Source: Takakia lepidozioides
Lineage: Eukaryota > Plantae > Bryophyta
Length of the DNA: 64,000 nt
Reading direction: 5' to 3'
Assembly (NCBI GenBank): GCA_030704615.1
Contig: CM060732.1
Coordinates: forward strand, 19,964,001-20,028,000
Shown: positions 1 through 64,000 of the stretch, one piece after another
Layout: every line of letters begins with the position of its first letter
How positions within the stretch are numbered: the stretch's first letter is position 1
Position numbers and translations under genes: made by a program
The notes under the pieces: model-generated
The model's input: the letters and a program-made list of their open reading frames with translations, nothing else
Databases searched by the model: none
Told to the model about the DNA's origin: nothing

Positions 1-759
1 TGGAGCTACCGCTATCATTCAAATCTCTACAACGGTTCCACTGCTGGTGTTTTCGCTCGTGTTTGCGCTCAGATTCTACTAGTGTCTAGGGTTTGCGCCA
101 GTATGTTTTCATTTACTTTGGCGTGCTATATTTATTCACTTCTTTCTTTTGTTCTGCGTTTGTGTTTTGCGGCTCGGTAACTATTTTTTTTTTGTTAGGG
201 TTTGTGTTTGAGGGTGCTTGTGGGTGCATCACTGGTGCCACTACTATTTTCCTTCGTATATTGTATGTTCATCATTTCGTCATTTCTAATTTTTTAAATA
301 TATATAATATTAAAATTACTACTTCGATACATTGTCCAGGCACAGAGAGCCGGTTTGGTACTGGTTTGGTTACCGTTATTGCTTGGATCTCATTTGTGGC
401 TCTCTCTCGTTACTTGCTGGTAAGTCTTTAACATGTTCATTCTGTAAAAATTTCTTGAACTTCACTCCATTCCAACGGGTATGGTTCCTTCACAAGCAAT
501 GTTTATGTTGTGCAGCAAGATTGCTGTAATCAAAGCAGAGAATGCTACTGTCAATTTATTCAGAAGGAGAGAGCCGGATTGCAGCTGCCGCCACTGCTTT
601 CTCTCATATCCCAACCGCGGCTTTCTCTCGTGACCTGCAAGTAAGTCTCCAAAGCGTTGATTTCCAAGGTTATATGATATGGTATCCAGCTCTTTTACTA
701 CACTATATTTAATTTATTCATGTGGCCACTTGTGTGCAGATATTGAGAAGAGCTCGGAA

Positions 760-1842
760 GATGGGTAAGAAAAAAAAAGGGAAGAATGTAGGAGGTGGTG
801 GTGGAAGCGGAGGGCAAGTGTTAGTAGAGAGCCTGGGCGATTTAGCCGTTATGAGTTCTGGAGGGGGAAAGGTTGAGTATGACGTTGTAGAGTGTGTCTT
901 CTCTGAGGCTCCATTGGTGCACTACTGGTTTGTGGATCGGAAATAGTCCATTCTAGCAGCTATTCTGGCGCACTTGGTGGCATCTCTAAGAATCAATTGT
1001 CTTCTTGTTGGTTGGTCGATGTTTTGAAGCTCTGAAATTTTCTTTGCCTTGTTTTGCTCTGATGGGTGATGAGGGGTATTGTAAATCTCGGGAGTTCGGG
1101 TAAGTGATTTGAGTGCCCCGACCTATTCTAGCGCTTCCGGAGCATGGTACCTTTGAGGACTGGGCTGGGATTGTCGTCGTGGAATTGATTGACCAAAAGG
1201 TGGAGATGGGGATTTCTAATCAGCTTACTTCTTTGAGACAATGAAGGTGGAGTGTGCGCTTCTGGTTAAGGAGGGAATGGAGAAGATTAGAATTAGAATC
1301 AGCCGTCAAGAGGCAGACGGGACCGCACATCTGGCAGCTGGGGTTCTAGAGAGGCTTGAACGGAGAATTGGAGAATTGGAGGAGGGATCAGCGATGAAGG
1401 ATCACAGAATCGGGAAGTTAGTTACGGGAGGGCCATCGGATGCTAGAACGCACAGTTGTGGGTTTGCAAACCGAAGTGCAGGGACTCACAGTGTTGAATA
1501 ATCACGTGAAAATGCGGGTGGTTCTAGAGAAGGCTCAGGAGCGGATTATTGAGGAACTAGGAAAAAGACAACTCCATTCAGGAGTTAGGTGGTCGCATTA
1601 CTTTGAAGATTTTTTCGATGGCGATTGGAGGGCAGTCTTTGTCGAAGAAGACAATATTCAAGCGTTTGTTGAAAAGGGGGTCGCTTGACTCCAACTACCA
1701 TATCCACAATATCAACGCAGTGGATATTGTAGGGAGCATAATGTCTTTTGAAGTCGCCGCCGATCAGGAGGCGTGGATTTGGCTTTTTAAATATGCATTT
1801 TCGACAACGTACGAGACTGCCCTTGCATCCGTAGGGATGTGA
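760..1842 (+). pseudogene. Frameshifted remnant of an unknown coiled-coil protein gene
   Basis: Overlapping ORFs 1241-1501, 1440-1688 and 1603-1842 read as one helical, E/R/L-rich protein across two frameshifts. A Lys/Gly-rich ORF starts at ~760. No recognisable domain. Confidence 0.3.
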
Positions 1843-2737
1843 TTGTAATACAACTCAAGGTAAATTTCTCATAGGATCATATCTATTTTGATCGTGTGAT
1901 ATTGCACTAGCTTATGGGAGAACGTTCGACCTAAGTGAATTTTTATAAGCTCCGGATAAACTTGTGGAAACGTCGAGCTTGTTTCGGGAATGCAACTAGT
2001 TGTGTCGTCTGCCCAGTCATGTTCAGTACCTGAAGCCCAGTATGAGAACTTGTAGAAATCATCTCAGTAAATATCATATCAGCATAATCCTAATACACTT
2101 GAGTCCTTGGAAGTCTTCAGACATACGAGAATTTCTCTCAAACCGTTGCTACGAGCCTCAAATAGTGGTCCGCCATGTGAGAACACTATGTTGCATCCGT
2201 CAGGCAATTCTTGAGAAATGGACTTAGAAGCTTGTGTGTTGAATTATATGTAAAAATATATCTTGAAATGTATATCCAGAAGCTTATATCTAGAAATTAT
2301 TTAAAACATGTAAAACAACTTAATGTGTCCAAAAAAAAAATTATGAATTTTTTTTGCATTCTTAACATTAAGAGTTTAATACACCATAAGTAACAAAAAT
2401 TTGTATCAGAATTTAGAGTAAAAGATGGAGGTTTGAATTTTAAATAAAATTAAGTCCAAAAAAGTTCATTTTTGATCAAAACTCAATTGTCACATGTGTA
2501 ATACATCTTATGTTCTACATTATGTCCAAATTTGACTCAAATATTCTAATTTTATCAAATCTTATCTGCAATTCTTGGAAACAACAAGAAATGGCGCTAG
2601 CGTTGAACGGGGTATTGGCTCGGCCCAATGGTGTGAAGAGGTTGTGAACATGAACAACACCATTATCAACTGCAAAATAAAAAGACGTTGTTGATAACAA
2701 ATATGCTAAATCTTGAGAATGTGGTGCCTTATGATGG

Positions 2738-3071
2738 TGTAATATTTTCTTAATTGATTCATGTTTGCTGTTTGCTGTTTTTTTTGGGGCCCTGCCTTTG
2801 GAGGCCACTATTTACTAATTTAGTAGGTAGTAAGTTAGTAGGTAGTAAGAGGGGGGTCCCTTATATAGCCTCTCAGGGCGGTGGGACCCTTCTAGAAGCC
2901 CACCGACCTTCTAGAAGGCCTTGGACACATGTCAACCCTACAAGACTCTCTATTCTAAATTTAGCCAATTCCTCCCTTCTTTTTTTGGACCCCCTCATCT
3001 CATTCCTCAATACACGTGGCCTTCCTTACATAGGCGCCCCACTCTAATTCCTGGGCCACAATAATTCCTGA
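2738..3071. mobile_element. Left part of a solo-LTR-like repeat (~380 bp in total) split by the large hAT insertion
   Basis: 2806-3071 is the reverse complement of 13866-14140 with scattered mismatches and one ~10-bp indel. Joined to 18656-18710 it restores the continuous sequence of the inner copy. Termini are TGTAATAT (2738) and ATATTTACA (18710); a TATA-like TTATATAG lies at ~2851. The left boundary is tentative. Confidence 0.6.
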
Positions 3072-3311
3072 CCTAGTTGCAAATTTGGACGTGACGTGGC
3101 GTTGACGCGTCAGCATCACGTCCGACGTCAGCGACGGACGTGCATCACGTCACGTCCTAAACCGACGTTACTGTACATAAATATGTTTATTTTTTTACTT
3201 TATTATTGACTATTTACTATGAGAACCGACGTGGCAACCGATGTGGCCTCATTACGTGGACTTCATTAATTATCTGTAAAATTCATATATTAATTATTTA
3301 TATTGTCAATC

Positions 3312-3795
3312 ATGCGACCGTCAGCAAAAGTTGGTCGGACAATTTTATTTTATTTTTTTAAAATTGCGACAACCAGAAGGGGGTGGTCGCACATTTTTTT
3401 ATTTTTTAAATGGGTGCGACCACCAGCAGGTGGTGGTCGCATTTTCATTTTTTTTAATAGGTGCGACCACAAGCAGAGGGTGATCGCACATTTGTTTAAA
3501 AAAAAAATTGGGTGCGACCACCAGCAGGTGGTGGTCGCAACTTTTTCATTTTTTTTAAATAGGTGCGACCACCAGCAGGGGATGGTCGCACATTTTTAAT
3601 TATTTTTTAAATGGGTGCGACCACCAGCCGGTGGTGGTGGTCGCAGACTTTCTTTTTTGGGTTGATTAAGGTGCGACCACCAGAGGGGGAGGTCGCAGAC
3701 GTTTTTTTTGTTTTGTTATTAGTGCGGGGGTCCATAGGTACGACCGCTCCCTGGACACGTGACGAGGCGTGAATGGCCAGCAGAGGCGGTCGCAC
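3312..3795. repeat. Array 1 of ~8-9 palindromic 27-bp units (TGCGACCACC-agcaggg-GGTGGTCGCA) with T/A-rich spacers, ~50-bp period
   Basis: Units at ~3312, 3365, 3415, 3462, 3513, 3564, 3616, 3672 and a half unit at ~3777-3794. Confidence 0.9.
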
Positions 3796-3814
3796 GCCAG
3801 GCCTCTCCAGGCAG

Positions 3815-3823
3815 TATATAAGG
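3815..3823 (+). promoter_or_regulatory. Putative TATA box of the kinase cargo gene
   Basis: TATATAAGG ~20 bp after array 1, followed by a probable 5'UTR intron (GT 3862 to AG 4105) and the ATG at 4118. Confidence 0.55.
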
Positions 3824-4117
3824 GCCTACCCCTCATTCCCAACCCATTTTTTTCCCTTTCTGTGAGTGCGGTTCTGGGGCTTTTTGGAGTTTGAACTTCG
3901 GTGGCCAGGACTGAGCGTGGAAGGGGGGGGGGGAAGAAAGTGGATTTGTGTGGGGGAGGAGTTTTTTCCTTTTTTTCTTGGGACTGCGGGAGAGTTTGCT
4001 TTGGGTACTATACCAATAGAGGGTGAGGAAATTGGTCTGCTAGTATAAAAAATTATCAATAGTCTGGGTTTAGTTTTCCGTTACGAAGCCACGTCTATTC
4101 CGCAGAGTACTTTCATC

Positions 4118-5626
4118 ATGTCCGGAAACGTTGCTTCGAACGCAATGTCAGGGGGTTCCTCAGGAAGTGGGCGTAAAGGTAGGAAGCATAAACATGCACA
4201 TGAACGGGATAGTCAGGTCAACAAAAAAGACTATCCAAGCGCAAAGGCCGCGAAGGTGGTAAAGCAAGTAGTGCTAGATTATTTGAAGGACAATGACATA
4301 ATGCGTTTGAATCTTTTGTATGTCCGACATGGGAATGAGGGGTTCCTTAGATTCCAGCACAATATGGAGATGAGAATGAGGGAGGCTTTGGCCGGGGATG
4401 AATGGGAGGAGGACGGGGCGAAATTCCAGTTCACGAAATGGATGGAGGACCGGGCCCATGATGCCACATGGAATCTGAGGCAAACCATGGACAAGTTTGT
4501 TACGAGAACACCTATAGTTGAAGGTCGCATGCCAACTTCGGAGGAGGAGTTGTTTGTGCTCGTGGATTGGTGGTCTGACATGGCAAAGGCCCACGCCAAA
4601 CGACGTACGAAACCACTCCCATGGAAGGCAGGGTCCTCGTCCGCGGATGCGGCATTGAACGTGACATACATATCCACAAACGCACAGATACAACAACTCG
4701 ACGCGCCCAAACAGGGAGGGTATGGTACAATTCGGAGGGTTAGAATTGTTGGGGATCAATTCATTCCTCTATCTTGGGAGCTAGCAGGGAAAACGCCCAG
4801 GGAAACAAATGCTGAGCTTGCCAAAGTCCAACATAACAATGAGGCGTTGGTTGTAAAGTTCCATCATTTCGGCATCATAAAGTATTTTGCGTTGCATCCA
4901 CGTCGAAATGAAGGTTACACACATTGGTGGAATGGGGGGACCATACGATCATGGTTGAGTATTAACAGGAAATTGATGAATGATCGGGATAACATGGAGT
5001 TAATGGAACGACGGGGGACGGAGCAGGAAATGCAGGAGGTCAACCGACTGGTTCGATTCCGATAGAATCGCGCCCAATTGGCATAGGCGCTTTTGCACAT
5101 CATGCTCAACGTCCATAATCACCACCTCTTGCACAACGACATGTCCCCCGACAACATCTTGTTGCATTTTCCACAAGGGTCTGAAGATGTGTACATTGGG
5201 GTATGCGATTGGGGGATGGCCTCCACGACGGATGACCCAAAAACCACGTTGTACATTTTCGAGAGCAGAGACAAGAAGATAAAGACTCTCGCACATAGAT
5301 GGTGGATTGCACCTGAAATTGCAATTGTTCATAATGTAGCCAACAACCAGTCAGTCGGCATACCTCGTAGACCCCCTCTAACCGTGCCATCAGAGACCTT
5401 TGAAATTGAGAAGATAGCCCAGGCAATAAATGGGGGTAACACGTTCGATGCAAGCCTGTTTAACGATATGTCTACTGGAACCTGTTTTGCTTCGGCTCTG
5501 GAAAACTTGAGTGTAGACACAGTAGAGTTGCGATACAAACTAGAAAATGTTGTGAAGAGTTTCATGACGGGGCTATTCAAATGGCCTGAGCCCAAAAATT
5601 ACTGGAGGATGGATAGAAACTTGTAG
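4118..5626 (+). pseudogene. Intronless Ser/Thr-type protein kinase (~502 codons) with two in-frame TAG stops; transposon cargo
   Basis: ORFs 4118-5065 and 5093-5626 are in the same frame, separated by TAG at 5063 and 5084. Motifs: GGYGTIRRV (Gly loop), LAGK (beta3 Lys), HNDMSPDNILL (catalytic loop), CDWG (DFG equivalent), WWIAPE. The basic N-terminal stretch RKGRKHKH resembles an NLS. Confidence 0.85.
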
Positions 5627-7069
5627 ACCCCTAACTGTACATCATGTTTGAATAAATGTTGTTTTCAATTGTGTTTGTCTCGTACCATAATGTTTTAATG
5701 GTTGTTATTTGGCTATGGCACCTGGGTCCATCATATGGGATAATCAAGCACCACACCCACGAATTTTGAAGAGTGAAAGTGTACATCATGTCAATGGGTG
5801 AACCAATCGTTCCCCTGCCAAATGATTTTAGATTGATTTGAAACTTTGGGAGTGTCTTGTACATGCCCTCTTTAAGTTACCGGACAAGTATGAGGTCAAT
5901 CTAAAATGGTTCTAAGGGTGAACCAATAGTTCCTCTATTAAATGATTCAAGATTGAAAATTGGTTGAAAGGTTTAACGAGTCGTTCGGGGGGCAAATGAT
6001 TATTTCTTCGCTTGCAACTTTATGTACGTGATTTGTACGTACTTAAGCACATATGGACCAAAGTTGAACTTCAACAAAGTTGTTTGAATGGGTTATTCAA
6101 ATTCATAAGGATAAACAACCTTTCGTCTGCACATGAATTGTTTTTAATTCCATTCTGAAGCCATATGCTTGATAACAACATGAAGAGTTGCATGCAAAAT
6201 ATCACCATGAATAGACATCGCCTGCATTCAAAACACATTTTATTCCCTCATTTGCACTCCAAGGTGAAGTTATCTTCAACTTCATGCACTCTTCATAGAG
6301 AGTTCTGCAATAGTGAGCATAGAGCAAAGGATGAACGTTTTTTTTCAAATATTTTTCTTTGGTGCATTTTTTGGCAAGGATGTGGTGGTGTGAGGGTTCA
6401 ACTCACATAACAAAATCAAGCCAAAAACAAAATCATTGCACCCCACACTCATTGCGCCCTACAATCCTATGCCATCTAAATCATTTTATTTAGTAAAAAT
6501 CCAGTTCAATTCAAAATTGGATGAAAGGGTGAACGGAAACTTCCCCGATGCAATGATATTTTATTGCTCCGAAACTTTGCAAGTGTCTTCTACATGCCCT
6601 CTTACACGTCTTTGAGAAGTATGACATCAATCTAAAATGGTTTAAAGGGTGAATCAATCATCCCCCTACCAAATGATTTTTAATTGATTTGAAACTTTGC
6701 AAGTGTCTTGTACATGCCCTCTTACAGGTCTTTCACAAGTTTCAAGTCAATCTAAAATGGTTGAAAGGGTGAATCAATCATGAACATATCAAATGATTTT
6801 TGAGTGCTTTAAAGCTTTGCAAGTGTCTTTCACATGCCATTTTAAAGGTACCAGACAAGTATGAGGTCAGTAAAATATGGTTGAAAGGGTGAACCAATTG
6901 TTCCCCTATCAAATGATTTTACATTGCTTTGAAGCTTTGCAAGTGTCAGCCACATGCCCTCCTACAAGTACCGGACAAGTATGACGTGAATAAAAAATGG
7001 TTGAAAGGGTGAACCAATCATTCCGCTATCAAATGATTTTATATTGCTTTGGATGTCATTGCTTTGGTA

Positions 7070-7445
7070 ATTCTAGCCCCCCAATTGCCCATTGTAACCC
7101 TTGAATTACAATTCAAAATGCAATTCAAGCCCTTAAAATTGGTAATGCCAGTCCCTAAAATGACCAACCCCGGCCGCCCCTCAAATTGTAATTTGAGCCC
7201 TTGAAATTGTCAATTCCAACCACTCAAATTGCAATTGAAGCCCCTGAAATTTAATTCCAACCCTCAAATTACACTTCTAGCCCCTGAAATGACAATTCCC
7301 GCCCCTCAAATTGCAACTGTAGCATGTGAAATGGCAATTGCTAGTGCAGCCCCTGGAATGGCAATTTCAGCCCCTCAAATTGCAAGTCCAGCCCCTGAAA
7401 TTGGCAAATCGAGCCCCAGAAATGGCAATTTCAGCCTCTGAAATT
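7070..7445. repeat. ~21-bp minisatellite (GCCCCTGAAATTGCAATTCCA-like)
   Basis: Degenerate tandem units such as gcccctgaaatgacaattccc and gcccctcaaattgcaactgta. Confidence 0.8.
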
Positions 7446-7619
7446 GGCTATGGATGAACCAATCATCCCCCTGCCAAATGATTTTGGATTGATTTGAAAC
7501 TTTGCGAGTGTCTTGTACATGCCCTCTTAAAGTTACTGGACAAGTATGATGTCAATGTTAAATGGTTCAAAGGGTGAACCAACAGTTCCCCTGTTGGATG
7601 ATTCAGGATTAATCGTTAA

Positions 7620-9866
7620 CGATTGATCTCATATTACATTGGGACCTATCAGAGGGTACATTGAACACACTGGCCAAGTTTCAAAACGAAGGAAAATCAT
7701 TTGGATGGGCAACCATCCGTTGGCCCATTGAACAAATTTCGGTTGATCTCATATTACTCTGTGGCCTCTTCCATGGTACATTCAACATACTGGTCAAGTC
7801 TCAAAGCGAACCAAAATCATTTCGATGGCCAACCATTCGTTGAGCCATCGAACGAATTTCGATTGATCTGATATTAGTCCAACACATGTGAGAGGATGTC
7901 TCGAACGTACTGGCAAAGTTTGGAAGCAAACAAAAATGATTTGGATGGACAACCATCCGTTCACCCATTGAATGTATTCTGTTGGATTTGCTATTATTTT
8001 GCGACCTGTTGGACTGCGTTTCGCGTGCTCATGTTTTTTGTTTCATTCCGTTTTTAAATGGGGCGTGTAATGACTCCATATGCAACGTGCGTGCCAAATT
8101 TTGGGAGCGATCAAAATTCATTTGGACCCAAAACCACAGTTTCTTGCCCGTTTTGCACTCCAAACTTGATTTGTGCTATACTTCATGCACTCTTCATAGA
8201 GAGTTCTACAATAGTGAGCGAAGAGAACATTTTATTTTTGGGGCATTTTTGATTGGTCCAAATTTTGGCGGGGGAGTAGCAGTGGGATGCTTGAAGCCGC
8301 AAAACAAAATTGAGCCAAAAACAAAATCGATACGTTCCAAAAACCCCCAATGAAAGGCAGTGCAAACCTATTTATTGGCTTAAAATTAATTTAAATTCAA
8401 TTACATTATGGAATGGCTTGATGTCGATGGGGAGGCAAATGATTTATTCGGCTGTTGTGTCTCCACACATGTTCAAGCATATGCGGGCTAAAGAGGGGCT
8501 TCAACCACATCCGTTCAATGAGTGCAATAGCTGTGCACGCATTGCAGGATTTCTTTTTTGCAATGAACAAAAACCAGATGACAACTGAACGCCTCATTGG
8601 CCCATCGAACGAATTTCGATTGATCTCATATTACACTAGGACCTATCAGAGGGTACATTGAACACACTGGCCAAGTTTCAAAACGAAGGAAAATCATTTG
8701 GATGGGCAACCATCCGTTGGCCCATTGAACAAATTTCGGTTGATCTCATATTACTCTCGGGCCTCTTCCATGGTACATTCAACATACTGGCCAAGTCTCA
8801 AAGCGAACCAAAATCATTTCGATGGCCAACCATTCGTTGAGCCATGGAACGAATTTCGATTGATCTGATATTAGTCCAACACTTGTGAGAGGGTGTCTCG
8901 AACGTACTGGCAAAGTTTGGAAGCAAACAAAAATGATTTGGATGGATAACCATCCGTTCACCCATTGAATGTATTCTGTTGGATTTGCTATTATTTTGCG
9001 ACCTGTTGGACTGCGTTTCGCGTGCTCATGTTTTTTGTTTCATTCCGTTTTTAAATGGGGCGTGTAATGACTCCATATGCAACATGCGTGCCAAATTTGG
9101 GAGCGATCAAAATTCATTTGGACCCAAAACCACAGTTTCTTGCCCGTTTTGCACTCCAAACTTGATTTGTGCTATACTTCATGCACTCTTCATAGAGAGT
9201 TCTACAATAGTGAGCGAAGAGAACATTTTATTTTTGGGGCATTTTTGATTGGTCCAAATTTTGGCGGGGGAGTAGCAGTGGGATGCTTGAAGCCGCAAAA
9301 CAAAATTGAGCCAAAAAAAAAATCAATACGTGCCAAAAACCCCCAATGAAAGGCAGTGCAAACCTATTTATTGGCTTAAAATTAATTTAAATTCAATTAC
9401 ATTATGGAATGGCTTGGTGTCGATGGGGAGGCAAATGATTTATTCGTCTGTTGTGTCTCCGCACATGTGTCGCACGCATATTCAAGCACATGCGGGTACA
9501 AGAAGGGCTTCAACCACATCCGTTCAATGGGTGCAATAGCCGTGCACGCATTGCAGGATTTCTTTTTCGCAATGAACAAAAACCAGATGACAGCTGAATG
9601 CCTCATTGGCCCATTGAACGAATTTTGATTGATCTCATATTACACTGGGACCTATCAGAGGGTACATTGAACACACTGGCCAAGTTTCAAAGCGAACAAA
9701 AATCATTTGGATGGGCAACCATCCGTTGGCCCTTTGAACGAATTTCGATTGATCTCATATTACTTTGAGGCCTCTTCCATGGTACATTGAATATACTGGC
9801 CAAGTCTCAAAGCGAACCAAAATCATTTGGAGGCAAATGATTTATTCGTTTGTTCATTTTTTTCGT
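7620..9866. repeat. Recent ~1-kb tandem duplication (2 full copies plus a partial third)
   Basis: Near-identical ORFs at 7661 and 8658 (offset 997); a third copy has the same point at 9667 and is truncated at ~9830. The block is flanked by the 13-bp direct repeat GATTAATCGTTAA (7607-7619, 9867-9879). Confidence 0.9.
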
Positions 9867-10353
9867 GATTAATCGTTAATGGTGAAAAGGATAAACCAAA
9901 GGTTCCTTGATCCAAAAAAATTTGAATGATTTGAAATTTTGCCAGTATGTTCGACATGCCTCTTACATGGACCGGACAAGTATGAGATCAATAAAAAATG
10001 GTTCACAGGGGGAACCAATGGTTACTTGATGTGCCAATTTCTGAATGCTTTCAAACTTTGCCATTGCATTGTACATGCCCTCTTAAAGGTACCGGACGAG
10101 TATGAGTTCGATTTAAAATATTGCAATGGGTGAACCAATGGTATCTTCATTCAATAATTTTTGATTGTTTTGAAACTTTGCCAGTATATTGTACATGCCG
10201 TCAAACAGGTACCGAACAAGTATGAGGTCATTCAAAAATGGTTCAAAGGATGAACCTCGTATTTCCAAAAATTACGTAGACTATACAGTGGGTTGCACAT
10301 TTAAGTTTTCGCAACCTGAGACCTTTGGCCTACTCCCTACGTTTCTAGCCTTT

Positions 10354-12581
10354 CTAGTCATCTTCATCTAGATTTATTACTTTGTTGTCGTCATCTCCAG
10401 ATGTTGATGAAGATGCTCCAAAGAAATTGTCCAACACCTCCTCCTGTTGGGGGTCTCTGCGCAACTCTGGAGGAAATGGCCCTTCATCCCGACGAAGCAC
10501 CCAATATCTCTCATTCATATCATCCCAACGGATGCTAGCGGCCTCCAACTCCATCAGAAATAGGTCTCTCCCAATCGGTTCGCGATTGTATGGGTCGTTT
10601 TCCGCTGGCACCCACGGATCCTCAGGCAGTCGGAAGAATCTTTGTCTGGTATAGCTCCAATGCCCTCCCAAGTTCCGGCAAAAAAACTCCCTTTGGACTG
10701 GGTCCCGTATGCCTCTAGCACGTACGGTTATTTCCCAGTTGGATGTCATCCAAAAGGTCACCAGATGTTTAACCCTAGTTAACGTCTTCGCATCCAAGGC
10801 GTGCATCTCTTTTGGAGCATCCCATGTCATTGTCTCCCCCCAGTGCTGCCAATTTAAAAAATCGTAAGACGATACATCCAATGGCATGTTGTACCGGTTG
10901 TACTCGTATCCCGTGGGCATATTGTCTTGCAACCCAAACAACTCGTAGAAACGTCGATGGATTGGTCCACGACAGTTAGGGTATTTGGCTGGCTCGCATG
11001 GCTGCCGATATGAGACATGCGGGGTCAAACAAATGGCCACATGAACCAAGCATATAGCCTCCCTCCGGTCCGTAAGGGTTTAGGCACATTGTGCACACCG
11101 TACCATCTGTTACCCATGACGCTGGATTGCTCCATGGTATCCACGTCCGTTTATCCTCATGAATGTTGGATGACATCCTCGGCCTGCTGTCCCACTCCTC
11201 CTCTACTTCCAAATCCCAGTTTATGCTCTTATTGGTATCGGAAATTGTATGCACACAGTGCTCAAACATGGCATCCACATAACCCCATGGGGTGAATCCA
11301 GTGTACTTCGACGTTAATACATCACGCACAATGTCGTGCCTTTGCAAATTAGTAGAGATGCTATCTACGCTTCGATTCGACAAATGTGTTGCACGTTGGA
11401 GGGAGGACAACGCTTCTTCTATCCGTGTTTCCCGCGATGCTAGATGGCCCGCCCATGTCACCCAATTCCGCCAATTCTCCTTCAACCATGGCCACGATCG
11501 GATTTGCATGGCATTTGAGTATCGATATGCAATAGCCCTAGCTTGCTCGCGTTCCCCCACAAGCTGCTTTAATTCCTGTTCTTGGGCCGATGTAATTTGC
11601 ACGGCTGAACATTCCCTAGTTTCCACTATGGGGTCCTTCCCTTTTCTTGCCCTCTCCGCCGCAAGTCTTTCTTCCTCAACCCTCGCCGGATCCAGTTCAG
11701 GCGTTTGCACTTCATTCCCATGCTCGATTGAGTCAACCCCATCGATGACGCGGTCAATGTCCATTGATGGCATATTCAAACGCGCCAATATGTTTTGCTC
11801 GTTGGTGATTGGCCTCGGGTCCTGAAGCACACCGCGTACGCTGTCGAGAGTCCCCAACCCCATTTTTTCCAGTAACTTCGCTATTTGCCACCGTTGCAAA
11901 TGAACAATGTCTTGCAGGTCCTTGATGTGCTGTTCATGTGCGGCCAACTGTTCCTCCAACGGAGAGCGTACCTCGCCCCCCTCCACCTCAGACGTTGAAG
12001 GCCCGGCTGCGGAGACCTGTTGCGGCGTATAATCTGGAGCCTCCTTCTTCCACCTCGTCGTTTCCATCCAACCGTATGATGTCCTGCCCCTGACGTATAT
12101 ACAAGTCTGGGATATCAGAGAACATGTATAGTCTAGTACGATGTCTCGCAGTGGCAGTTTGCCAATCCACTGGTCGCAATAAAATCAACTCTGTGTACAA
12201 CATGGCCGCAAATAAATATGGGACCTTGTTGTTGACGAGCGGTTGACCCCACAATGTTGTATGTACCTTATCTACCCTGTGGCGGAAATGCGAGTTGGCG
12301 CAGGAATGCAAGCTAGCTTGATTTTGTTTGGTTTGTGGATCATGCCTATCTCTGGGCCACAAACGATTTATGTGACACTAGTCCACAAATTTCCTGCAGT
12401 CACCAAGCGACCACCGCTGCCCCAACCTCCAAACTTCCTAACCTGGTTCCGCAAGAATGTTGGGGTCATTGTATATGTCCCAACAAAGTTCGCGCCTGGC
12501 CCTTTTTGGTTTTTTTTTGGGAGGTCCAGGTTCATTATCATCATCCCTTGGATGACCTCCTCTGTCTTCCTCCTCCGCCAT
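10354..12581 (-). pseudogene. Intronless NLS / coiled-coil / RING-H2 finger protein (~740 codons; putative E3 ligase); transposon cargo
   Basis: ATG at 12581 gives MAEEEDRGG...PPKKKPKRARR (NLS). TAG stops at 12440 and 12380; frameshifts near ~12060 and ~10985 join ORFs 11988-12362, 10976-12067 and 10354-11049. Coiled coil LEEQLAAHEQHIKDLQ. RING pattern CTMC-x14-CGHLFDPAC-x10-YPNC, with two ligands degenerate. Confidence 0.7.
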
Positions 12582-12942
12582 TTATGGCCCTGGCTTACCC
12601 CTACTTGACAGGTGTTTGCTAAGAAAAATGCTCTCCCAACCCTCCTAAATCGTACCTAATCCTACTCTCTAACGAATCCTCCCCAAGTACTAGAGACACG
12701 TGTCACTCCCTTCGCGGTTCTAAGTGATATGACGCAATGTGCAATGAAAAAAATGTGGGTGCCAGAGGAGGGCTTCCCGGGAGGTACCCAGCATCGATTT
12801 CGTAGAAACCAACGGCCCAAAATACCCCCCACCCAACCAATAGCACCCCTCTCCACTTGGACTCAATGACAAGGAATGCAACATCCCATCGCCCACCAAG
12901 TCCTGGTGTGGAGAAAAGTGAGGGAGAGAATGGCCTCCAAGG

Positions 12943-12950
12943 CCTTATAA
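12943..12950 (-). promoter_or_regulatory. Putative TATA box of the RING cargo gene
   Basis: TTATAAGG on the minus strand, ~60 bp from the proximal unit of array 2. Confidence 0.45.
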
Positions 12951-13429
12951 GCCCCCCCTCCACACTCAGGGTGCGTGCTGTCATCATGACTGCGCACGCT
13001 AGTAATAGCTGCGACCGCCAACAGGGGGTGGTCGCATCATTTTTTTTTTCTTTATTAGGTGCGACCACCAGCAGGGGTGGTCACAAAAAAATTATTTATT
13101 TAATAGGTGCGACCACCAGCAGGGGGGTGGTCGCAGATTTTTTTATTTTTTTAATGGGTGCGACCACCAACAGGAGGGTGGTCGCAGATTTTTAAAAAAA
13201 AAATAGGTGCGACCACCAGCAGGGAGGTGGTCTTTAATTTTTCTTTTTTTTAATAGGCGCGACTACCAGTAGGGGGGTGGTCGCAGAAATTTTATTTAAA
13301 ACAAATAGGTGCGACCACCACCTGCTGGTGGTCGCACTATTTTCCTTTTTTTAAAATAGATGCGACCACCAGCAGGGGGGTGGTCGTAGGGGGGTGGTCG
13401 CATAATTTTCCGATTTTTTAATATCTACC

Positions 13430-13670
13430 AACAGTCAGTAGCTCAGTTGGTTAAGTGCACTGAGTGCGACCTGGACGATTCTGGGGTCAAATCTTGCTAC
13501 TTGATGGGTGTGGTATGGTTTGTGTGTGGTGCCCCATTCCTACGCCTCATGGCGCATAAATGAAAGAGGTTATTTTCACTTCTCACTACTAAGGGGCCTG
13601 ATTTGTGAGCTGTCGCTCCCAGGTGTTTCCCAAAACAAAACAAAAAAATAAATAAATTTTAAAAAAAAAA
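13430..13670 (+). mobile_element. tRNA-derived SINE
   Basis: Pol III A-box TAGCTCAGTTGG (~13439), B-box-like GGGTCAAATC (~13484), a unique body and an A-rich tail (13632-13670). It sits in an AT-rich spacer of array 2; no clear TSD. Confidence 0.65.
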
Positions 13671-13816
13671 TCCGCGACCACCAGCAGGGGGGTGGTCGCA
13701 CCATTTTTTTTAGGGGCGACCACCAACAAGGGGGTGGTCGCAGAATTTTCTATTTTTAAATAGCTGCGACCACCAATAGGGGGGTGGTCGGACCATTTTT
13801 CTTTTTGTTAAATAGG

Positions 13817-14140
13817 TGCAAATAATATGTAGAGCAGTTTCATTCGGGCCCTGATTCTACAGTGGTCCAGGAATTACTGTAGCCCAGGAATTAGAGTGGG
13901 GCGCCTATGTAGGAAGGCCACGTGTATTAAGGAATGAGATGAGGGGGTCCAAAAAAAGAATGGAGGAATTGGCTAAATTTAGAATAGGGAGTCCTGTAGG
14001 GTTGACATGTGTCCCAGGGCCTTCTAGAAGGCTCCCAGGGTCGGCGGGCTTCTAGAACGGTCCCACCGCCCTGAGAGGCTATATAAGGGAACCCCCCCCT
14101 TACTACGTACTAACTTACTACCTATTAAATCAGTAAATAG
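13817..14140. mobile_element. Second copy of the solo-LTR-like repeat (inverted, truncated at one end, uninterrupted)
   Basis: Reverse complement of 2806-3071 plus 18656-18710. It starts with TG and is flanked by the direct repeat TAAATAGGTG (13809-13818, 14134-14143) inside a palindrome unit. Confidence 0.75.
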
Positions 14141-14923
14141 GTGTGACTACCAGCAGGGGGGTGGTCGCAACATTTTTCTTTTATTTTAACAGTTGCGACG
14201 ACCGCTACTGGTGGTTGCACAATTATTATTTTTAAAATAGGTGCGACCACCAGGAGGTTGGTCCCCTTGCACCTGTATGTATATTTGGAGAGGCAAATAA
14301 AAAGCACATGTATCGACTCCCCATGGATTTGTGAAGGGGAAGATGAATGTTGGGAGCTGCACCTGGCCTTTGTGGCTTTCGAAACCATAATAGGAAATCA
14401 ACAATGTAAAGATAATGACGAAACACAAACACACGCACAACCACCAAACCCTTTCTTGGGTACACATATTCCACCATTTTTATTTCCGTACACGTATGCA
14501 TGTACCCAAACTGAAACATGGATATCCATGGAAACATACTACACATAATGTGACAGAAGTTATAGCTGTACTTAGTTCCGTCTGGCACGACGACGATGGT
14601 ATGATCTCACGCCTAGTACAAAATCTTCGTCCCCACTCACTTCACCCCCGTTCCCATGATCAGTGCTAGAATCATGATCTCCATCTGTTCTTTCGTTTCT
14701 AGAGGCAACTGGCCGTTGGACCTGTAGTCGTCCTCGGAGTACGTTCACTTGTATCTCTAGTCAATTTCCACTCCTATCATGAATACCATCTAGGGTATCA
14801 GGCCTGTTCACAGATCGCTCACCAACAAAAAGTTGCACAATTCTCTACCGTTTCTAGGCTTGTCCCGGATTTCGTGGTGGCCTTGGAGCAGGTCTCGCAC
14901 GAGGAAGGCTACTCGCACGTACA

Positions 14924-17504
14924 TCAGAGGGGCCGACATGAGAGGAAGGGGCCGAGGGAGCACGGTTCACATGCGGACGTTGTCGGGCCAGATGAAACGA
15001 CAATAGCCGGTTTGACTTGCAGAAGTCCCGCAGTAGAAGAAGCATCTCCCAGGATCGGAGTAGCGATGGAAGGAATTACATGAGGGGGAGAGAGACTAGA
15101 TGGACCAGCATGGGATGGACCGGCTTGAGAAAGAGAAACATGAGATGGAGCGGCGTGAGATGAAGCACGGTTCACAGGGACACGATGTCGGTGAAAGAAT
15201 GACAACGGTCGGTTGTCATCATCCGACGATTCGACCTGCACATCTCCCGCAGTCCATGGAACTCGTGGTGGGGGAGAGTTGACATCAACTTCATTGTTAA
15301 GAGTGTGCTCCACTGGGGAAAAAGGGTCCACAATTGGGATGACACCATATCGCAGTTCATCATCAACAAGGTCATCGAATGATGGATGCATTGCAACATC
15401 ATTGTCATTAAATTCATATGGGTCATGTGGAGGATTGTCCACATCATCGGACCCATCCCAACCGTTGGAGTCGGAGTCCCTTGCGGTGTCGGTGTCATCA
15501 TTGCTGCTAGATTGGACATCTGAGGCAGATTCTTCAGACAACAGATTCTTCTCGTACCATGCAGATGTGTCACTTGCTGTCCTCTCTCGCCGTAGGCTAC
15601 AATTCGTGTAGACATAAACCAATTTGTCAGCCCTGGCAGGATTCAACCTGTTGCGAATCTTGTTGTGAACAAACAAGTAACTGCTCCAGTTCCGCTCACA
15701 GGACGACGCTGAGCACACTTGAGCAAGAATATGCTTTGCAATGGGAGCTAACGTTCTTGCTCCAGCTCCAATCAGATCCCACCATTCATGTGGCAACACG
15801 TTCATTGCTTTTGGATCCGACATGTCATGGAAAGGATTCTGGCGATCCGAGAAGCACTGGTACTCGGACAAAGCTCGCTCTACCATGTTCAAGGGCGCGA
15901 GTTGCATGATGACCCGTACAAGCCCGACTTTGGCATCCACATCGTCTCTCAAATCTGTATTGTCCTGCAAGAATGGATTTAGCAAGGCCCCTGCATAATG
16001 CAAGTCCGTGCGAACCATCCGTTTGCGGTCGTAAAATGCATCATCGGTCCTTGCCGCCAAATCATCGTCCATAGAAAATGGAGGACGCCTCAAGGATTGC
16101 ATGTGCTTCTCAAGGTTTTCCAATATCAACCATGCTTTATCCATTATTGGTTGTTTTCCATCAAACTCCCGCAAAGCAATCAACACCGGCTCCACCATGT
16201 ACACAAAATTTGCACATTTCGCCCAGAAATCGTCGGAGCGAATGATTGCGCGGACCCTCCGACTTTTGCTCAAAGACTTGGACTTACGAGAGTCGCGTAA
16301 GGTGCCCACATACGCATCCCATTGAGGGTCAATGATCAGCTGCTCCAGACCCGCCCTCACAGTCACCAGTCGATCCACCATCAAAAAGTTTGTGGCAAAG
16401 CGGGTTTTACCCGGGTTCCTAAGGCTGTATTTGGGTTCATGCTTTCTAAACAATGCCAGAGGGATGTGATGTATACGAATGAACGTCACAACCGACTTTG
16501 TCCTTTTTACTAGTTGTTTCATCCATGATTCTTTTCCTCAATCCTCCAAAAGGAGATCAAAGATATGAGCAGCACACCTTTGATAATATAGATGGGGATA
16601 TCGTACCATCAAAATATCGGCCATATTAACCATGTTAGATGCATTGTCCGTGTACACTTGGACAAATTTTATTAGCTCCAATTTTATCGATGAAACTCGT
16701 CAACAATCCTGCTTGATAACGTGCATCTTTTCTCTCCCCGCTTGTGTCAACGGATCCCAAAAATTGTTCCCCCGCAGGACAGACCAGCATGATATTGAAC
16801 AGTGGTCGATTACTAACAGAACTCTAACCGTCCGCACATATAGTGCTTCCATATTTCCGGAGAGAATCACCTGTCTTTTCATTCACCTTTTGGGTGAGGT
16901 CAGAGATAGCCTCTTCTAGCAATCTTGTGCGGAGATCGCGATAACTCGGAGGTGTGTATGTGGACTTGGAATCGGACGTGGCTTTGACAGCAGCCACAAA
17001 CGCAAGAAGCCTCGAGACATTGAACGGAATATTGGCCTCGTAGAAAAATTGGGTCCACTTCTTATCTAGAGTCCTCCTGTGCGACAAATTTAAGCCTTCT
17101 TGCATTGATTGTTGCCTCAATGGTCTGGTCCGTACAAGTGCTGGCGTACAATCGGGTGTTGCTCCTGACCCACCGGCTTCTCCACGAACAGCAGACGCCT
17201 CGCAAGAATCCCCCTGGGTACAACTCTGAGGGACATTTTGATTCGAACCTGGAGTGTTTGGCTCAGAAGCCGCGGCCACATCAAGAGACAGTGGGATATT
17301 GCCTCTACATTGGGCAAAGTGGGCTTTCACTCGCATGAAGGCTTTTGGGCACAAACTAGCCCCTGCATTCTTTCCATCTCTGTAGCCGAGGTGATATAAC
17401 ATGCGATCTTTGCGACCCGCCAGCTTCAATGCACAAAGATTGCATTGAACACCGTCTTTTTTGTGCGGGTCTACGGTGAACCAAGGGATCCACTCCTCCC
17501 TCAT
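14924..17504 (-). pseudogene. hAT-family transposase (BED zinc finger, DUF659, hAT dimerisation domain) with two in-frame stops
   Basis: BED-like CNLC...HL; FFYEANIPFN; PSY..LRTRLL; ADG* (TAG 16824-16826 where DGW is expected); VQVYTDNASN; CAAH; LLED* (TGA 16538-16540); TRFAT; WWDLIG; SASSCERNWS; RNRL; LVYVYTN. All lie in one frame. Confidence 0.95.
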
Positions 17505-17813
17505 CCTCACACCCAAAACCCTAACCACAAAGGTTGAACGAAGAACACTAGTGTACTTGGTAGATTTGTCAAGAGCAATAGAAGTTAGAACAGAATGCGA
17601 TGGCCCAACACTACGGCATCAATCCATCCAAGTAGATCAATGCACCATGTAATATTGTGTTTTTCGACAATTTGCTGTAGTGGCTCTGGTGGAAGCCACA
17701 ACAACAAACAGTCCGCACCCTCCTCTTGGGCTTACACTCTTGCTCAAGGAATAGAGAACATTCACTCGCCACAAAAGTGTTTGCCACAAAAGAAGTGAGG
17801 GGTATTGGGACCA

Positions 17814-17822
17814 CCTTATATA
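17814..17822 (-). promoter_or_regulatory. Putative TATA box of the transposase gene
   Basis: TATATAAGG on the minus strand, ~50 bp from the proximal unit of array 3. Confidence 0.55.
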
Positions 17823-17869
17823 CCCTCCAGCCTCCAAGCCTCACACGCTCGACGAATCAGAATCCAATG

Positions 17870-18433
17870 TTGCGACTGCTCCAGGTCGCACGAGGAAGTC
17901 ACATGTTATTTTTTAAAAAAAAACTGCTGCGATCACCCTCATGCTGGTGGTCGCAGATATTAAAAAACAGAAAATTGTTGCGACCACCCCCCTGCTGGTG
18001 GTCGCACCTATTAAAAAAAAGAAAAATGTTGCGACCACCCCCATGCTCGTGGTCACAGAGATTATTAAATAAATAAAATAAATAAAAAATAAAAAATTGC
18101 TGCGACCACTCCCCTGCTGGTGGTCGCACCTATTAAAAAAACTGAAAAATGCTGCGACTACCCCCATGGTGGTGATCGCAGATATTAAAAAATAAAAAAC
18201 TGTTGCGACCACCCCCCTGATGGTGGTTGCACCTATTACAAATAAAATAAAAATTGTGCGACCACCAGTAGCGGTGGTCGCAACTGTTTAAGAAAAGAAA
18301 AAAATGCGACCACCCCTGCTGGTGGTCGCATCTATTTTTAAAAAACAAAAATGCTGCAACAACCCCTCTGCTGGTGGTCGCAACTATTAAAAAATAAGAT
18401 AAATTCTGCCACCACCACCATTTGGAGGTCGCA
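17870..18433. repeat. Array 3 of ~11 palindromic units, inverted relative to array 1
   Basis: TGCGACCACC-ccctgct-GGTGGTCGCA units at ~17871, 17927, 17979, 18030, 18101, 18152, 18204, 18257, 18305, 18355 and 18407. Confidence 0.9.
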
Positions 18434-18655
18434 CCAATTTAACAATAATGATTTTACAAATATTGGCGGATGGAGTAATTTATAAAACAATTCATTCACT
18501 TGCCAAGATGTCGCCTGGAATACAACGTGTCCACCTACGTGGCATATTTTTCACCTAACTCATGTTTTACTGATTTTTCGGCAAAACTGACGTGACGTTG
18601 GTTGCGTCAGCGTCAAGTCCGACGTGACGTGACGTCACTGACGTGCGCAACCCTG

Positions 18656-18710
18656 ATTCCTGGACCACTCTAGAATCAGGGCCTGAATGAAACTGCTCTA
18701 CATATTTACA
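18656..18710. mobile_element. Right part of the split solo-LTR-like repeat
   Basis: ATTCCTGGACCACTCTAGAATCAGGGCCTGAATGAAACTGCTCTACATATT matches the reverse complement of 13824-13873 and ends in ...TTTACA. Confidence 0.75.
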
Positions 18711-19949
18711 ATAATGCCAATCACTCTTTAAGTTGGGAAGTCAGGTGGGGTCTAAGATTGGATCCAGTGGGGTGGATGGTTGTCGAAGTACAATTTTCCC
18801 GATGGCGAGGTGAAGAAGGGGAGCAAGAGATTATTGGTGGTGACAGAGTTGGAGAGCTGGAGGTTGAAGGCAGGCAAGTACTCGGTCATGCAAGTAGGTG
18901 GCCATCTCTTTCAAGTTCTAGGGTTGACATGGCCATCCGTAGAGTTAGTCACACTCCACGGAATCATGTCAAGGTATATCCGCCTACCTTTGACTCGTTT
19001 CACCTGACTATCCTGCTGGTAATTTCAAAGTGAATCATCCAGCATGAGTTTGGATTCAAACCTCTACAAGTTTTGATTAGAATGAGAAATACTTTTCTTT
19101 CTTTTGGTGCAGAATGGTTTTAGCCATCCGTTGACACACAAACGCTGGATTAGCTTGTGAATGCAGGGTGAGTGTGCTGATGGCCCGGTACAGCAATCGG
19201 GTGATGAATTTTGTTGTTCCTGTGACTTTGGGGAATACTGTCAAATAAAGCATGGACGGCAAAGTAGGCATTGGGCCCCTGCCACTTTCTATGATCCTTA
19301 CGAAACTTACTGCTAAACGCACATGTTTTGATCCTGTGCAACTCGCCTAAATTGAAATCCAAATCAGCCAATATGAGTGTTGGTAAAAACTCAACATGAA
19401 AGTGAATGAAAAACAGTTCTTGAACTGCTGCCGGCCTACTTCACAGGACTAAGAATTTAGTTCTTTTGTGTAGAAAAGGGAAAAGAAAAGAAACGAAACT
19501 GCTGTACCTGTCAGCTTCTTCAGTTCATACTTTAGTACAAATGCAATTTAATTTGTAACTGGTAACAGATAGCTGAAAAGAACAATATGATACAACTCAT
19601 GTATCATCTTGCACATAGAGAACATCTCTAATAAATGTGAGATGAAATTCTTTAACCGTGCTAATACCTCAGGCTATGATGCTATCTACTGCTTGTAGTT
19701 GTCCAGGATCTCTATCAAACTCCTTCGATAGCACCTACCTCAGGCCGGATTTCCCCCTGCAAAACATTGCGAGATTGGGTATATATCAACCGCTACCTAT
19801 CCATACTTGCCTTCAATTAGATTTATACCTAAGCCTATTGCCAAGATGCATCAACCTTCCAAGCAAAGCCTCAAGTTGCCTATGCAATATGTGCAAACTA
19901 GCGTAGCACTAGCTCCCAACCCCTATGACTTTCTCATCATCTCGACATA

Positions 19950-20990
19950 CATCTTACTCACATTTTCCAAGATCTCATTTATGTATTCTGCGTCATGGCT
20001 CAAGTCTTTATATGTGTATTCAACACCAATAAACTTGCAAAGACTTGCCACAACATCTCTATACTTTCCTACATCAATAGGATGACATGCAGTAGACATG
20101 TTTGCCCACTATTCTTCCCAAAATTGTTCATCCAGAAGATTCCTGATATCTCGTGGGCTACGCTCATAAAACAGGGGTAAAATTCGGACCTTTGAAGATC
20201 CTTTCTTCTTTTGCCGCATATCCACAAACAATTTTAACTCTATCATTGCCAAATCTTCTTAAAATACTCCTTCGTTATAACAATCATCCCCATGTCAATT
20301 TGCCATAATTGTTGCATGATTTCTTCTGGAATCGACATACCCTTGCATAACGATCAATAATAACTTCATAACATGGAATCTTCTTTAGCTCATTGTAGAG
20401 TCTGACTGCAATTTTTTTTTTTTGATCCATCTTCTCCACCTGTATGGGATATGAAAATACGTAGCTTTCGACCAACAATAGTTGGAGGTGTAGGAACAAG
20501 CGATGGAGTAGAAATTACCCTTGAATGAGAAGGATAAGCCGACGGTGGTAGATTCATATTGCCGGCCTCTGAAAAAGAAGTTTTCCTTTTCTTTCTTTTG
20601 GAAATTTCCCACCGACAAATGAAAACTATGCCAATGAAAAGTAAAGCACCAACACCGACCACAATGCCCACAATCACCTTCACATGAGACTCTGACTAAG
20701 ACCTGGTGGAGGACTAAACACTAGAGGTGGAGCACTGGGGCTTGGAGAACGTAGGGGTGGAGCCATTGGTGCCAGAGGTGGATCAGTTGAAGGACTTTTG
20801 GACGGAGGAGATACAATTTGGGGGTGTCAGGGGTGCAGGTGAAGGTGATATTGGGGGTGGAGGGGAGGGCAATATTGGGGTTGGCGGAGAGGGCAATATT
20901 GGCCCTTGGGGGTGGAGGGGACGGCAATGGTGGACTGGCCGGAGCAGGTACAGGGCCACATGATGAATCATGTGACCAAAAGAACAAGTT
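19950..20990 (-). pseudogene. Decayed Pro-rich / transmembrane / TIR-domain protein gene
   Basis: Pro-rich segment PAPASPPLPSPPPP, then TM helix VIVGIVVGVGALLFIGIVFIC with a basic stop-transfer stretch RKKRK. TIR motifs follow: IFISHTG..KKIAVRLYNEL (frameshift at the T-run ~20412-20423), WAMIEL, RILPLFYE and SLCKFIGVEY. Several stops and frameshifts. Confidence 0.7.
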
Positions 20991-21298
20991 GTTTTGAATA
21001 GTTTGAGGGTTCTAACCGCAAGGGTTGTGGCGTAGATAGTGCAAAGGATGCTAATCATTTAACAAAAAAAGAGGCAATTTTCCAGGAAAACTATGTTTCA
21101 TGCTTAGATTTGCTTTGATACATGTTTGAATTGGTTTTTTTTTTGCTTTATACGATTTGTGAATGATTTTATTAACATACATTCATTTTTGGTTTCAAAG
21201 AACTTAATTTTAAATTAGTTGCAACTTTTTTATTAGATGCTATATTGCTTATAGTATAAGGTTTTTTTTTAAATGTATTATAATTTAATTAAATAACT

Positions 21299-21436
21299 CA
21301 GTGCCTACACTCCTCTCTTCGACGTATGTGTGTGAGGTGCCGCCGGCAGACTCACTTCTACTGTCCCCAGTGTGATGGGGCTTACATGTGCATGGGGGAG
21401 TGTTGGCGTCATGCCCACCGGCTGCGGGAAAGGTGA
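21299..21436 (+). mobile_element. C-terminal Cys-rich zinc-ribbon remnant resembling the piggyBac transposase CRD
   Basis: Translates as RRMCVRCRRQTHFYCPQCDGAYMCMGECWRHAH...*, the CxxC..T...CxxC...C...C....H spacing typical of piggyBac C-termini. The 5' part is missing. Confidence 0.55.
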
Positions 21437-23049
21437 TGGCATTGGAGTGGAGAGTTGCTTTTAGGCTGGTTGCTGTATGTGAGATGGGATGTACGTTGTT
21501 TATGAAGAGGGAGGGGGGTTGTGTTTGGTGGAAGCGGCGGGCTAGTCATCTTCTCCTATGTGTCATGGTCTTGTTCTCGTTTTGCTGTGTCTGGTCGTGA
21601 GTGAGCAGTGGCAAAGTGGGGGGCAGGCCGAGTGTTGGGGTCGTGATGTTCTCCTTTGTGTCATGCTCTCTTCATCGTTTGCTGGTCTGGTTCGTGAGTG
21701 AGCATGGGCAGGGTGGGGGGGGGGCCAGGCCAAGTGTTGGGTTTTGTTGTTTTTTTGGGTGTTGTTGTTTTTTGGGGAGGGTGGATCGTGCTGTCAAGGG
21801 TGGGGTCTTGTTTGTGGGGGTTCTCTGGCTGCTTGGGGGGGGGGGGGGACTGTCTGCACACTGGGCAGATCAGGGGGTTCAAGCCCCCCTCAGTTCTTAG
21901 TCGTGGCTGGTTTCTTTGGCTAGCAGTTGGCCTTGTAAGGTTACCTTAAATTACCTCAGATGAGATCTGGCTCATTTTTATTATGAATTGCGGCACTCAG
22001 TGGCTGAAGTGCGCACCTTAGCGGCTGAAGTGATCACCTCAGCGGCTGATCAAGTGGTGCACTTCAGCGGTATAATTTGGAAATTTTTATTTTATTTTAT
22101 TTTGTGCTTAATGGCAGGTGGACATGGTCGTTGCTTCCCCGGGACCCATTCACTCGCAGCAGATGGGCCCGGAAGCCAAGTCGGGTAGCCAATTGGGCGC
22201 GCACCCATTTTGCTGATGTGGCCCCCTGTGTGGCCTGCCGGAACTGTTTACCGGACAAGCCTCTGTGGGCATGAGATGGAAGTGACTGGAAAAATCACAA
22301 AAAAACCCATCTATAGAGCAATTTTTGGTTTTTTTCAAAACATTTTGGGCCTCTTCTTGCCCTGTGGGCCCTGCAGGATTGCACTAAAGGAAACTTGATT
22401 TTGTAAAAAACTGGAGGAGCTATGTGGATCTTCCTTTCCCTGTGTAGTTTTTCTTCCATTGAACCCCCCCCTAATATTACTCCAAGGCACTCGTCTCGAG
22501 TTCCAAAATGCTGATGAAGTCCGCTTTTCGAATCACACATGATCGCGCGAGATAGAACAGTTCTCTGCCTCCACCACCATGGAAAACCAGTACAATTTAT
22601 AAAACCCAATTTCAATCAACGACGAGGATGCTGTCAGTTGCTCTGGGAGGGATTTTGGAAGCAGCCAAAATTACTTCAATCCATTTTAAAAGAGGGAGTT
22701 TACAAAGCTTCCACAATCCATCTAGGACCAAGTAAGACGACCATCGTGTGTGATTGAATTGTGTGTTATGGACCATCCAGTCACAGACGAAGATCGTGTG
22801 AGTTGGTCCCCATCGTATTATGCAAACATCGTAAAATTCATTCTCATGAAATATTATGAAGTACTTTTGAAAGCCTCCACAATCCGTTTGGCACCACATG
22901 ACAGCATCTTCGGTGTGGATTGAGTACACAACAAACTCCTCCAGCCTCCAGCCTCATCTGTTTCAGCCTCCACTGATAATGAAGTCATCTTGTTTTGATA
23001 ACATTTGATAACACTGTTGTTCCATGCCAGCTCCACAAGACGAGATATT

Positions 23050-23580
23050 AGGAAACCACGCGCGATCGCTCGTGGCTTATCTCAAACTTCGTTGACCAAC
23101 TTTTAGGCCCACTGGAGCTTGCAGAACATTGACAGTGTTACATAAAGAATGTTATTAATGAAAAAGCCAATGGTTTAATTCATCAATAATACAGAGTTGC
23201 TTCCCAAACGGCTCACACTCAAGGCATATGTGCGAGACCGACGTTGGTTACCATTGATGGCGGAACTCTGCGCACTCGAGGAAATGGATACAGTCGGAGA
23301 TTGATCGAACATATCAGGGAACCACGCGCGATCGCGCGTGGTTCATCTCAAACTTCGTAGACCACCATTGAGGCCATAGGAGCTTGCAGAACATTGACAG
23401 TGTTACATAAAGAATGTGTTTAATGAACAAGCCAATAGTTTAATTCATCAATAATATAGAGTTGCTTCCCAAACGGCTCACACTCAAGGCATATGTGCGA
23501 TATCGCCGTCGGCTACCACTGATGGCGGAACTCTACGCACCTGAGGAAATGGATACAGTCAGAGATTGACTGAATATATG
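23050..23580. repeat. 266-bp tandem duplication starting with the palindrome ACCACGCGCGATCGCGCGTGGT
   Basis: Copies start at ~23055 and 23321 and share long identical stretches such as GGAGCTTGCAGAACATTGACAGTGTTACATAAAGAATG. Confidence 0.9.
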
Positions 23581-24059
23581 ACCAGAAATGTTACTGGTAG
23601 CTGTACTTGATGACCTTGATGACCATAAAGCCTCACGGTCCCTCCGCTCCGCCTTCCGCTGCCATTCTTCTTTTTTCTCCTGTCGAATTTGATTCTGAAC
23701 TTGACACTGGAATATTACTGTACAGAAGCAGCACAACAGGGGATTGTTAAAGAAAATCCAAAGAACATCATTGATTTCATAAAAATAATGTGAAGTCAAC
23801 ATACGTCAAAATACAAATGGAGGTTCAAGTAACAATGATAGACTACGCACAAAATACGGTAATGTTAAAGTACATACCAAGATAATCGGGTTCTTTTTGT
23901 GGTGGGTGCCAAATAGAAGGATCAATAAATCTTCCAAACCAAGACCAGTAGACGTGATTTTGATCTATCGGTGGGCGGGAAGATTTGTAGGAATTTTTGC
24001 TGACATAATCAACAACGGATGGGGCTCCAATTCTGCCCAAGAAAAAAGGTCACAATGCT

Positions 24060-24661
24060 TTAGTGAGGTCAACCAAATCCTCCTCATTGCTTGATTTCTT
24101 GAATGTGATTGGGAAAACTCCAGTATTCACTGGGTTTCGGTGTGCCTTGGATGGGTCATCATTGACCAGGAGAATTTGCCCCTACCTAGCAAAATCTTTC
24201 CCAAAATTTTTGACGAGAATATTCTTAATATCTTTAATAAGATATTTCATTTCAGGCTTAATATGTCTAGCTGTATCTGTGCAATGCTCGGCAGACCAAA
24301 TGAAGCGAAATTTTTTCATAATTTCTGGGGAAATGAAACACTCCAACATCTTCAATACAATATCCCTCTCAGAGCAAGACCAAATCCCAACATGAAAATG
24401 AGTCAATGCAAGTCTAAGAAACTCCAGCACTCTAAGTCTTGGAACCACAAACGGTCTTGCGGGCACACGAATTGTAACTTTCCTCAAGTGGAACCTCTGT
24501 TTAAACAACTCACTTCCCGTAGGAGGTAGCCGGTAGCAAAGAAGTCCATTGACACTCAGGACCAGCAACATGCGTTTCTGCTTTCGGACATCACATGTGG
24601 GTTGAGAGACAACGTTCTGAACCATCCAAAAGAGCGCATTAGTTTCTGTTATCTGACCCAA
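24060..24661 (-). pseudogene. FCP1/NIF-like HAD phosphatase-domain pseudogene (copy A)
   Basis: LLVLSVNGLL (motif I, Asp replaced by Ser), EFL...FHVGIWS, FIWSAEHC, LIKDI. After TAG at 24182 the same frame continues GQILLVNDDPSKAHRNPVNTGVFP. Confidence 0.7.
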
Positions 24662-27600
24662 AATAAAATTATTTTCTGCAGATAGTATATCCTCTAACTC
24701 GGAATTGCTAGGATGTACTTGCGTTTTGTGGTCTACCTCGCGTCTATATCCCTGAAATCAATATGAAAAATCAGAAAAATCCTGCAACCACGCGCGATCA
24801 CGCGAGGGTGATTGATTGATGTGTTTCATAACACGCACTCAAATCATCCGAGGTGATGGTGTCACTTGGTCCTTGGCGGATTGTGCAAACACCTTAAATT
24901 CCCAGTCTTTAATTGATTTGAAGTCATTCTCCCTGCTTGCATAATCCAATCCGAAACAAATAACATCATCCTCGTGGTGTATTCTTTTGGGTTCATTAGC
25001 CTTTGTTGTGGAATTTCATTATTGTTTTTAGGAATACAAACGGTTAATATAGCGCGATCACGCGTGTTTCGAAGAGCTGACTTGTTCTGAAGTCCATCAT
25101 TGGACACCAAAATGGCATTACGTCATAAGTAACTTCGAGGAGGCAGAATGTCAGAGTTGGAACGTCAATTTCCAGCGTCATTCTCGTCGTTTTCATGTGG
25201 ACGGGGAAACACCGGAGGAACACTGTCGCAAACAATTTGTGCAAACAATCTCAACAATCGTATGTACTTCAAAGTGTTTAATACTGCCGATATTCATGTA
25301 GCTGATTTCTATATGAATCTTTTTGCTATTCTCATGCCAACAATATCAGGTCCGCTGAGACTGCCATATTTCGAATTCCGTATGAGCCACCACCAACATG
25401 AAACCATCAGCTAAAAACCAAATCTCCAATTCATTCTATCCCAACCCAGAGAAATACCTCAAGCCGTTCGTCAACTATTTGTGGGCTAGGGTGTTTCTCT
25501 GGAGTCAGACGGGGCTGGGATATAATGAATTGAAGATCTGGTTCTCAGCTGACATGCAGCTGATGGTTTTATATTGGTCACTGATGGTGGGTCGTGGTGC
25601 AACATGCTGAAGGCCCGCTGATTGGTTGATGGATCGTAAACTGACACCCTCACCTACCACACGGGAGGAACGACAACGAGAAGGCAACATGACATGGTGC
25701 TTATGTGGAGACTCTCTGCGAAAGTAGGATTTCCAGGGACTATTTCTTGGAAATCCAAAATCTTAGGGAACTTCTTTGTCGCGATCTGCTCCTTCTCGCC
25801 GTGGCCCTCATCTGAGTCATTCATTTTTGCTTCTCAACGATCTGTTCACGTGCCCGACTGCCGCTCATGTGGTAGCATTGGTTTGTTTTTGCTGACATGT
25901 GCCTATTCTCCATAACATACAGGTGCTACAATCCTAGCCAGGGACTTCCATGTCACTCGAGCTCACTGCTGCTCGTGTGGTAAGGCCCAGGGTTGGTCCG
26001 GCCCCCCAACAAAAATATATGACATGGCAAATTTCCTTGGTCAAACAAAAATTTTCCCTCAAAACTTCCTTGGAGTTGAAAAAGTCCCCTGGTAAATTAT
26101 TATTATCTCCCAAACGGAATGGGTAATTCTTCCCAAATTTGCACAGTTTCTGTATGTAGCAGGTAACTGCCACTTAGTAAGGTTCTTACCGTGGATAAAC
26201 TCTTGCTGGTAGATATGGCCTGGGAGGTGACAATAGGTCCCATTTTTGAGGTGGACCCCCAAAAACACTCTCGGCAATTGAGATTTGAGATTAATTAAAC
26301 ATTGAGATTAATTAAATTTATATACATGTAGTATCTATCATAGAGTTTGGTTATATGTATTTATAACATATTAATAATATATATATTCAAAATATAGAGA
26401 AGAGATAAAGTTCTAATATTAATAATTTTGATATTTTTCAATATTTATTACCATTATCATATTTATAATATATATATATATATTACTGGAAGGCAGTAGC
26501 CCTTGTGGTGAAGTGACACCATAAGTTACGCTCTCTTCGGGAGGCGTCTATATATATATACTGTCATAATATATTAGTGGCCGATGGATCGCGTCAGGTT
26601 TTTGCCACGATCCAGCTTTCATATTGGATAATAGTGGATGGAAGTGAATCCTGAAAATAAATTGTACATCGTAAGGATGAGCACATGTCGGAATTTACAG
26701 CCCCCTAAGATAACAAAAGCTTTGCTCTCTAGACTTTTCTGAAGTGCCAGGGGGCTAGGAAATAACCCAATTTTAAGTAAATATGGACTTAAGTTTGTTC
26801 CAGAAACAAGAAATATTTGAATATGTATTTTTAAATCATTTAAATAATATGGATCATTTAAGTATAAATGTACAAATATAAATAATTATTTGTCTATTAA
26901 TATATAATATGAGCAATGAAGAAACATTATGTATAAACTTCAGGAGAAAAAGCAGTTTATATTTGGCTCATAAAGCAACTTCCACTGTTCACCTGACGTT
27001 TAGTAAGAGTTAAATGAGATAAAATGGATGATATATTGAACCACGTCATGTTTTGAGGTTGAACCAAAATATTTTTATAAGGCAAATCAATCAAATATGT
27101 GAAATACCATGACATGAAAAGAAAGAGAATGGGGAGACATTGATGATAAACAATCAGGTTTTATTTCAGAACCATGTCAATTTGAATAAGTCTCGCCATG
27201 TGGCATGGACCAATACAAGTAACCTAAACCATGTCAATGAGAGTATTAACTTCTAAAAGGAGGGCTGAACTCCGATGATAACACAAGACGATGTCGGACG
27301 ACATACTTATGGTGAAAATATTTTGAGGAAAGCCATTTCCCAAAATCACATATTGACAAAGTTGGAGGGACCATTTTAAAATCTCTATTCTTCCCTTGTT
27401 CCGAAGGTTTTCGTCCGGAGAAGATGGAAGAAATCCCTGAAATGTTGTTTCGGGTATCGTGGATATGGTGATGACTTCACCAAAATAATATCCTCCAATC
27501 AACAACGTCTTGTGCTAAGACCGAAGTTTAGCCGCACTTCTCCAAGAATTGGTGGGCCTTGCTGACTTTGAGTGAACCGTGAAGATGATGAATTACTTGT

Positions 27601-29531
27601 ATGCTCTTCAAAACATAATCTCCAACTAACTGACCCTGGTCTAAGATGCTGAAAGTATGCAATTGGAGAGTAAGTCTCCGGCTCATATGCAATTTGCTGG
27701 CGAGTACGTTAATGGAGAGAGTGAAGTTTTCAACGAAATCTTCAATGAAATAGCATCCGGGTGACCAGTCGAGGTTCATCTGTGACGGGCTGTGGTACTT
27801 CTGACGATTTACTCTGAAGCGCTCGTATATTGTTCAAGAAATTAATCTCCAACTAATAATAATCTCCAACTAAATAACCTCCAACTAAGTGATTGGAGCT
27901 GTCATTGGCAAATTTGGAAGGCACGATGCCGATGGAATTTAAACAATGTATCTTCCTCCTGTACAAAAATCTTTGCTTGATTGTCAACAATCATATTTCC
28001 TCTAGCTAAATTTAATAGTAGTCGTTTTGCTATTCCCATGCCAACAATATCATTCAGACTCCCGTATTGTGAGTGCTCGGAGTGAGGTTGTTTTGATATA
28101 TACGCAATCCACACCGAAGATGTTGTCCTTTGAAGCTGTGAGGATTATGTAGGCTAGTAAGTCACTTCAGGCCAGCTACAGAGAGGGAACTTAAGATCTT
28201 TGCATAATCCGTGCCAGACTATATGACACCATCATCCTGTGTGTCTAGGTTTGTCCACAATCTAAATGATATATGTACTCATTACCAAGAAGCCAGAAAC
28301 AATAAGAACATAGGTTCAAGTAAATGAGTTAATTATTACCTTTTCGATTGACCTTACGCTTCTGAGGCGGGTTGTCAGTGGAGGCAGGTGAATGTTGAAG
28401 AGATAACAACAAGCCGGATGCTGTTCTTTCATCGTCGGACACCGCTGCCGCAGACTGCAGTGATCTGTGACGTTTCCTTGAAATAGGACAATCCGGAATT
28501 CTGGGTGGTTGGGGATGTGCAGATAAATTTGTCGGTCTTGTCAGTATGCTGACCTCAGTCGGTGAAAGAGTGAGTACAGTGAGTGAGTGCAGTAATGTTC
28601 TCTCTGACGGTGACAATGGAACGCGGTTCCTTGATTTCTGCACATCCTGAATCGAATTCAAACGGAAAAAAAGGATTACATTGGAATACAACCCCACAGA
28701 AGTTGCTGCTTCATAGGAAGGTTATACGTTGCAGCTTTTCTGGCCTGGAGTAAAGAAAGAAAATTAGAGGATGAGCAGAAACACAATAACACTAAAACGC
28801 AAGGAGGAAATATAATTAAATCACTTGACTTCTTAGCAGCAGGAGTATCTAGCCCTTGTGATTCGATGACTCGTTTGGAATTAGGACATGATGAAGAGGC
28901 AGTTCAACGACCGTAGCATCCAATGGAACATGTCGTTCGGAAGAGACATGTAGAGGCCCCATGCTGGCGTTTGCGGGAAACTGATGGGAAGAGGACGACT
29001 CCAAAGAGGAATCCTCAAGAGCATGTGAGTCTCTTTCCTCAATGCATCCAACCCCAGTGAAATCATCGTCCCTGGTAACGGTGGAGGCACCATTTGACAT
29101 ATTGAGCCTCGAAACAATATCGGAGACACTCAATGGATCCCGCTCGATGAGAACAATTGATGTCTGCGCTCCTTTGAAAGCTTTTGGCCTGATCGTGTCT
29201 AAATCGTCAACAATATCAGACGAACATGTTTCGGCAAGTGGAGTTGCAATTTTGACATGGAGAACATATGGATATGGGGATACTTACAAATAAAATATTA
29301 ATGAACAATGTCATGATATTGATTTGGAACGTCGCGTGACCACGCGAGGTTCCCAAAAAGAAAACGACAGACTTAACAAACATAGAAACTTCTGAATACA
29401 GACCGTTGCTTATCGAGTGGCATGATAACAATTTCCACTAAATGCAGAAGAATGTCAGAATAAGACTGAAATCCAAGGTCTTGACATTCAATATTAAATA
29501 GTAAACTGAGTCCATAGTAGGTCACGAATAT

Positions 29532-30211
29532 TTACTTATCATTTACTTGAAAATCACGATATTGTGAATTGTCAATATAGTCAAGAAGAGGCCTGAATTG
29601 TGGATCCTTAACATTGAAGGGTGGAAAGCCTATACTCCTTGCTGCCAAAAAGCTCAAAACGTTCTCAAATTTCAAGAAGCCAAGCAAAAAATTCCTAAGT
29701 TTGCGAAGGAAGAAACCGTCGACGTCGATGTTCTCAAAAGACTTGAGAAGCATACATGATTCACGAGGGTTCAACAAGCACTTCAAAGCCGTATCATCAA
29801 TCGGCAGAGTGTTACTCTGATTGTAATAACCGTCAGAACTCTGCCAAACTTTTATGAGTGGTTTCAGGAACACGAGAGGTTGTTCTTGTCCCGATTGGTA
29901 ATTTGGGTGTAGATTGCTTCGGCAAATGATACAATCTTCCTGCGACATGATGAACTCTGGCCGTGGAAGACCACGTAGGAGCAAATCCAGAACGACATTT
30001 AAGTTCTTAAGCATCATGCAGCTCCAGATACCTAAAATGAAATGCTTGTGTAACTCTTGCCAAACTTCCCGGTACATCTTCCGTATAAAGATTTGCCGAT
30101 TCCCAACAATAGCAGGAATTTTGTAATCAGATCTGAAAATCGTGGAGCAGCGCCTGTGTTCCGGCGCTTCACAATTTTGCACAACACTCCATTCACGTCA
30201 AAAATTATCAA
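29532..30211 (-). pseudogene. FCP1/NIF-like HAD phosphatase-domain pseudogene (copy B)
   Basis: LIIFDVNGVL (30211-30182, motif I), then a frameshift into FILGIWS, SQEDC, VFLKPL..VW and YNQSNTLPIDDT..KC..NP. Confidence 0.7.
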
Positions 30212-30784
30212 GTGGGGTCCCCTCGCAGGTGGAGATCTAGGCTATCGGATCTGTGAAGGAGTGATAAAGACACTTAAGTAAATGAAAGCACAATAGAGAG
30301 GAGACGAGAAACATCCGATGTACACATAAGGAACTGATTGACCTCCTACTCTCAGTTCATTCTTAAAATTTAGTCACTTTTGTACCCAAGTTCGGAGGCA
30401 CGGGCCTCTAGATACTGTAGATGTTCAGCCCATTCCTCCTTGTTCTTAGGCCATGGAAAGTCCCAGCAGATCCTGATAGAAGATATCATTAGGGATACCA
30501 AACTGCTCATTGAAGGCCCAAGTGTCCATTTTTGAATGCTCCAAATAGCTTTTGATCAGCAGTTTGCAAGCATTGCAGGAAATGCCAAGGCCCCAAGGGG
30601 TTGGTAAGGCGTTGGACAAAAGATAGAGAGAGAGGGCGCACAATCATCAATATTGGGATTTCTAAATCCAGTTAAATGTGTAGGAGCCTTTCAAGTTTCA
30701 TTTAGACCATAACCCATGGATGACTTCTCAAGATACCCAGTGACAATGCCTCCTCTTACTTCAAATTACACTAGGGTAGCTGCG

Positions 30785-31400
30785 CGGTTGGCCCAAGTGT
30801 CCAGTGTATCTACGTCCAAGTGCAATCCCCTATGTAATCCCCTATGTATCCAAGCGCATCTCCTCTGTTAAGGCCCATCCAAGCCAAGTGCATCTCCTAT
30901 GTATCCAAGTGCTTCTCCCATGTAGAAGGCCCAATTGCGACCTCCAATGTCGTTCCAGCACTTAATTTTATAATTTAGTTGAATTTTCAACGACCAGAAT
31001 TGTTCATATTTCTATAATTCTCAGCCCATAGGTCCAAATTTTGTGAAACCAAGAAACCAAGTCAGTCGGTCGTTGGCCCAAGTGTCCAATGTCATCCAAG
31101 TCCAAGTGCAATCTCCTATGTATCCAAGTGCGTATTGATACATCCCATCATTGTGCCACGAAAGCCCACTTTGCTATTTTTCACCAATTTCCAACGACCG
31201 AAAGTACTTGAAATTCGACATCTCCCACACCCCAGGTCCAAAAATAATGAGACCAAGCCGGTGCACCCCTCCTCTCATCGAGGGCTTTCCAATGGTACCA
31301 AGCACCAGGGCTGGGCCCCCGCAGTTTGGGGCATCTCAACACTACAAAACAAAACAAAACAAAACAAACAAACCAACATACTACCTTGCTTCATATATCG
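30785..31400. repeat. Degenerate CCAAGTGCAATCTCCTATGTAT minisatellite with an adjacent dispersed-repeat fragment and an (AAAAC)n tract
   Basis: Repeated CCAAGTGC/CCTATGTA units at 30815-30925 and 31075-31132; AAAAC microsatellite at 31345-31375. Confidence 0.55.
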
Positions 31401-32914
31401 ATGGATCTACAGGATCAGTAAATAATATCTCATCTGCCCATATTCTAGCGGCCTCCAATCTGGTGGCCTAAAGCAATATGTTCAAGGAGATTCAGAAATC
31501 ATAGAGGGTCTACTTCTGCCTTATTCACTCATTAACCATGCAACAACTTCAGTATATCATCCACCATTGCTTATCACCACAATAATAGCCACAAGAAACC
31601 CTGTAGGGGCATTGCTTCTATGAGGACAGGAATTGATAGCTCACACAGCTCCAGCAATATTAGGATGAGTGCGACAAGCTCCAAACCAAGAAGAGAGCAG
31701 TATACTGCTCAGCGACGAGGTTGGCCTCCAAAAGAGAGGGTCACTGTATAAAACTCCCTCCTTGCAACATCACATGGCGTGCAGCTTTGAAGGAGTTGAG
31801 GACCCAACTACTTTTCGCAAATGCTAATTCTACGAAGTAAATTAAATACGCTTATGTCAAGTTTTATCTAACCTTAAAACAAAAAGCGCAAGACTAACAA
31901 GTCCTCACTGCATACAAGTGCAAGTGAACACCTAGGGGCTTCAATACTGACGCCAACTCCAATTGTTGCAATCCGCATCCAATCTGCCACCGTCGTTGTC
32001 TGCCAAAACAAATGGAAACTTGGCAAAAAAAATCTTGAATACAAGGACAAACTTGGAAAAGCATAAAAACTCTCTTGAAGAAGAGTGGTACATGAACAAG
32101 AAAATGCAGGCTGGTAGCATACATGTTTGTTCACAAATGTTGATGGCACATGTACTAACAAGCATTTTCCAGTGTACTCTCAGAGCACTGGAGTCCTCTA
32201 AACCATCATGCCTGCAGTCTTCACTTTGCAAAAGGAAGGGCCCAAATCAACCACATCCCATCTTTTACCTAACTAGCAAAAGTAAAATGCCTCTCACGTC
32301 TTTTTGTAGAGCTGCCTTAGGTGCTCAATGTGGCTTGCTGGAAAAACCTGGGAAGACACAAAATCGCTGATTTGAGTTATTAGCTGCATGCGGTGGAAAT
32401 TAAGCTTGCCTTCAATGTCCCAGGCTCAGCGGCCTGAGGAGTTTGTCCAGCACCAGAGCTGCTCTGCTGCTTCAGTTAGACAATGCCCCCTGAACCCTTC
32501 CCCACACAATGTCCCAATTTAGCCTGTTGCCTCTTGAATAGCTATGGGTCACAAGAACAAAAGCACATGATATACCCTATGCCGCTCAGACATCAAATGT
32601 GCAAAGACAAGAAGAGCTCAAACTCTACCACCGTAACAGATTACATGTGTCAACCTACAATACAAAGTTCAGGCCCAGAAGGCACTGCCCATGAACTGAA
32701 CCATTAACGAGGATCAGAAATGCAGCTTGGCAGCTTATCTCCACGAGGTGTGACTAACTCTTATACTGGACAAGGCTTTCAATTAACTAGTTGCTCATAA
32801 CCATCCCAAGGTGTTAAGTACAAGTTTTACATTATTCACATCCAGTGCAGAGCTTTCCACAACTTCAAGTGGAAATTTGTTAAGATCAAGCATAAGTGAC
32901 GACACTGACCTAGC

Positions 32915-35900
32915 CTAGCCTCCAACTTGACTGGGCACCGCCCCTCCAGTCGCGTCAATCACCTGGCGTTGCTTGGGTATATGGGGTTCTCGTCGGGGCT
33001 CCATCTCGACATTACGTGCACTAGAGCGGCCACCAAAGTGACCACGGCGTGCATGGCCATGATCCCTGCTCCTCAGTGCAGGTGGACTTGTCCCTGGCTC
33101 TCCGACCCGAGGCCCACTCTCTTTTGGACCCGGTGTAGACAGGGCAGCTGGTCGTTGGAGTGGATGAGTTGTCTTGTTCTGTTGTTGCCCTTGGATTGGC
33201 TTTGGTACTTCATGCGCCTGCTGCTTGGGAATATCGGGCCTCACATGCTGAGGTGGGACTGGCTGTTCCTCTTCTGTAGGTTGTGGCCAGGTTGTAGCAG
33301 AGCGAGAACCCTCTGTTCTGCCTGCTTGCTGCCAGTGTGTCTGTCCTCGCTGATGGGGCTGCTGCTGTGCCATAGAAGGCCTAGTTGTCTGCTCTCGATC
33401 ATATCGTCGGTGACTTTTATGATCTCCACCATCATTTGACTGTTGAGATGCAGACCTAGTTTGCTGCTGCTCTCTCTCATCCAAGGCTGGTTGCACCCAA
33501 GGCTTACTAGCTGTGCCAGGGAGGGACTTGGGTTGCAGATGCGGCCCTGCAAACACCTGCTGATTAGGCACCTCATACTCTCTGTCATAAGTTTGTTGCT
33601 TAGCATGATTAGCACTGCTGGACCTTGGATGATGCTGGGGCCGTGCTTTGTCGGATGAAAGTGGTCTATCCAATGGGGTCCCACCAGAGCGAGGATGAGG
33701 TGGCACCACACCCTGCTCACGGGTGTGGTGCCCCTTGCTCTCTGCACTTGGAGGCCCATGTCCACAATGACCAGAGGCAGGCACTGCCCTGGGTGGCTGG
33801 TAGGGCGTTTGTGATGTGTGCTGCTCCCGCTCTGATCGCTGCACTGGAGAAGGGGCAAGCTGGGATGGTGCGACAGGGTGATCAGAAGGTGACTGGTTGA
33901 GACTGAGAGGAGGCTGTAGACTCCCAGACTTTTGCTCTGAGTGCTGTCGCTGATGGCCAGCTTCAACCTGGGACTGTGGACGAGGATGCTGGGCAGGGTG
34001 GCCATCTTTCACTCCATTTCTTCCTCGCTCACTGTTACCTGATGCTCTTTGACGCCATGAACCATGCACACGCCCCACCTTACTGCCAGGATCCACTGGT
34101 TTTGTTTCATTATTTGATTTCAGCTGTGTTGGGGCAAAAGACGGTTGAGAGTTTCCTGAAACAACACCGAGCGGGGCGTGCATTGAAGTCTCCATGGGTA
34201 GTGGCCTATCAGGTACGACCCCTGGTTGTTGCTGCGATGTCTCCTGATGCTGTTTAATGACTGGCTTTGGAGTATAACGCTCCAATTCTGCCCGTCTCAA
34301 GCGCCCTCGTTGCTGTGCGCTGACATCTTCTTTCTGCTCACCTGTCTGACCCTCAGAATCTCCCAACTTGATGCTTCCTGCAACCATGGGGGAACGAACT
34401 GGAGCCCACACCTTGCTGTCACTGGCATGTGGCTTATCCGTGATGCGCACGTCCTGTGATCCCCGATCTGACCTGACCGGGCGTCTTGCTCCCTGTGGCT
34501 TGCGGGGCAGCCTTTTGCCAACAACATCTCCATTTGTTTTGATCGAATCCCCCTCTCCTGTCAGCACATCTCCTGCTGGCAGACCAGCATTTGCATCTTG
34601 CGAAGGAAATGGGTCTTTGCCTACCTCATTTGGACTTGCACCGACATGTAAACGAGTCTGGGTTGTGTCAGCGGGCAGGTCACTTCCTGATGACCCATCT
34701 GCACTGGGCCCTGCACTTGACTCCACTATCAGTACTGCATCTACACCAATTGCTGGGCCTTCTTGTCTCAGCCTATTCCTGCTATTGCGATTACTTTTCT
34801 TCTTGCGATTTGCTGATGCACCTTCCATGCTCCCTGTGGTGGGAAGAATCATATTTTCCAAATCAGTGTCCTGAGATACAGGAGGCAGAATTCCGCAACC
34901 GCCATTCTCTCCAGGTGTGGAAATTTCTACTGCTGAGGCAGACACAGTTCGATCAACATCATCGGGTCTCAGAGTTGGCTGCTTCTGCTGTGCTCTAGAC
35001 TTATGCCAAGATTGCTGCTGAGCTTTAGGCGGCTGCCCTGGCGGCTCTTGTGTTGAGATAGGTGAGGGCAAGAGAGGTGCTGCCGGCACATTTGGTGAAG
35101 GAAGAAGCGGAGGAGTCTGACTGGGAGCACCATTCATGTTTCCTTTTGTGGCCTCCCCAGTGCTCAGTTTGCGGCCACTAGGCTTCCGATCCCGCTTATG
35201 TTCATTTCGAATGCTGCGCCGACTGCCACTGCTGGAGCCGATCTCTACAACAGGCTCTGCCTCCAGGGGCACAGCCACAGCTTCGGGGGCAACTTCCTCC
35301 AAATCATTCAACGGCTGTGATATCTCTACAGCCAATTCTTCAGTGGGTACTGACTGCGGGATTGTTGTGCGTCGATTCAGCTCCTCCAGCTTTGCTCGAG
35401 CCTTTGCTTTTTGCTCTTTGATTCTCTCCTCCTCCTCCTTTTGCAATTGCCTTGCTCGCTGTGCCGCCATCTCCTTCATTCTTGCCCGCTGAAAAATACC
35501 TTTTTGTGTTAGAAAATGCAAGCACGCATAAAGCCGTCTCCTTCCCCACGAGGAATACAAGTACAATCACAAGCCTTCTCATCCAACAAGATATGGTCAT
35601 CATGATGACAGCAAGTTGAGTATGTCCAAATATGAAGGGTAGTACCACTTACCAGTAGGTATGCCAAGTACAAATAGTTGCAACAGAAATACAGCTGAGG
35701 TGAATACGTTAATCAGACGGCTCCAGACTAAGTACCTGAGCTTCATAATCATAGGAATTGGGTGGAGGGGCAATCTCTGGTTCAGATTCAGCTGTCTCTG
35801 AAGGACCTGAGACTGCTGGAGCAGCTGGTACGGGTACAGCAGTTGATTTAAGCACTTGTGCTGTTGCAGAAGATGAGGAGGGTCGAGAACTTGTGTCCAT

Positions 35901-38900
35901 ATTGACGACTTTTGGCCTCCACTCCTTCTCTCCATCATGTGAAGTTGCTTTGGTTTTTGTTTTTAACACATCCTTAGTTACATGCTCATTCCCTGCAGGG
36001 GTCGGACCTACAGCAACATCCAAAAGCCCCGGTTCGCTTGCAGTTGTATCACTACTTGGACTATCAGGCCCACCCTCTCCTAGGCGCTTCAAAATGCGCA
36101 CCTTTTCACTGCTTTTCTGCCCATCAGAATCTGAAATGCAGGTGGCAGGGGAGGTAACGGCAGCCTGCTTATCAGGGGTAGGAAGGGAAAAGGTTTCAGG
36201 CACAAATAAGACATCTATGGCAGTTATACCTGGTGGTGCATTGCCAAGGATGCTAGACTTTCCCACTGTGGCAGTGCTATGCTGGCCTGGTCTCAGTGCA
36301 GCCGCCACTGCAGCTGCTGTCACAGCGTTGGAAGCACTAAACTGTTTAGCATGATTTCCAACTCTGTTGCTGCCACGGTCTCGACCCGAAGTTGTGCTGT
36401 CTTTGACCACCACCTTGTACACTCCATCCATCTCCCCAGAGTTGATAGCTTTCCTCCCAGGCTGATCCCTTGCAACAGGCCCCTCAACCAGATTGTCTCT
36501 ACCAAGACCCTTACTATTCAAAGGTGACCCTTCCTCTGTCTTCCATGGTGCTTCTGCAGTCTCACCTTTCAGCAGACCTAACCCTCTTCCCTCTTTACTC
36601 TCATCCCCATCAATTGGACCCTCCCCAGGATTAACACCCTTGTCAATCCCAACTTCAGTCTTTACTGTATCATTGGGAACACCCTCTAAAGGAGACGTTG
36701 CTTCACTATGCACTAGCCCTTGTAAGGGCTTGCCACCATTTGGTGATGCTGATGAGACCTCTTCCTCAAAAACTGGTTTTGAAAAATCCATAGGTTCATC
36801 ACTACTGGCAGCTGCTCCCCAGTCCCGATGGCTAGGGTGATGCCCACTCAAACCTCCACGGTGGCATTGCCGTTGATTTTCGCTCCCAGTACTACTCACT
36901 ACTGTAGAAACTCCTTGGCTGCTGTCACTGAGGTCATGAACCAAATTGGATCGCACACTGCTTGCATCATTGTGGCCCCTTCCTTCCTTGTGACCTCCTC
37001 CCTCCTTCATACTCAAATCTCTATTATAACTTCCTCCTTCCTGATACCCTTCTCCAACAGTATCATTGTGCTCTCGTGGATTGTTATTAGGAATGTGGCG
37101 ATGCCCTTGTCCCACTACTGCGTGAGGGTAGCGGCCAAAAGCCTCAAAAGGGGGTCCTTGATGGTGGGGATAGCCACCATAAATGCCTTGGGGACCCATT
37201 CCCAGCATCATCTCACGTTCCTCCATATTCCCGTACCCTGGGGGCCCATAGAAACCATCATAAGCAACAGGCCCGGGAAACATGCCAGGGCGCAGAGGAG
37301 CAGCTGGCCGTAGCAAAGGCCCTGCATTGCCATATATGTCACTGTGTCTACCATAGCCACCTGGCCCTGGTCCTCCTTGTCCATATGGGGCAGGCCCAAA
37401 GCGTGGTTGATGCATAAACCCAGCCCCATCATGGGGAAAGCGACCTGGCCCTTGGTGGGGACCAAATGGTCCTATCAGCGGGGCTCCACCCCTACGCCAA
37501 TTATCATCCAAGGAACTGCCAGAATGAGCAGTATCTCGGCGCCAAGTCTCAGGCGGGGGCCCTTGTCCCCCATATGATGGAATGGGAGGAGGCCCATCTC
37601 TGAGCCATGTCGTATCAGACATTGCTGGTGGCCCTGCAAATGGACCGACATCCCTCCGCCAAGCATCTCTCTCCTGACCTCCATAGCCAGCTGCAGGTCT
37701 TTGTGACACATCATCTGCAATCCCAATAAATTGAAGAGGACAGTGTGATTCATGAACTGGTATTCAAACCTGCAAAACACCAAACAAAGTCGAACTTAAG
37801 GAAATATGACCAACTTACCAGAAGGGCCTGGGGGAGTAGGGGGTGGCCTCTCCTCTGCAGCTGGCACTTTCTCTTCCACTGATCCCGGTCGCTCTTGGAC
37901 AGAATTACCTGCATAAGTTCAAATGTTGCTCAGACCAGTCTATCATCAATTGCTAGTGCAAATCGGGAAATTAAGAAAAAACAGAAAAATACAACAGGAG
38001 AACTAGGGAGAGGTGAAGAGCTGCCAAGACGGATTCCAGGACACTATTCAGCTAGTTGCTATTGTTGCAGGTACAAGCAATATGATTAGAAGCTGGAAAC
38101 CTAAATCCGAGTAGGACACATACAGGACCACAAGGAGCGGATGCATGCATACATACTGTGCTGTGGGCGAAGGTCAGGGTTTTTCTCTGAGCCAAGTGTT
38201 GGAAAATCCACCCGCATCAATGTAAAGCGGGATGCCTGATGGGGCTCTTCTGCCTGCACCCAGAAATGCATCCACAACCACTTTCAGTTTGTACAACATC
38301 ATCTCCACTTTGTCTTGACATGTGCACCCCCTGATCCTTGGGAGCATCCCAAACCACCAAGCCACATTTTCCTGCTGTCAGAGAAGAGAGGAGTCACACA
38401 CTGACAACATTTTGAGACAGTCCAATACAGAGGACGAGACATGCTATTCAAGAAGCATACCAATCTTCGGGCAGCGGCAGCACCTCCCCATGCTGGAGCA
38501 GAGGGCGGAACAGGGGATGTGGAGGGATCTGCAAATCGAGTGAGAGAGGCAGCAGGCCGTGAAGTGTCAGCACTGCGAGGCCGGGTGAGTGATGCTGGAG
38601 GCTGTTGTGCTTGGCCCAATGCACCTGATGCGGACGAAGGGCGAGTGCCCCAGGCAGTGCTACTGTTGTTATTAGTAGAAGATGGGTCAGGGTGTTGCTG
38701 CACTGGCCCAATGCTGCCTGCCGATGAGGGGCGGGTGCCACTACCAGCTGATGAAGGACGTGACACATTTCCCAGGCCCGCCCACGCTCCACCACCACTG
38801 CTGCTGCCTGGTGTTGCTGCAGCCGCCTTACTTCCCCAGGCACCGCTACTCACAGGCGGAGATGATGCTGGTGTTGCATTGCCCCATGCAGTGTTACTAC

Positions 38901-40218
38901 TTGGTGGGGACCTTCCCGCAGATCCCCAAGTCACACTACCTCTGCACCCTCGACCCATGGAGATGTGTTATCAGCATTTGCAGGATACACCATAAACAAG
39001 TTCACTTAAGACTCACAAATATGCTTTTGACGGCCTCAAAATCCATTGTGTTATCAGAGTGCCAAGAGGATCTGGATACTTCATATCCAATCCGTTTGTA
39101 GATTCATTTCACATGGTTTTAACTTGCTGATATACAAATAGATAGCGCCTTTCAGCCCTTTCTCCACCTGGCAGCAGGCTTTGTTTGTTGCTCTTGTGAC
39201 AGAATCATGACAACAACCTGCAGTATTTTCTTCCCAGCTAATAGACATGGGGAGAGCCAATTGGGAGTGAAAGCTATACAGTACTGGAGGATACTGCATA
39301 CTTGGTATCAAACATTGCTAATGACTGCACACTTAGGCTGTACATAACAACATAAAGCACGGGGCCCAGAGCCACACAGCAATTACTCCAGATGTAGAGC
39401 CTGCCTGTATTTCAACATTCTGCACATAGTGCTCCTGCCTATCCAACCTCCACGTCAACTCAAGCAGAAACAGTCAACCTGAACACCTTGGAAGAAAAGG
39501 AAAATAAGGAGATCAACCTGGGAACAATTTCCACATTAGGATCCAGCCCACGATTCTCCAACCTGGGCAAAACAATGATGTGCATGCATCAGCCTCATGA
39601 GATTATGATCTCTTTTGAAAGACACTGCATCGCCAGTCAATCACTAGTCCAGAGCTTCCTTCAAATACATTTCCATAATACTTGCTGCCACGGAGCAGTA
39701 ACATCTCCAAATAAGCTAGAGATGACTGAACATAATGAGAATATTACCGTTGACTGGGCAGATTTATGGGCTTGGGTACAGCCGGTATTTTTCCCAGCAC
39801 AGTCATACCCCTTCGTGCTGACACCCCCCTGCACCCAGCCATGCAATGCATCGCTCACTCTCTTTCCTCCTGCATGGCCATGTAAGAAGGTGGAAGAGAA
39901 AAGCGTCCCTACTTTATCAGCCTGCAAGAGGGGCAAAGCAGGCATACAGAGAATAACAAGGACTAAGGAGAAGTGCCGTCAGATTGTAAAACCCTCAAAC
40001 AGGAGGTTCAAACTGAGGGTAGGAAAGGTGCGCACAAGTGCGCGAAAGTATGGCATTCACGTCAAACTACAAGATAGAGAAGTGAAGACAGCAAGAATGC
40101 AACACTGGCATCAGCAGCCACCAAAAGTAAACTGGAGAGAGATAGGTCCATGAAAAGCAGGATGGTAGAGAAAAATGGAAGGCTGCTCCTGCACATACCT
40201 TCTCTCGCCAGTCAACAT
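32915..40218 (-). CDS. MOS1: MODIFIER OF SNC1 1-like BAT2-N domain protein, copy 1 (8 coding exons, ~1788 aa)
   Basis: Exons 40218-40199, 39828-39748, 39562-39518, 38941-38461, 38253-38157, 37908-37819, 37714-35736 and 35488-32915; all introns are GT-AG and the join is in frame (5367 nt). Motifs MLTGERR, GMTVLGK...PKPINLPSQRLENRGLDPNVEIVP, RPSSASG, RPRSADT, DFPTLGSEK and DYEAQRARMKEMAAQRA...KLEELNRR match plant MOS1. Confidence 0.9.
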
Positions 40219-43200
40219 TGTTCAAGCTCGTCGTACACCAAGCAAGAAGAGGACTGCCTACCCTGGCTATTCTGGATGGAAGAAGACCTGCAACCACCAT
40301 ACCTAAACCATCATCTCTTGAATGAAGGTCTTTCTCCTTTCGAACCCCACCGCCCAAAAAAGCCCACTTCCAGCAGATACCCTATTATCTATCCCCCTTC
40401 TGTCCCTCCCTCAATCCATACACATGTATGCACACAAAAACAGCAGTCATAAATGGATACACCCACATGTCCCTTACAAAGGGATCCCCATGAATCTCAG
40501 TGCACAATGGAAAATGAAAAAAATGACCATTGCAGAGGCAGCAATTATAAAACTGAAAAAGTGAAGTTATCTCAGACCAACCCAAAGTTTCTGCACAACC
40601 TCAAAGTTGATTGAGCAACACTTCTTTCCATTCAAGTCAAAGATATCACTTTCACATTCAAGGTACAATAGCTTTGATGGCCTGCTTGGAGAATGTTTAT
40701 TGCAATTCGAAAATGGGAGACAATCACCATATCCCTAACTTTGACATAACTTTAACAGAGGGAACCAAAAAAACAATGTTAAGGGACCCTTTAACTCTCC
40801 CATTGGAGTAAACCATGTATAGTTGGCCAGAGAAAATGGTGGATGTAACGAATATCTAGATGGATGCCTGTCTTACAAAGACGCTGGAATTCTCAACCTA
40901 GAGCAGAAGAGAAACTTCCACAGGTCCAGAAAAAGAAAACCATCTATGACCAGTCTCTTGATACAGAGTGTGGTGCTGGATAAAGTCAGTGTGCGAGGGG
41001 TGACCTAGAGGAAAACCTGAGCAGGAGGATGAGACAGTATCAAGTTATTGCTGGAAAAATTAGAGCCCACAGACTTCAAAGGAAAAACAGAACGGCTGCA
41101 TCAAATATGCAACCGGTGGTAAAAAAAGACAACAATGAACAACTCCGCCGAAATGGGTCCATAACAGGATGTGGACGACCTTTGACGAACTATATCATAT
41201 CTGCTATTTCTAAAACCCTAACAGGATGTAGAGGACTTGTTGCTAGTATGACTATATCTGCAAAAGTTCTTACCCTAACGCTCATCCATATCTCGAATAC
41301 CGCCACGCTTGAAACCAAAGAGGAGGGAGAAAAGAAAAATACATCTGATTCGTAAATGTCCTAAATACAACGAGCACCTAGTAAGAGGTGGCAATCCGAC
41401 AAGGACAAGAGAGACCACAAGGGGAGAATGCGGGGGTAGAAGACGAACAGCGGGGACGACCTACAATGGAAAGTGAACCAATGAGGAAGCAGAAGGACAA
41501 AAAGAAGGGAGGGAAGACCGATCCGGAGAGTGGCCTGCGGTGAATATGCACATCCTGTGATTGAAATAGAAACCAGAAACAAGTGATCTATCTCCCCGAA
41601 TAGTCCACGTTCGACACATGTCTTTTGTTCCTCCATGCTACTGCTTAACACAAATCTCATCGGCTCTCCCTTTGATTATCTTATAATTATATTCTTCCTT
41701 CCAGCCCTGCGAACATACTCCGCCTCCTCTAACCGACTCATTATCCCCCATCCCTTGCCTCTTTCAAGGCCTCAAACATCCGGTGTAAGGCACAACATCA
41801 CGTACCTAACTGCATTAAAAAGCAGTTCTGGAGGTTACGAGACACGGGAGAGGCCGACACTCCGAGCAGCAACTCGACTACGCTCCTGAGACCACAGAGA
41901 GCAGGGTTCCTACTTTACAAAATACAAAGATTTGAGAGGAGAACGTGTGGGAGAGAGCTATCTGGAGAGAAGTGGGTGGAAGGTGGAGAGAGATAGCGGG
42001 GGAAAATATTGTACGAGCTTGTGTGCATCATGGTAACGAGGTGCCTGCTCCGGGCAGCACACTTTCTTTTGCTGCCCGACCGGCGGTCCTCTCACACATT
42101 TTCTATACCGACCATCGGTACAGAAATATTAATATTTTCTCACTGTCACGGTTTCTAGTTTCTACTTACTTGTGTCATCCACAAAGAAAAGAAAGGAAAA
42201 AAAATAAAAATAAAAGATCATGGGAATCTAGTCCCGGCCTGCCGAACTGGAAATACATGTCATAATAACTATATATTAGTGAGGTTATTTTTTCCTCATG
42301 TATTCCCCTGGGCATTTTGTCCCCTCTGATATAAAGTTTCCGAGGCCTCCGTCCCTCTTGCTATAAAAATAAATAAATAAAAATAAAACTATATAAAATA
42401 ATTTGGTCTAAGTTGCCCACAAGTTTTCTCAGAGCAAAAGTTTAGTGCCCGAGATCGCTGCCCAGCCTTGATTGATTCAATCTTCCGTGGCCGACTACTG
42501 ACTCCACTCTGCAAACACCTCAGACTTCATTTCACGGCCAGGGGCCACCTAAAAACCTAGCGGGAAAACAATAGTGTATTTTTGGGGGACCTTCCCCCAT
42601 ACCTCTGATGCCATTCCGCCCATGGGCTTGGCAGTAGGCAAGTATCTTGCCAGATACTTTTACCAATCAAAGATGCAGTTCAAATGGACCGCATCAAAAT
42701 CCCATTACATAGTGATATATATATATATAGTGTGTAGTGCACATTGTGCACACCATGCACCCACAAACCATGCAAGTTAAAAAATCGGTAAAATCAGCAA
42801 CTCACATCTACCGTGGTTAGAGAATCCAGCCCTGGGACAACCGCTGGGCTACTGAATCTCGATTCATGTACAAGTGCTGGCCGCAAGACTTCACTCAATG
42901 AAAACATCTCATGTCTAGTACAACTACTCTGCTGTAACCCTCTAGCTACCACACTCTGCAGGGCATAATGATGTGCAGCTCTAGAGCATTGTTTCATTCT
43001 GACAACATACTTGCAATTGATGATCTAATTGGCAACATTTCTCTGGGTTAAACTAACCAATCGGAATACAAGGGCTTTTGTTGTGAGCTGCATTTTGGCA
43101 GAGGAAACTGCCTCAGAACTTTGATTGCCTTTGAGCAAGCAACTTAAGGGCCTGCCATAATATAACAAGAGAGCAGCAGTTTCTACCAGACCTGAGACTG

Positions 43201-46000
43201 TCTTCCCCACTCCATGACCAGTGCGGTTACTTAATCTGTGACTAGCACCGCTTCAGGTATATCACACCCTCGGCGCTATTAAACAGAAGCCACCCATCAT
43301 CTCTAAATAAATGAATAGAGGACGAAATGACATCAATACCATCTGCATGGGCTTAGCCTTTTGTGTGATTGTCATAAACAGACTAGCAAAAGAAATAGAG
43401 CAAACTGGGAATGCATTGTGAATATCTGTGCAGCCCAAGTGATTTTGCACACCACTATCCAAGCTCACACGGAGAGCTGAAGACCATGAAGCTACCCCTG
43501 ACTCTACAGAAGTGCTCACCACAACTTTAAAACTCTGTCATGTCCTCTTTCCTATGTTAAAAAGCTGGGGAAGTTGATGAATGGCAAGACCAACCTTTGA
43601 AAAGTTGGCAACCCCTACACCTCCAATCAATGCTACCTCACAAGCCACCATGCCTGTGTTTTCCTTTCACAATCTACAAGGTTCTTTACTACAACACATG
43701 AAGATAAAACAAAATGAATGATAGGCTATCTCAAATTTGTTGATGAGACACAACTCTGTAATACTGTAGCTTGCAAAACAATCAATGCAAGCAAGAAGTA
43801 AAATGTCCACAATGTAATGATCGCTTCCACTCACCTGCCTCTATGCAAATCATGCACTGTACTCCATAGGATTAATAGTGGCTCACAGCATGGTGCACAA
43901 ATGCGCAGGGATGCGAGATCTGCTGTTGCCAAATTAGATGACCCATCCCAGATGCAGCAGCTTGTACTTATTTTCAATTGGCTGCCAACTAGACTGTTGG
44001 AGCTTGTCACACTGAATAAAAGCTGATACTCAACTGAATCTTCAAGAGGCAAGGTGTAATCAGCATTGACAGTTGACCATCTGTCAGAAAGCATGTTTAT
44101 GAACCATGCAACCCAGGCTTAAATTGAAACAGTAGTGTGAGATCTACAGCGACACAGGACCGTTTTCCTAAATAACTCTCTGAGTTGTGAGAGGCACTTG
44201 AAAATATTTCCAATAGATCTTGCATGTCATCAAACAGTGTGGAGGAACAACGCGACTGTACCACTTGTACAGAGAAAGAGAAAGGGAGTACCGGGGAGGG
44301 CCAGGTGTTCAATCACATGACAGAGGGAGTGCAGGCACGTGGTTGTGACCACTGCTGGTGAGGCTGCCTGCCCTCGTCAAATCCTGTGGCATCTATTTGC
44401 AGCAAATACGTCCAAAGTCTGCCCACTTTTGCAGTGCTCTTCTTCATCACATCAGTCTCAACCCGAAAGCACCAACCACCCAAAAACCAGGTCTCTAAAC
44501 TCCAGAATACTATTCTAATGTGCACTTACAACGGTCTAAAGTAAGAGCAACAGTTCCAATCCTGCACCCTCAGAAGTGTTTCTAACCCTTGTTATTAATA
44601 ATGGTCCATTAAAATGAGGATTGATGCCCAACAATGAGATGCAATTGAAACATGACAGGGCCATCAGCATAGTACAAGCCAAGCAGTTTGTTCTGGCTTC
44701 TCCACGGAAACAAACTCATACAAGCTCTGGTTCATGCTTATGGGCATCACATTCATACATAGTGGCCTCATGCCTCCCCAACCCTGTGATGGTTTGGCCC
44801 TCAGCAACTCTACATGAATTGTTAAACATTCAACGGTCCACTGTGTTATGCTGGCTGAACCAACTTGCTACACCCAGCATTCACTGTTTCACTGAGTACT
44901 GTTTTTCCTTCCCTTCCAAATTAGTTACTTGTATGGAGGGCACTGATCACTTATCACAGCTCCATTGATAAAGGAAGAGTGCAACGAGCTCCAAGAGATC
45001 AGTTTACTGCTTAGCAAAATCAAACCAACAGGGTTAATTTCGTGAAGCAGGAGCTAAGGTATAGAACACCTTGTTACAGAATGATAGGGCTTGCAAATTT
45101 GCTGTAGCTGAGTGCCAGACTACTTTCCCAAAGGCTGCTGCAACAATTTAATGTGCTCAAGTCAAGTTTATCTAACCTTCAACAAAAAGCGTATTACGTT
45201 CTCACTGCAGACATCTGTATGTGAACGCTACGGAATTCAATACTGATGCCGACTCCACATGCTGCTATCCACATCCAAGCTTCCACCACCGTCTTCTGCC
45301 AAAGCAAATTGGAATTTTGGCAAAATACTTGAAAACAAGAACAAACTTGCAAAGGTATACAAAACTTTAAATTCACTCATACATTGAAGGAACAACACAC
45401 CAGGAACAGAGGTGGAAGTACAGGGACCGTATGGAGTCACATGACAGTTGATGGCCCATCCACTATCAAGATTCTCCAGCTTACTCTCATAGCCCTGTAG
45501 TCTTCTAATCCAACACATGCACAAGCTCCACACTATGCCTCCTACAAACACAAGGTGCTATAAACATGCAATTACTTCTTTGTCCTGTTCATGCCTTCTA
45601 GTTTTCTTTCTTCCGATGGGAAGGCCCAGATTAACAAATCCTTTTCCAGTACCCAACTAGCAAAAGTAAATCACCTTTTAAGTACATTTGTAGAGTTGCC
45701 TTAGGGTACATAAGGTGTTCTATCCGGATTGCTGGAAAAACCTGGAGTCTGACTTCAGTTAGTGGCTGCATGCAGTGAAAATTAAGCTTGCCTTCAATGT
45801 AGGCTCACATGTGGCCAGCAGCAGAACAGCTCTGCTTCCTCAGTTGGAGAATGCTCCCTGATTTCCTCCCCATGGCAATGTCCAAATTAAGCTCTTGGCC
45901 CATAGAGTTACAAGACAAGAACCAGATGATGGACCCTACAGCCCTAAGACAGAACATGTGCAAGATAGGCATTGATGCAGAGCTCTCACATTCCACCAGT

Positions 46001-46175
46001 GACATCTGACAACCTACTACCAAAGGTCAGGCTTCTGAGAAGCCACTTCCTAGGTGAAGTGGTCTCAGAAGAACATGAAGTAAAAACTGGGAAACAGACA
46101 TCTGACAACCTACTACCAAAGCTCAGGCTCATGAGAAGCCACTTCCTGGGTAAAATGGTCTCAAAAGAACATGAA
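46001..46175. repeat. Two-copy 96-bp-period tandem repeat downstream of MOS1 copy 2
   Basis: GACATCTGACAACCTACTACCAAAG... at 46001 and 46097. Confidence 0.85.
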
Positions 46176-46356
46176 TGCCACTCAACCGACATCATTCCTC
46201 CTTTCATGAACATCCTAGGTCTCTCCCAGAGCTGGACACTAAGCATGGTTAATGGACACAACTATTGCTGGACAAGGCTTTTCATGAACAGCCAAAGCCG
46301 TCAAGTTCCCTCAAGTGAACGAATTAAGCAGGCATAAGTGATAACACTGACCTAGC

Positions 46357-49300
46357 CTAGCCTCCAACTTGACTGGGTACCGCCCCTCCAGTCGCGTCAA
46401 TCACCTGGCGTTGCTTGGATATAAGGGGTTCTCGTCGGTGGTCCATCTCGACATTCCGAGCACCAGAGCGGCTGCTGACGCGGCCACAGCGTGCATGGGG
46501 ATCCCTGCCCCGCACCAATGGTGGACTTGTGCCATGCTCTCCAACCCGGAGAGTCTCTGCTTTCGGGCCTGTTGTAGGCAGGGCAGCTGTATGTTCGATT
46601 GAAGTCTTGTTCTGTTGTTGCCCTTGGCATAACTTCGGTACATCATGCATGAGTTGCTTCGGCATATCAAGCCTCACATACTGGGATGGGACCGGCTGTT
46701 CCCTTTCTGTAGGACATGGCCGGGTTGTATGCTGCCAGTGCTGCCCTTGCTCGTGGGGCTGCTGTGGTGCTGTAGGAGGCTTAGCTGCCTGCTCTCGACT
46801 GTACCGTCTACGGTGAGTGCTGTGATCTCCACCATTGGGTGACTCTTGAGAAACAGACCTGGATTGCTGCTGCTGCTCTCTATCATGCAAGGCTGGCTGC
46901 CCCCAAGGCTTACTAGATGCGCTAGGGAGGGTTTTTGGTTGCAGATGTGGACCTGCAAACACCTGCTGACTAGGCACCTGATGCTCTCTGTCACTGTTTT
47001 GTTGCTTAGCATGATGAGCATTACTGGACCTTGGATGATGCTGGGGCCGGGCATTGTCAGAGGAAAGTGGTCTATTCAATTGGGCCCCAGCAGAGCGAGG
47101 ATGAGGTGGCACCACCCGCTGCTCATGCCCCTTGCTCTCTGCGCTTGATCGCCGTTGTCTGGGATGACCAGGGGCAGACACTGCCCTGGGTGGCTGGAAT
47201 GGCATCTGTGGTGTTTGCTGTTCCCTCTCTGACCGCTGCACTGGAGTGGAAGTAGAAGGGGCAGGCTGGGCTGGTGTAAGAACCTGATCAGAAGGTGGCT
47301 GGTTGAGGCTGGGAGGAAGCTGCAGATTCCCAGACCCTTGCTCTGAGTGTTTCCGCTGATAGGCAGCTTCAACCTGGGAGAATGGACTTGGATGCTGAGC
47401 AGGGATCCCCTCTTTCCCTCCATCCCTTCCTTGCTCACTGTTCCCTGATACTCTTTGACGCCATGAACCATAGACACACCCAGCCTTACTGAAAGTCTCA
47501 GGCTGCTTGGCTTCATTATTTGACTTCAGCTCTGTTGCAGCTACAGAAGGTTGGGAGTCTCCTGAAGCCACAGTGAGCGGGGAGTGCTTCGAGTTTTCCA
47601 AGGGTTGTGGCCTTTCAGGTGTGACCCCTGGCTGTTGAAGAGATGTCTCCTGATGCTGTTTTATGACTGGCTTAGGACTATAACGCTCGAATTCTGCACG
47701 TCTTAAGCGCCCTCGATGCTGTTCGCTGGCATCTTCCTTCTGCTTGCCTGTCTGACTCTCAGAATCTCCCAACTTGATGCTCCCTGCCACCACGGAGGAA
47801 CGGACTGGAGCCCACACCTTACTGTCATTGGCATGTGGCTTATCCATAATGCGCACATCCTGTGATCCCCGATCCAACCTGACTGGGCGTCTTACTCCCT
47901 GGGGCTTGCGGGGTAGCCTTTTATTGACAACATCTCCATTCTCTCTGACTGTCTCTTCATCTCCTGTCAAAACACTTGCGTCCTGACGAGGAAATGGGTC
48001 TTTGCCTACCTCCTCTGGACTCGCACCAACAACATTCAGATGAGTATGGGCTGTGTCAGCAGGCAGGTCACTTCCTGATGACCCTACCCTTGACTCCACA
48101 ATCACTGCTGCATCTACAGCAATTGCTGGTCCTTCTTGCTTCTGCCTATTCCTGCTATTGCGATTATTTTTCTTCTTGCGATTTGCTGATGCAGCTTCAA
48201 TGCTCCCTGTGGTTGGAAGAATTGCATCTGCCCGATCAAAGTCCTGTGATGCAGGAGGCAGAGTTCCCCAACCACCATTCTCTCGAGGTGTGGAAATATC
48301 TACAGGCAGGGCAGGCATAGTTTGATCAATATCATCAGGCCTCAGCACAGGCTGCTTCTGCTGTGCCCTAGCCCTCTGCCGAGAGTGCTGGGCTTTAGGC
48401 TGCTGTCCTAGTGGCTCTTGTGCCGAGATTGGCGAGGGAAGTAGAGGTGTTTCCAGTAAATGTGGTGAAGGAAGAAGTGGGGGAGTCTGGCTAGCAGCAC
48501 CACTCAACCTTCCTTTTGGTGTATCCCCTGTACTCTGTTTGCGACCATTATATTTTCGCTCCCGCTCGCGTTTTCCATGTTCATTTCGAATGCTGCGCCG
48601 ACTACCACTACTGCCAATCTCCATGACTGGCTGTGTCTCCACTGGCACAGCCACAGTGTCAGAGGCAACTTCCACCGAATCCTCCAAGGGCATTGGTATC
48701 TCCACAGCTGCTTCTTCAGTAGGTGCTGGCTGTGGGACTGTGGTGCGTCGATTCAGTTCCTCCAGCTTTGCCTTAGCCTTTTCTTTTTGCTCTTTGATTC
48801 TCTCCTCCTCCTCCTTTTGCAACTGCTTTGTTCGCTGTGCTGCAATCTCCTTCATTTTTGCCCTCTGTAAAAAGTGTGTTCAGACAATTCAAGCATCATG
48901 AAACCGCCTCCTTCCAAGCTATGAACAGACGTACAAAGACCAGGGCTCTCACCTGTACTCACCAAAATACCATGGTGGCAGCAAGTTGACTCAACGACCA
49001 TCCCAGAGCAAAGTTGACATACCACTTGCCAATAGGTCTGCCAAGTGCAAACAGTTGAGCAGATAGAGCTGGAGAAGAGATGGTAATCAAGAGGCCCAGA
49101 TTGACTAAGCTTAAGTACCTGAGCTTCATAATCATATGAATCAGCTGCCGGGGCAATCTCAGGTTCAGATCCAGCTGTCTCTGGATGACCTGCAACTGCT
49201 GGAGCAGGTGAGGCAGCTGATTTCAGCACTTGTGGTATTGCGGAAGACGACAAGGGTCGAGAACTTGAGTCTGATCCACCACCTTTCGGCCTCCACTCCT

Positions 49301-52300
49301 TCTCTCCATCCTGTTGAACTGTCCTGCTTTTGGTTTTTATTTCTTTAGTTATATGCTCCTTCCCTACAGGGGTGGAACCTACAGCCACATCCAAAAGCCC
49401 AGCTTCCCCTGCAGTGGTATCACTATTCGGACTATCAGGACCACCATCTCCTAAGCGCTTCAAAATGCGCACCTTTTCACTGCTTTTCTGACCATCGGAA
49501 TCCGAAATACAGGCTCCAGGGGAGATAATAGAAGTCTGCTTGTCAATGATAGGAAGGGCACTGGTTTCAGGCACAGTTGATATATCTTTAACAGTTATAC
49601 CTGGTGGTGGATTGCCAAGGATGCTAGACTTTCCTGCTGCCCCACCACTATGCAGGCCTGGTCTCAGCGCAGCTGCCACTGCAGCTGTAGTTGCAGGATT
49701 GGAAGCGATAACCTCTTTCCCATGATTCCCAGCTCTGTTGCCACCTTGGCCTTGTGCAGAAGTCCTGCCGCCTTTGCCCACCACCTTGTGCACTGCATTC
49801 TTGTCCCCAGAATTGACAACTTTCCTCCCAAGCTGATTATTTACCATAGGCCCTTCAACCAAATCCACTGTACACAGATCCTTACTGTTCAAAGAAGACC
49901 CTTCATCTCTCTTCCTTGATGCTTCCGCAGTGTCAACTTTCATGAGCCAACATAGCCCTGTCCCCTCCTTACTCTCATCCTTATCCATTGGACCTGGCCC
50001 AGACTCGATCCCCTTGTCACTCTCAACTTCTATCTTCAATGTGTTATTATGAACCACCTTTAAGGTAGAGACTGCTGCACTGTGCACCAGCCCTGGCAAG
50101 GGTGTATCTGGCGTTGGTGATGTTGATGAAAGCTCCTCCTCAAAAGCAGGTATTGAGAAGTTCATAGGTTCATCATTGCTGGCAGTTCCCCAGTCCCGAT
50201 GGCTAGGATGATGGCCACTCCAACCTTCGTGGAGGACCTGCCGTTGCATTTCAGCCCGGCCATCACTCACTACTGTAGATCCTCCTCGGTGGCTGTCACT
50301 CTCACCAAAAGTGGATCGACCACTGTTGACATCATTGTGGCCCCTTCCTCCTTTGTGACCTCCGCCCTCCTCCCTCCTTACTTCAGTACTATAACTTCCT
50401 CCTTCCTGATACCCATCTCCAACAGTCGCATTGCGGTCTCGTGGACCGTTGTTGGGAATGTGACGAGGCCCTTGCCCCACTCCCCCATGAGGATAGCGGC
50501 CAAAGGCCTCAAAAGCAGGTCCTTGATGGTGGGGATACCCACCATAAACTCCTTGGGGCCCTGTTCCTGGCATCATTTCACGTTCCTCCATATTCCCATA
50601 CCCTGGGGGTCCATAAAAACCGTCATAAGCAACAGGACCTGGAAACATGCCAGGGCGCAGAGGAGCAGCTGGCCGTAGCAAAGGTCCTGGAGTGCCATAG
50701 ATGTCACTGTGCCTGCCATAGCCACCTGGCCCTCGTCCATATGGAGATGGTCCAAAGTGCGGTGGATGCATAAACCCAGTTCCATCATGTGGAAAGTGAC
50801 CTGGCCCTGGGTGGGGTACAAATGGTCCAATGGTTGGGGTTCCACCCCTACGCCAGTTGTCATCTGAGGAACTGCCTGATTGAGCAGTACCTCGGCGCCA
50901 CGTCTCAGGAGGGGGGCCTTGTCCCACATAAGGTGGAATGGGAGGAGGGCCGTCTCTAAGCCATGTGCCATCAGCCATTGCTGGCGGCCCCCCAAATGGA
51001 CCAACATCCCTACGCCAAGCATCTGGTATCCCTCTCTCCTGACCTCGGTAGTCACCTATGGGTCTTGGTGGCACATCATCTGTAAACCCTGCTGGTTAGA
51101 AAAGTAAAGCTTGATCACAATCTCTGTGCTAGTACTTCTCATCCACACCTGAACTAAGGCTATAAGAAGGCGGAAAACCCCAGGTACAGTGTGATCTAAA
51201 AACATTAAACTCATACCAGAAGGGCCAGGTGGAGTAGGTGGTGGTCTCTGCTCTGCAACAGAGACTTTCTCGTCCACTGATCCTGGACGCTCTTGGACAG
51301 CATTGCCTGCACAAGTTGACAAATGTCGGATAAGAACCCCATTGATTGCTCCTCAACCTACTGATCCTCAATCTACCCAAATGACATATCAAGCCCAAAT
51401 ACAACAGGAGAAAGATGTCGAGGTAGGTACCTGTACAAAGAGGGACTCCAGGACCCCATTCTAAGGATGTTACTATTAGGTGCAACAAGGCTAATGACTA
51501 GAAGATGGACACCTAGAGGGAATGGAATACACAGAAGACCACAAGGCATGCATGCATGCATACATACTGTGCTGTGGGCGAAGGTCAGGGTTTTTCTCTG
51601 AGCCAAGTGTTGGAAAATCCACACGCATCAGTGTGAAGCGCGACGCCTGATGGGGCTCTTCTGCTTGCCCCTACAACCCAAAAATGCATCCATGTACGTC
51701 CTTTCAGTTCCTGAAAAATCACTCTCCCATTGTCTTCCAACCATGTACCCTCTGATTGTTGTGAGCCTGCCACACCAAGAGGCCAGGTTTCCTACTGTCG
51801 GAAAGGAGAAGAATCCAAAAATAGGATTGACACCATTTCATGACAGAACAATGCAGAGATAGAGAATTGCTATTCAAAGGAAGCTTACCAGCCTCCGGGC
51901 TGCGGCAGCACCTCCCCATGCTGGAGCAGAGGTTGGAACAGGGGCTGTAGAGGGATCTGCAAAACGGGTGAGGGAGGGAGCCGGTCGTGAGGTGTCTGCA
52001 CTGTGAGGCCGAGTGAGTGATGCTGGAGGCTGAAGTTGTTCTTCCCCCAATACACCCGATGCAGAGGAAGGTCGATTGCCCCAGGCAATGCTAGTGCTGT
52101 TGTTACTAGAAGACGTGTCAGTCTGTTGCTGTGCAGGCCCAATGCTGCCTTCTGATGATGGGCGGGTGCCACTACCAGCTGAAGAAGGACGTGGCACATT
52201 TCCAGGGGGCCCCCATGCTCCACCACCAGTGCTGCTCCCTATGGTTGCTGTTCCTACCTGACTTCCCCAGGCCCCGCTGCTTCCGGATGGAGATGATGTT

Positions 52301-53585
52301 GGAGTTGCATTTCCCCATGCACTGTTACTACTTGGTGGTGACCTCCCCGCAGGTCCCCAACTCACACTACCTCTGCATTCTTGACCCATGGGAAAATGAA
52401 ATACCAGCATTTGCAGGATCCCCAATTACAAATCATCCTTACACCCTCACTCCAATCAATGTGTTTTGAAGGCATCTTCAACTGCTACTGCAACAGTGCT
52501 GAAAGGGTCTCAATACTTGCTTTTGTCAATCCATTTCACATGCTTTTACTTCAATTATGCCAAGAGAGTGCTCAATACAGCCCATAACCCGGCAGCAGCC
52601 TTGGCATGTTGTTTCCTAGCAAACTAGAGACTAAAAAAGAGGAGCATGCATGTGTATGTCAGATGTAAGTGGCCTTCAAGGGCACCCTACCCCTGAAAGA
52701 AAAATTCAATCCAAGTCTGGAGATTTGTCTTCCCAGATCACAGACAGAGGGAATTCTAACCAAGGGTTGTAGTCAGGAGTCAAAAGCTATAGCAGAAGAT
52801 CTGTGTTGCTCATAGGTCATGAGCACCTAGTATCAAACACGGGTAATGGGGTGCACAGTCAAGTCTGTTTAATATAAGCATAAAAGAGCCCGAATGTAGG
52901 TGGACAGCAAACACAACCAATACTCTAGACACAAAGTTTTCCTGTAGCTCTAAACTCTGCACAGACAGCTTCCCTGTATATGCAACCATACATCCACTGT
53001 ACTGCTGAAGGAACTCCAAACTTAGGTTATAATAACAGAAAATTATTCGTAAAAATAGACAAAAAAGGAAATAATAAATGTTCTTCAAAAGTGTTGGAAG
53101 TCACCCCTCAGATCTAGTTAACCATTTTACTTAGGGTTCTGTTAGGGTTTTTGACAGCTAGAGGTGGCTCCTTCCAGAAGCCTCCAAAGGTGTTGAGAAT
53201 TTAAGGGGAGGCTGAGGCAAGCCCAGCATACTTTTAACTCCTTGGAAGACGAGGTAAAATGTTAACCTGGGAACAATTTCCACATTAGGATCAAGCCCGC
53301 GATTCTCCGACCTGTGGCAACACAAGTGATACACATACATCAGTCTTTTAACAATTTCATCAATAACCTGTTTCCAAACAATATGCTGCTGCACTGATCA
53401 AGCTTCCTAAACATCCACTTATGACCACCAGTACTCTGTCACATCAATGTGCTGAGGTATCCAATACTCCATCAACAAGTTGGCAAGTTACCGTTGACTT
53501 GGCAGATTATGGGCTTGGTACAGTAGGTACAGTAGGTCATTTTGCCCCCAACCACTGTCATACCCCTTAGAAGCCGACACCCCAT
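46357..53585 (-). CDS. MOS1: MOS1-like protein, tandem copy 2 (5' end at the assembly gap)
   Basis: Exons 53311-53267, 52372-51889, 51670-51568, 51306-51217, 51079-49119 and 48864-46357 are open and keep the same phases as copy 1. The exon 2 homologue (53492-~53585) has indels next to the gap; exon 1 is not visible. Confidence 0.8.
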
Positions 53586-53680
53586 GAACCAGTCAAGCCA
53601 TGCGTAACTAACTCTACTTTGCTTAAACAGCACTGATATCCACGCGAGACTTCAGATCATTTCTCTTATTGAAAAAAGCC

Positions 53681-54180
53681 NNNNNNNNNNNNNNNNNNNN
53701 NNNNNNNNNNNNNNNNNNNNNNNNNNNNNNNNNNNNNNNNNNNNNNNNNNNNNNNNNNNNNNNNNNNNNNNNNNNNNNNNNNNNNNNNNNNNNNNNNNNN
53801 NNNNNNNNNNNNNNNNNNNNNNNNNNNNNNNNNNNNNNNNNNNNNNNNNNNNNNNNNNNNNNNNNNNNNNNNNNNNNNNNNNNNNNNNNNNNNNNNNNNN
53901 NNNNNNNNNNNNNNNNNNNNNNNNNNNNNNNNNNNNNNNNNNNNNNNNNNNNNNNNNNNNNNNNNNNNNNNNNNNNNNNNNNNNNNNNNNNNNNNNNNNN
54001 NNNNNNNNNNNNNNNNNNNNNNNNNNNNNNNNNNNNNNNNNNNNNNNNNNNNNNNNNNNNNNNNNNNNNNNNNNNNNNNNNNNNNNNNNNNNNNNNNNNN
54101 NNNNNNNNNNNNNNNNNNNNNNNNNNNNNNNNNNNNNNNNNNNNNNNNNNNNNNNNNNNNNNNNNNNNNNNNNNNNNNNN
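53681..54180. other. Assembly gap (500 N)
   Basis: Run of N. Confidence 1.
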
Positions 54181-54923
54181 AGTTTCAGATTGAAACCCCC
54201 AACTCAACATAGCCACAAATGCATTGGCTTGCATACAAGAGAAATCAGCCATCTCTCTTCATTCATATCTCCTTATGAGCTTGAAGTTGGAGCTCCCGAT
54301 AACTGTGACTCTAACACCCTCGCAGCTATACATTGCTGCAACTCCTTAACTCGGCCTGCAGCTGAAGAAGACGACCACCAGTTCGCCCACTTGAGACCAG
54401 CATCTCCCCCGCTTCACACTAGAAGCCCAAACTTGGTTGCCATAGCGGTGAGCTATGCAACGCCGCTCTTCAACATAGGCTACCCGCCTCTCTATCCATT
54501 GCAAACCTGCAACCTGTTCGCCTTTGCACTCTATCCACTTTGGATAAGCTCATGCACAGATCCCTGCACTCTAGGTTGAACTGCTTCTCATGAAAACACA
54601 AATGCTACAAAACAACTTGAACCTGGCACTCACAGACTCGAGCTCATCTTTCTCGAGTGATAAAGATGAAGAATACAAGCACAAGCTCACAAAGCTCACA
54701 AAGTTGAAGCATAAACTCATGCATATATAACCTCATCACTCACATACAAGTCAAGCCAAGTGCACCCGACGCCATGGGGAATCCACACTACGGCGCCATA
54801 GCTAGGCGCGGTGAGGCTCAACTCAAGAAAGATAAGCCTCCCGCGCTTGCCGTGAAGATAACCACTCCAGGGCCTAAATCTGCCTTGACCCCTGGATTGA
54901 CACTTGGCCAATCCCAAATGTCA
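54181..54923 (-). mobile_element. Possible LTR fragment abutting the gap, in the 5' region of MOS1 copy 2
   Basis: On the minus strand it begins TGACATTTGGG (54923) and has TTATATATG (~54730) followed by TG-rich U5-like sequence. I see no counterpart in copy 1. Confidence 0.35.
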
Positions 54924-55059
54924 ATATGTAAAAGCTAGCTATTTCCTAGCTAGTTTCACACTAGTGGTAAAATAACTTGACAAAGCCAACCTCACTCTTA
55001 GCGAGAAAGGGAGAGCCAGAGAGGGAACTAGAGAGGGAGAGAGATCAGCAGCTTCCTGT

Positions 55060-55135
55060 GATTCACTGGCAAAAGAAACATGGCTGGCTCTAAAAGATGA
55101 TTCACTGGCAAAAGAAACATGGCTGGCTCTAAAAG
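55060..55135. repeat. Perfect 38-bp tandem duplication
   Basis: GATTCACTGGCAAAAGAAACATGGCTGGCTCTAAAAGA occurs twice. Confidence 0.9.
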
Positions 55136-56270
55136 AAACAGACAAAATCAAACGTGACAATTGATGAAAGGCTTCCCTTGCAACATCATGTAGTCCCCTA
55201 CTAGTATCTGGCCCAGGACACAACCCCAAAGAAAACAAAATGATCTGTTCATCTTGAGAATTATCAAAAATAATATTGTTTCGATACCCTTACAAAGGTA
55301 TCCTGTTGAAATTGGGATGTGTGTTCCATATAATATATCAAACTCTTACATGTTGATACTCTTACATTGGTATCATGTTTGGTATATGTACATAGCCATA
55401 TATTGGCACCAACATCCACAAAGAGGGACAATCCCGCTTTTACAAGCGCGTCGTGACTCCCTCTCTCTCCCTCTCTTGCTCTCCCTTAGGCTTATCTCGG
55501 GCTCAAACCTTACCACGGGCAAAGGATAGACAGATGGACAGCAAGAATAGACGGACAACATGTATTTTTAGCTTATACTTTTGTATGCATATATATATAT
55601 TAAATATATATATACACATATATATAATATATACAGAAATAAGTTAAAAATTATAGAATTGAATTGTGTGCCGACAATTCAATTGAATTGCAAATTAGGG
55701 TTGTTTTCAAGCTAGTTTTAGCAGTTCAATTGAATTGCCCTTGCAATTGAATTGAATTGCGCACTTTTAGGGGGGTGATCAAGTGAATTGCAATGCATTT
55801 CATATCAAGGCCTTTTGGAATTCCCTACTTGGTACCTACCAGGCAATAGATACTGGCATACCAATATGCCAGTAGAGCTAGGCCTGGCCCAGGCAATTGT
55901 ATCAAATACAGTTTATTTTATTGCACAAAAGATATTAGCGCAAAAGATAAACCTTGTCCACAATAGCAACTGTGTACATTACGCCGGACTTTGAAACTGT
56001 GGGAGCCGTGAAGTGCGCATGTTTCTTGCGGAAATATGTGGCGACCAATGTTTCCAACTCGTCTTCATCTACTAGGTATTTGTCGTTCATTTTGTCGAAA
56101 CAGGTACGGCCCTGCTTTGCTGCTTTGCAAAGAATGAAAAAAATAGTCCAAATGTCGTCATCATGTCTTTCGTCTATTCGATACATACTAGGCACTAGCC
56201 TAAGCTGATTCTTCCACCAAAGAAAAAAGATTTTACTTAGTTCCACGTCTTGAAGCGTATGATTTCGCTC

Positions 56271-59200
56271 TCATGCTGCTTCCGGGCCCAGTCTCTCTCT
56301 CAAGATTGTCACACCCATGTACCTGCACACATGCACTAGATTTGAGATCGGTGGGAACTCGCTACACGGGAAAAGATCAGTGCCCAGCTCCAAAGATGCT
56401 AAGAACGTTAGATCCATATGTTGGTGCTCAGATTAATGCAGACCTCACTCTGGACAGTAGTAGATCGAATCAAGTTGGGAGCTGCACTAAGTATGATGCT
56501 ACGGCACAGAACATGATGGCCAGCATCAACTTGAGTTTTGTTTCTCTGTGGACAGATTGAATGCTCAAAAAATCCAAGTACGCACCTGCCAAGCATCATG
56601 ACAGTGGCCTGGGGGTTGGTTCCTGGGGAGAAATTGAAGGTGGATCCGTCGATAACACGCAGTGCATCAACACCCAGTACGCGATACGAGGAGTCGACTA
56701 CCCTTCCAACTTGGCAGCCACCGTGGTAGTGCCAAATGGTCTCCACATTGTCGCGGCACCATTGATTGACTGAAAGAGTGTCTGCTGTGTAGTTGTCAGG
56801 AAACCGCTGCGGCATAGTGCTATCAAAGGCTGCTTTGACAGGGCGTAGCACCTCGGGGACGGTGTCCTCGGTGTAGACGAGGTGAGCAAAGGCATTGGAC
56901 TCGAGAACTCGCCCAATTGTGCGGATGCCCTCCGTGCACACGTAGAGATCTTCAGGGTTCTGGAAGTAGTTGAAACGCACCGAAGGATTGTCGCTCACAT
57001 TGGTGGTGACAAGCTGTAGTTCTCCGGAGGAGAGAGGCCCCCACGCCTTCTCTAATATCGAGCCGCCCCATGTCGCAGATGCCTTAGCATCTGCAGGTAG
57101 ATTAGCAATTGCCTGCGCAAGTCCACCCACCTGCATCAGGGCAAACGCTGCTGCGCCGATTTGCCCTTGACCACTCGACACCTCAATGTAACTGCCAAAG
57201 GGCGTGATTCCAACAACTTGAATCAACGATTCTTCCACAGGCTGTGAGGTCAACACCCAGATGGCATTCATGGGGTTGTCGGCCATTCCTTGTCCCACTG
57301 CCGGCTGGCTCACCACTACTGGAATGTTGAAGGAGGCGAGGTGCTCGGCGGGTCCGATTCCACTCAGCATGAGCAATTGCGGGGTGCCCAGCGCCCCCGC
57401 GGACAGAATGACCTCGCTTCCAGGATTGCTATTCAGGAGTGCAATGTGTTCTATCCCATTCAAATCCGTGTACACCACCCCTATCGCCCTAGGGCGCCCG
57501 CCTGCGCCTGCACATCCAGTGATTGTAATAATATTCTCTGTCGTCATTCAGAAAAAGATAGATTTCCAGGTGGTGGTCTCAAGTGTAGACTTACCACAGA
57601 TTCCACGGCCAGAGTAAGGTTTGACCAGGTTCATGAATTCATGTCACATTAGCAAATCTGGCTTCAGGACTCCCTCCCTCCCTTCTCCCCGCTCTACCTT
57701 TCTCCCGCCCATGACATGCATGTCTCTCAATCAGAGCTACAGCTCCTGTCCAAGATTACAATCGAGGACCTCGACCATTCATGACTCGAATTTTGGACAG
57801 CTTGCTTCAAATGAACCCCTTTAATCTTAAGCATCCACACATGTGGATGTTCACGAAATGTTTCTGACAAAATACACTGTGCACCTGTAAAATACTTGTT
57901 GAAGATCAACCGCTGAGTATTGGCCCAAAGAAAAACAGAGATGCCGTTGGGATTGGAATACTCAAGCAGGTCCGCTGCGGTGTGGCGATGACCGTTACTG
58001 TCGAAGATGGAGCCCCCAATTTTGGTGCCAACCAGGTGCTGGTAAGTGCCCCCGTTGTATGGCGTCACACCCACTTCCAGGAGCCCATCCCTGCCCGCTG
58101 TCTGAAACACACCCAGCTCAGGAATGTGACCAACTACGCGAGTGACCCAATCATATGATTGATTCACCAATGTTCCATCCCAACCCGCCTTTTGAACGTA
58201 GTCAGGGCTGGCGTACGTGAAAAATCCTGCATTCAGGCAGCTCCCACCTCCCAACACGCGAGCCCGGGCATTCACCACGCCGTCCTCGGATACAAAGGCC
58301 TGTGAGGCACTGGTGTCAGTGGAGATTGCCAAGTCAGCTTCGAAGCCGACAAGGTTCTCAACCAGGGGATTGCCATATGGTACACCTGTCGGTGCGAATC
58401 CACAATCGAATGAGTACTTTCAAGACAGTTCTAGATGTGACTGGTCAGTCAAATATTTCATATAGATGATATTGATCATTGACCACCTTGCAGCTCATGA
58501 CAGCACACGAGTCGTAGAGTCTGCTGCAGTATTACCGAGAAGCCCCCCTGGAGCTGATCATCCCGCCAGGCTAGCTAGCGTCGTTCGAGTATCATTCAAG
58601 AGAGGCTGTTTAACTCTGAACAACTCATGATGATCTACTCTTTAACTTGTCTCTCCACAGTAGATCTAGAAGGGCAGAGTATCTTGTTATCTCACCTCCA
58701 CGCTCCAACAGCAACACGTTGAAATTCTGGGAGAGGGTGGCGGCTAGGGGGCACCCGGCAGTGCCCCCACCAACAATGATATAATCATAACCGTCAAATC
58801 TGAACGGTGCATCAGTAGCGTTCCTCAAAAATGTGTAGTTTGGATCTGCAGAATCCGGGCATATTTCATTAAGAATAATAGGTACTTCTGTATTCAACCG
58901 GTCGAGTCAGCTGCATGCATGTACGCATTGATCAACGTTTGTAGATCTACACATCCTTGATCAAAATATATATTTGAGCGTTCTCTATTATATCGGCAAC
59001 CGACATGATAATGCAAAAAAACCGACTTCGGGAATCTCAATGAATTGATTTATCAGTTTGGAATCGGCTCCACCTTCCCTAAAGGGAAACAGAAGTCTTT
59101 CGGGGTGAAGAGACACCATAGCTACGATTACTTGGCTCGGCAGGGGTTTCTTTTTCTTCTTAACGACCACCGTACCCAGTGGCAGACTCACTTGCTGTAC

Positions 59201-59340
59201 ATATAACTTAATTTAAGGTGGGTAGGAGAGGCGAGCGGATCACCAGTGTAAACTGCAGTACATCCGAGCAGCTGGTGCAAAATGCAGAATGCTGCTACAA
59301 ACAATATCCACCTCCATAGCTCGGCCACCCTCATCGACAT
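56271..59340 (-). CDS. HTH: HOTHEAD-like / mandelonitrile lyase-like GMC oxidoreductase (5 exons, ~573 aa, signal peptide)
   Basis: Exons 59340-59244, 58845-58696, 58385-57885, 57507-56586 and 56322-56271 (1722 nt). Motifs [62 protein letters not shown] and [17 protein letters not shown]. Confidence 0.93.
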
Positions 59341-61573
59341 TGTCTCCCCACCCCTGCAAGGCGAAGCTGACCTCGTACACAATATACGTGGAGAGAGATC
59401 ATATAAAGAAATAGAGAAACTTCATGTACAACGTCCCACGAGAACCCGGCGAGAGAGAGGGACAGAGAGAGATGGAGAGGCTTCATTTTAACGAGTTCGC
59501 TTCCATCTTTGTTTAAATGCCGTCTCGAAGATGACAAGAGCTGGAGAGGCGCTGTGTGCATGAGTCCTGAAGAAGGCGCCCACTGTTCATGACAGGCCAA
59601 CCAGATCAGCTCTTTCCTACACTGTTGCACAAATTTTACTTCTACTTTCTTGTTCTCCCTCATTTCCTCACTCAACAGTGTCACTGGGGGATAAGTCCAA
59701 CATCAGTTCCTATGGCCCCACGAAAAGGCCCTCGATTTCAGGCTAGCGAATTTAGATCCGATCACACTCATTGCCTTGCAGTCGATATACTCGACCCTTA
59801 TCATCGTCTGCCTCCCTCTAATTATGTGGCTCTCTATGTATCGATACAAGGAGGACCCACCAGAGGACTTCACCGAATTGTTTGGGACTTTGACGTGACT
59901 GGCTATCTCGCTTGGAAAAGGATCAAGGATGCATCCGATCCCACCCACGCACATCCACCAACCCCGCACTATGTTGTGGTTGCTTTTCAGCATGAGTATC
60001 AACAAACAATTTGGATGGTGGACAATTCACAATGTGTTTGACCTCCTAAACGGTGAGGTTTTGGGTGTGACTGTGTGTCAATTGCCATAGCAAAGCGACA
60101 TGGCCTAAGAAACCAAGGAGAGATGATGGTGAAAGTCCCAACACCTTCGTTGCTGAAAAACAGGAGAGAAGGAGATTGATGTGTATTAGTCACACATGTG
60201 GCAATGCCTAGCCGTCTCCCTGGACTGTTTTCTTTCTTTCCGCTATGAGGATCTGCTTACCTGCACGAGGCCTTCACCCTTAGACAATCACTCGAGCAAT
60301 AATTTTTATTCTTGGCTCTGGTTTTGTTTCCTCTCTCATGTTTTTTTTCTTCCATTTTGTCCCATAAGCTCTATGAGCTTTCGCGGACGTTATAAAGCAC
60401 CATTTCATTTCATTTCATTTCTCATGTTTTCTTAAGTCGTTACAGTACAAGCTTAGTAATTAGACTGTTGGAATACTCAGACCCTTCTCAGCATGCGACG
60501 TCAATGCATAGTTTTTTCCCCGTGTTATTTGTCCCTGTTGGACTAGCACCATCTCTTCTTCAATGTGCATGGTTAAATATACATATCTCTATTATAGTGA
60601 CAGCCCATCTAGAATACTATTAAACCTAATGAGAAGTCATCAGCATACCACTCCAAAGATTATCAAGTAAACTTATCAAGTAAATTGGGTTTAGGCAAAA
60701 GGACAGTCTGGTGTTGACTGCCTGCCCCGACCACAATTGAAGGGTACATTCTGATGAAACCCAGGTTTAGACTAGAGAGAGAAAGGTATTGCAATTACAG
60801 TGAGAAAGCGAAGGACAATTAGGGAATCCAGACACTCGATTAGCATGGCAGCCACCCACAAGCCATGCTTTCTGCTTGTTTGCTCCACACCTTTTTCACA
60901 ACCTTCCGTCTCAGGCTGGGCCTAGTGATCCACAACCTGAATGCTTGTAGCCTCAATGGTCTCCCACTCACTGCGTGTCTCACACAGCTACCATTTCCAT
61001 CTTTGGAAGTGATGTGCTTGGCTGCAGCTTCACATGAAGGTTATTCTAATTTACAACCAGTCCATTCCATTTATGGTCGGATTCCTCTTAAGGCCCTCTT
61101 GGTGAACGGCACATTCTCAAAAGGACGGCACCTCCTACAAAAGGGACGATCTTGCTATCATTGCTTGTACAGCTCTTGCTGTCTGTGGCAGGTAGGGAAA
61201 ATCTTTAAATAAGGAATCTGTTAGGAAGAAAGACTTTCTACTGCTACTAGTACCATAATGTGGTTGCAGGAGAAATTGAGGAACCTGCAGTATACCACTG
61301 ACCATAGCCATGAAGAGGCTTTACTTTTCTACCTCTGGAACTAAAGTTGGCCCCAGTGAACAATCTACTTCTACAACTCTTAGACATACCAATCTACTAA
61401 CATGATCTACAGTCGCAGATCAAAGGGAGGGCAAGTTGTCTCCCTTGTTCTCAAGTTTGAAGGCTGGTCTTCAGTTGAAGAACTGTGAAGCCTCTGCTGA
61501 CCACAGCCAGTGGCTTAATGGCAAATGACCTCCCAGAAACACAAATTTCCAATATAGTGCACTGAAGATCATG

Positions 61574-64000
61574 CTATCTCCTTTGTTTGATCACATAGAC
61601 CAGATCAGCAGCATTCACAACAGTCTCTTTCGGAGGATTCGTGAACACATAGGACGTTGGAGAACCAAGAGTACCATGGCGCCGATACAAGCCCAATGCC
61701 AACATACCTTTGCTGTGCAGCAGCCCCAGAAACAAATCCCTATACTGCCGATTTGCATATTGCTCAGGCACTGCAATTTGGTCCAGTACACGCTCACTAG
61801 TGAGACTACCCTCTTGTTTCACAGACCCGCCCCCTGCCACAAGTTGCTCCACTATGGACAGAGTGTTTCGGTTGTAAAATACTGATCGCCTGCATTAAAG
61901 CAACATACAAAAATTCCTCACATTTAAAAGATTAACATGGAGTTGCATTGTTGCAGCATTCTTCATAAACTAGTCTCAGATTGATAACGGAAGAACCAGG
62001 TTGGTGGACCTTCTATTCCCCGCACTTAGATAACACATCACCTTGCACAGCTCAGGGGTATCAGCCAAATGTTCTTCCAGAAAAGAATAATCTGCAAGCA
62101 TTACTTTCTAGAAATTTTACTCTGCAAAGATGCCATAGACAGAATTGCTCAACACAAACACTAACTTGGTTATACGAAAGCTATGTGCCACAAACAACTA
62201 AAGCAGATTGGCATTGCAACCCAGAAAATTTGGTTAGCATGGCATGCAAAGTAGAAGGTTAATGGTACATGTCTTGCTCACTGAATCCATGAAGGAGGGA
62301 AAGAGATTGAATTGTCCCTCTATTTCTGACTTTGCATCAATCCTCCTTGAATTAACAGGTAAACAGTGCCACCCAGTTGAACCTGTCAAGGCTGGGGAGT
62401 TGTCGGGGTTTGGATCCAGACTAGAACTCAGGACCTTTGGTGGTGGACAAACCACCACCCCCTGGCAAATATGGCTCCACAAACTCAAGCATCAAGAAAC
62501 CAGACACCTCTGAATCTATAAGAGGAGAACGCAAGGTACGTCGTCTGGCTTATCAGAGTACTCCTGCCAAAGGTACGACCACATCTTTCAAGTGCTTAGG
62601 GTTTCTACTACTTTTGTGTTGAAGAACTCATAGCATACCTCTTTGCACTCCATTAGTACTACTCATGCTTTGCCCACATATCCCAAATGGAGCACTCTGG
62701 TCTACATCAAGTTTGTACCACACCTCAGCTGAACCCCAGCAGCATGTCTGAAGTGTGCTGTTAAAGAGAAATGCTCCAAATGGCTCAGGTCACAGCTGCT
62801 ACCTTGCAGCCAAGGTCCCAAATGCTAGGTTGTCATTGGAAATTACAAGACTGAAATCTGCCAAGATACTGAAGGGCCCAGTAGTTTCTGATGGAGCCCA
62901 GGCCCACTACTACAAGTGGAGGTTGGGGCAATATGGTTCTTTTTTATGAGAAATGTTCTCCCTTTCCTCCTCGATTACATAAAATAAGATTGACATGAGG
63001 TGTAGATACAAACCAACCCCAGAACTGGGAATTCTTGTATCTAGGTGAAGAAAAGGACATCATGTGCAGGGACAGAGGAAATGACCATGACTATAGAGGG
63101 GCAACGAAAGAAAGTACTTACATCAAGAAACCAAGGAAGCTGGGAGACACAGCTTTGCCTTCCATGACAGGCGGAACAAAGTGAATCAGAGCATTACGGT
63201 TGCGCTTGTAGTCAACCCTTTCAACCTGACCACGTGGGATCTCAAAATGGGGATGCAAATAATAGAACCCAACTGTTTGCTGCATCTCCACCACCATTAT
63301 CTCCCTCTTCTCTCCCACCAACCGTTCTACGTTGGCAGCTATCAATATGTTGTCCACATCACTTGCATATGCTGAGGGCACATTCTTTTGATTTCTCTCA
63401 TCCTCCACTCCATCCCCACTCAAATCCACTGGCCTACCCTGATCCGCAAGGATGACGACTCTCTCTGCACAGATTCATGCCATTGAACCAGATTGTCCCC
63501 TCAAACAGCTTATAGAGACTACGAAAGCATCCAAAGCATTGAAATACAACCTTCTTCATCAAAGGTGAATTTCCTGTGGTCACGAGGTTCACACACATGA
63601 CAAGAACCTCTGCTTGCATCAGGTCCAGAACGCTGAAACTAGCAGTTCAATCTCCATGTCCAAACTGGTAAGAATGTAAGAAATCGAGAGGTTGTTGGGG
63701 ATCGGGGGTTTATCACAGGCAAAAGCCCACAAGGTGCTCTGTGCAATGCTCCAGATGCGTTTCATCTCCAGCATCATCTTTCTGCCTTTGTTTGATTGCA
63801 TTTAGTAGAAATTCAACTGTGCCTCCACTTATCTGTCGCATTCCTATTGATTTCTCTGACAACTATGGTTTCTTTGGCAGCCTCTACATGTGCAGCTGGA
63901 TGGATTCCACTCCGTTGCACTCTTACATCACACCATCATCAAACCAAATGACAAATAGAAAAGAAAGGAGGTTAATGGCATCAATATGCCTTTGGGGTCT
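61574..64000 (-). CDS. Calcium-activated BK/Slo-type potassium channel alpha subunit, 3' exons (gene continues beyond the window)
   Basis: The last exon YRDLFLGLL...ALGLYR...YVFTNPPKETVVNAADLVYVI matches the Slo C-terminus. An RCK2-like exon DVDNIL...IMVVEM...PPVMEGKAVSPSFL lies at 63118-63437. Confidence 0.8.

Follow-up and report, generated by a model that had tools for sequence, protein, structure and literature searches.

The hATs are textbook one-gene transposons, in which the transposase binds subterminal repeats, excises the element and inserts it with an 8-bp stagger. The nearest known hATs to the element described here, which we take to be the DUF659-type, Tag1-like elements of plants, share with it DUF659 and Dimer_Tnp_hAT domains, a BED-like finger, DDE and CxxH motifs, (C/T)AGGG-type ends and subterminal repeats. 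They differ from it in that our element is about 15 kb long and has one or two further dedicated genes with their own predicted motif-array promoters. The link to the Tag1 group is made by the presence of DUF659, the tree having been built without a Tag1 sequence. Across the superfamily, the terminal inverted repeats are 8–23 bp and the target-site duplication is 8 bp (PMC2528002).

Fungal TET+ transposons include hAT7 elements with TET/JBP, IS3EU elements with an alpha-kinase and hATs with 7-bp target-site duplications (PMC12730594). They thus show that a hAT can carry an accessory enzyme or have 7-bp duplications, and that a kinase gene can be part of a DNA transposon; they differ in that the TET/JBP cargo crosses superfamilies and the alpha-kinase lies in IS3EU, whereas here a RING gene follows the transposase vertically. 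The Oxytricha TBE elements have three ORFs, all under purifying selection, including one for a 57-kD zinc-finger/kinase protein of unknown function (PMC4724952). These are smaller, ciliate elements with a Tc1/mariner transposase, and carry the kinase and finger in a single ORF. ToxhAT resembles our element in being 14 kb long and cargo-carrying; its reclassification as a TA-duplicating Tc1/mariner-type element (PMC12506042) rules it out as a giant-hAT precedent. VANDAL elements are non-TIR Mutators, in which the targets of the VANC protein are marked by family-specific motif arrays in non-coding regions (PMC5735166). Our element differs from them in having a hAT transposase and in the cargo enzymes being RING and kinase proteins, and the cargo proteins gave no DUF1985 or Ulp1 match in Pfam; it is not a VANDAL member, and by analogy may work like one.

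Kinase-carrying transposons are therefore known in ciliates and fungi. A hAT with the present gene set appears to be new: our searches of mostly open-access literature, outside Repbase Reports, turned up no hAT carrying either a RING or a kinase gene. A first-pass annotation of this DNA had set the locus against one-gene hATs, and the dedicated accessory genes uphold that contrast, but there are precedents both for hATs with several genes and for DNA transposons with a kinase (PMC12730594, PMC4724952).

The window analysed here is a 64,000-nucleotide stretch of Takakia lepidozioides DNA. Positions 3072–18655 are a genuine 15.6-kb insertion, whose removal rebuilds a ∼310-bp repeat. An intact copy of the same repeat lies at 13820–14140 (minus strand, by alignment), as a secondary insertion into a motif array within the element. 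The left portion of the interrupted host repeat (2808–3063, plus strand, by repeat alignment) resumes at 18656–18706, and the two parts, when joined, align without gaps to the reverse complement of 13820–14140 at about 91% identity. The boundaries and the empty-site rejoining given in the first-pass annotation therefore hold. The two copies of the target-site duplication, as defined by the empty-site join, are ATTCCTGA on the left (3064–3071, plus strand, 7/8 match) and ATTCCTGG on the right (18656–18663, plus strand). ATTCCTG is exact on both sides (3064–3070 and 18656–18662), but the two copies part at the eighth base, with A in the left copy and G in the right one, so that the 8-bp duplication claimed earlier is seven exact bases and one mismatch, with the register of the terminus favouring 8 bp. 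At a junction whose position the host repeat fixes, we put the probability of a chance overlap of at least seven bases at about 5e-4. The element entered the host repeat as a single unit with an 8-bp-type duplication.

Read on the minus strand from 18655, the right terminus is CAGGGTTGC, a CAGGGTTG-type end, and has a GACGT-rich subterminal stretch (18550–18655, minus strand, from the sequence and the ends of relatives). The left terminus, on the 3′ side of the transposase gene, is a decayed CAGGGTTG-type end, also with a GACGT-rich subterminal stretch (3072–3180, plus strand). It reads CCTAGTTGC and matches CAGGGTTGC at 6/9 positions; the terminus proposed earlier is thus present at the right end but is only partly matched at the left, and this decay leaves no clean inverted repeat in the window copy. 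The left end is 15/21 identical to the 3′ end of the related locus L005, and a matrix made from the 3′ ends of four relatives scored position 3072 highest among the 127,958 positions of the window, though narrowly. By this likeness, the decayed left end is still a terminus of the element's family.

GACGT occurs 10 and 7 times per 500 bp at the two ends, against 0–3 times elsewhere, in agreement with the GACGT-rich ends first noted, and these clusters provide the subterminal repeated motifs that are a feature of hATs. A further hAT feature, short inverted ends beginning (C/T)A, is seen as (C/T)AGGGTTG-like family ends in seven loci, and CAGGGTTG-type ends adjoin the transposase in L002, L005, L006, L010, L011 and L014. 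A blind scan of the related loci for paired inverted repeats and duplications returned chance pairs only, and in L002, L005, L010 and L011 no second end flanked by a matching duplication could be located.

The transposase gene (14924–17504, minus strand, by domain match and alignment) encodes a BED-like zinc finger and the hAT dimerisation domain (E 7.5e-7). It is broken by two stops (16824–16826 and 16538–16540) and a frameshift at about 16664, yet all the catalytic motifs are kept: DDE (CxDG[W], TDN and CERNWS), CxxH and RFAT. Most of its 58 relatives carry DUF659 and/or Dimer_Tnp_hAT. The window transposase and the RING-linked transposases form one clade with an SH-aLRT of 100, apart from the angiosperm and Chara hATs. 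By its domains and motifs, the predicted enzyme is a hAT transposase, and together with the ends and the subterminal repeats it places the element among the hATs; the 8-bp duplication is one base short of proof here.

The second gene is a protein-kinase gene of about 502 codons (4118–5626, plus strand), identified by a Pkinase match and by its relatives P0002, L008 and L009, and predicted to encode a helical N-domain followed by a kinase fold. The Pkinase match had an E-value of 5.7e-7, with a score below the Pfam gathering threshold. The gene contains the motifs GGYGT, AGK, HNDxSPDN and DWG, and in alignment the kinase hallmarks could be placed throughout: the Gly loop (GGY), the beta3 Lys (AxK), the alphaC Glu, the catalytic HNDLSPDN and a DFG-like DWG. 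It aligned over its full length to the intact 496-aa protein P0002 at 33% identity, with the catalytic motifs preserved. Its Atlas neighbours are kinases, and the nearest Atlas cluster is from Streptophyta; the predicted structure had a pLDDT of 37 and was unusable. The atypical HNDxSPDN loop may resemble that of the fungal FunK1-type kinases. There are in-frame TAG codons at 5063 and 5084. A 97%-identical copy of the kinase from a public sequencing run (L001) has CAG at the 5063 site and a different stop of its own, and the breaks are therefore copy-specific. At 25 of the 39 differences between the two copies, the window has A or T where L001 has G or C, as decay of methyl-cytosine would give.

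The third gene (10354–12581, minus strand; about 740 codons) encodes a RING-H2 protein, recognised by a weak RING match and by its relatives. A word-based search with the RING piece gave no relatives; these were recovered by an HMMER library search. Members of the family are 730–1150 aa long and combine an unnamed N-domain with a coiled coil, the RING-H2 and a conserved C-domain. In the intact relatives the C3H2C3 zinc ligands are invariant or nearly so, and the predicted fold matches RING domains; in the window one ligand has changed from His to Asp. The gene is interrupted by two stops (12438–12440 and 12378–12380) and by two frameshifts, one near 12,000–12,050 and one near 11,000, within the RING. 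Fold searches with a 732-aa RING model gave RING and coiled-coil matches only and did not isolate the N-domain, which had no Pfam, PDB or Atlas match; DNA binding by this domain is consequently a guess.

All three genes are full-length yet broken, and with stops and frameshifts throughout the set the window copy is dead. The first-pass annotation had described the cargo genes as looking full-length, with intronless reading frames. Their length was correct and ‘intronless’ agrees with the colinear alignment to intact relatives, but the frames are not open. As it reads, this copy would make none of its proteins and could be moved only in trans, if at all; its damaged left end makes even that unlikely. 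Its value is as a well-bounded example only.

Each gene is preceded by an array of the motif GCGACC, which has a density of 25 per kb ahead of each gene compared to 1 per kb elsewhere in the element. The arrays, delimited by motif counts, contain 27-bp palindromes within a 51-bp unit, and each precedes a TATA box. In front of the kinase gene (3312–3830, plus strand), units of ∼51 bp with a 27-bp GCGACC/GGTCGC palindrome lead to a TATATAAG box; the transposase gene likewise has a GCGACC array and a TATATAAG box (17815–18450, minus strand). The central array (12940–14263, unstranded) lies upstream of the TATA box of the RING gene (about 12945) and is split by two insertions. Each gene thus has its own predicted TATA promoter behind a family-specific array, and the shared promoter design that had been proposed for the cargo and transposase genes is borne out at all three. 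A related unit assembled from L006 and L013 has GTCCGA in the matching three places, again ahead of a TATA box, at 28 per kb against 0.3 per kb, and GTCCGA arrays also lie ahead of genes in L005 and L009. The array layout is therefore conserved while the motif differs by element family, and family-specific motif arrays in non-coding regions, a trait of the VANDAL/VANC system, are present here. The arrays may be mere transposase sites.

To establish whether the cargo belongs to the lineage, we turned to the DNA around transposase relatives from other samples, which were selected solely by the length of their contigs. A gene of the RING family was present within 10 kb of the transposase in all seven independent loci (L002, L005, L006, L007, L010, L011 and L012). 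The kinase family was found in two of these seven and was absent within 10 kb in the other five. The kinase-anchored locus L009 also has a RING gene, so that kinase and RING are neighbours in the window, L006, L009 and L011. Among loci that were long enough, the exception is L014, where there was no RING within the DNA fetched.

A second complete unit, from another assembly, is formed by merging L006 and L013 (ENA ERZ25073694, a single contig), which is 14.7 kb long and contains transposase, kinase and RING genes between 17-bp inverted ends matching at 14/17 positions. With flanks that do not match, this unit shows no duplication; the cluster to which its transposase belongs has 96 members. 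A second copy of this family, L014, lies on another contig. It starts at the same end but in other flanking DNA, and the identity is 93% through the transposase and kinase, with the similarity stopping before the RING. A fixed set of kinase, RING and transposase, as first envisaged, is realised in the merged unit, but the gene order there is unlike that in the window, and the kinase is found in two of the seven loci. RING is therefore the constant partner of the transposase, the kinase is optional and gene order is variable.

The RING and transposase trees, for which broken genes were read through with X at stops, both contained the pairs (L002, L005) and (L007, L011b) and the union of the two pairs. 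Pairwise identities of the two proteins were correlated (Spearman/Mantel rho 0.89, permutation p 0.003, for seven elements only). The co-divergence for which the first-pass annotation had proposed a test is thus seen for RING and transposase. The dN/dS ratio between the intact kinases of L008 and L009 was 0.21 (0.15–0.32), with dS near saturation, and that between the RING genes of L007 and L011b was 0.44 (0.30–0.64). Selection on the cargo was accordingly evident in these comparisons but not between close dead copies, where values of 0.60 and 0.76 had wide intervals and were not different from 1. Intact, near-identical proteins of both the kinase and the RING families occur in several assemblies.

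A dedicated RING-H2 family therefore moves and diverges with the transposase, and a dedicated kinase family is present in some sublineages. With RING in 7/7 loci, congruent trees, a second three-gene unit, a second insertion at L014 and intact, selected cargo relatives, the proposal that this large hAT lineage has accessory genes of its own, and did not simply pick up cargo once, is supported. The same data bear on whether the 15.6 kb is instead a composite of nested or adjacent elements, or of passively captured host genes. Nesting does occur in the family, since in L011 the end of one element cuts the kinase of another; elements differ in gene order, the left terminus has decayed, and a copy of the target repeat sits inside the element. 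However, a search for internal termini, which the first-pass annotation had named as evidence against a single unit, found no CAGGGTTG/GACG-rich end within 3072–18655. A single motif family stands ahead of all three genes, RING co-diverges with the transposase, and no named host gene appeared among the kinase or RING relatives. As regards Pack-type capture, the cargo was not a fragment of any identifiable host gene in our searches, which were not exhaustive. We therefore consider a composite origin highly improbable.

Retention of the RING-H2 gene down to about 40% transposase identity, addition of the kinase and rebuilding of the array at each gene imply a selected function. We read the stretch as a decayed copy of a multi-gene hAT lineage of land plants. 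To the account as a whole, in which the extra genes would serve the element, we give roughly even odds. Somewhat more tentatively, and by analogy, these genes may form a self-activation or anti-silencing module working like VANDAL/VANC. We favour anti-silencing because VANC binds family-specific tandem motifs in non-coding regions (PMC5735166), and because RING follows the transposase and carries a conserved N-domain by which the motif could be read. In such a scheme, an element protein (through the RING N-domain or the BED finger of the transposase) would bind the motif arrays, the RING E3 would ubiquitylate, at these sites, either chromatin or a silencing factor of the host, the kinase would tune one of these proteins and all three promoters would switch on together. 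The fullest version is doubtful: an old hAT lineage of non-flowering land plants whose own E3, with a kinase in some branches, would read the arrays via a new DNA-binding domain and counter silencing by ubiquitylation. If true, plants would have a second anti-silencing system, based on enzymes and separate from VANC.

A kinase and an E3 are a standard phospho-degron pair, and their pairing here would also fit control of transposition, with the kinase phosphorylating the transposase and the E3 removing or disassembling it, thereby limiting copy number or timing jumps; the arrays would then be autoregulatory transposase sites. Co-divergence of RING and transposase fits direct contact between them, and a 2026 preprint reports activation of cognate copies by transposases alone (10.64898/2026.08.24.746577), which fits this explanation too. 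However, with the kinase absent within 10 kb in five of seven loci, with most hATs managing without such partners, and with an array before an internal gene being explained less well than by a chromatin role, we regard transposition control as unlikely.

A different possibility is that the cargo acts on the host cell, either as a selfish poison–antidote or spore-bias pair, with a harmful kinase and a neutralising E3, or through a stress-response benefit. The kinase has a RING neighbour in the window, L006, L009 and L011 (though not L014), whereas RING also occurs alone, and the HNDxSPDN loop may be like that of FunK1-type kinases of fungi. But RING-only elements are the majority, which indicates that RING has a job without the kinase, and a high-copy element with many dead copies is a poor fit for a drive system; an action on the host is therefore improbable. 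The favoured anti-silencing reading would make the element a concrete system in which to test how silencing is resisted by DNA transposons of early-diverging plants. The lineage also accounts for a family of kinase and RING proteins, unnamed so far, which are present in plant and soil assemblies and would otherwise be counted as host genes.

Apart from the intact repeat copy, the central array contains an insert at 13425–13660 (plus strand, read from the sequence) with A-box/B-box-like motifs and an A-rich tail, which is probably a tRNA-derived SINE. The insert had no match in Rfam, which gave sub-threshold hairpin matches only. The spacer between the converging kinase and RING genes (5790–10260, unstranded, from repeat analysis) contains a 120-bp satellite in +/−/+ blocks able to fold back, a 21-bp array at 7176–7446 and a ∼1-kb tandem duplication (7620–8822 versus 8617–9831, 95%); the region 7440–7960 is predicted to fold (z −4.7). 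In the window, as in L006 and L009, the kinase and RING genes are separated by a fold-back repeat block, which may be a terminator or a source of small RNAs.

A single repeat of ∼310 bp supplies both the target of the hAT element (window 2808–3070 together with 18656–18706) and an insertion lying within that element (13820–14140). The repeat contains a TATA box and may be solo-LTR- or MITE-like. On both sides of the internal copy there is a 10-base direct repeat, CACCTATTTA. A second insertion, at 13425–13660 within the central GCGACC array, is probably a tRNA-derived SINE; an Rfam search of this candidate returned no match.

Nesting was also seen at related loci from other samples. At L011 (6946–7854), the start of a transposase-plus-RING element lies inside the kinase gene of a RING-plus-kinase element, and nested RING genes occur at L005 too. 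It is possible that elements of the hAT lineage tend to insert into their own kin. Within one assembly, these elements are repeatedly adjoined by DUF7869 (PF25273) genes (L006 6548–8284, L012 18426–19783, L013 3014–4696 and L014 21323–22037), which probably represent another abundant transposon.

Elsewhere in the window, two minus-strand NIF/FCP1-like phosphatase fragments (PF03031; 24182–24661 and 29532–30182) are surrounded by repeat-rich DNA and may be the cargo of another element. Two tandem paralogues with long low-complexity exons (32880–38986 and 46324–52419, minus strand) share 77% identity across 6.2 kb. A Pfam search of the pair gave no match; their KEEEERIKEQKAKA..KLEELNRR motif may resemble plant MOS1/BAT2-like proteins. 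ORFs spanning 53681–54180 were rejected as artefacts, this region being a 500-base N gap. A minus-strand GMC oxidoreductase exon (56408–57547; PF05199, E = 5e-26; PF00732, E = 5e-10) is probably part of a host gene. There is also a two-copy 265-bp tandem repeat at 23045–23579 (89%).

What the first reader, a model, noticed from the sequence alone, without database searches (positions are those of the whole stretch)
3312..18433. Each of the element's three genes has its own array of 27-bp palindromes immediately upstream of a TATAAGG box
Seen: TGCGACCACC-N7-GGTGGTCGCA units at ~50-bp spacing form three arrays (3312-3795, 13010-14265, 17870-18433; ~33 units in total). Each ends 20-60 bp from a TATAAGG box pointing into the kinase (+), RING (-) or transposase (-) gene. 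The middle array is far from either terminus, so simple subterminal transposase binding does not explain it, and the termini have a different GACGT motif. Known: Arabidopsis VANDAL elements encode VANC proteins that bind element-specific repeated motifs and cause local hypomethylation. Inference: these are phased binding sites (about 5 helical turns apart) for a dimeric factor that co-regulates or de-silences the three genes, possibly an element-encoded protein.
Basis: partly seen in the sequence, partly recalled or inferred. Interest (0 to 1): 0.85.

Follow-up and report, generated by a model that had tools for sequence, protein, structure and literature searches.

The report
Motif arrays before each transposon gene
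A dead 15.6-kb jumping gene of a non-seed land plant has three blocks of a repeated 27-bp palindrome, one in front of each of its three genes. Distant relatives have the same layout with a different motif each, so the blocks look like docking sites for a protein the element encodes; no binding or transcription has been shown.

Summary
There are 32 good units of TGCGACCACC-N5-10-GGTGGTCGCA, spaced about 51 bp apart, in three arrays of 8, 14 and 10 units. None occurs elsewhere in the 64 kb. Each array stops 21-60 bp from a TATA box that points into the kinase, RING or transposase gene.

The element is one hAT transposon, 3072-18655. It has an 8-bp target duplication, and a paralogous empty site shows that it moved as a single unit. 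The middle array is not a nested element's end. It has no terminal repeat and no GACGT cluster beside it, and its two gaps are later insertions.

Metagenomic relatives (transposase 41-54% identical) keep the terminal repeat, the GACGT cluster, a TATA-plus-CTCACTT core promoter and the accessory genes. Each lineage has a different motif, and that motif is the same in all of its arrays. One relative is a second complete three-gene, three-array element.

- **Selection acts on sequence:** arms match the consensus at 95% of positions and spacers at about 70%. None of 37 arm changes is compensated, so the constraint is on half-site sequence and not on hairpin pairing.
- **Not only promoter elements:** relatives also have arrays at gene-less ends, and their periods range from 9 to 50 bp. 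The five-turn phasing is therefore not general.
- **Binder unknown:** the transposase is my leading guess.

Other first-stage and follow-up notes of this scan describe further copies of this three-gene element in the same genome.

The parts
3064..3071 (.). left 8-bp target-site duplication, ATTCCTGA
   Evidence: Matches ATTCCTGG at 18656-18663. The undisturbed site is seen in the paralogous repeat at 13824-14140.
3072..3093 (+). left terminal inverted repeat (degenerate), CCTAGTTGCAAATTTGGACGTG
   Evidence: Aligns with the ends of relatives, CAGGGTTGTCATTTTGGACGTC (L006) and CAGAGTTGTCAGTTTGGATGTC (L001).
3088..3172 (.). left subterminal GACGT cluster (9 copies)
   Evidence: Only two such clusters exist in the 64 kb, one at each end of the element. 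The same kind of cluster is found at the ends of L001, L006 and L007 and, read directly from the sequence, in L039.
3313..3697 (+). array 1: 8 palindrome units, loops mostly 7 nt
3785..3794 (+). lone half-site GGCGGTCGCA, 21 bp before the TATA box
3815..3823 (+). TATATAAGG box of the kinase gene, followed by CTCATTC 17 nt after the start of the box
4118..5626 (+). protein-kinase-like gene (two ORFs, interrupted in this copy)
   Evidence: Pkinase hit, E 6.7e-07 but below the curated cut-off in this copy. Homologues lie in L007, L043 and L039, and the L039 copy passes the Pfam cut-off.
10354..12581 (-). RING-H2 gene (conserved N-terminal domain, coiled coil, RING, C-terminal part); frameshifted and stopped in this copy
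   Evidence: The RING of relative L041 passes the Pfam cut-off.
12943..12949 (-). TATAAGG box of the RING gene, followed by CTCACTT 27 nt after the start of the box
   Evidence: The first coding exon (ATG at 12581) is homologous to the first exon in L006, L043 and L001.
13010..14266 (+). array 2 (internal): 14 units, loops mostly 8 nt, same orientation as array 1
   Evidence: No terminal repeat or GACGT cluster lies beside it.
13427..13670 (+). SINE-like insertion with an A-rich tail, splitting array 2
   Evidence: Much higher depth in DNA runs, and present in probable RNA contigs that end at its borders. ARAGORN finds no tRNA.
13824..14140 (-). 317-bp repeat 'X' inserted in array 2; it is the paralogue of the site into which the whole element inserted
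14924..17504 (-). hAT transposase gene (BED-like CxxC...H motif, DUF659, hAT dimerisation domain); broken into three ORFs
   Evidence: PF05699, E 7.5e-07, above the cut-off. Homologues at 41-54% identity. N-terminal alignment.
17814..17822 (-). TATATAAGG box of the transposase gene, followed by CTCACTT 23 nt after the start of the box and abutted by a half-site (17806-17815)
17870..17890 (-). degenerate promoter-proximal unit
   Evidence: Other genomic copies are closer to the consensus here (17877 T>C).
17928..18433 (-). array 3: 10 units, loops mostly 8 nt, inverted relative to arrays 1 and 2
18589..18648 (.). right subterminal GACGT cluster (7 copies)
18634..18655 (-). right terminal inverted repeat, ending ...GCGCAACCCTG
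18656..18663 (.). right 8-bp target-site duplication, ATTCCTGG

Best explanation
The arrays are selected clusters of a family-specific recognition site that belongs to a three-gene hAT transposon lineage (transposase, kinase, RING-H2 protein). Each block sits between the conserved end module (terminal repeat plus GACGT cluster) or internal DNA on one side, and a canonical TATA-plus-initiator core promoter on the other. I propose that one element-encoded, sequence-specific DNA-binding protein occupies all blocks of its own family. The most likely candidate is the transposase, acting through its N-terminal BED-like zinc finger and binding the two 10-bp half-sites as a dimer or oligomer. At the two outer blocks this would help to recognise and pair the ends, as the subterminal repeats of other hAT elements do. 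At all three blocks it would couple transcription of the three genes to the presence of that protein, by auto-activation, auto-repression or relief of silencing. Shown: the anatomy, its conservation, the lineage-wide turnover of the motif, and the sequence-level constraint on the arms. Inferred: that a protein binds, which protein it is, and the effect on transcription or transposition.
For: **One mobile unit.** An 8-bp duplication and a paralogous empty site bracket 3072-18655 with all three arrays inside.

**Confinement of the motif.** 58 of 64 half-site hits lie in the arrays, against 2.6 hits expected by chance in the whole window.

**Constraint on the arms.**
- Arms match the consensus at 94-95% of positions; flanking spacers match at 69-72%.
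- Units are as alike between arrays as within them, 0.70-0.77.
- None of 37 changed arm positions is compensated, so the constraint is on half-site sequence, not on pairing.
- Other genomic copies carry the consensus base where this copy's arms are mutated, at 18159, 18175 and 18358.

**Relatives.**
- L007 and L043 together form a second complete element of about 14.7 kb. Three arrays of GGGGTCGGACTGG each lie directly upstream of a TATA box, for the transposase, the kinase (an internal array) and the RING gene.
- L039 has the motif GACGGCC only in two inverted arrays, before the transposase and kinase TATA boxes.
- L006 has one array flanked by two divergent TATA boxes, for the RING gene and the transposase.
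- L042 has an internal array before the transposase TATA box.
- The terminal repeat CAGGGTTG and the GACGT cluster are conserved while the array motif differs.

**Core promoter.** 14 promoter regions were examined. All have a TATA-like box. Nine have (C/T)TCA(C/T)T(C/T) 17-30 nt after the start of the box, and three more have ATCACTTTT at about the same distance. A distant RING homologue shows the same signature.

**Precedent.**
- hAT BED domains bind subterminal repeats, cooperatively on a quasi-palindrome (PMC10368747).
- A plant transposase by itself activates cognate copies (bioRxiv 10.64898/2026.08.24.746577).
- The transposase here has a conserved CxxC-x13-H motif, and an intact relative gives a sub-threshold zf-BED hit at that place (E 0.099).
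Against: - There are no binding, transcription-start or methylation data.
- The two probable RNA runs cover only the two inserted repeats and a 280-nt piece of the transposase gene.
- The terminal repeat and GACGT cluster are conserved across lineages while the array motif changes. If the transposase reads the conserved motifs, a different and faster-evolving protein may read the arrays.
- The BED assignment is below threshold, and the AlphaFold model of that region was poor (pLDDT 42).
- The half-site centres are 17-18 bp apart, which is not a whole number of helical turns.
- Arrays could be kept uniform by recombination between them rather than by selection.
Confidence: 0.5

Rival explanations
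1. The arrays are landing pads for an accessory protein, not the transposase. The candidates are the RING-H2 protein, through its conserved N-terminal domain of about 125 residues, or the N-terminal part of the kinase. This would be a VANC-like system that keeps the element's three promoters active or free of methylation and that evolves its specificity together with the motif.
For: - The end motifs are conserved while the array motif turns over, which suggests two separate readers.
- The RING and kinase genes travel with this transposase clade at 41-54% identity.
- Both proteins have basic, NLS-like stretches.
- The RING N-terminal domain is a real, widespread domain: 143 representatives and an AlphaFold model at pLDDT 86. 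It has no known fold match, best Z 2.5. It is mildly basic, with a median pI of 8.7.
- VANC targets are likewise tandem arrays in non-coding parts that differ between related elements (PMC5735166).
Against: - No DNA-binding fold or motif was recognised in either accessory protein.
- There is no VANC homologue.
- Relatives carry arrays at ends where no gene starts (L006 13775-13930; L042 12380-12530; L001 12936-12984), which fits a role in transposition better than a purely transcriptional one.
Confidence: 0.25
2. The arrays are only cis-elements for transposition (ordinary subterminal transposase sites). The internal array is a by-product of rearrangement, for example an inversion that split an L006-like array or a relic end. 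It has no role in transcription, and its nearness to TATA boxes is incidental because the promoters lie at the ends.
For: - Arrays 1 and 3 lie 222-727 bp from the ends, in inverted orientation, as in Ac, Tol2 and Hermes (PMC10368747).
- Relatives have arrays at gene-less ends.
- Arrays 2 and 3 share 8-nt loops and a rare 'gctact' unit, consistent with a shared origin.
Against: - Internal arrays directly upstream of a TATA box recur in the window, L007/L043, L006, L042 and L001, despite different gene orders.
- No terminal repeat or GACGT cluster lies beside the internal array.
- The orientation of the array relative to its gene is the same for all three genes in the window and in L007/L043. 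This agreement has a 1-in-4 chance of arising at random.
Confidence: 0.15
3. The arrays have no dedicated reader. They are tandem expansions that act through host factors or DNA structure (host transcription-factor sites, nucleosome exclusion by T-tracts, cruciforms), or they are neutral.
For: - Units fold as 10-bp hairpins: -11.6 to -13.5 kcal/mol, z -5.7 to -6.7.
- The spacers are A/T tracts.
- Tandem repeats expand readily.
Against: - No compensatory changes, 0 of 37.
- Arm sequence is conserved while spacers are near saturation.
- Each lineage has its own motif, shared by all of its arrays. A common host factor or a generic structure would not predict this.
Confidence: 0.1

Closest known systems
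Subterminal repeats of hAT transposons (Ac AAACGG hexamers; the Hermes and Tol2 repeats bound by the transposase BED domain)
   Same: Same superfamily. A short motif is repeated over a few hundred bp inside both ends, in inverted orientation between the ends. Hermes has a quasi-palindromic pair of repeats bound cooperatively by two BED domains (PMC10368747).
   Different: Here the units are long (27-28 bp), regular, 51-bp tandem repeats lying 220-730 bp from the tips. A separate, conserved GACGT cluster lies nearer the tips. A third array is internal, 4.4 kb from the nearest end. Each array abuts a TATA box. The element has two conserved accessory genes.
VANC target arrays of Arabidopsis VANDAL (Mutator-like) elements
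   Same: [quoted passage not shown] They differ between related elements and are read by an element-encoded protein (PMC5735166; PMC10398659).
   Different: Different superfamily. There is no VANC homologue; the accessory genes are a kinase and a RING-H2 protein. The motif is a spaced palindrome. Loss of methylation is untested.
En/Spm TnpA 12-bp motifs in the subterminal regions that overlap the element's promoter
   Same: Repeated binding sites for an element-encoded protein serve both in end recognition and in control of the element's own promoter (my own knowledge; the link between TnpA and transposases is in bioRxiv 10.64898/2026.08.24.746577).
   Different: CACTA superfamily. One promoter at one end, no internal array and no separate array per gene.
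MuDR terminal repeats, each holding a promoter and transposase sites for the inward-reading mudrA and mudrB genes
   Same: Genes read inward from both ends, with the promoter next to element-specific protein-binding sites (my own knowledge).
   Different: In MuDR the sites lie within long terminal inverted repeats and are not tandem arrays. There is no third, internal block.

Membership tests
hAT superfamily DNA transposon | 8-bp target-site duplication | tested here: met
   ATTCCTGA and ATTCCTGG flank 3072-18655. The uninterrupted site is present in the paralogous repeat.
hAT superfamily DNA transposon | short terminal inverted repeats | tested here: met
   The right end is CAGGGTTGCG. The left end is the degenerate CCTAGTTGCA but aligns over 22 bp with the ends of relatives.
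hAT superfamily DNA transposon | transposase with the hAT C-terminal dimerisation domain | tested here: met
   PF05699, E 7.5e-07, 29.3 bits against a cut-off of 21.4. DUF659 plus PF05699 in homologues.
hAT superfamily DNA transposon | N-terminal BED zinc finger | tested here: inconclusive
   A conserved CxxC-x13-H motif. zf-BED only at E 0.099 in an intact relative. The AlphaFold model was poor.
hAT-type subterminal transposase-binding repeats | motif repeated inside both ends in inverted orientation | tested here: met
   Arrays 1 and 3 are inverted relative to each other, 241-625 and 222-727 bp from the tips.
hAT-type subterminal transposase-binding repeats | restricted to the subterminal regions | tested here: not met
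   Array 2 is internal, and so are arrays in L007/L043, L006, L042 and L001.
hAT-type subterminal transposase-binding repeats | bound by the transposase and required in cis for transposition | not testable with these tools
   Needs binding and excision assays.
VANC-type anti-silencing system | element encodes a VANC-family protein | tested here: not met
   The only genes are the transposase, a kinase-like gene and a RING-H2 gene. Pfam, Atlas and fold searches gave no VANC-like assignment.
VANC-type anti-silencing system | [quoted passage not shown] | tested here: met
VANC-type anti-silencing system | binding causes local loss of DNA methylation and de-repression | not testable with these tools
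   No methylome is available. This copy shows an excess of C-to-T-type differences from other copies (T>C 61 and A>G 47, against C>T 23 and G>A 15). That fits a methylated, decaying copy.

The most novel reading that the evidence does not exclude
A hAT transposon lineage of non-seed plants carries a self-recognition and regulation system made of two conserved accessory proteins, a nuclear kinase and a RING-H2 ligase whose N-terminal domain has no known fold. One of these proteins reads a fast-evolving palindromic motif placed as an array in front of every gene of the element. This would be an independently evolved counterpart of VANC or TnpA, working through phosphorylation or ubiquitination at the element's own promoters.
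Probability: 0.2. Interest if true: 0.85.

Novelty: new variant of a known kind. Interest (0 to 1): 0.62.

Why it matters
hAT elements are usually described as single-gene transposons whose subterminal repeats serve only transposition. This lineage keeps three genes. In front of each it places a block of the same private motif, and it replaces that motif in all blocks together as lineages diverge. That pattern is expected of a co-evolving pair, a protein and its site, by which a transposon recognises and controls its own copies. So far this is known from VANDAL/VANC and Spm/TnpA. The result offers a testable case in early-diverging land plants, with clear probes (10-bp half-sites) and three candidate readers. 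It also bears on the recent proposal that transposases are intrinsically transcription factors.

Tried and rejected
- **Public metagenome scan for the palindrome.** It returned only 31 single chance hits and no arrays. The family's DNA is not in that collection in array form.
- **Middle array as the end of a nested element.** Rejected. There is no terminal repeat and no GACGT cluster beside it. The sequence that looks like an end inside it (13824-13886, matching 18644-18706) belongs to the 317-bp host repeat X and not to the hAT element.
- **Arrays selected as hairpins.** Rejected, because 0 of 37 arm changes are compensated.
- **Helical phasing as a family feature.** Rejected from the periods seen in relatives.
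- **AlphaFold model of the transposase N-terminus from 4 sequences.** pLDDT 42, unusable. A PDB sequence search with that alignment found nothing.
- **Atlas feature searches of the kinase N-terminus and a RING-protein N-terminal ORF.** Scores were about 0.8, which is uninformative.
- **RING N-terminal domain.** The model is good, but Foldseek PDB, VIA-align wide and the Atlas gave no match. No function could be assigned.
- **Word-based protein search with the RING C-terminal ORF.** It found nothing.
- **Literature searches.** They found no description of hAT elements with kinase and RING genes or with promoter arrays. The library is incomplete, so this is weak evidence.
- **RNA evidence.** No run on record as RNA holds the stretch. 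Two probable RNA runs gave no coverage of the promoters. This is not proof of silence.
- **Three align_proteins calls.** They failed because the chosen relatives carry stop codons. Those rows were dropped.
Full report
**1. The observation**

A strict search for TGCGACCACC-N7-GGTGGTCGCA with up to 3 mismatches finds only 9 units. This is because the loop varies in length. The half-site GGTGGTCGCA with up to 1 mismatch occurs 64 times, against 2.6 expected by chance, and 58 of these lie in three blocks.

Pairing half-sites with loops of 4-11 nt gives 32 good units:
- 8 units at 3313-3697;
- 14 units at 13010-14266;
- 10 units at 17928-18433.

There is also a lone half-site at 3785-3794 and a degenerate unit at 17870-17890. 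Spacing is 42-71 bp with a mean of 51. Tandem Repeats Finder reports periods of 50-52.

The full unit is asymmetric: TTTTAATAGG, arm, AGCAGGGG, arm, then a T-tract. By this asymmetry arrays 1 and 2 have one orientation and array 3 the opposite.

TATAAGG occurs only 8 times in the 64 kb. Three of the sites are 3817 (+), 12943 (-) and 17814 (-). Each lies on the gene side of an array and points into the gene.

**2. The element**

The genes are as follows.
- **Transposase.** ORFs on the minus strand at 14924-17528 encode a hAT transposase (PF05699 above its cut-off; DUF659 plus hAT dimerisation domain in homologues).
- **Kinase.** The gene at 4118-5626 (+) is kinase-like.
- **RING protein.** The gene at 10354-12581 (-) encodes a RING-H2 protein.

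All three genes are broken in this copy.

The ends were fixed by comparison with relatives. The right end is ...GCGCAACCCTG (18655). The left end is CCTAGTTGCAAATTTGGACGTG (3072). It aligns over 22 bp with the ends of relatives, CAGGGTTGTCATTTTGGACGTC and CAGAGTTGTCAGTTTGGATGTC.

The flanks ATTCCTGA and ATTCCTGG are an 8-bp duplication. The sequence left of the element (2808-3071) plus the sequence right of it (18656-18706) together make up one copy of a 317-bp repeat, here called X. An uninterrupted paralogue of X lies, inverted, at 13824-14140. This paralogous empty site shows that 3072-18655, with all three arrays, inserted as one unit.

GACGT clusters occur only at the two ends, 3088-3172 and 18589-18648.

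**3. The middle array**

Its two gaps are later insertions.
- One is a SINE-like element at about 13427-13670. It has very high copy number and appears in probable RNA contigs that end at its borders.
- The other is the X copy described above.

One DNA contig joins 13228 to 14153, skipping both insertions. It has only 25 nt on one side, so this is weak evidence.

No terminal repeat and no GACGT cluster adjoins the array. The only end-like sequence there belongs to X. The array is therefore internal, 4.4 kb from the right end. On its left it abuts the RING gene's TATA box, and on its right the 3' end of the transposase gene.

**4. Constraint on the units**

- Arms match the consensus at 94-95% of positions; the flanking spacers match at 69-72%.
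- Whole units are 70-77% identical, both within arrays and between them. The arrays are old and the arms have been held.
- Of 37 changed arm positions none is compensated in the partner arm. The constraint is therefore on half-site sequence and not on hairpin pairing, although single strands could fold.
- Other genomic copies carry the consensus base where this copy's arms are mutated, at 18159, 18175 and 18358.
- This copy shows an excess of C-to-T-type differences from other copies. That fits a silenced, decaying copy.

**5. Relatives**

The transposase has homologues at 41-54% identity in metagenome assemblies. I fetched their contigs.

The kinase and RING genes travel with the transposase:
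- RING gene in L001, L006, L041 and L042;
- kinase gene in L039;
- both genes in L007/L043.

The terminal repeat (CAG[G/A]GTTG...) and the GACGT cluster are conserved. The array motif is not.

| Relative | Layout |
|---|---|
| L039 | Terminal repeat, GACG cluster, array of GCCT(G/C)GACGGCC (246-366), TATA box, transposase. At the other side the same motif, inverted, forms a 50-bp-period array (6183-6455), then a TATA box and the kinase gene. |
| L007/L043 (one contig, about 14.7 kb between two terminal repeats) | Three arrays of GGGGTCGGACTGG, each directly before a TATA box, for the transposase, the kinase (internal array) and the RING gene. |
| L006 | One array of CGTCCGATCCAGC (about 9452-9905) lies between two divergent TATA boxes, for the RING gene and the transposase. 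A further array lies at the right end, next to the GACGT cluster, where no gene starts. |
| L042 | An internal array with a 30-bp period lies before the transposase TATA box. A terminal array has no promoter. |
| L001 | Short clusters of GGCCGTCCGCC lie before the RING and transposase genes and at the right end. |

In the window and in L007/L043 the orientation of each array relative to its gene is the same: transposase and kinase alike, RING opposite. The chance of this agreement is 1 in 4.

I examined 14 promoter regions. All carry a TATA-like box. Nine carry (C/T)TCA(C/T)T(C/T) 17-30 nt after the start of the box, and three more carry ATCACTTTT at about the same distance. A distant RING homologue shows the same signature. 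This is a conserved TATA-plus-initiator core promoter.

**6. Reading**

Two facts argue that the arrays are functional sites read by a factor tied to the element.
- Every gene keeps an array through several rearrangements of gene order.
- All arrays of one lineage share a motif that differs between lineages.

Arrays at gene-less ends in relatives show that the arrays are not only promoter elements. A role in end recognition is likely as well.

- **For the transposase:** hAT BED domains bind subterminal repeats, cooperatively on a quasi-palindrome (PMC10368747). A plant transposase can itself activate cognate copies (bioRxiv 10.64898/2026.08.24.746577). A conserved CxxC-x13-H motif is present, with a sub-threshold zf-BED hit.
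- **Against the transposase:** the end motifs are conserved while the arrays change, which suggests a second reader.
- **For an accessory protein:** the RING protein has a conserved N-terminal domain (143 representatives; AlphaFold pLDDT 86). It has no fold match and is mildly basic. This makes it a candidate and nothing more.

The VANC system is the closest functional analogue (PMC5735166), but there is no VANC homologue here.

**7. Limits**

- There are no data on transcription starts, binding or methylation.
- The probable RNA runs cover only the SINE, X and a 280-nt transposase fragment.
- Gene models rest on ORFs and homology.
- The relatives come from unannotated metagenome contigs.
- L007/L043 shows no clear target duplication.

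**8. Earlier notes of this scan**

Other first-stage and follow-up notes describe further 14-17.6-kb copies of this three-gene element in the same genome. They also describe palindrome arrays in unrelated transposon families of this genome. I used these notes as leads only. The gene trio and the ends were re-derived here.

**9. Verdict**

I rate this a new variant of a known kind (element-specific binding-site arrays), notable for the one-array-per-gene layout in a three-gene hAT lineage.

Noticed in passing
window 2808-3071 + 18656-18706, and 13824-14140: A 317-bp repeat 'X' with its own TATATAAGG box (2859 on the minus strand, 14080 on the plus strand). It is both the target into which the hAT element inserted and a later insertion inside array 2. 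It is present in probable RNA contigs. It has no obvious terminal repeats or target duplication.
   Followed up: partly
window about 13427-13670: A SINE-like insertion with a tRNA-like start (GTAGCTCAGTTGG) and an A-rich tail. It has very high copy number in DNA runs and is abundant in probable RNA contigs. ARAGORN calls no tRNA.
   Followed up: partly
window 5789-10286: About 4.5 kb of 120-bp satellite-like tandem repeats fills the space between the 3' ends of the kinase and RING genes. It includes two 300-bp stretches that are 99% identical (8097-8396 and 9093-9392).
   Followed up: no
window 17806-17815: A half-site (GGTGGTCCCA on the minus strand) directly abuts the transposase TATA box (TATATAAGGTGGTCCCA). 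A protein bound there would overlap the TATA region.
   Followed up: no
window 12860-12925 and 17730-17790: The 5' untranslated regions of the RING and transposase genes share about 60 nt of roughly 70% similarity downstream of the TATA box. This suggests that the two promoters are paralogous.
   Followed up: partly
L043 8720-9319 (RING protein N-terminus) and its homologues: A conserved all-helical N-terminal domain of about 125 residues in the RING-H2 proteins: 143 representatives at 50% clustering and a confident AlphaFold model. It matches no Pfam family and no solved or Atlas structure.
   Followed up: yes
L006 4690-4720: A run of plant telomere-type repeats (TTTAGGG)n lies next to one of the motif arrays in a related element.
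   Followed up: no
L007 16258-17480: Two inverted arrays of a 20-bp unit (GGGTATTCTCAGAATCTTTA) lie inside the relative's element. A hAT-like end (CAGGGTTGTTTATTACGACGTCAC) sits at 16432. This is possibly a nested, gene-less relative with its own array motif.
   Followed up: no
L043 636-1237: A 170-bp tandem repeat containing TAGGTCGGACCGACCTA palindromes lies outside the element. It shares the GTCGGAC core of that element's arrays.
   Followed up: no
window 23045-23569: A 265-bp tandem duplication (89% identical) containing the palindrome CACGCGCGATCGCGCGTG. It is unrelated to the hAT element.
   Followed up: no
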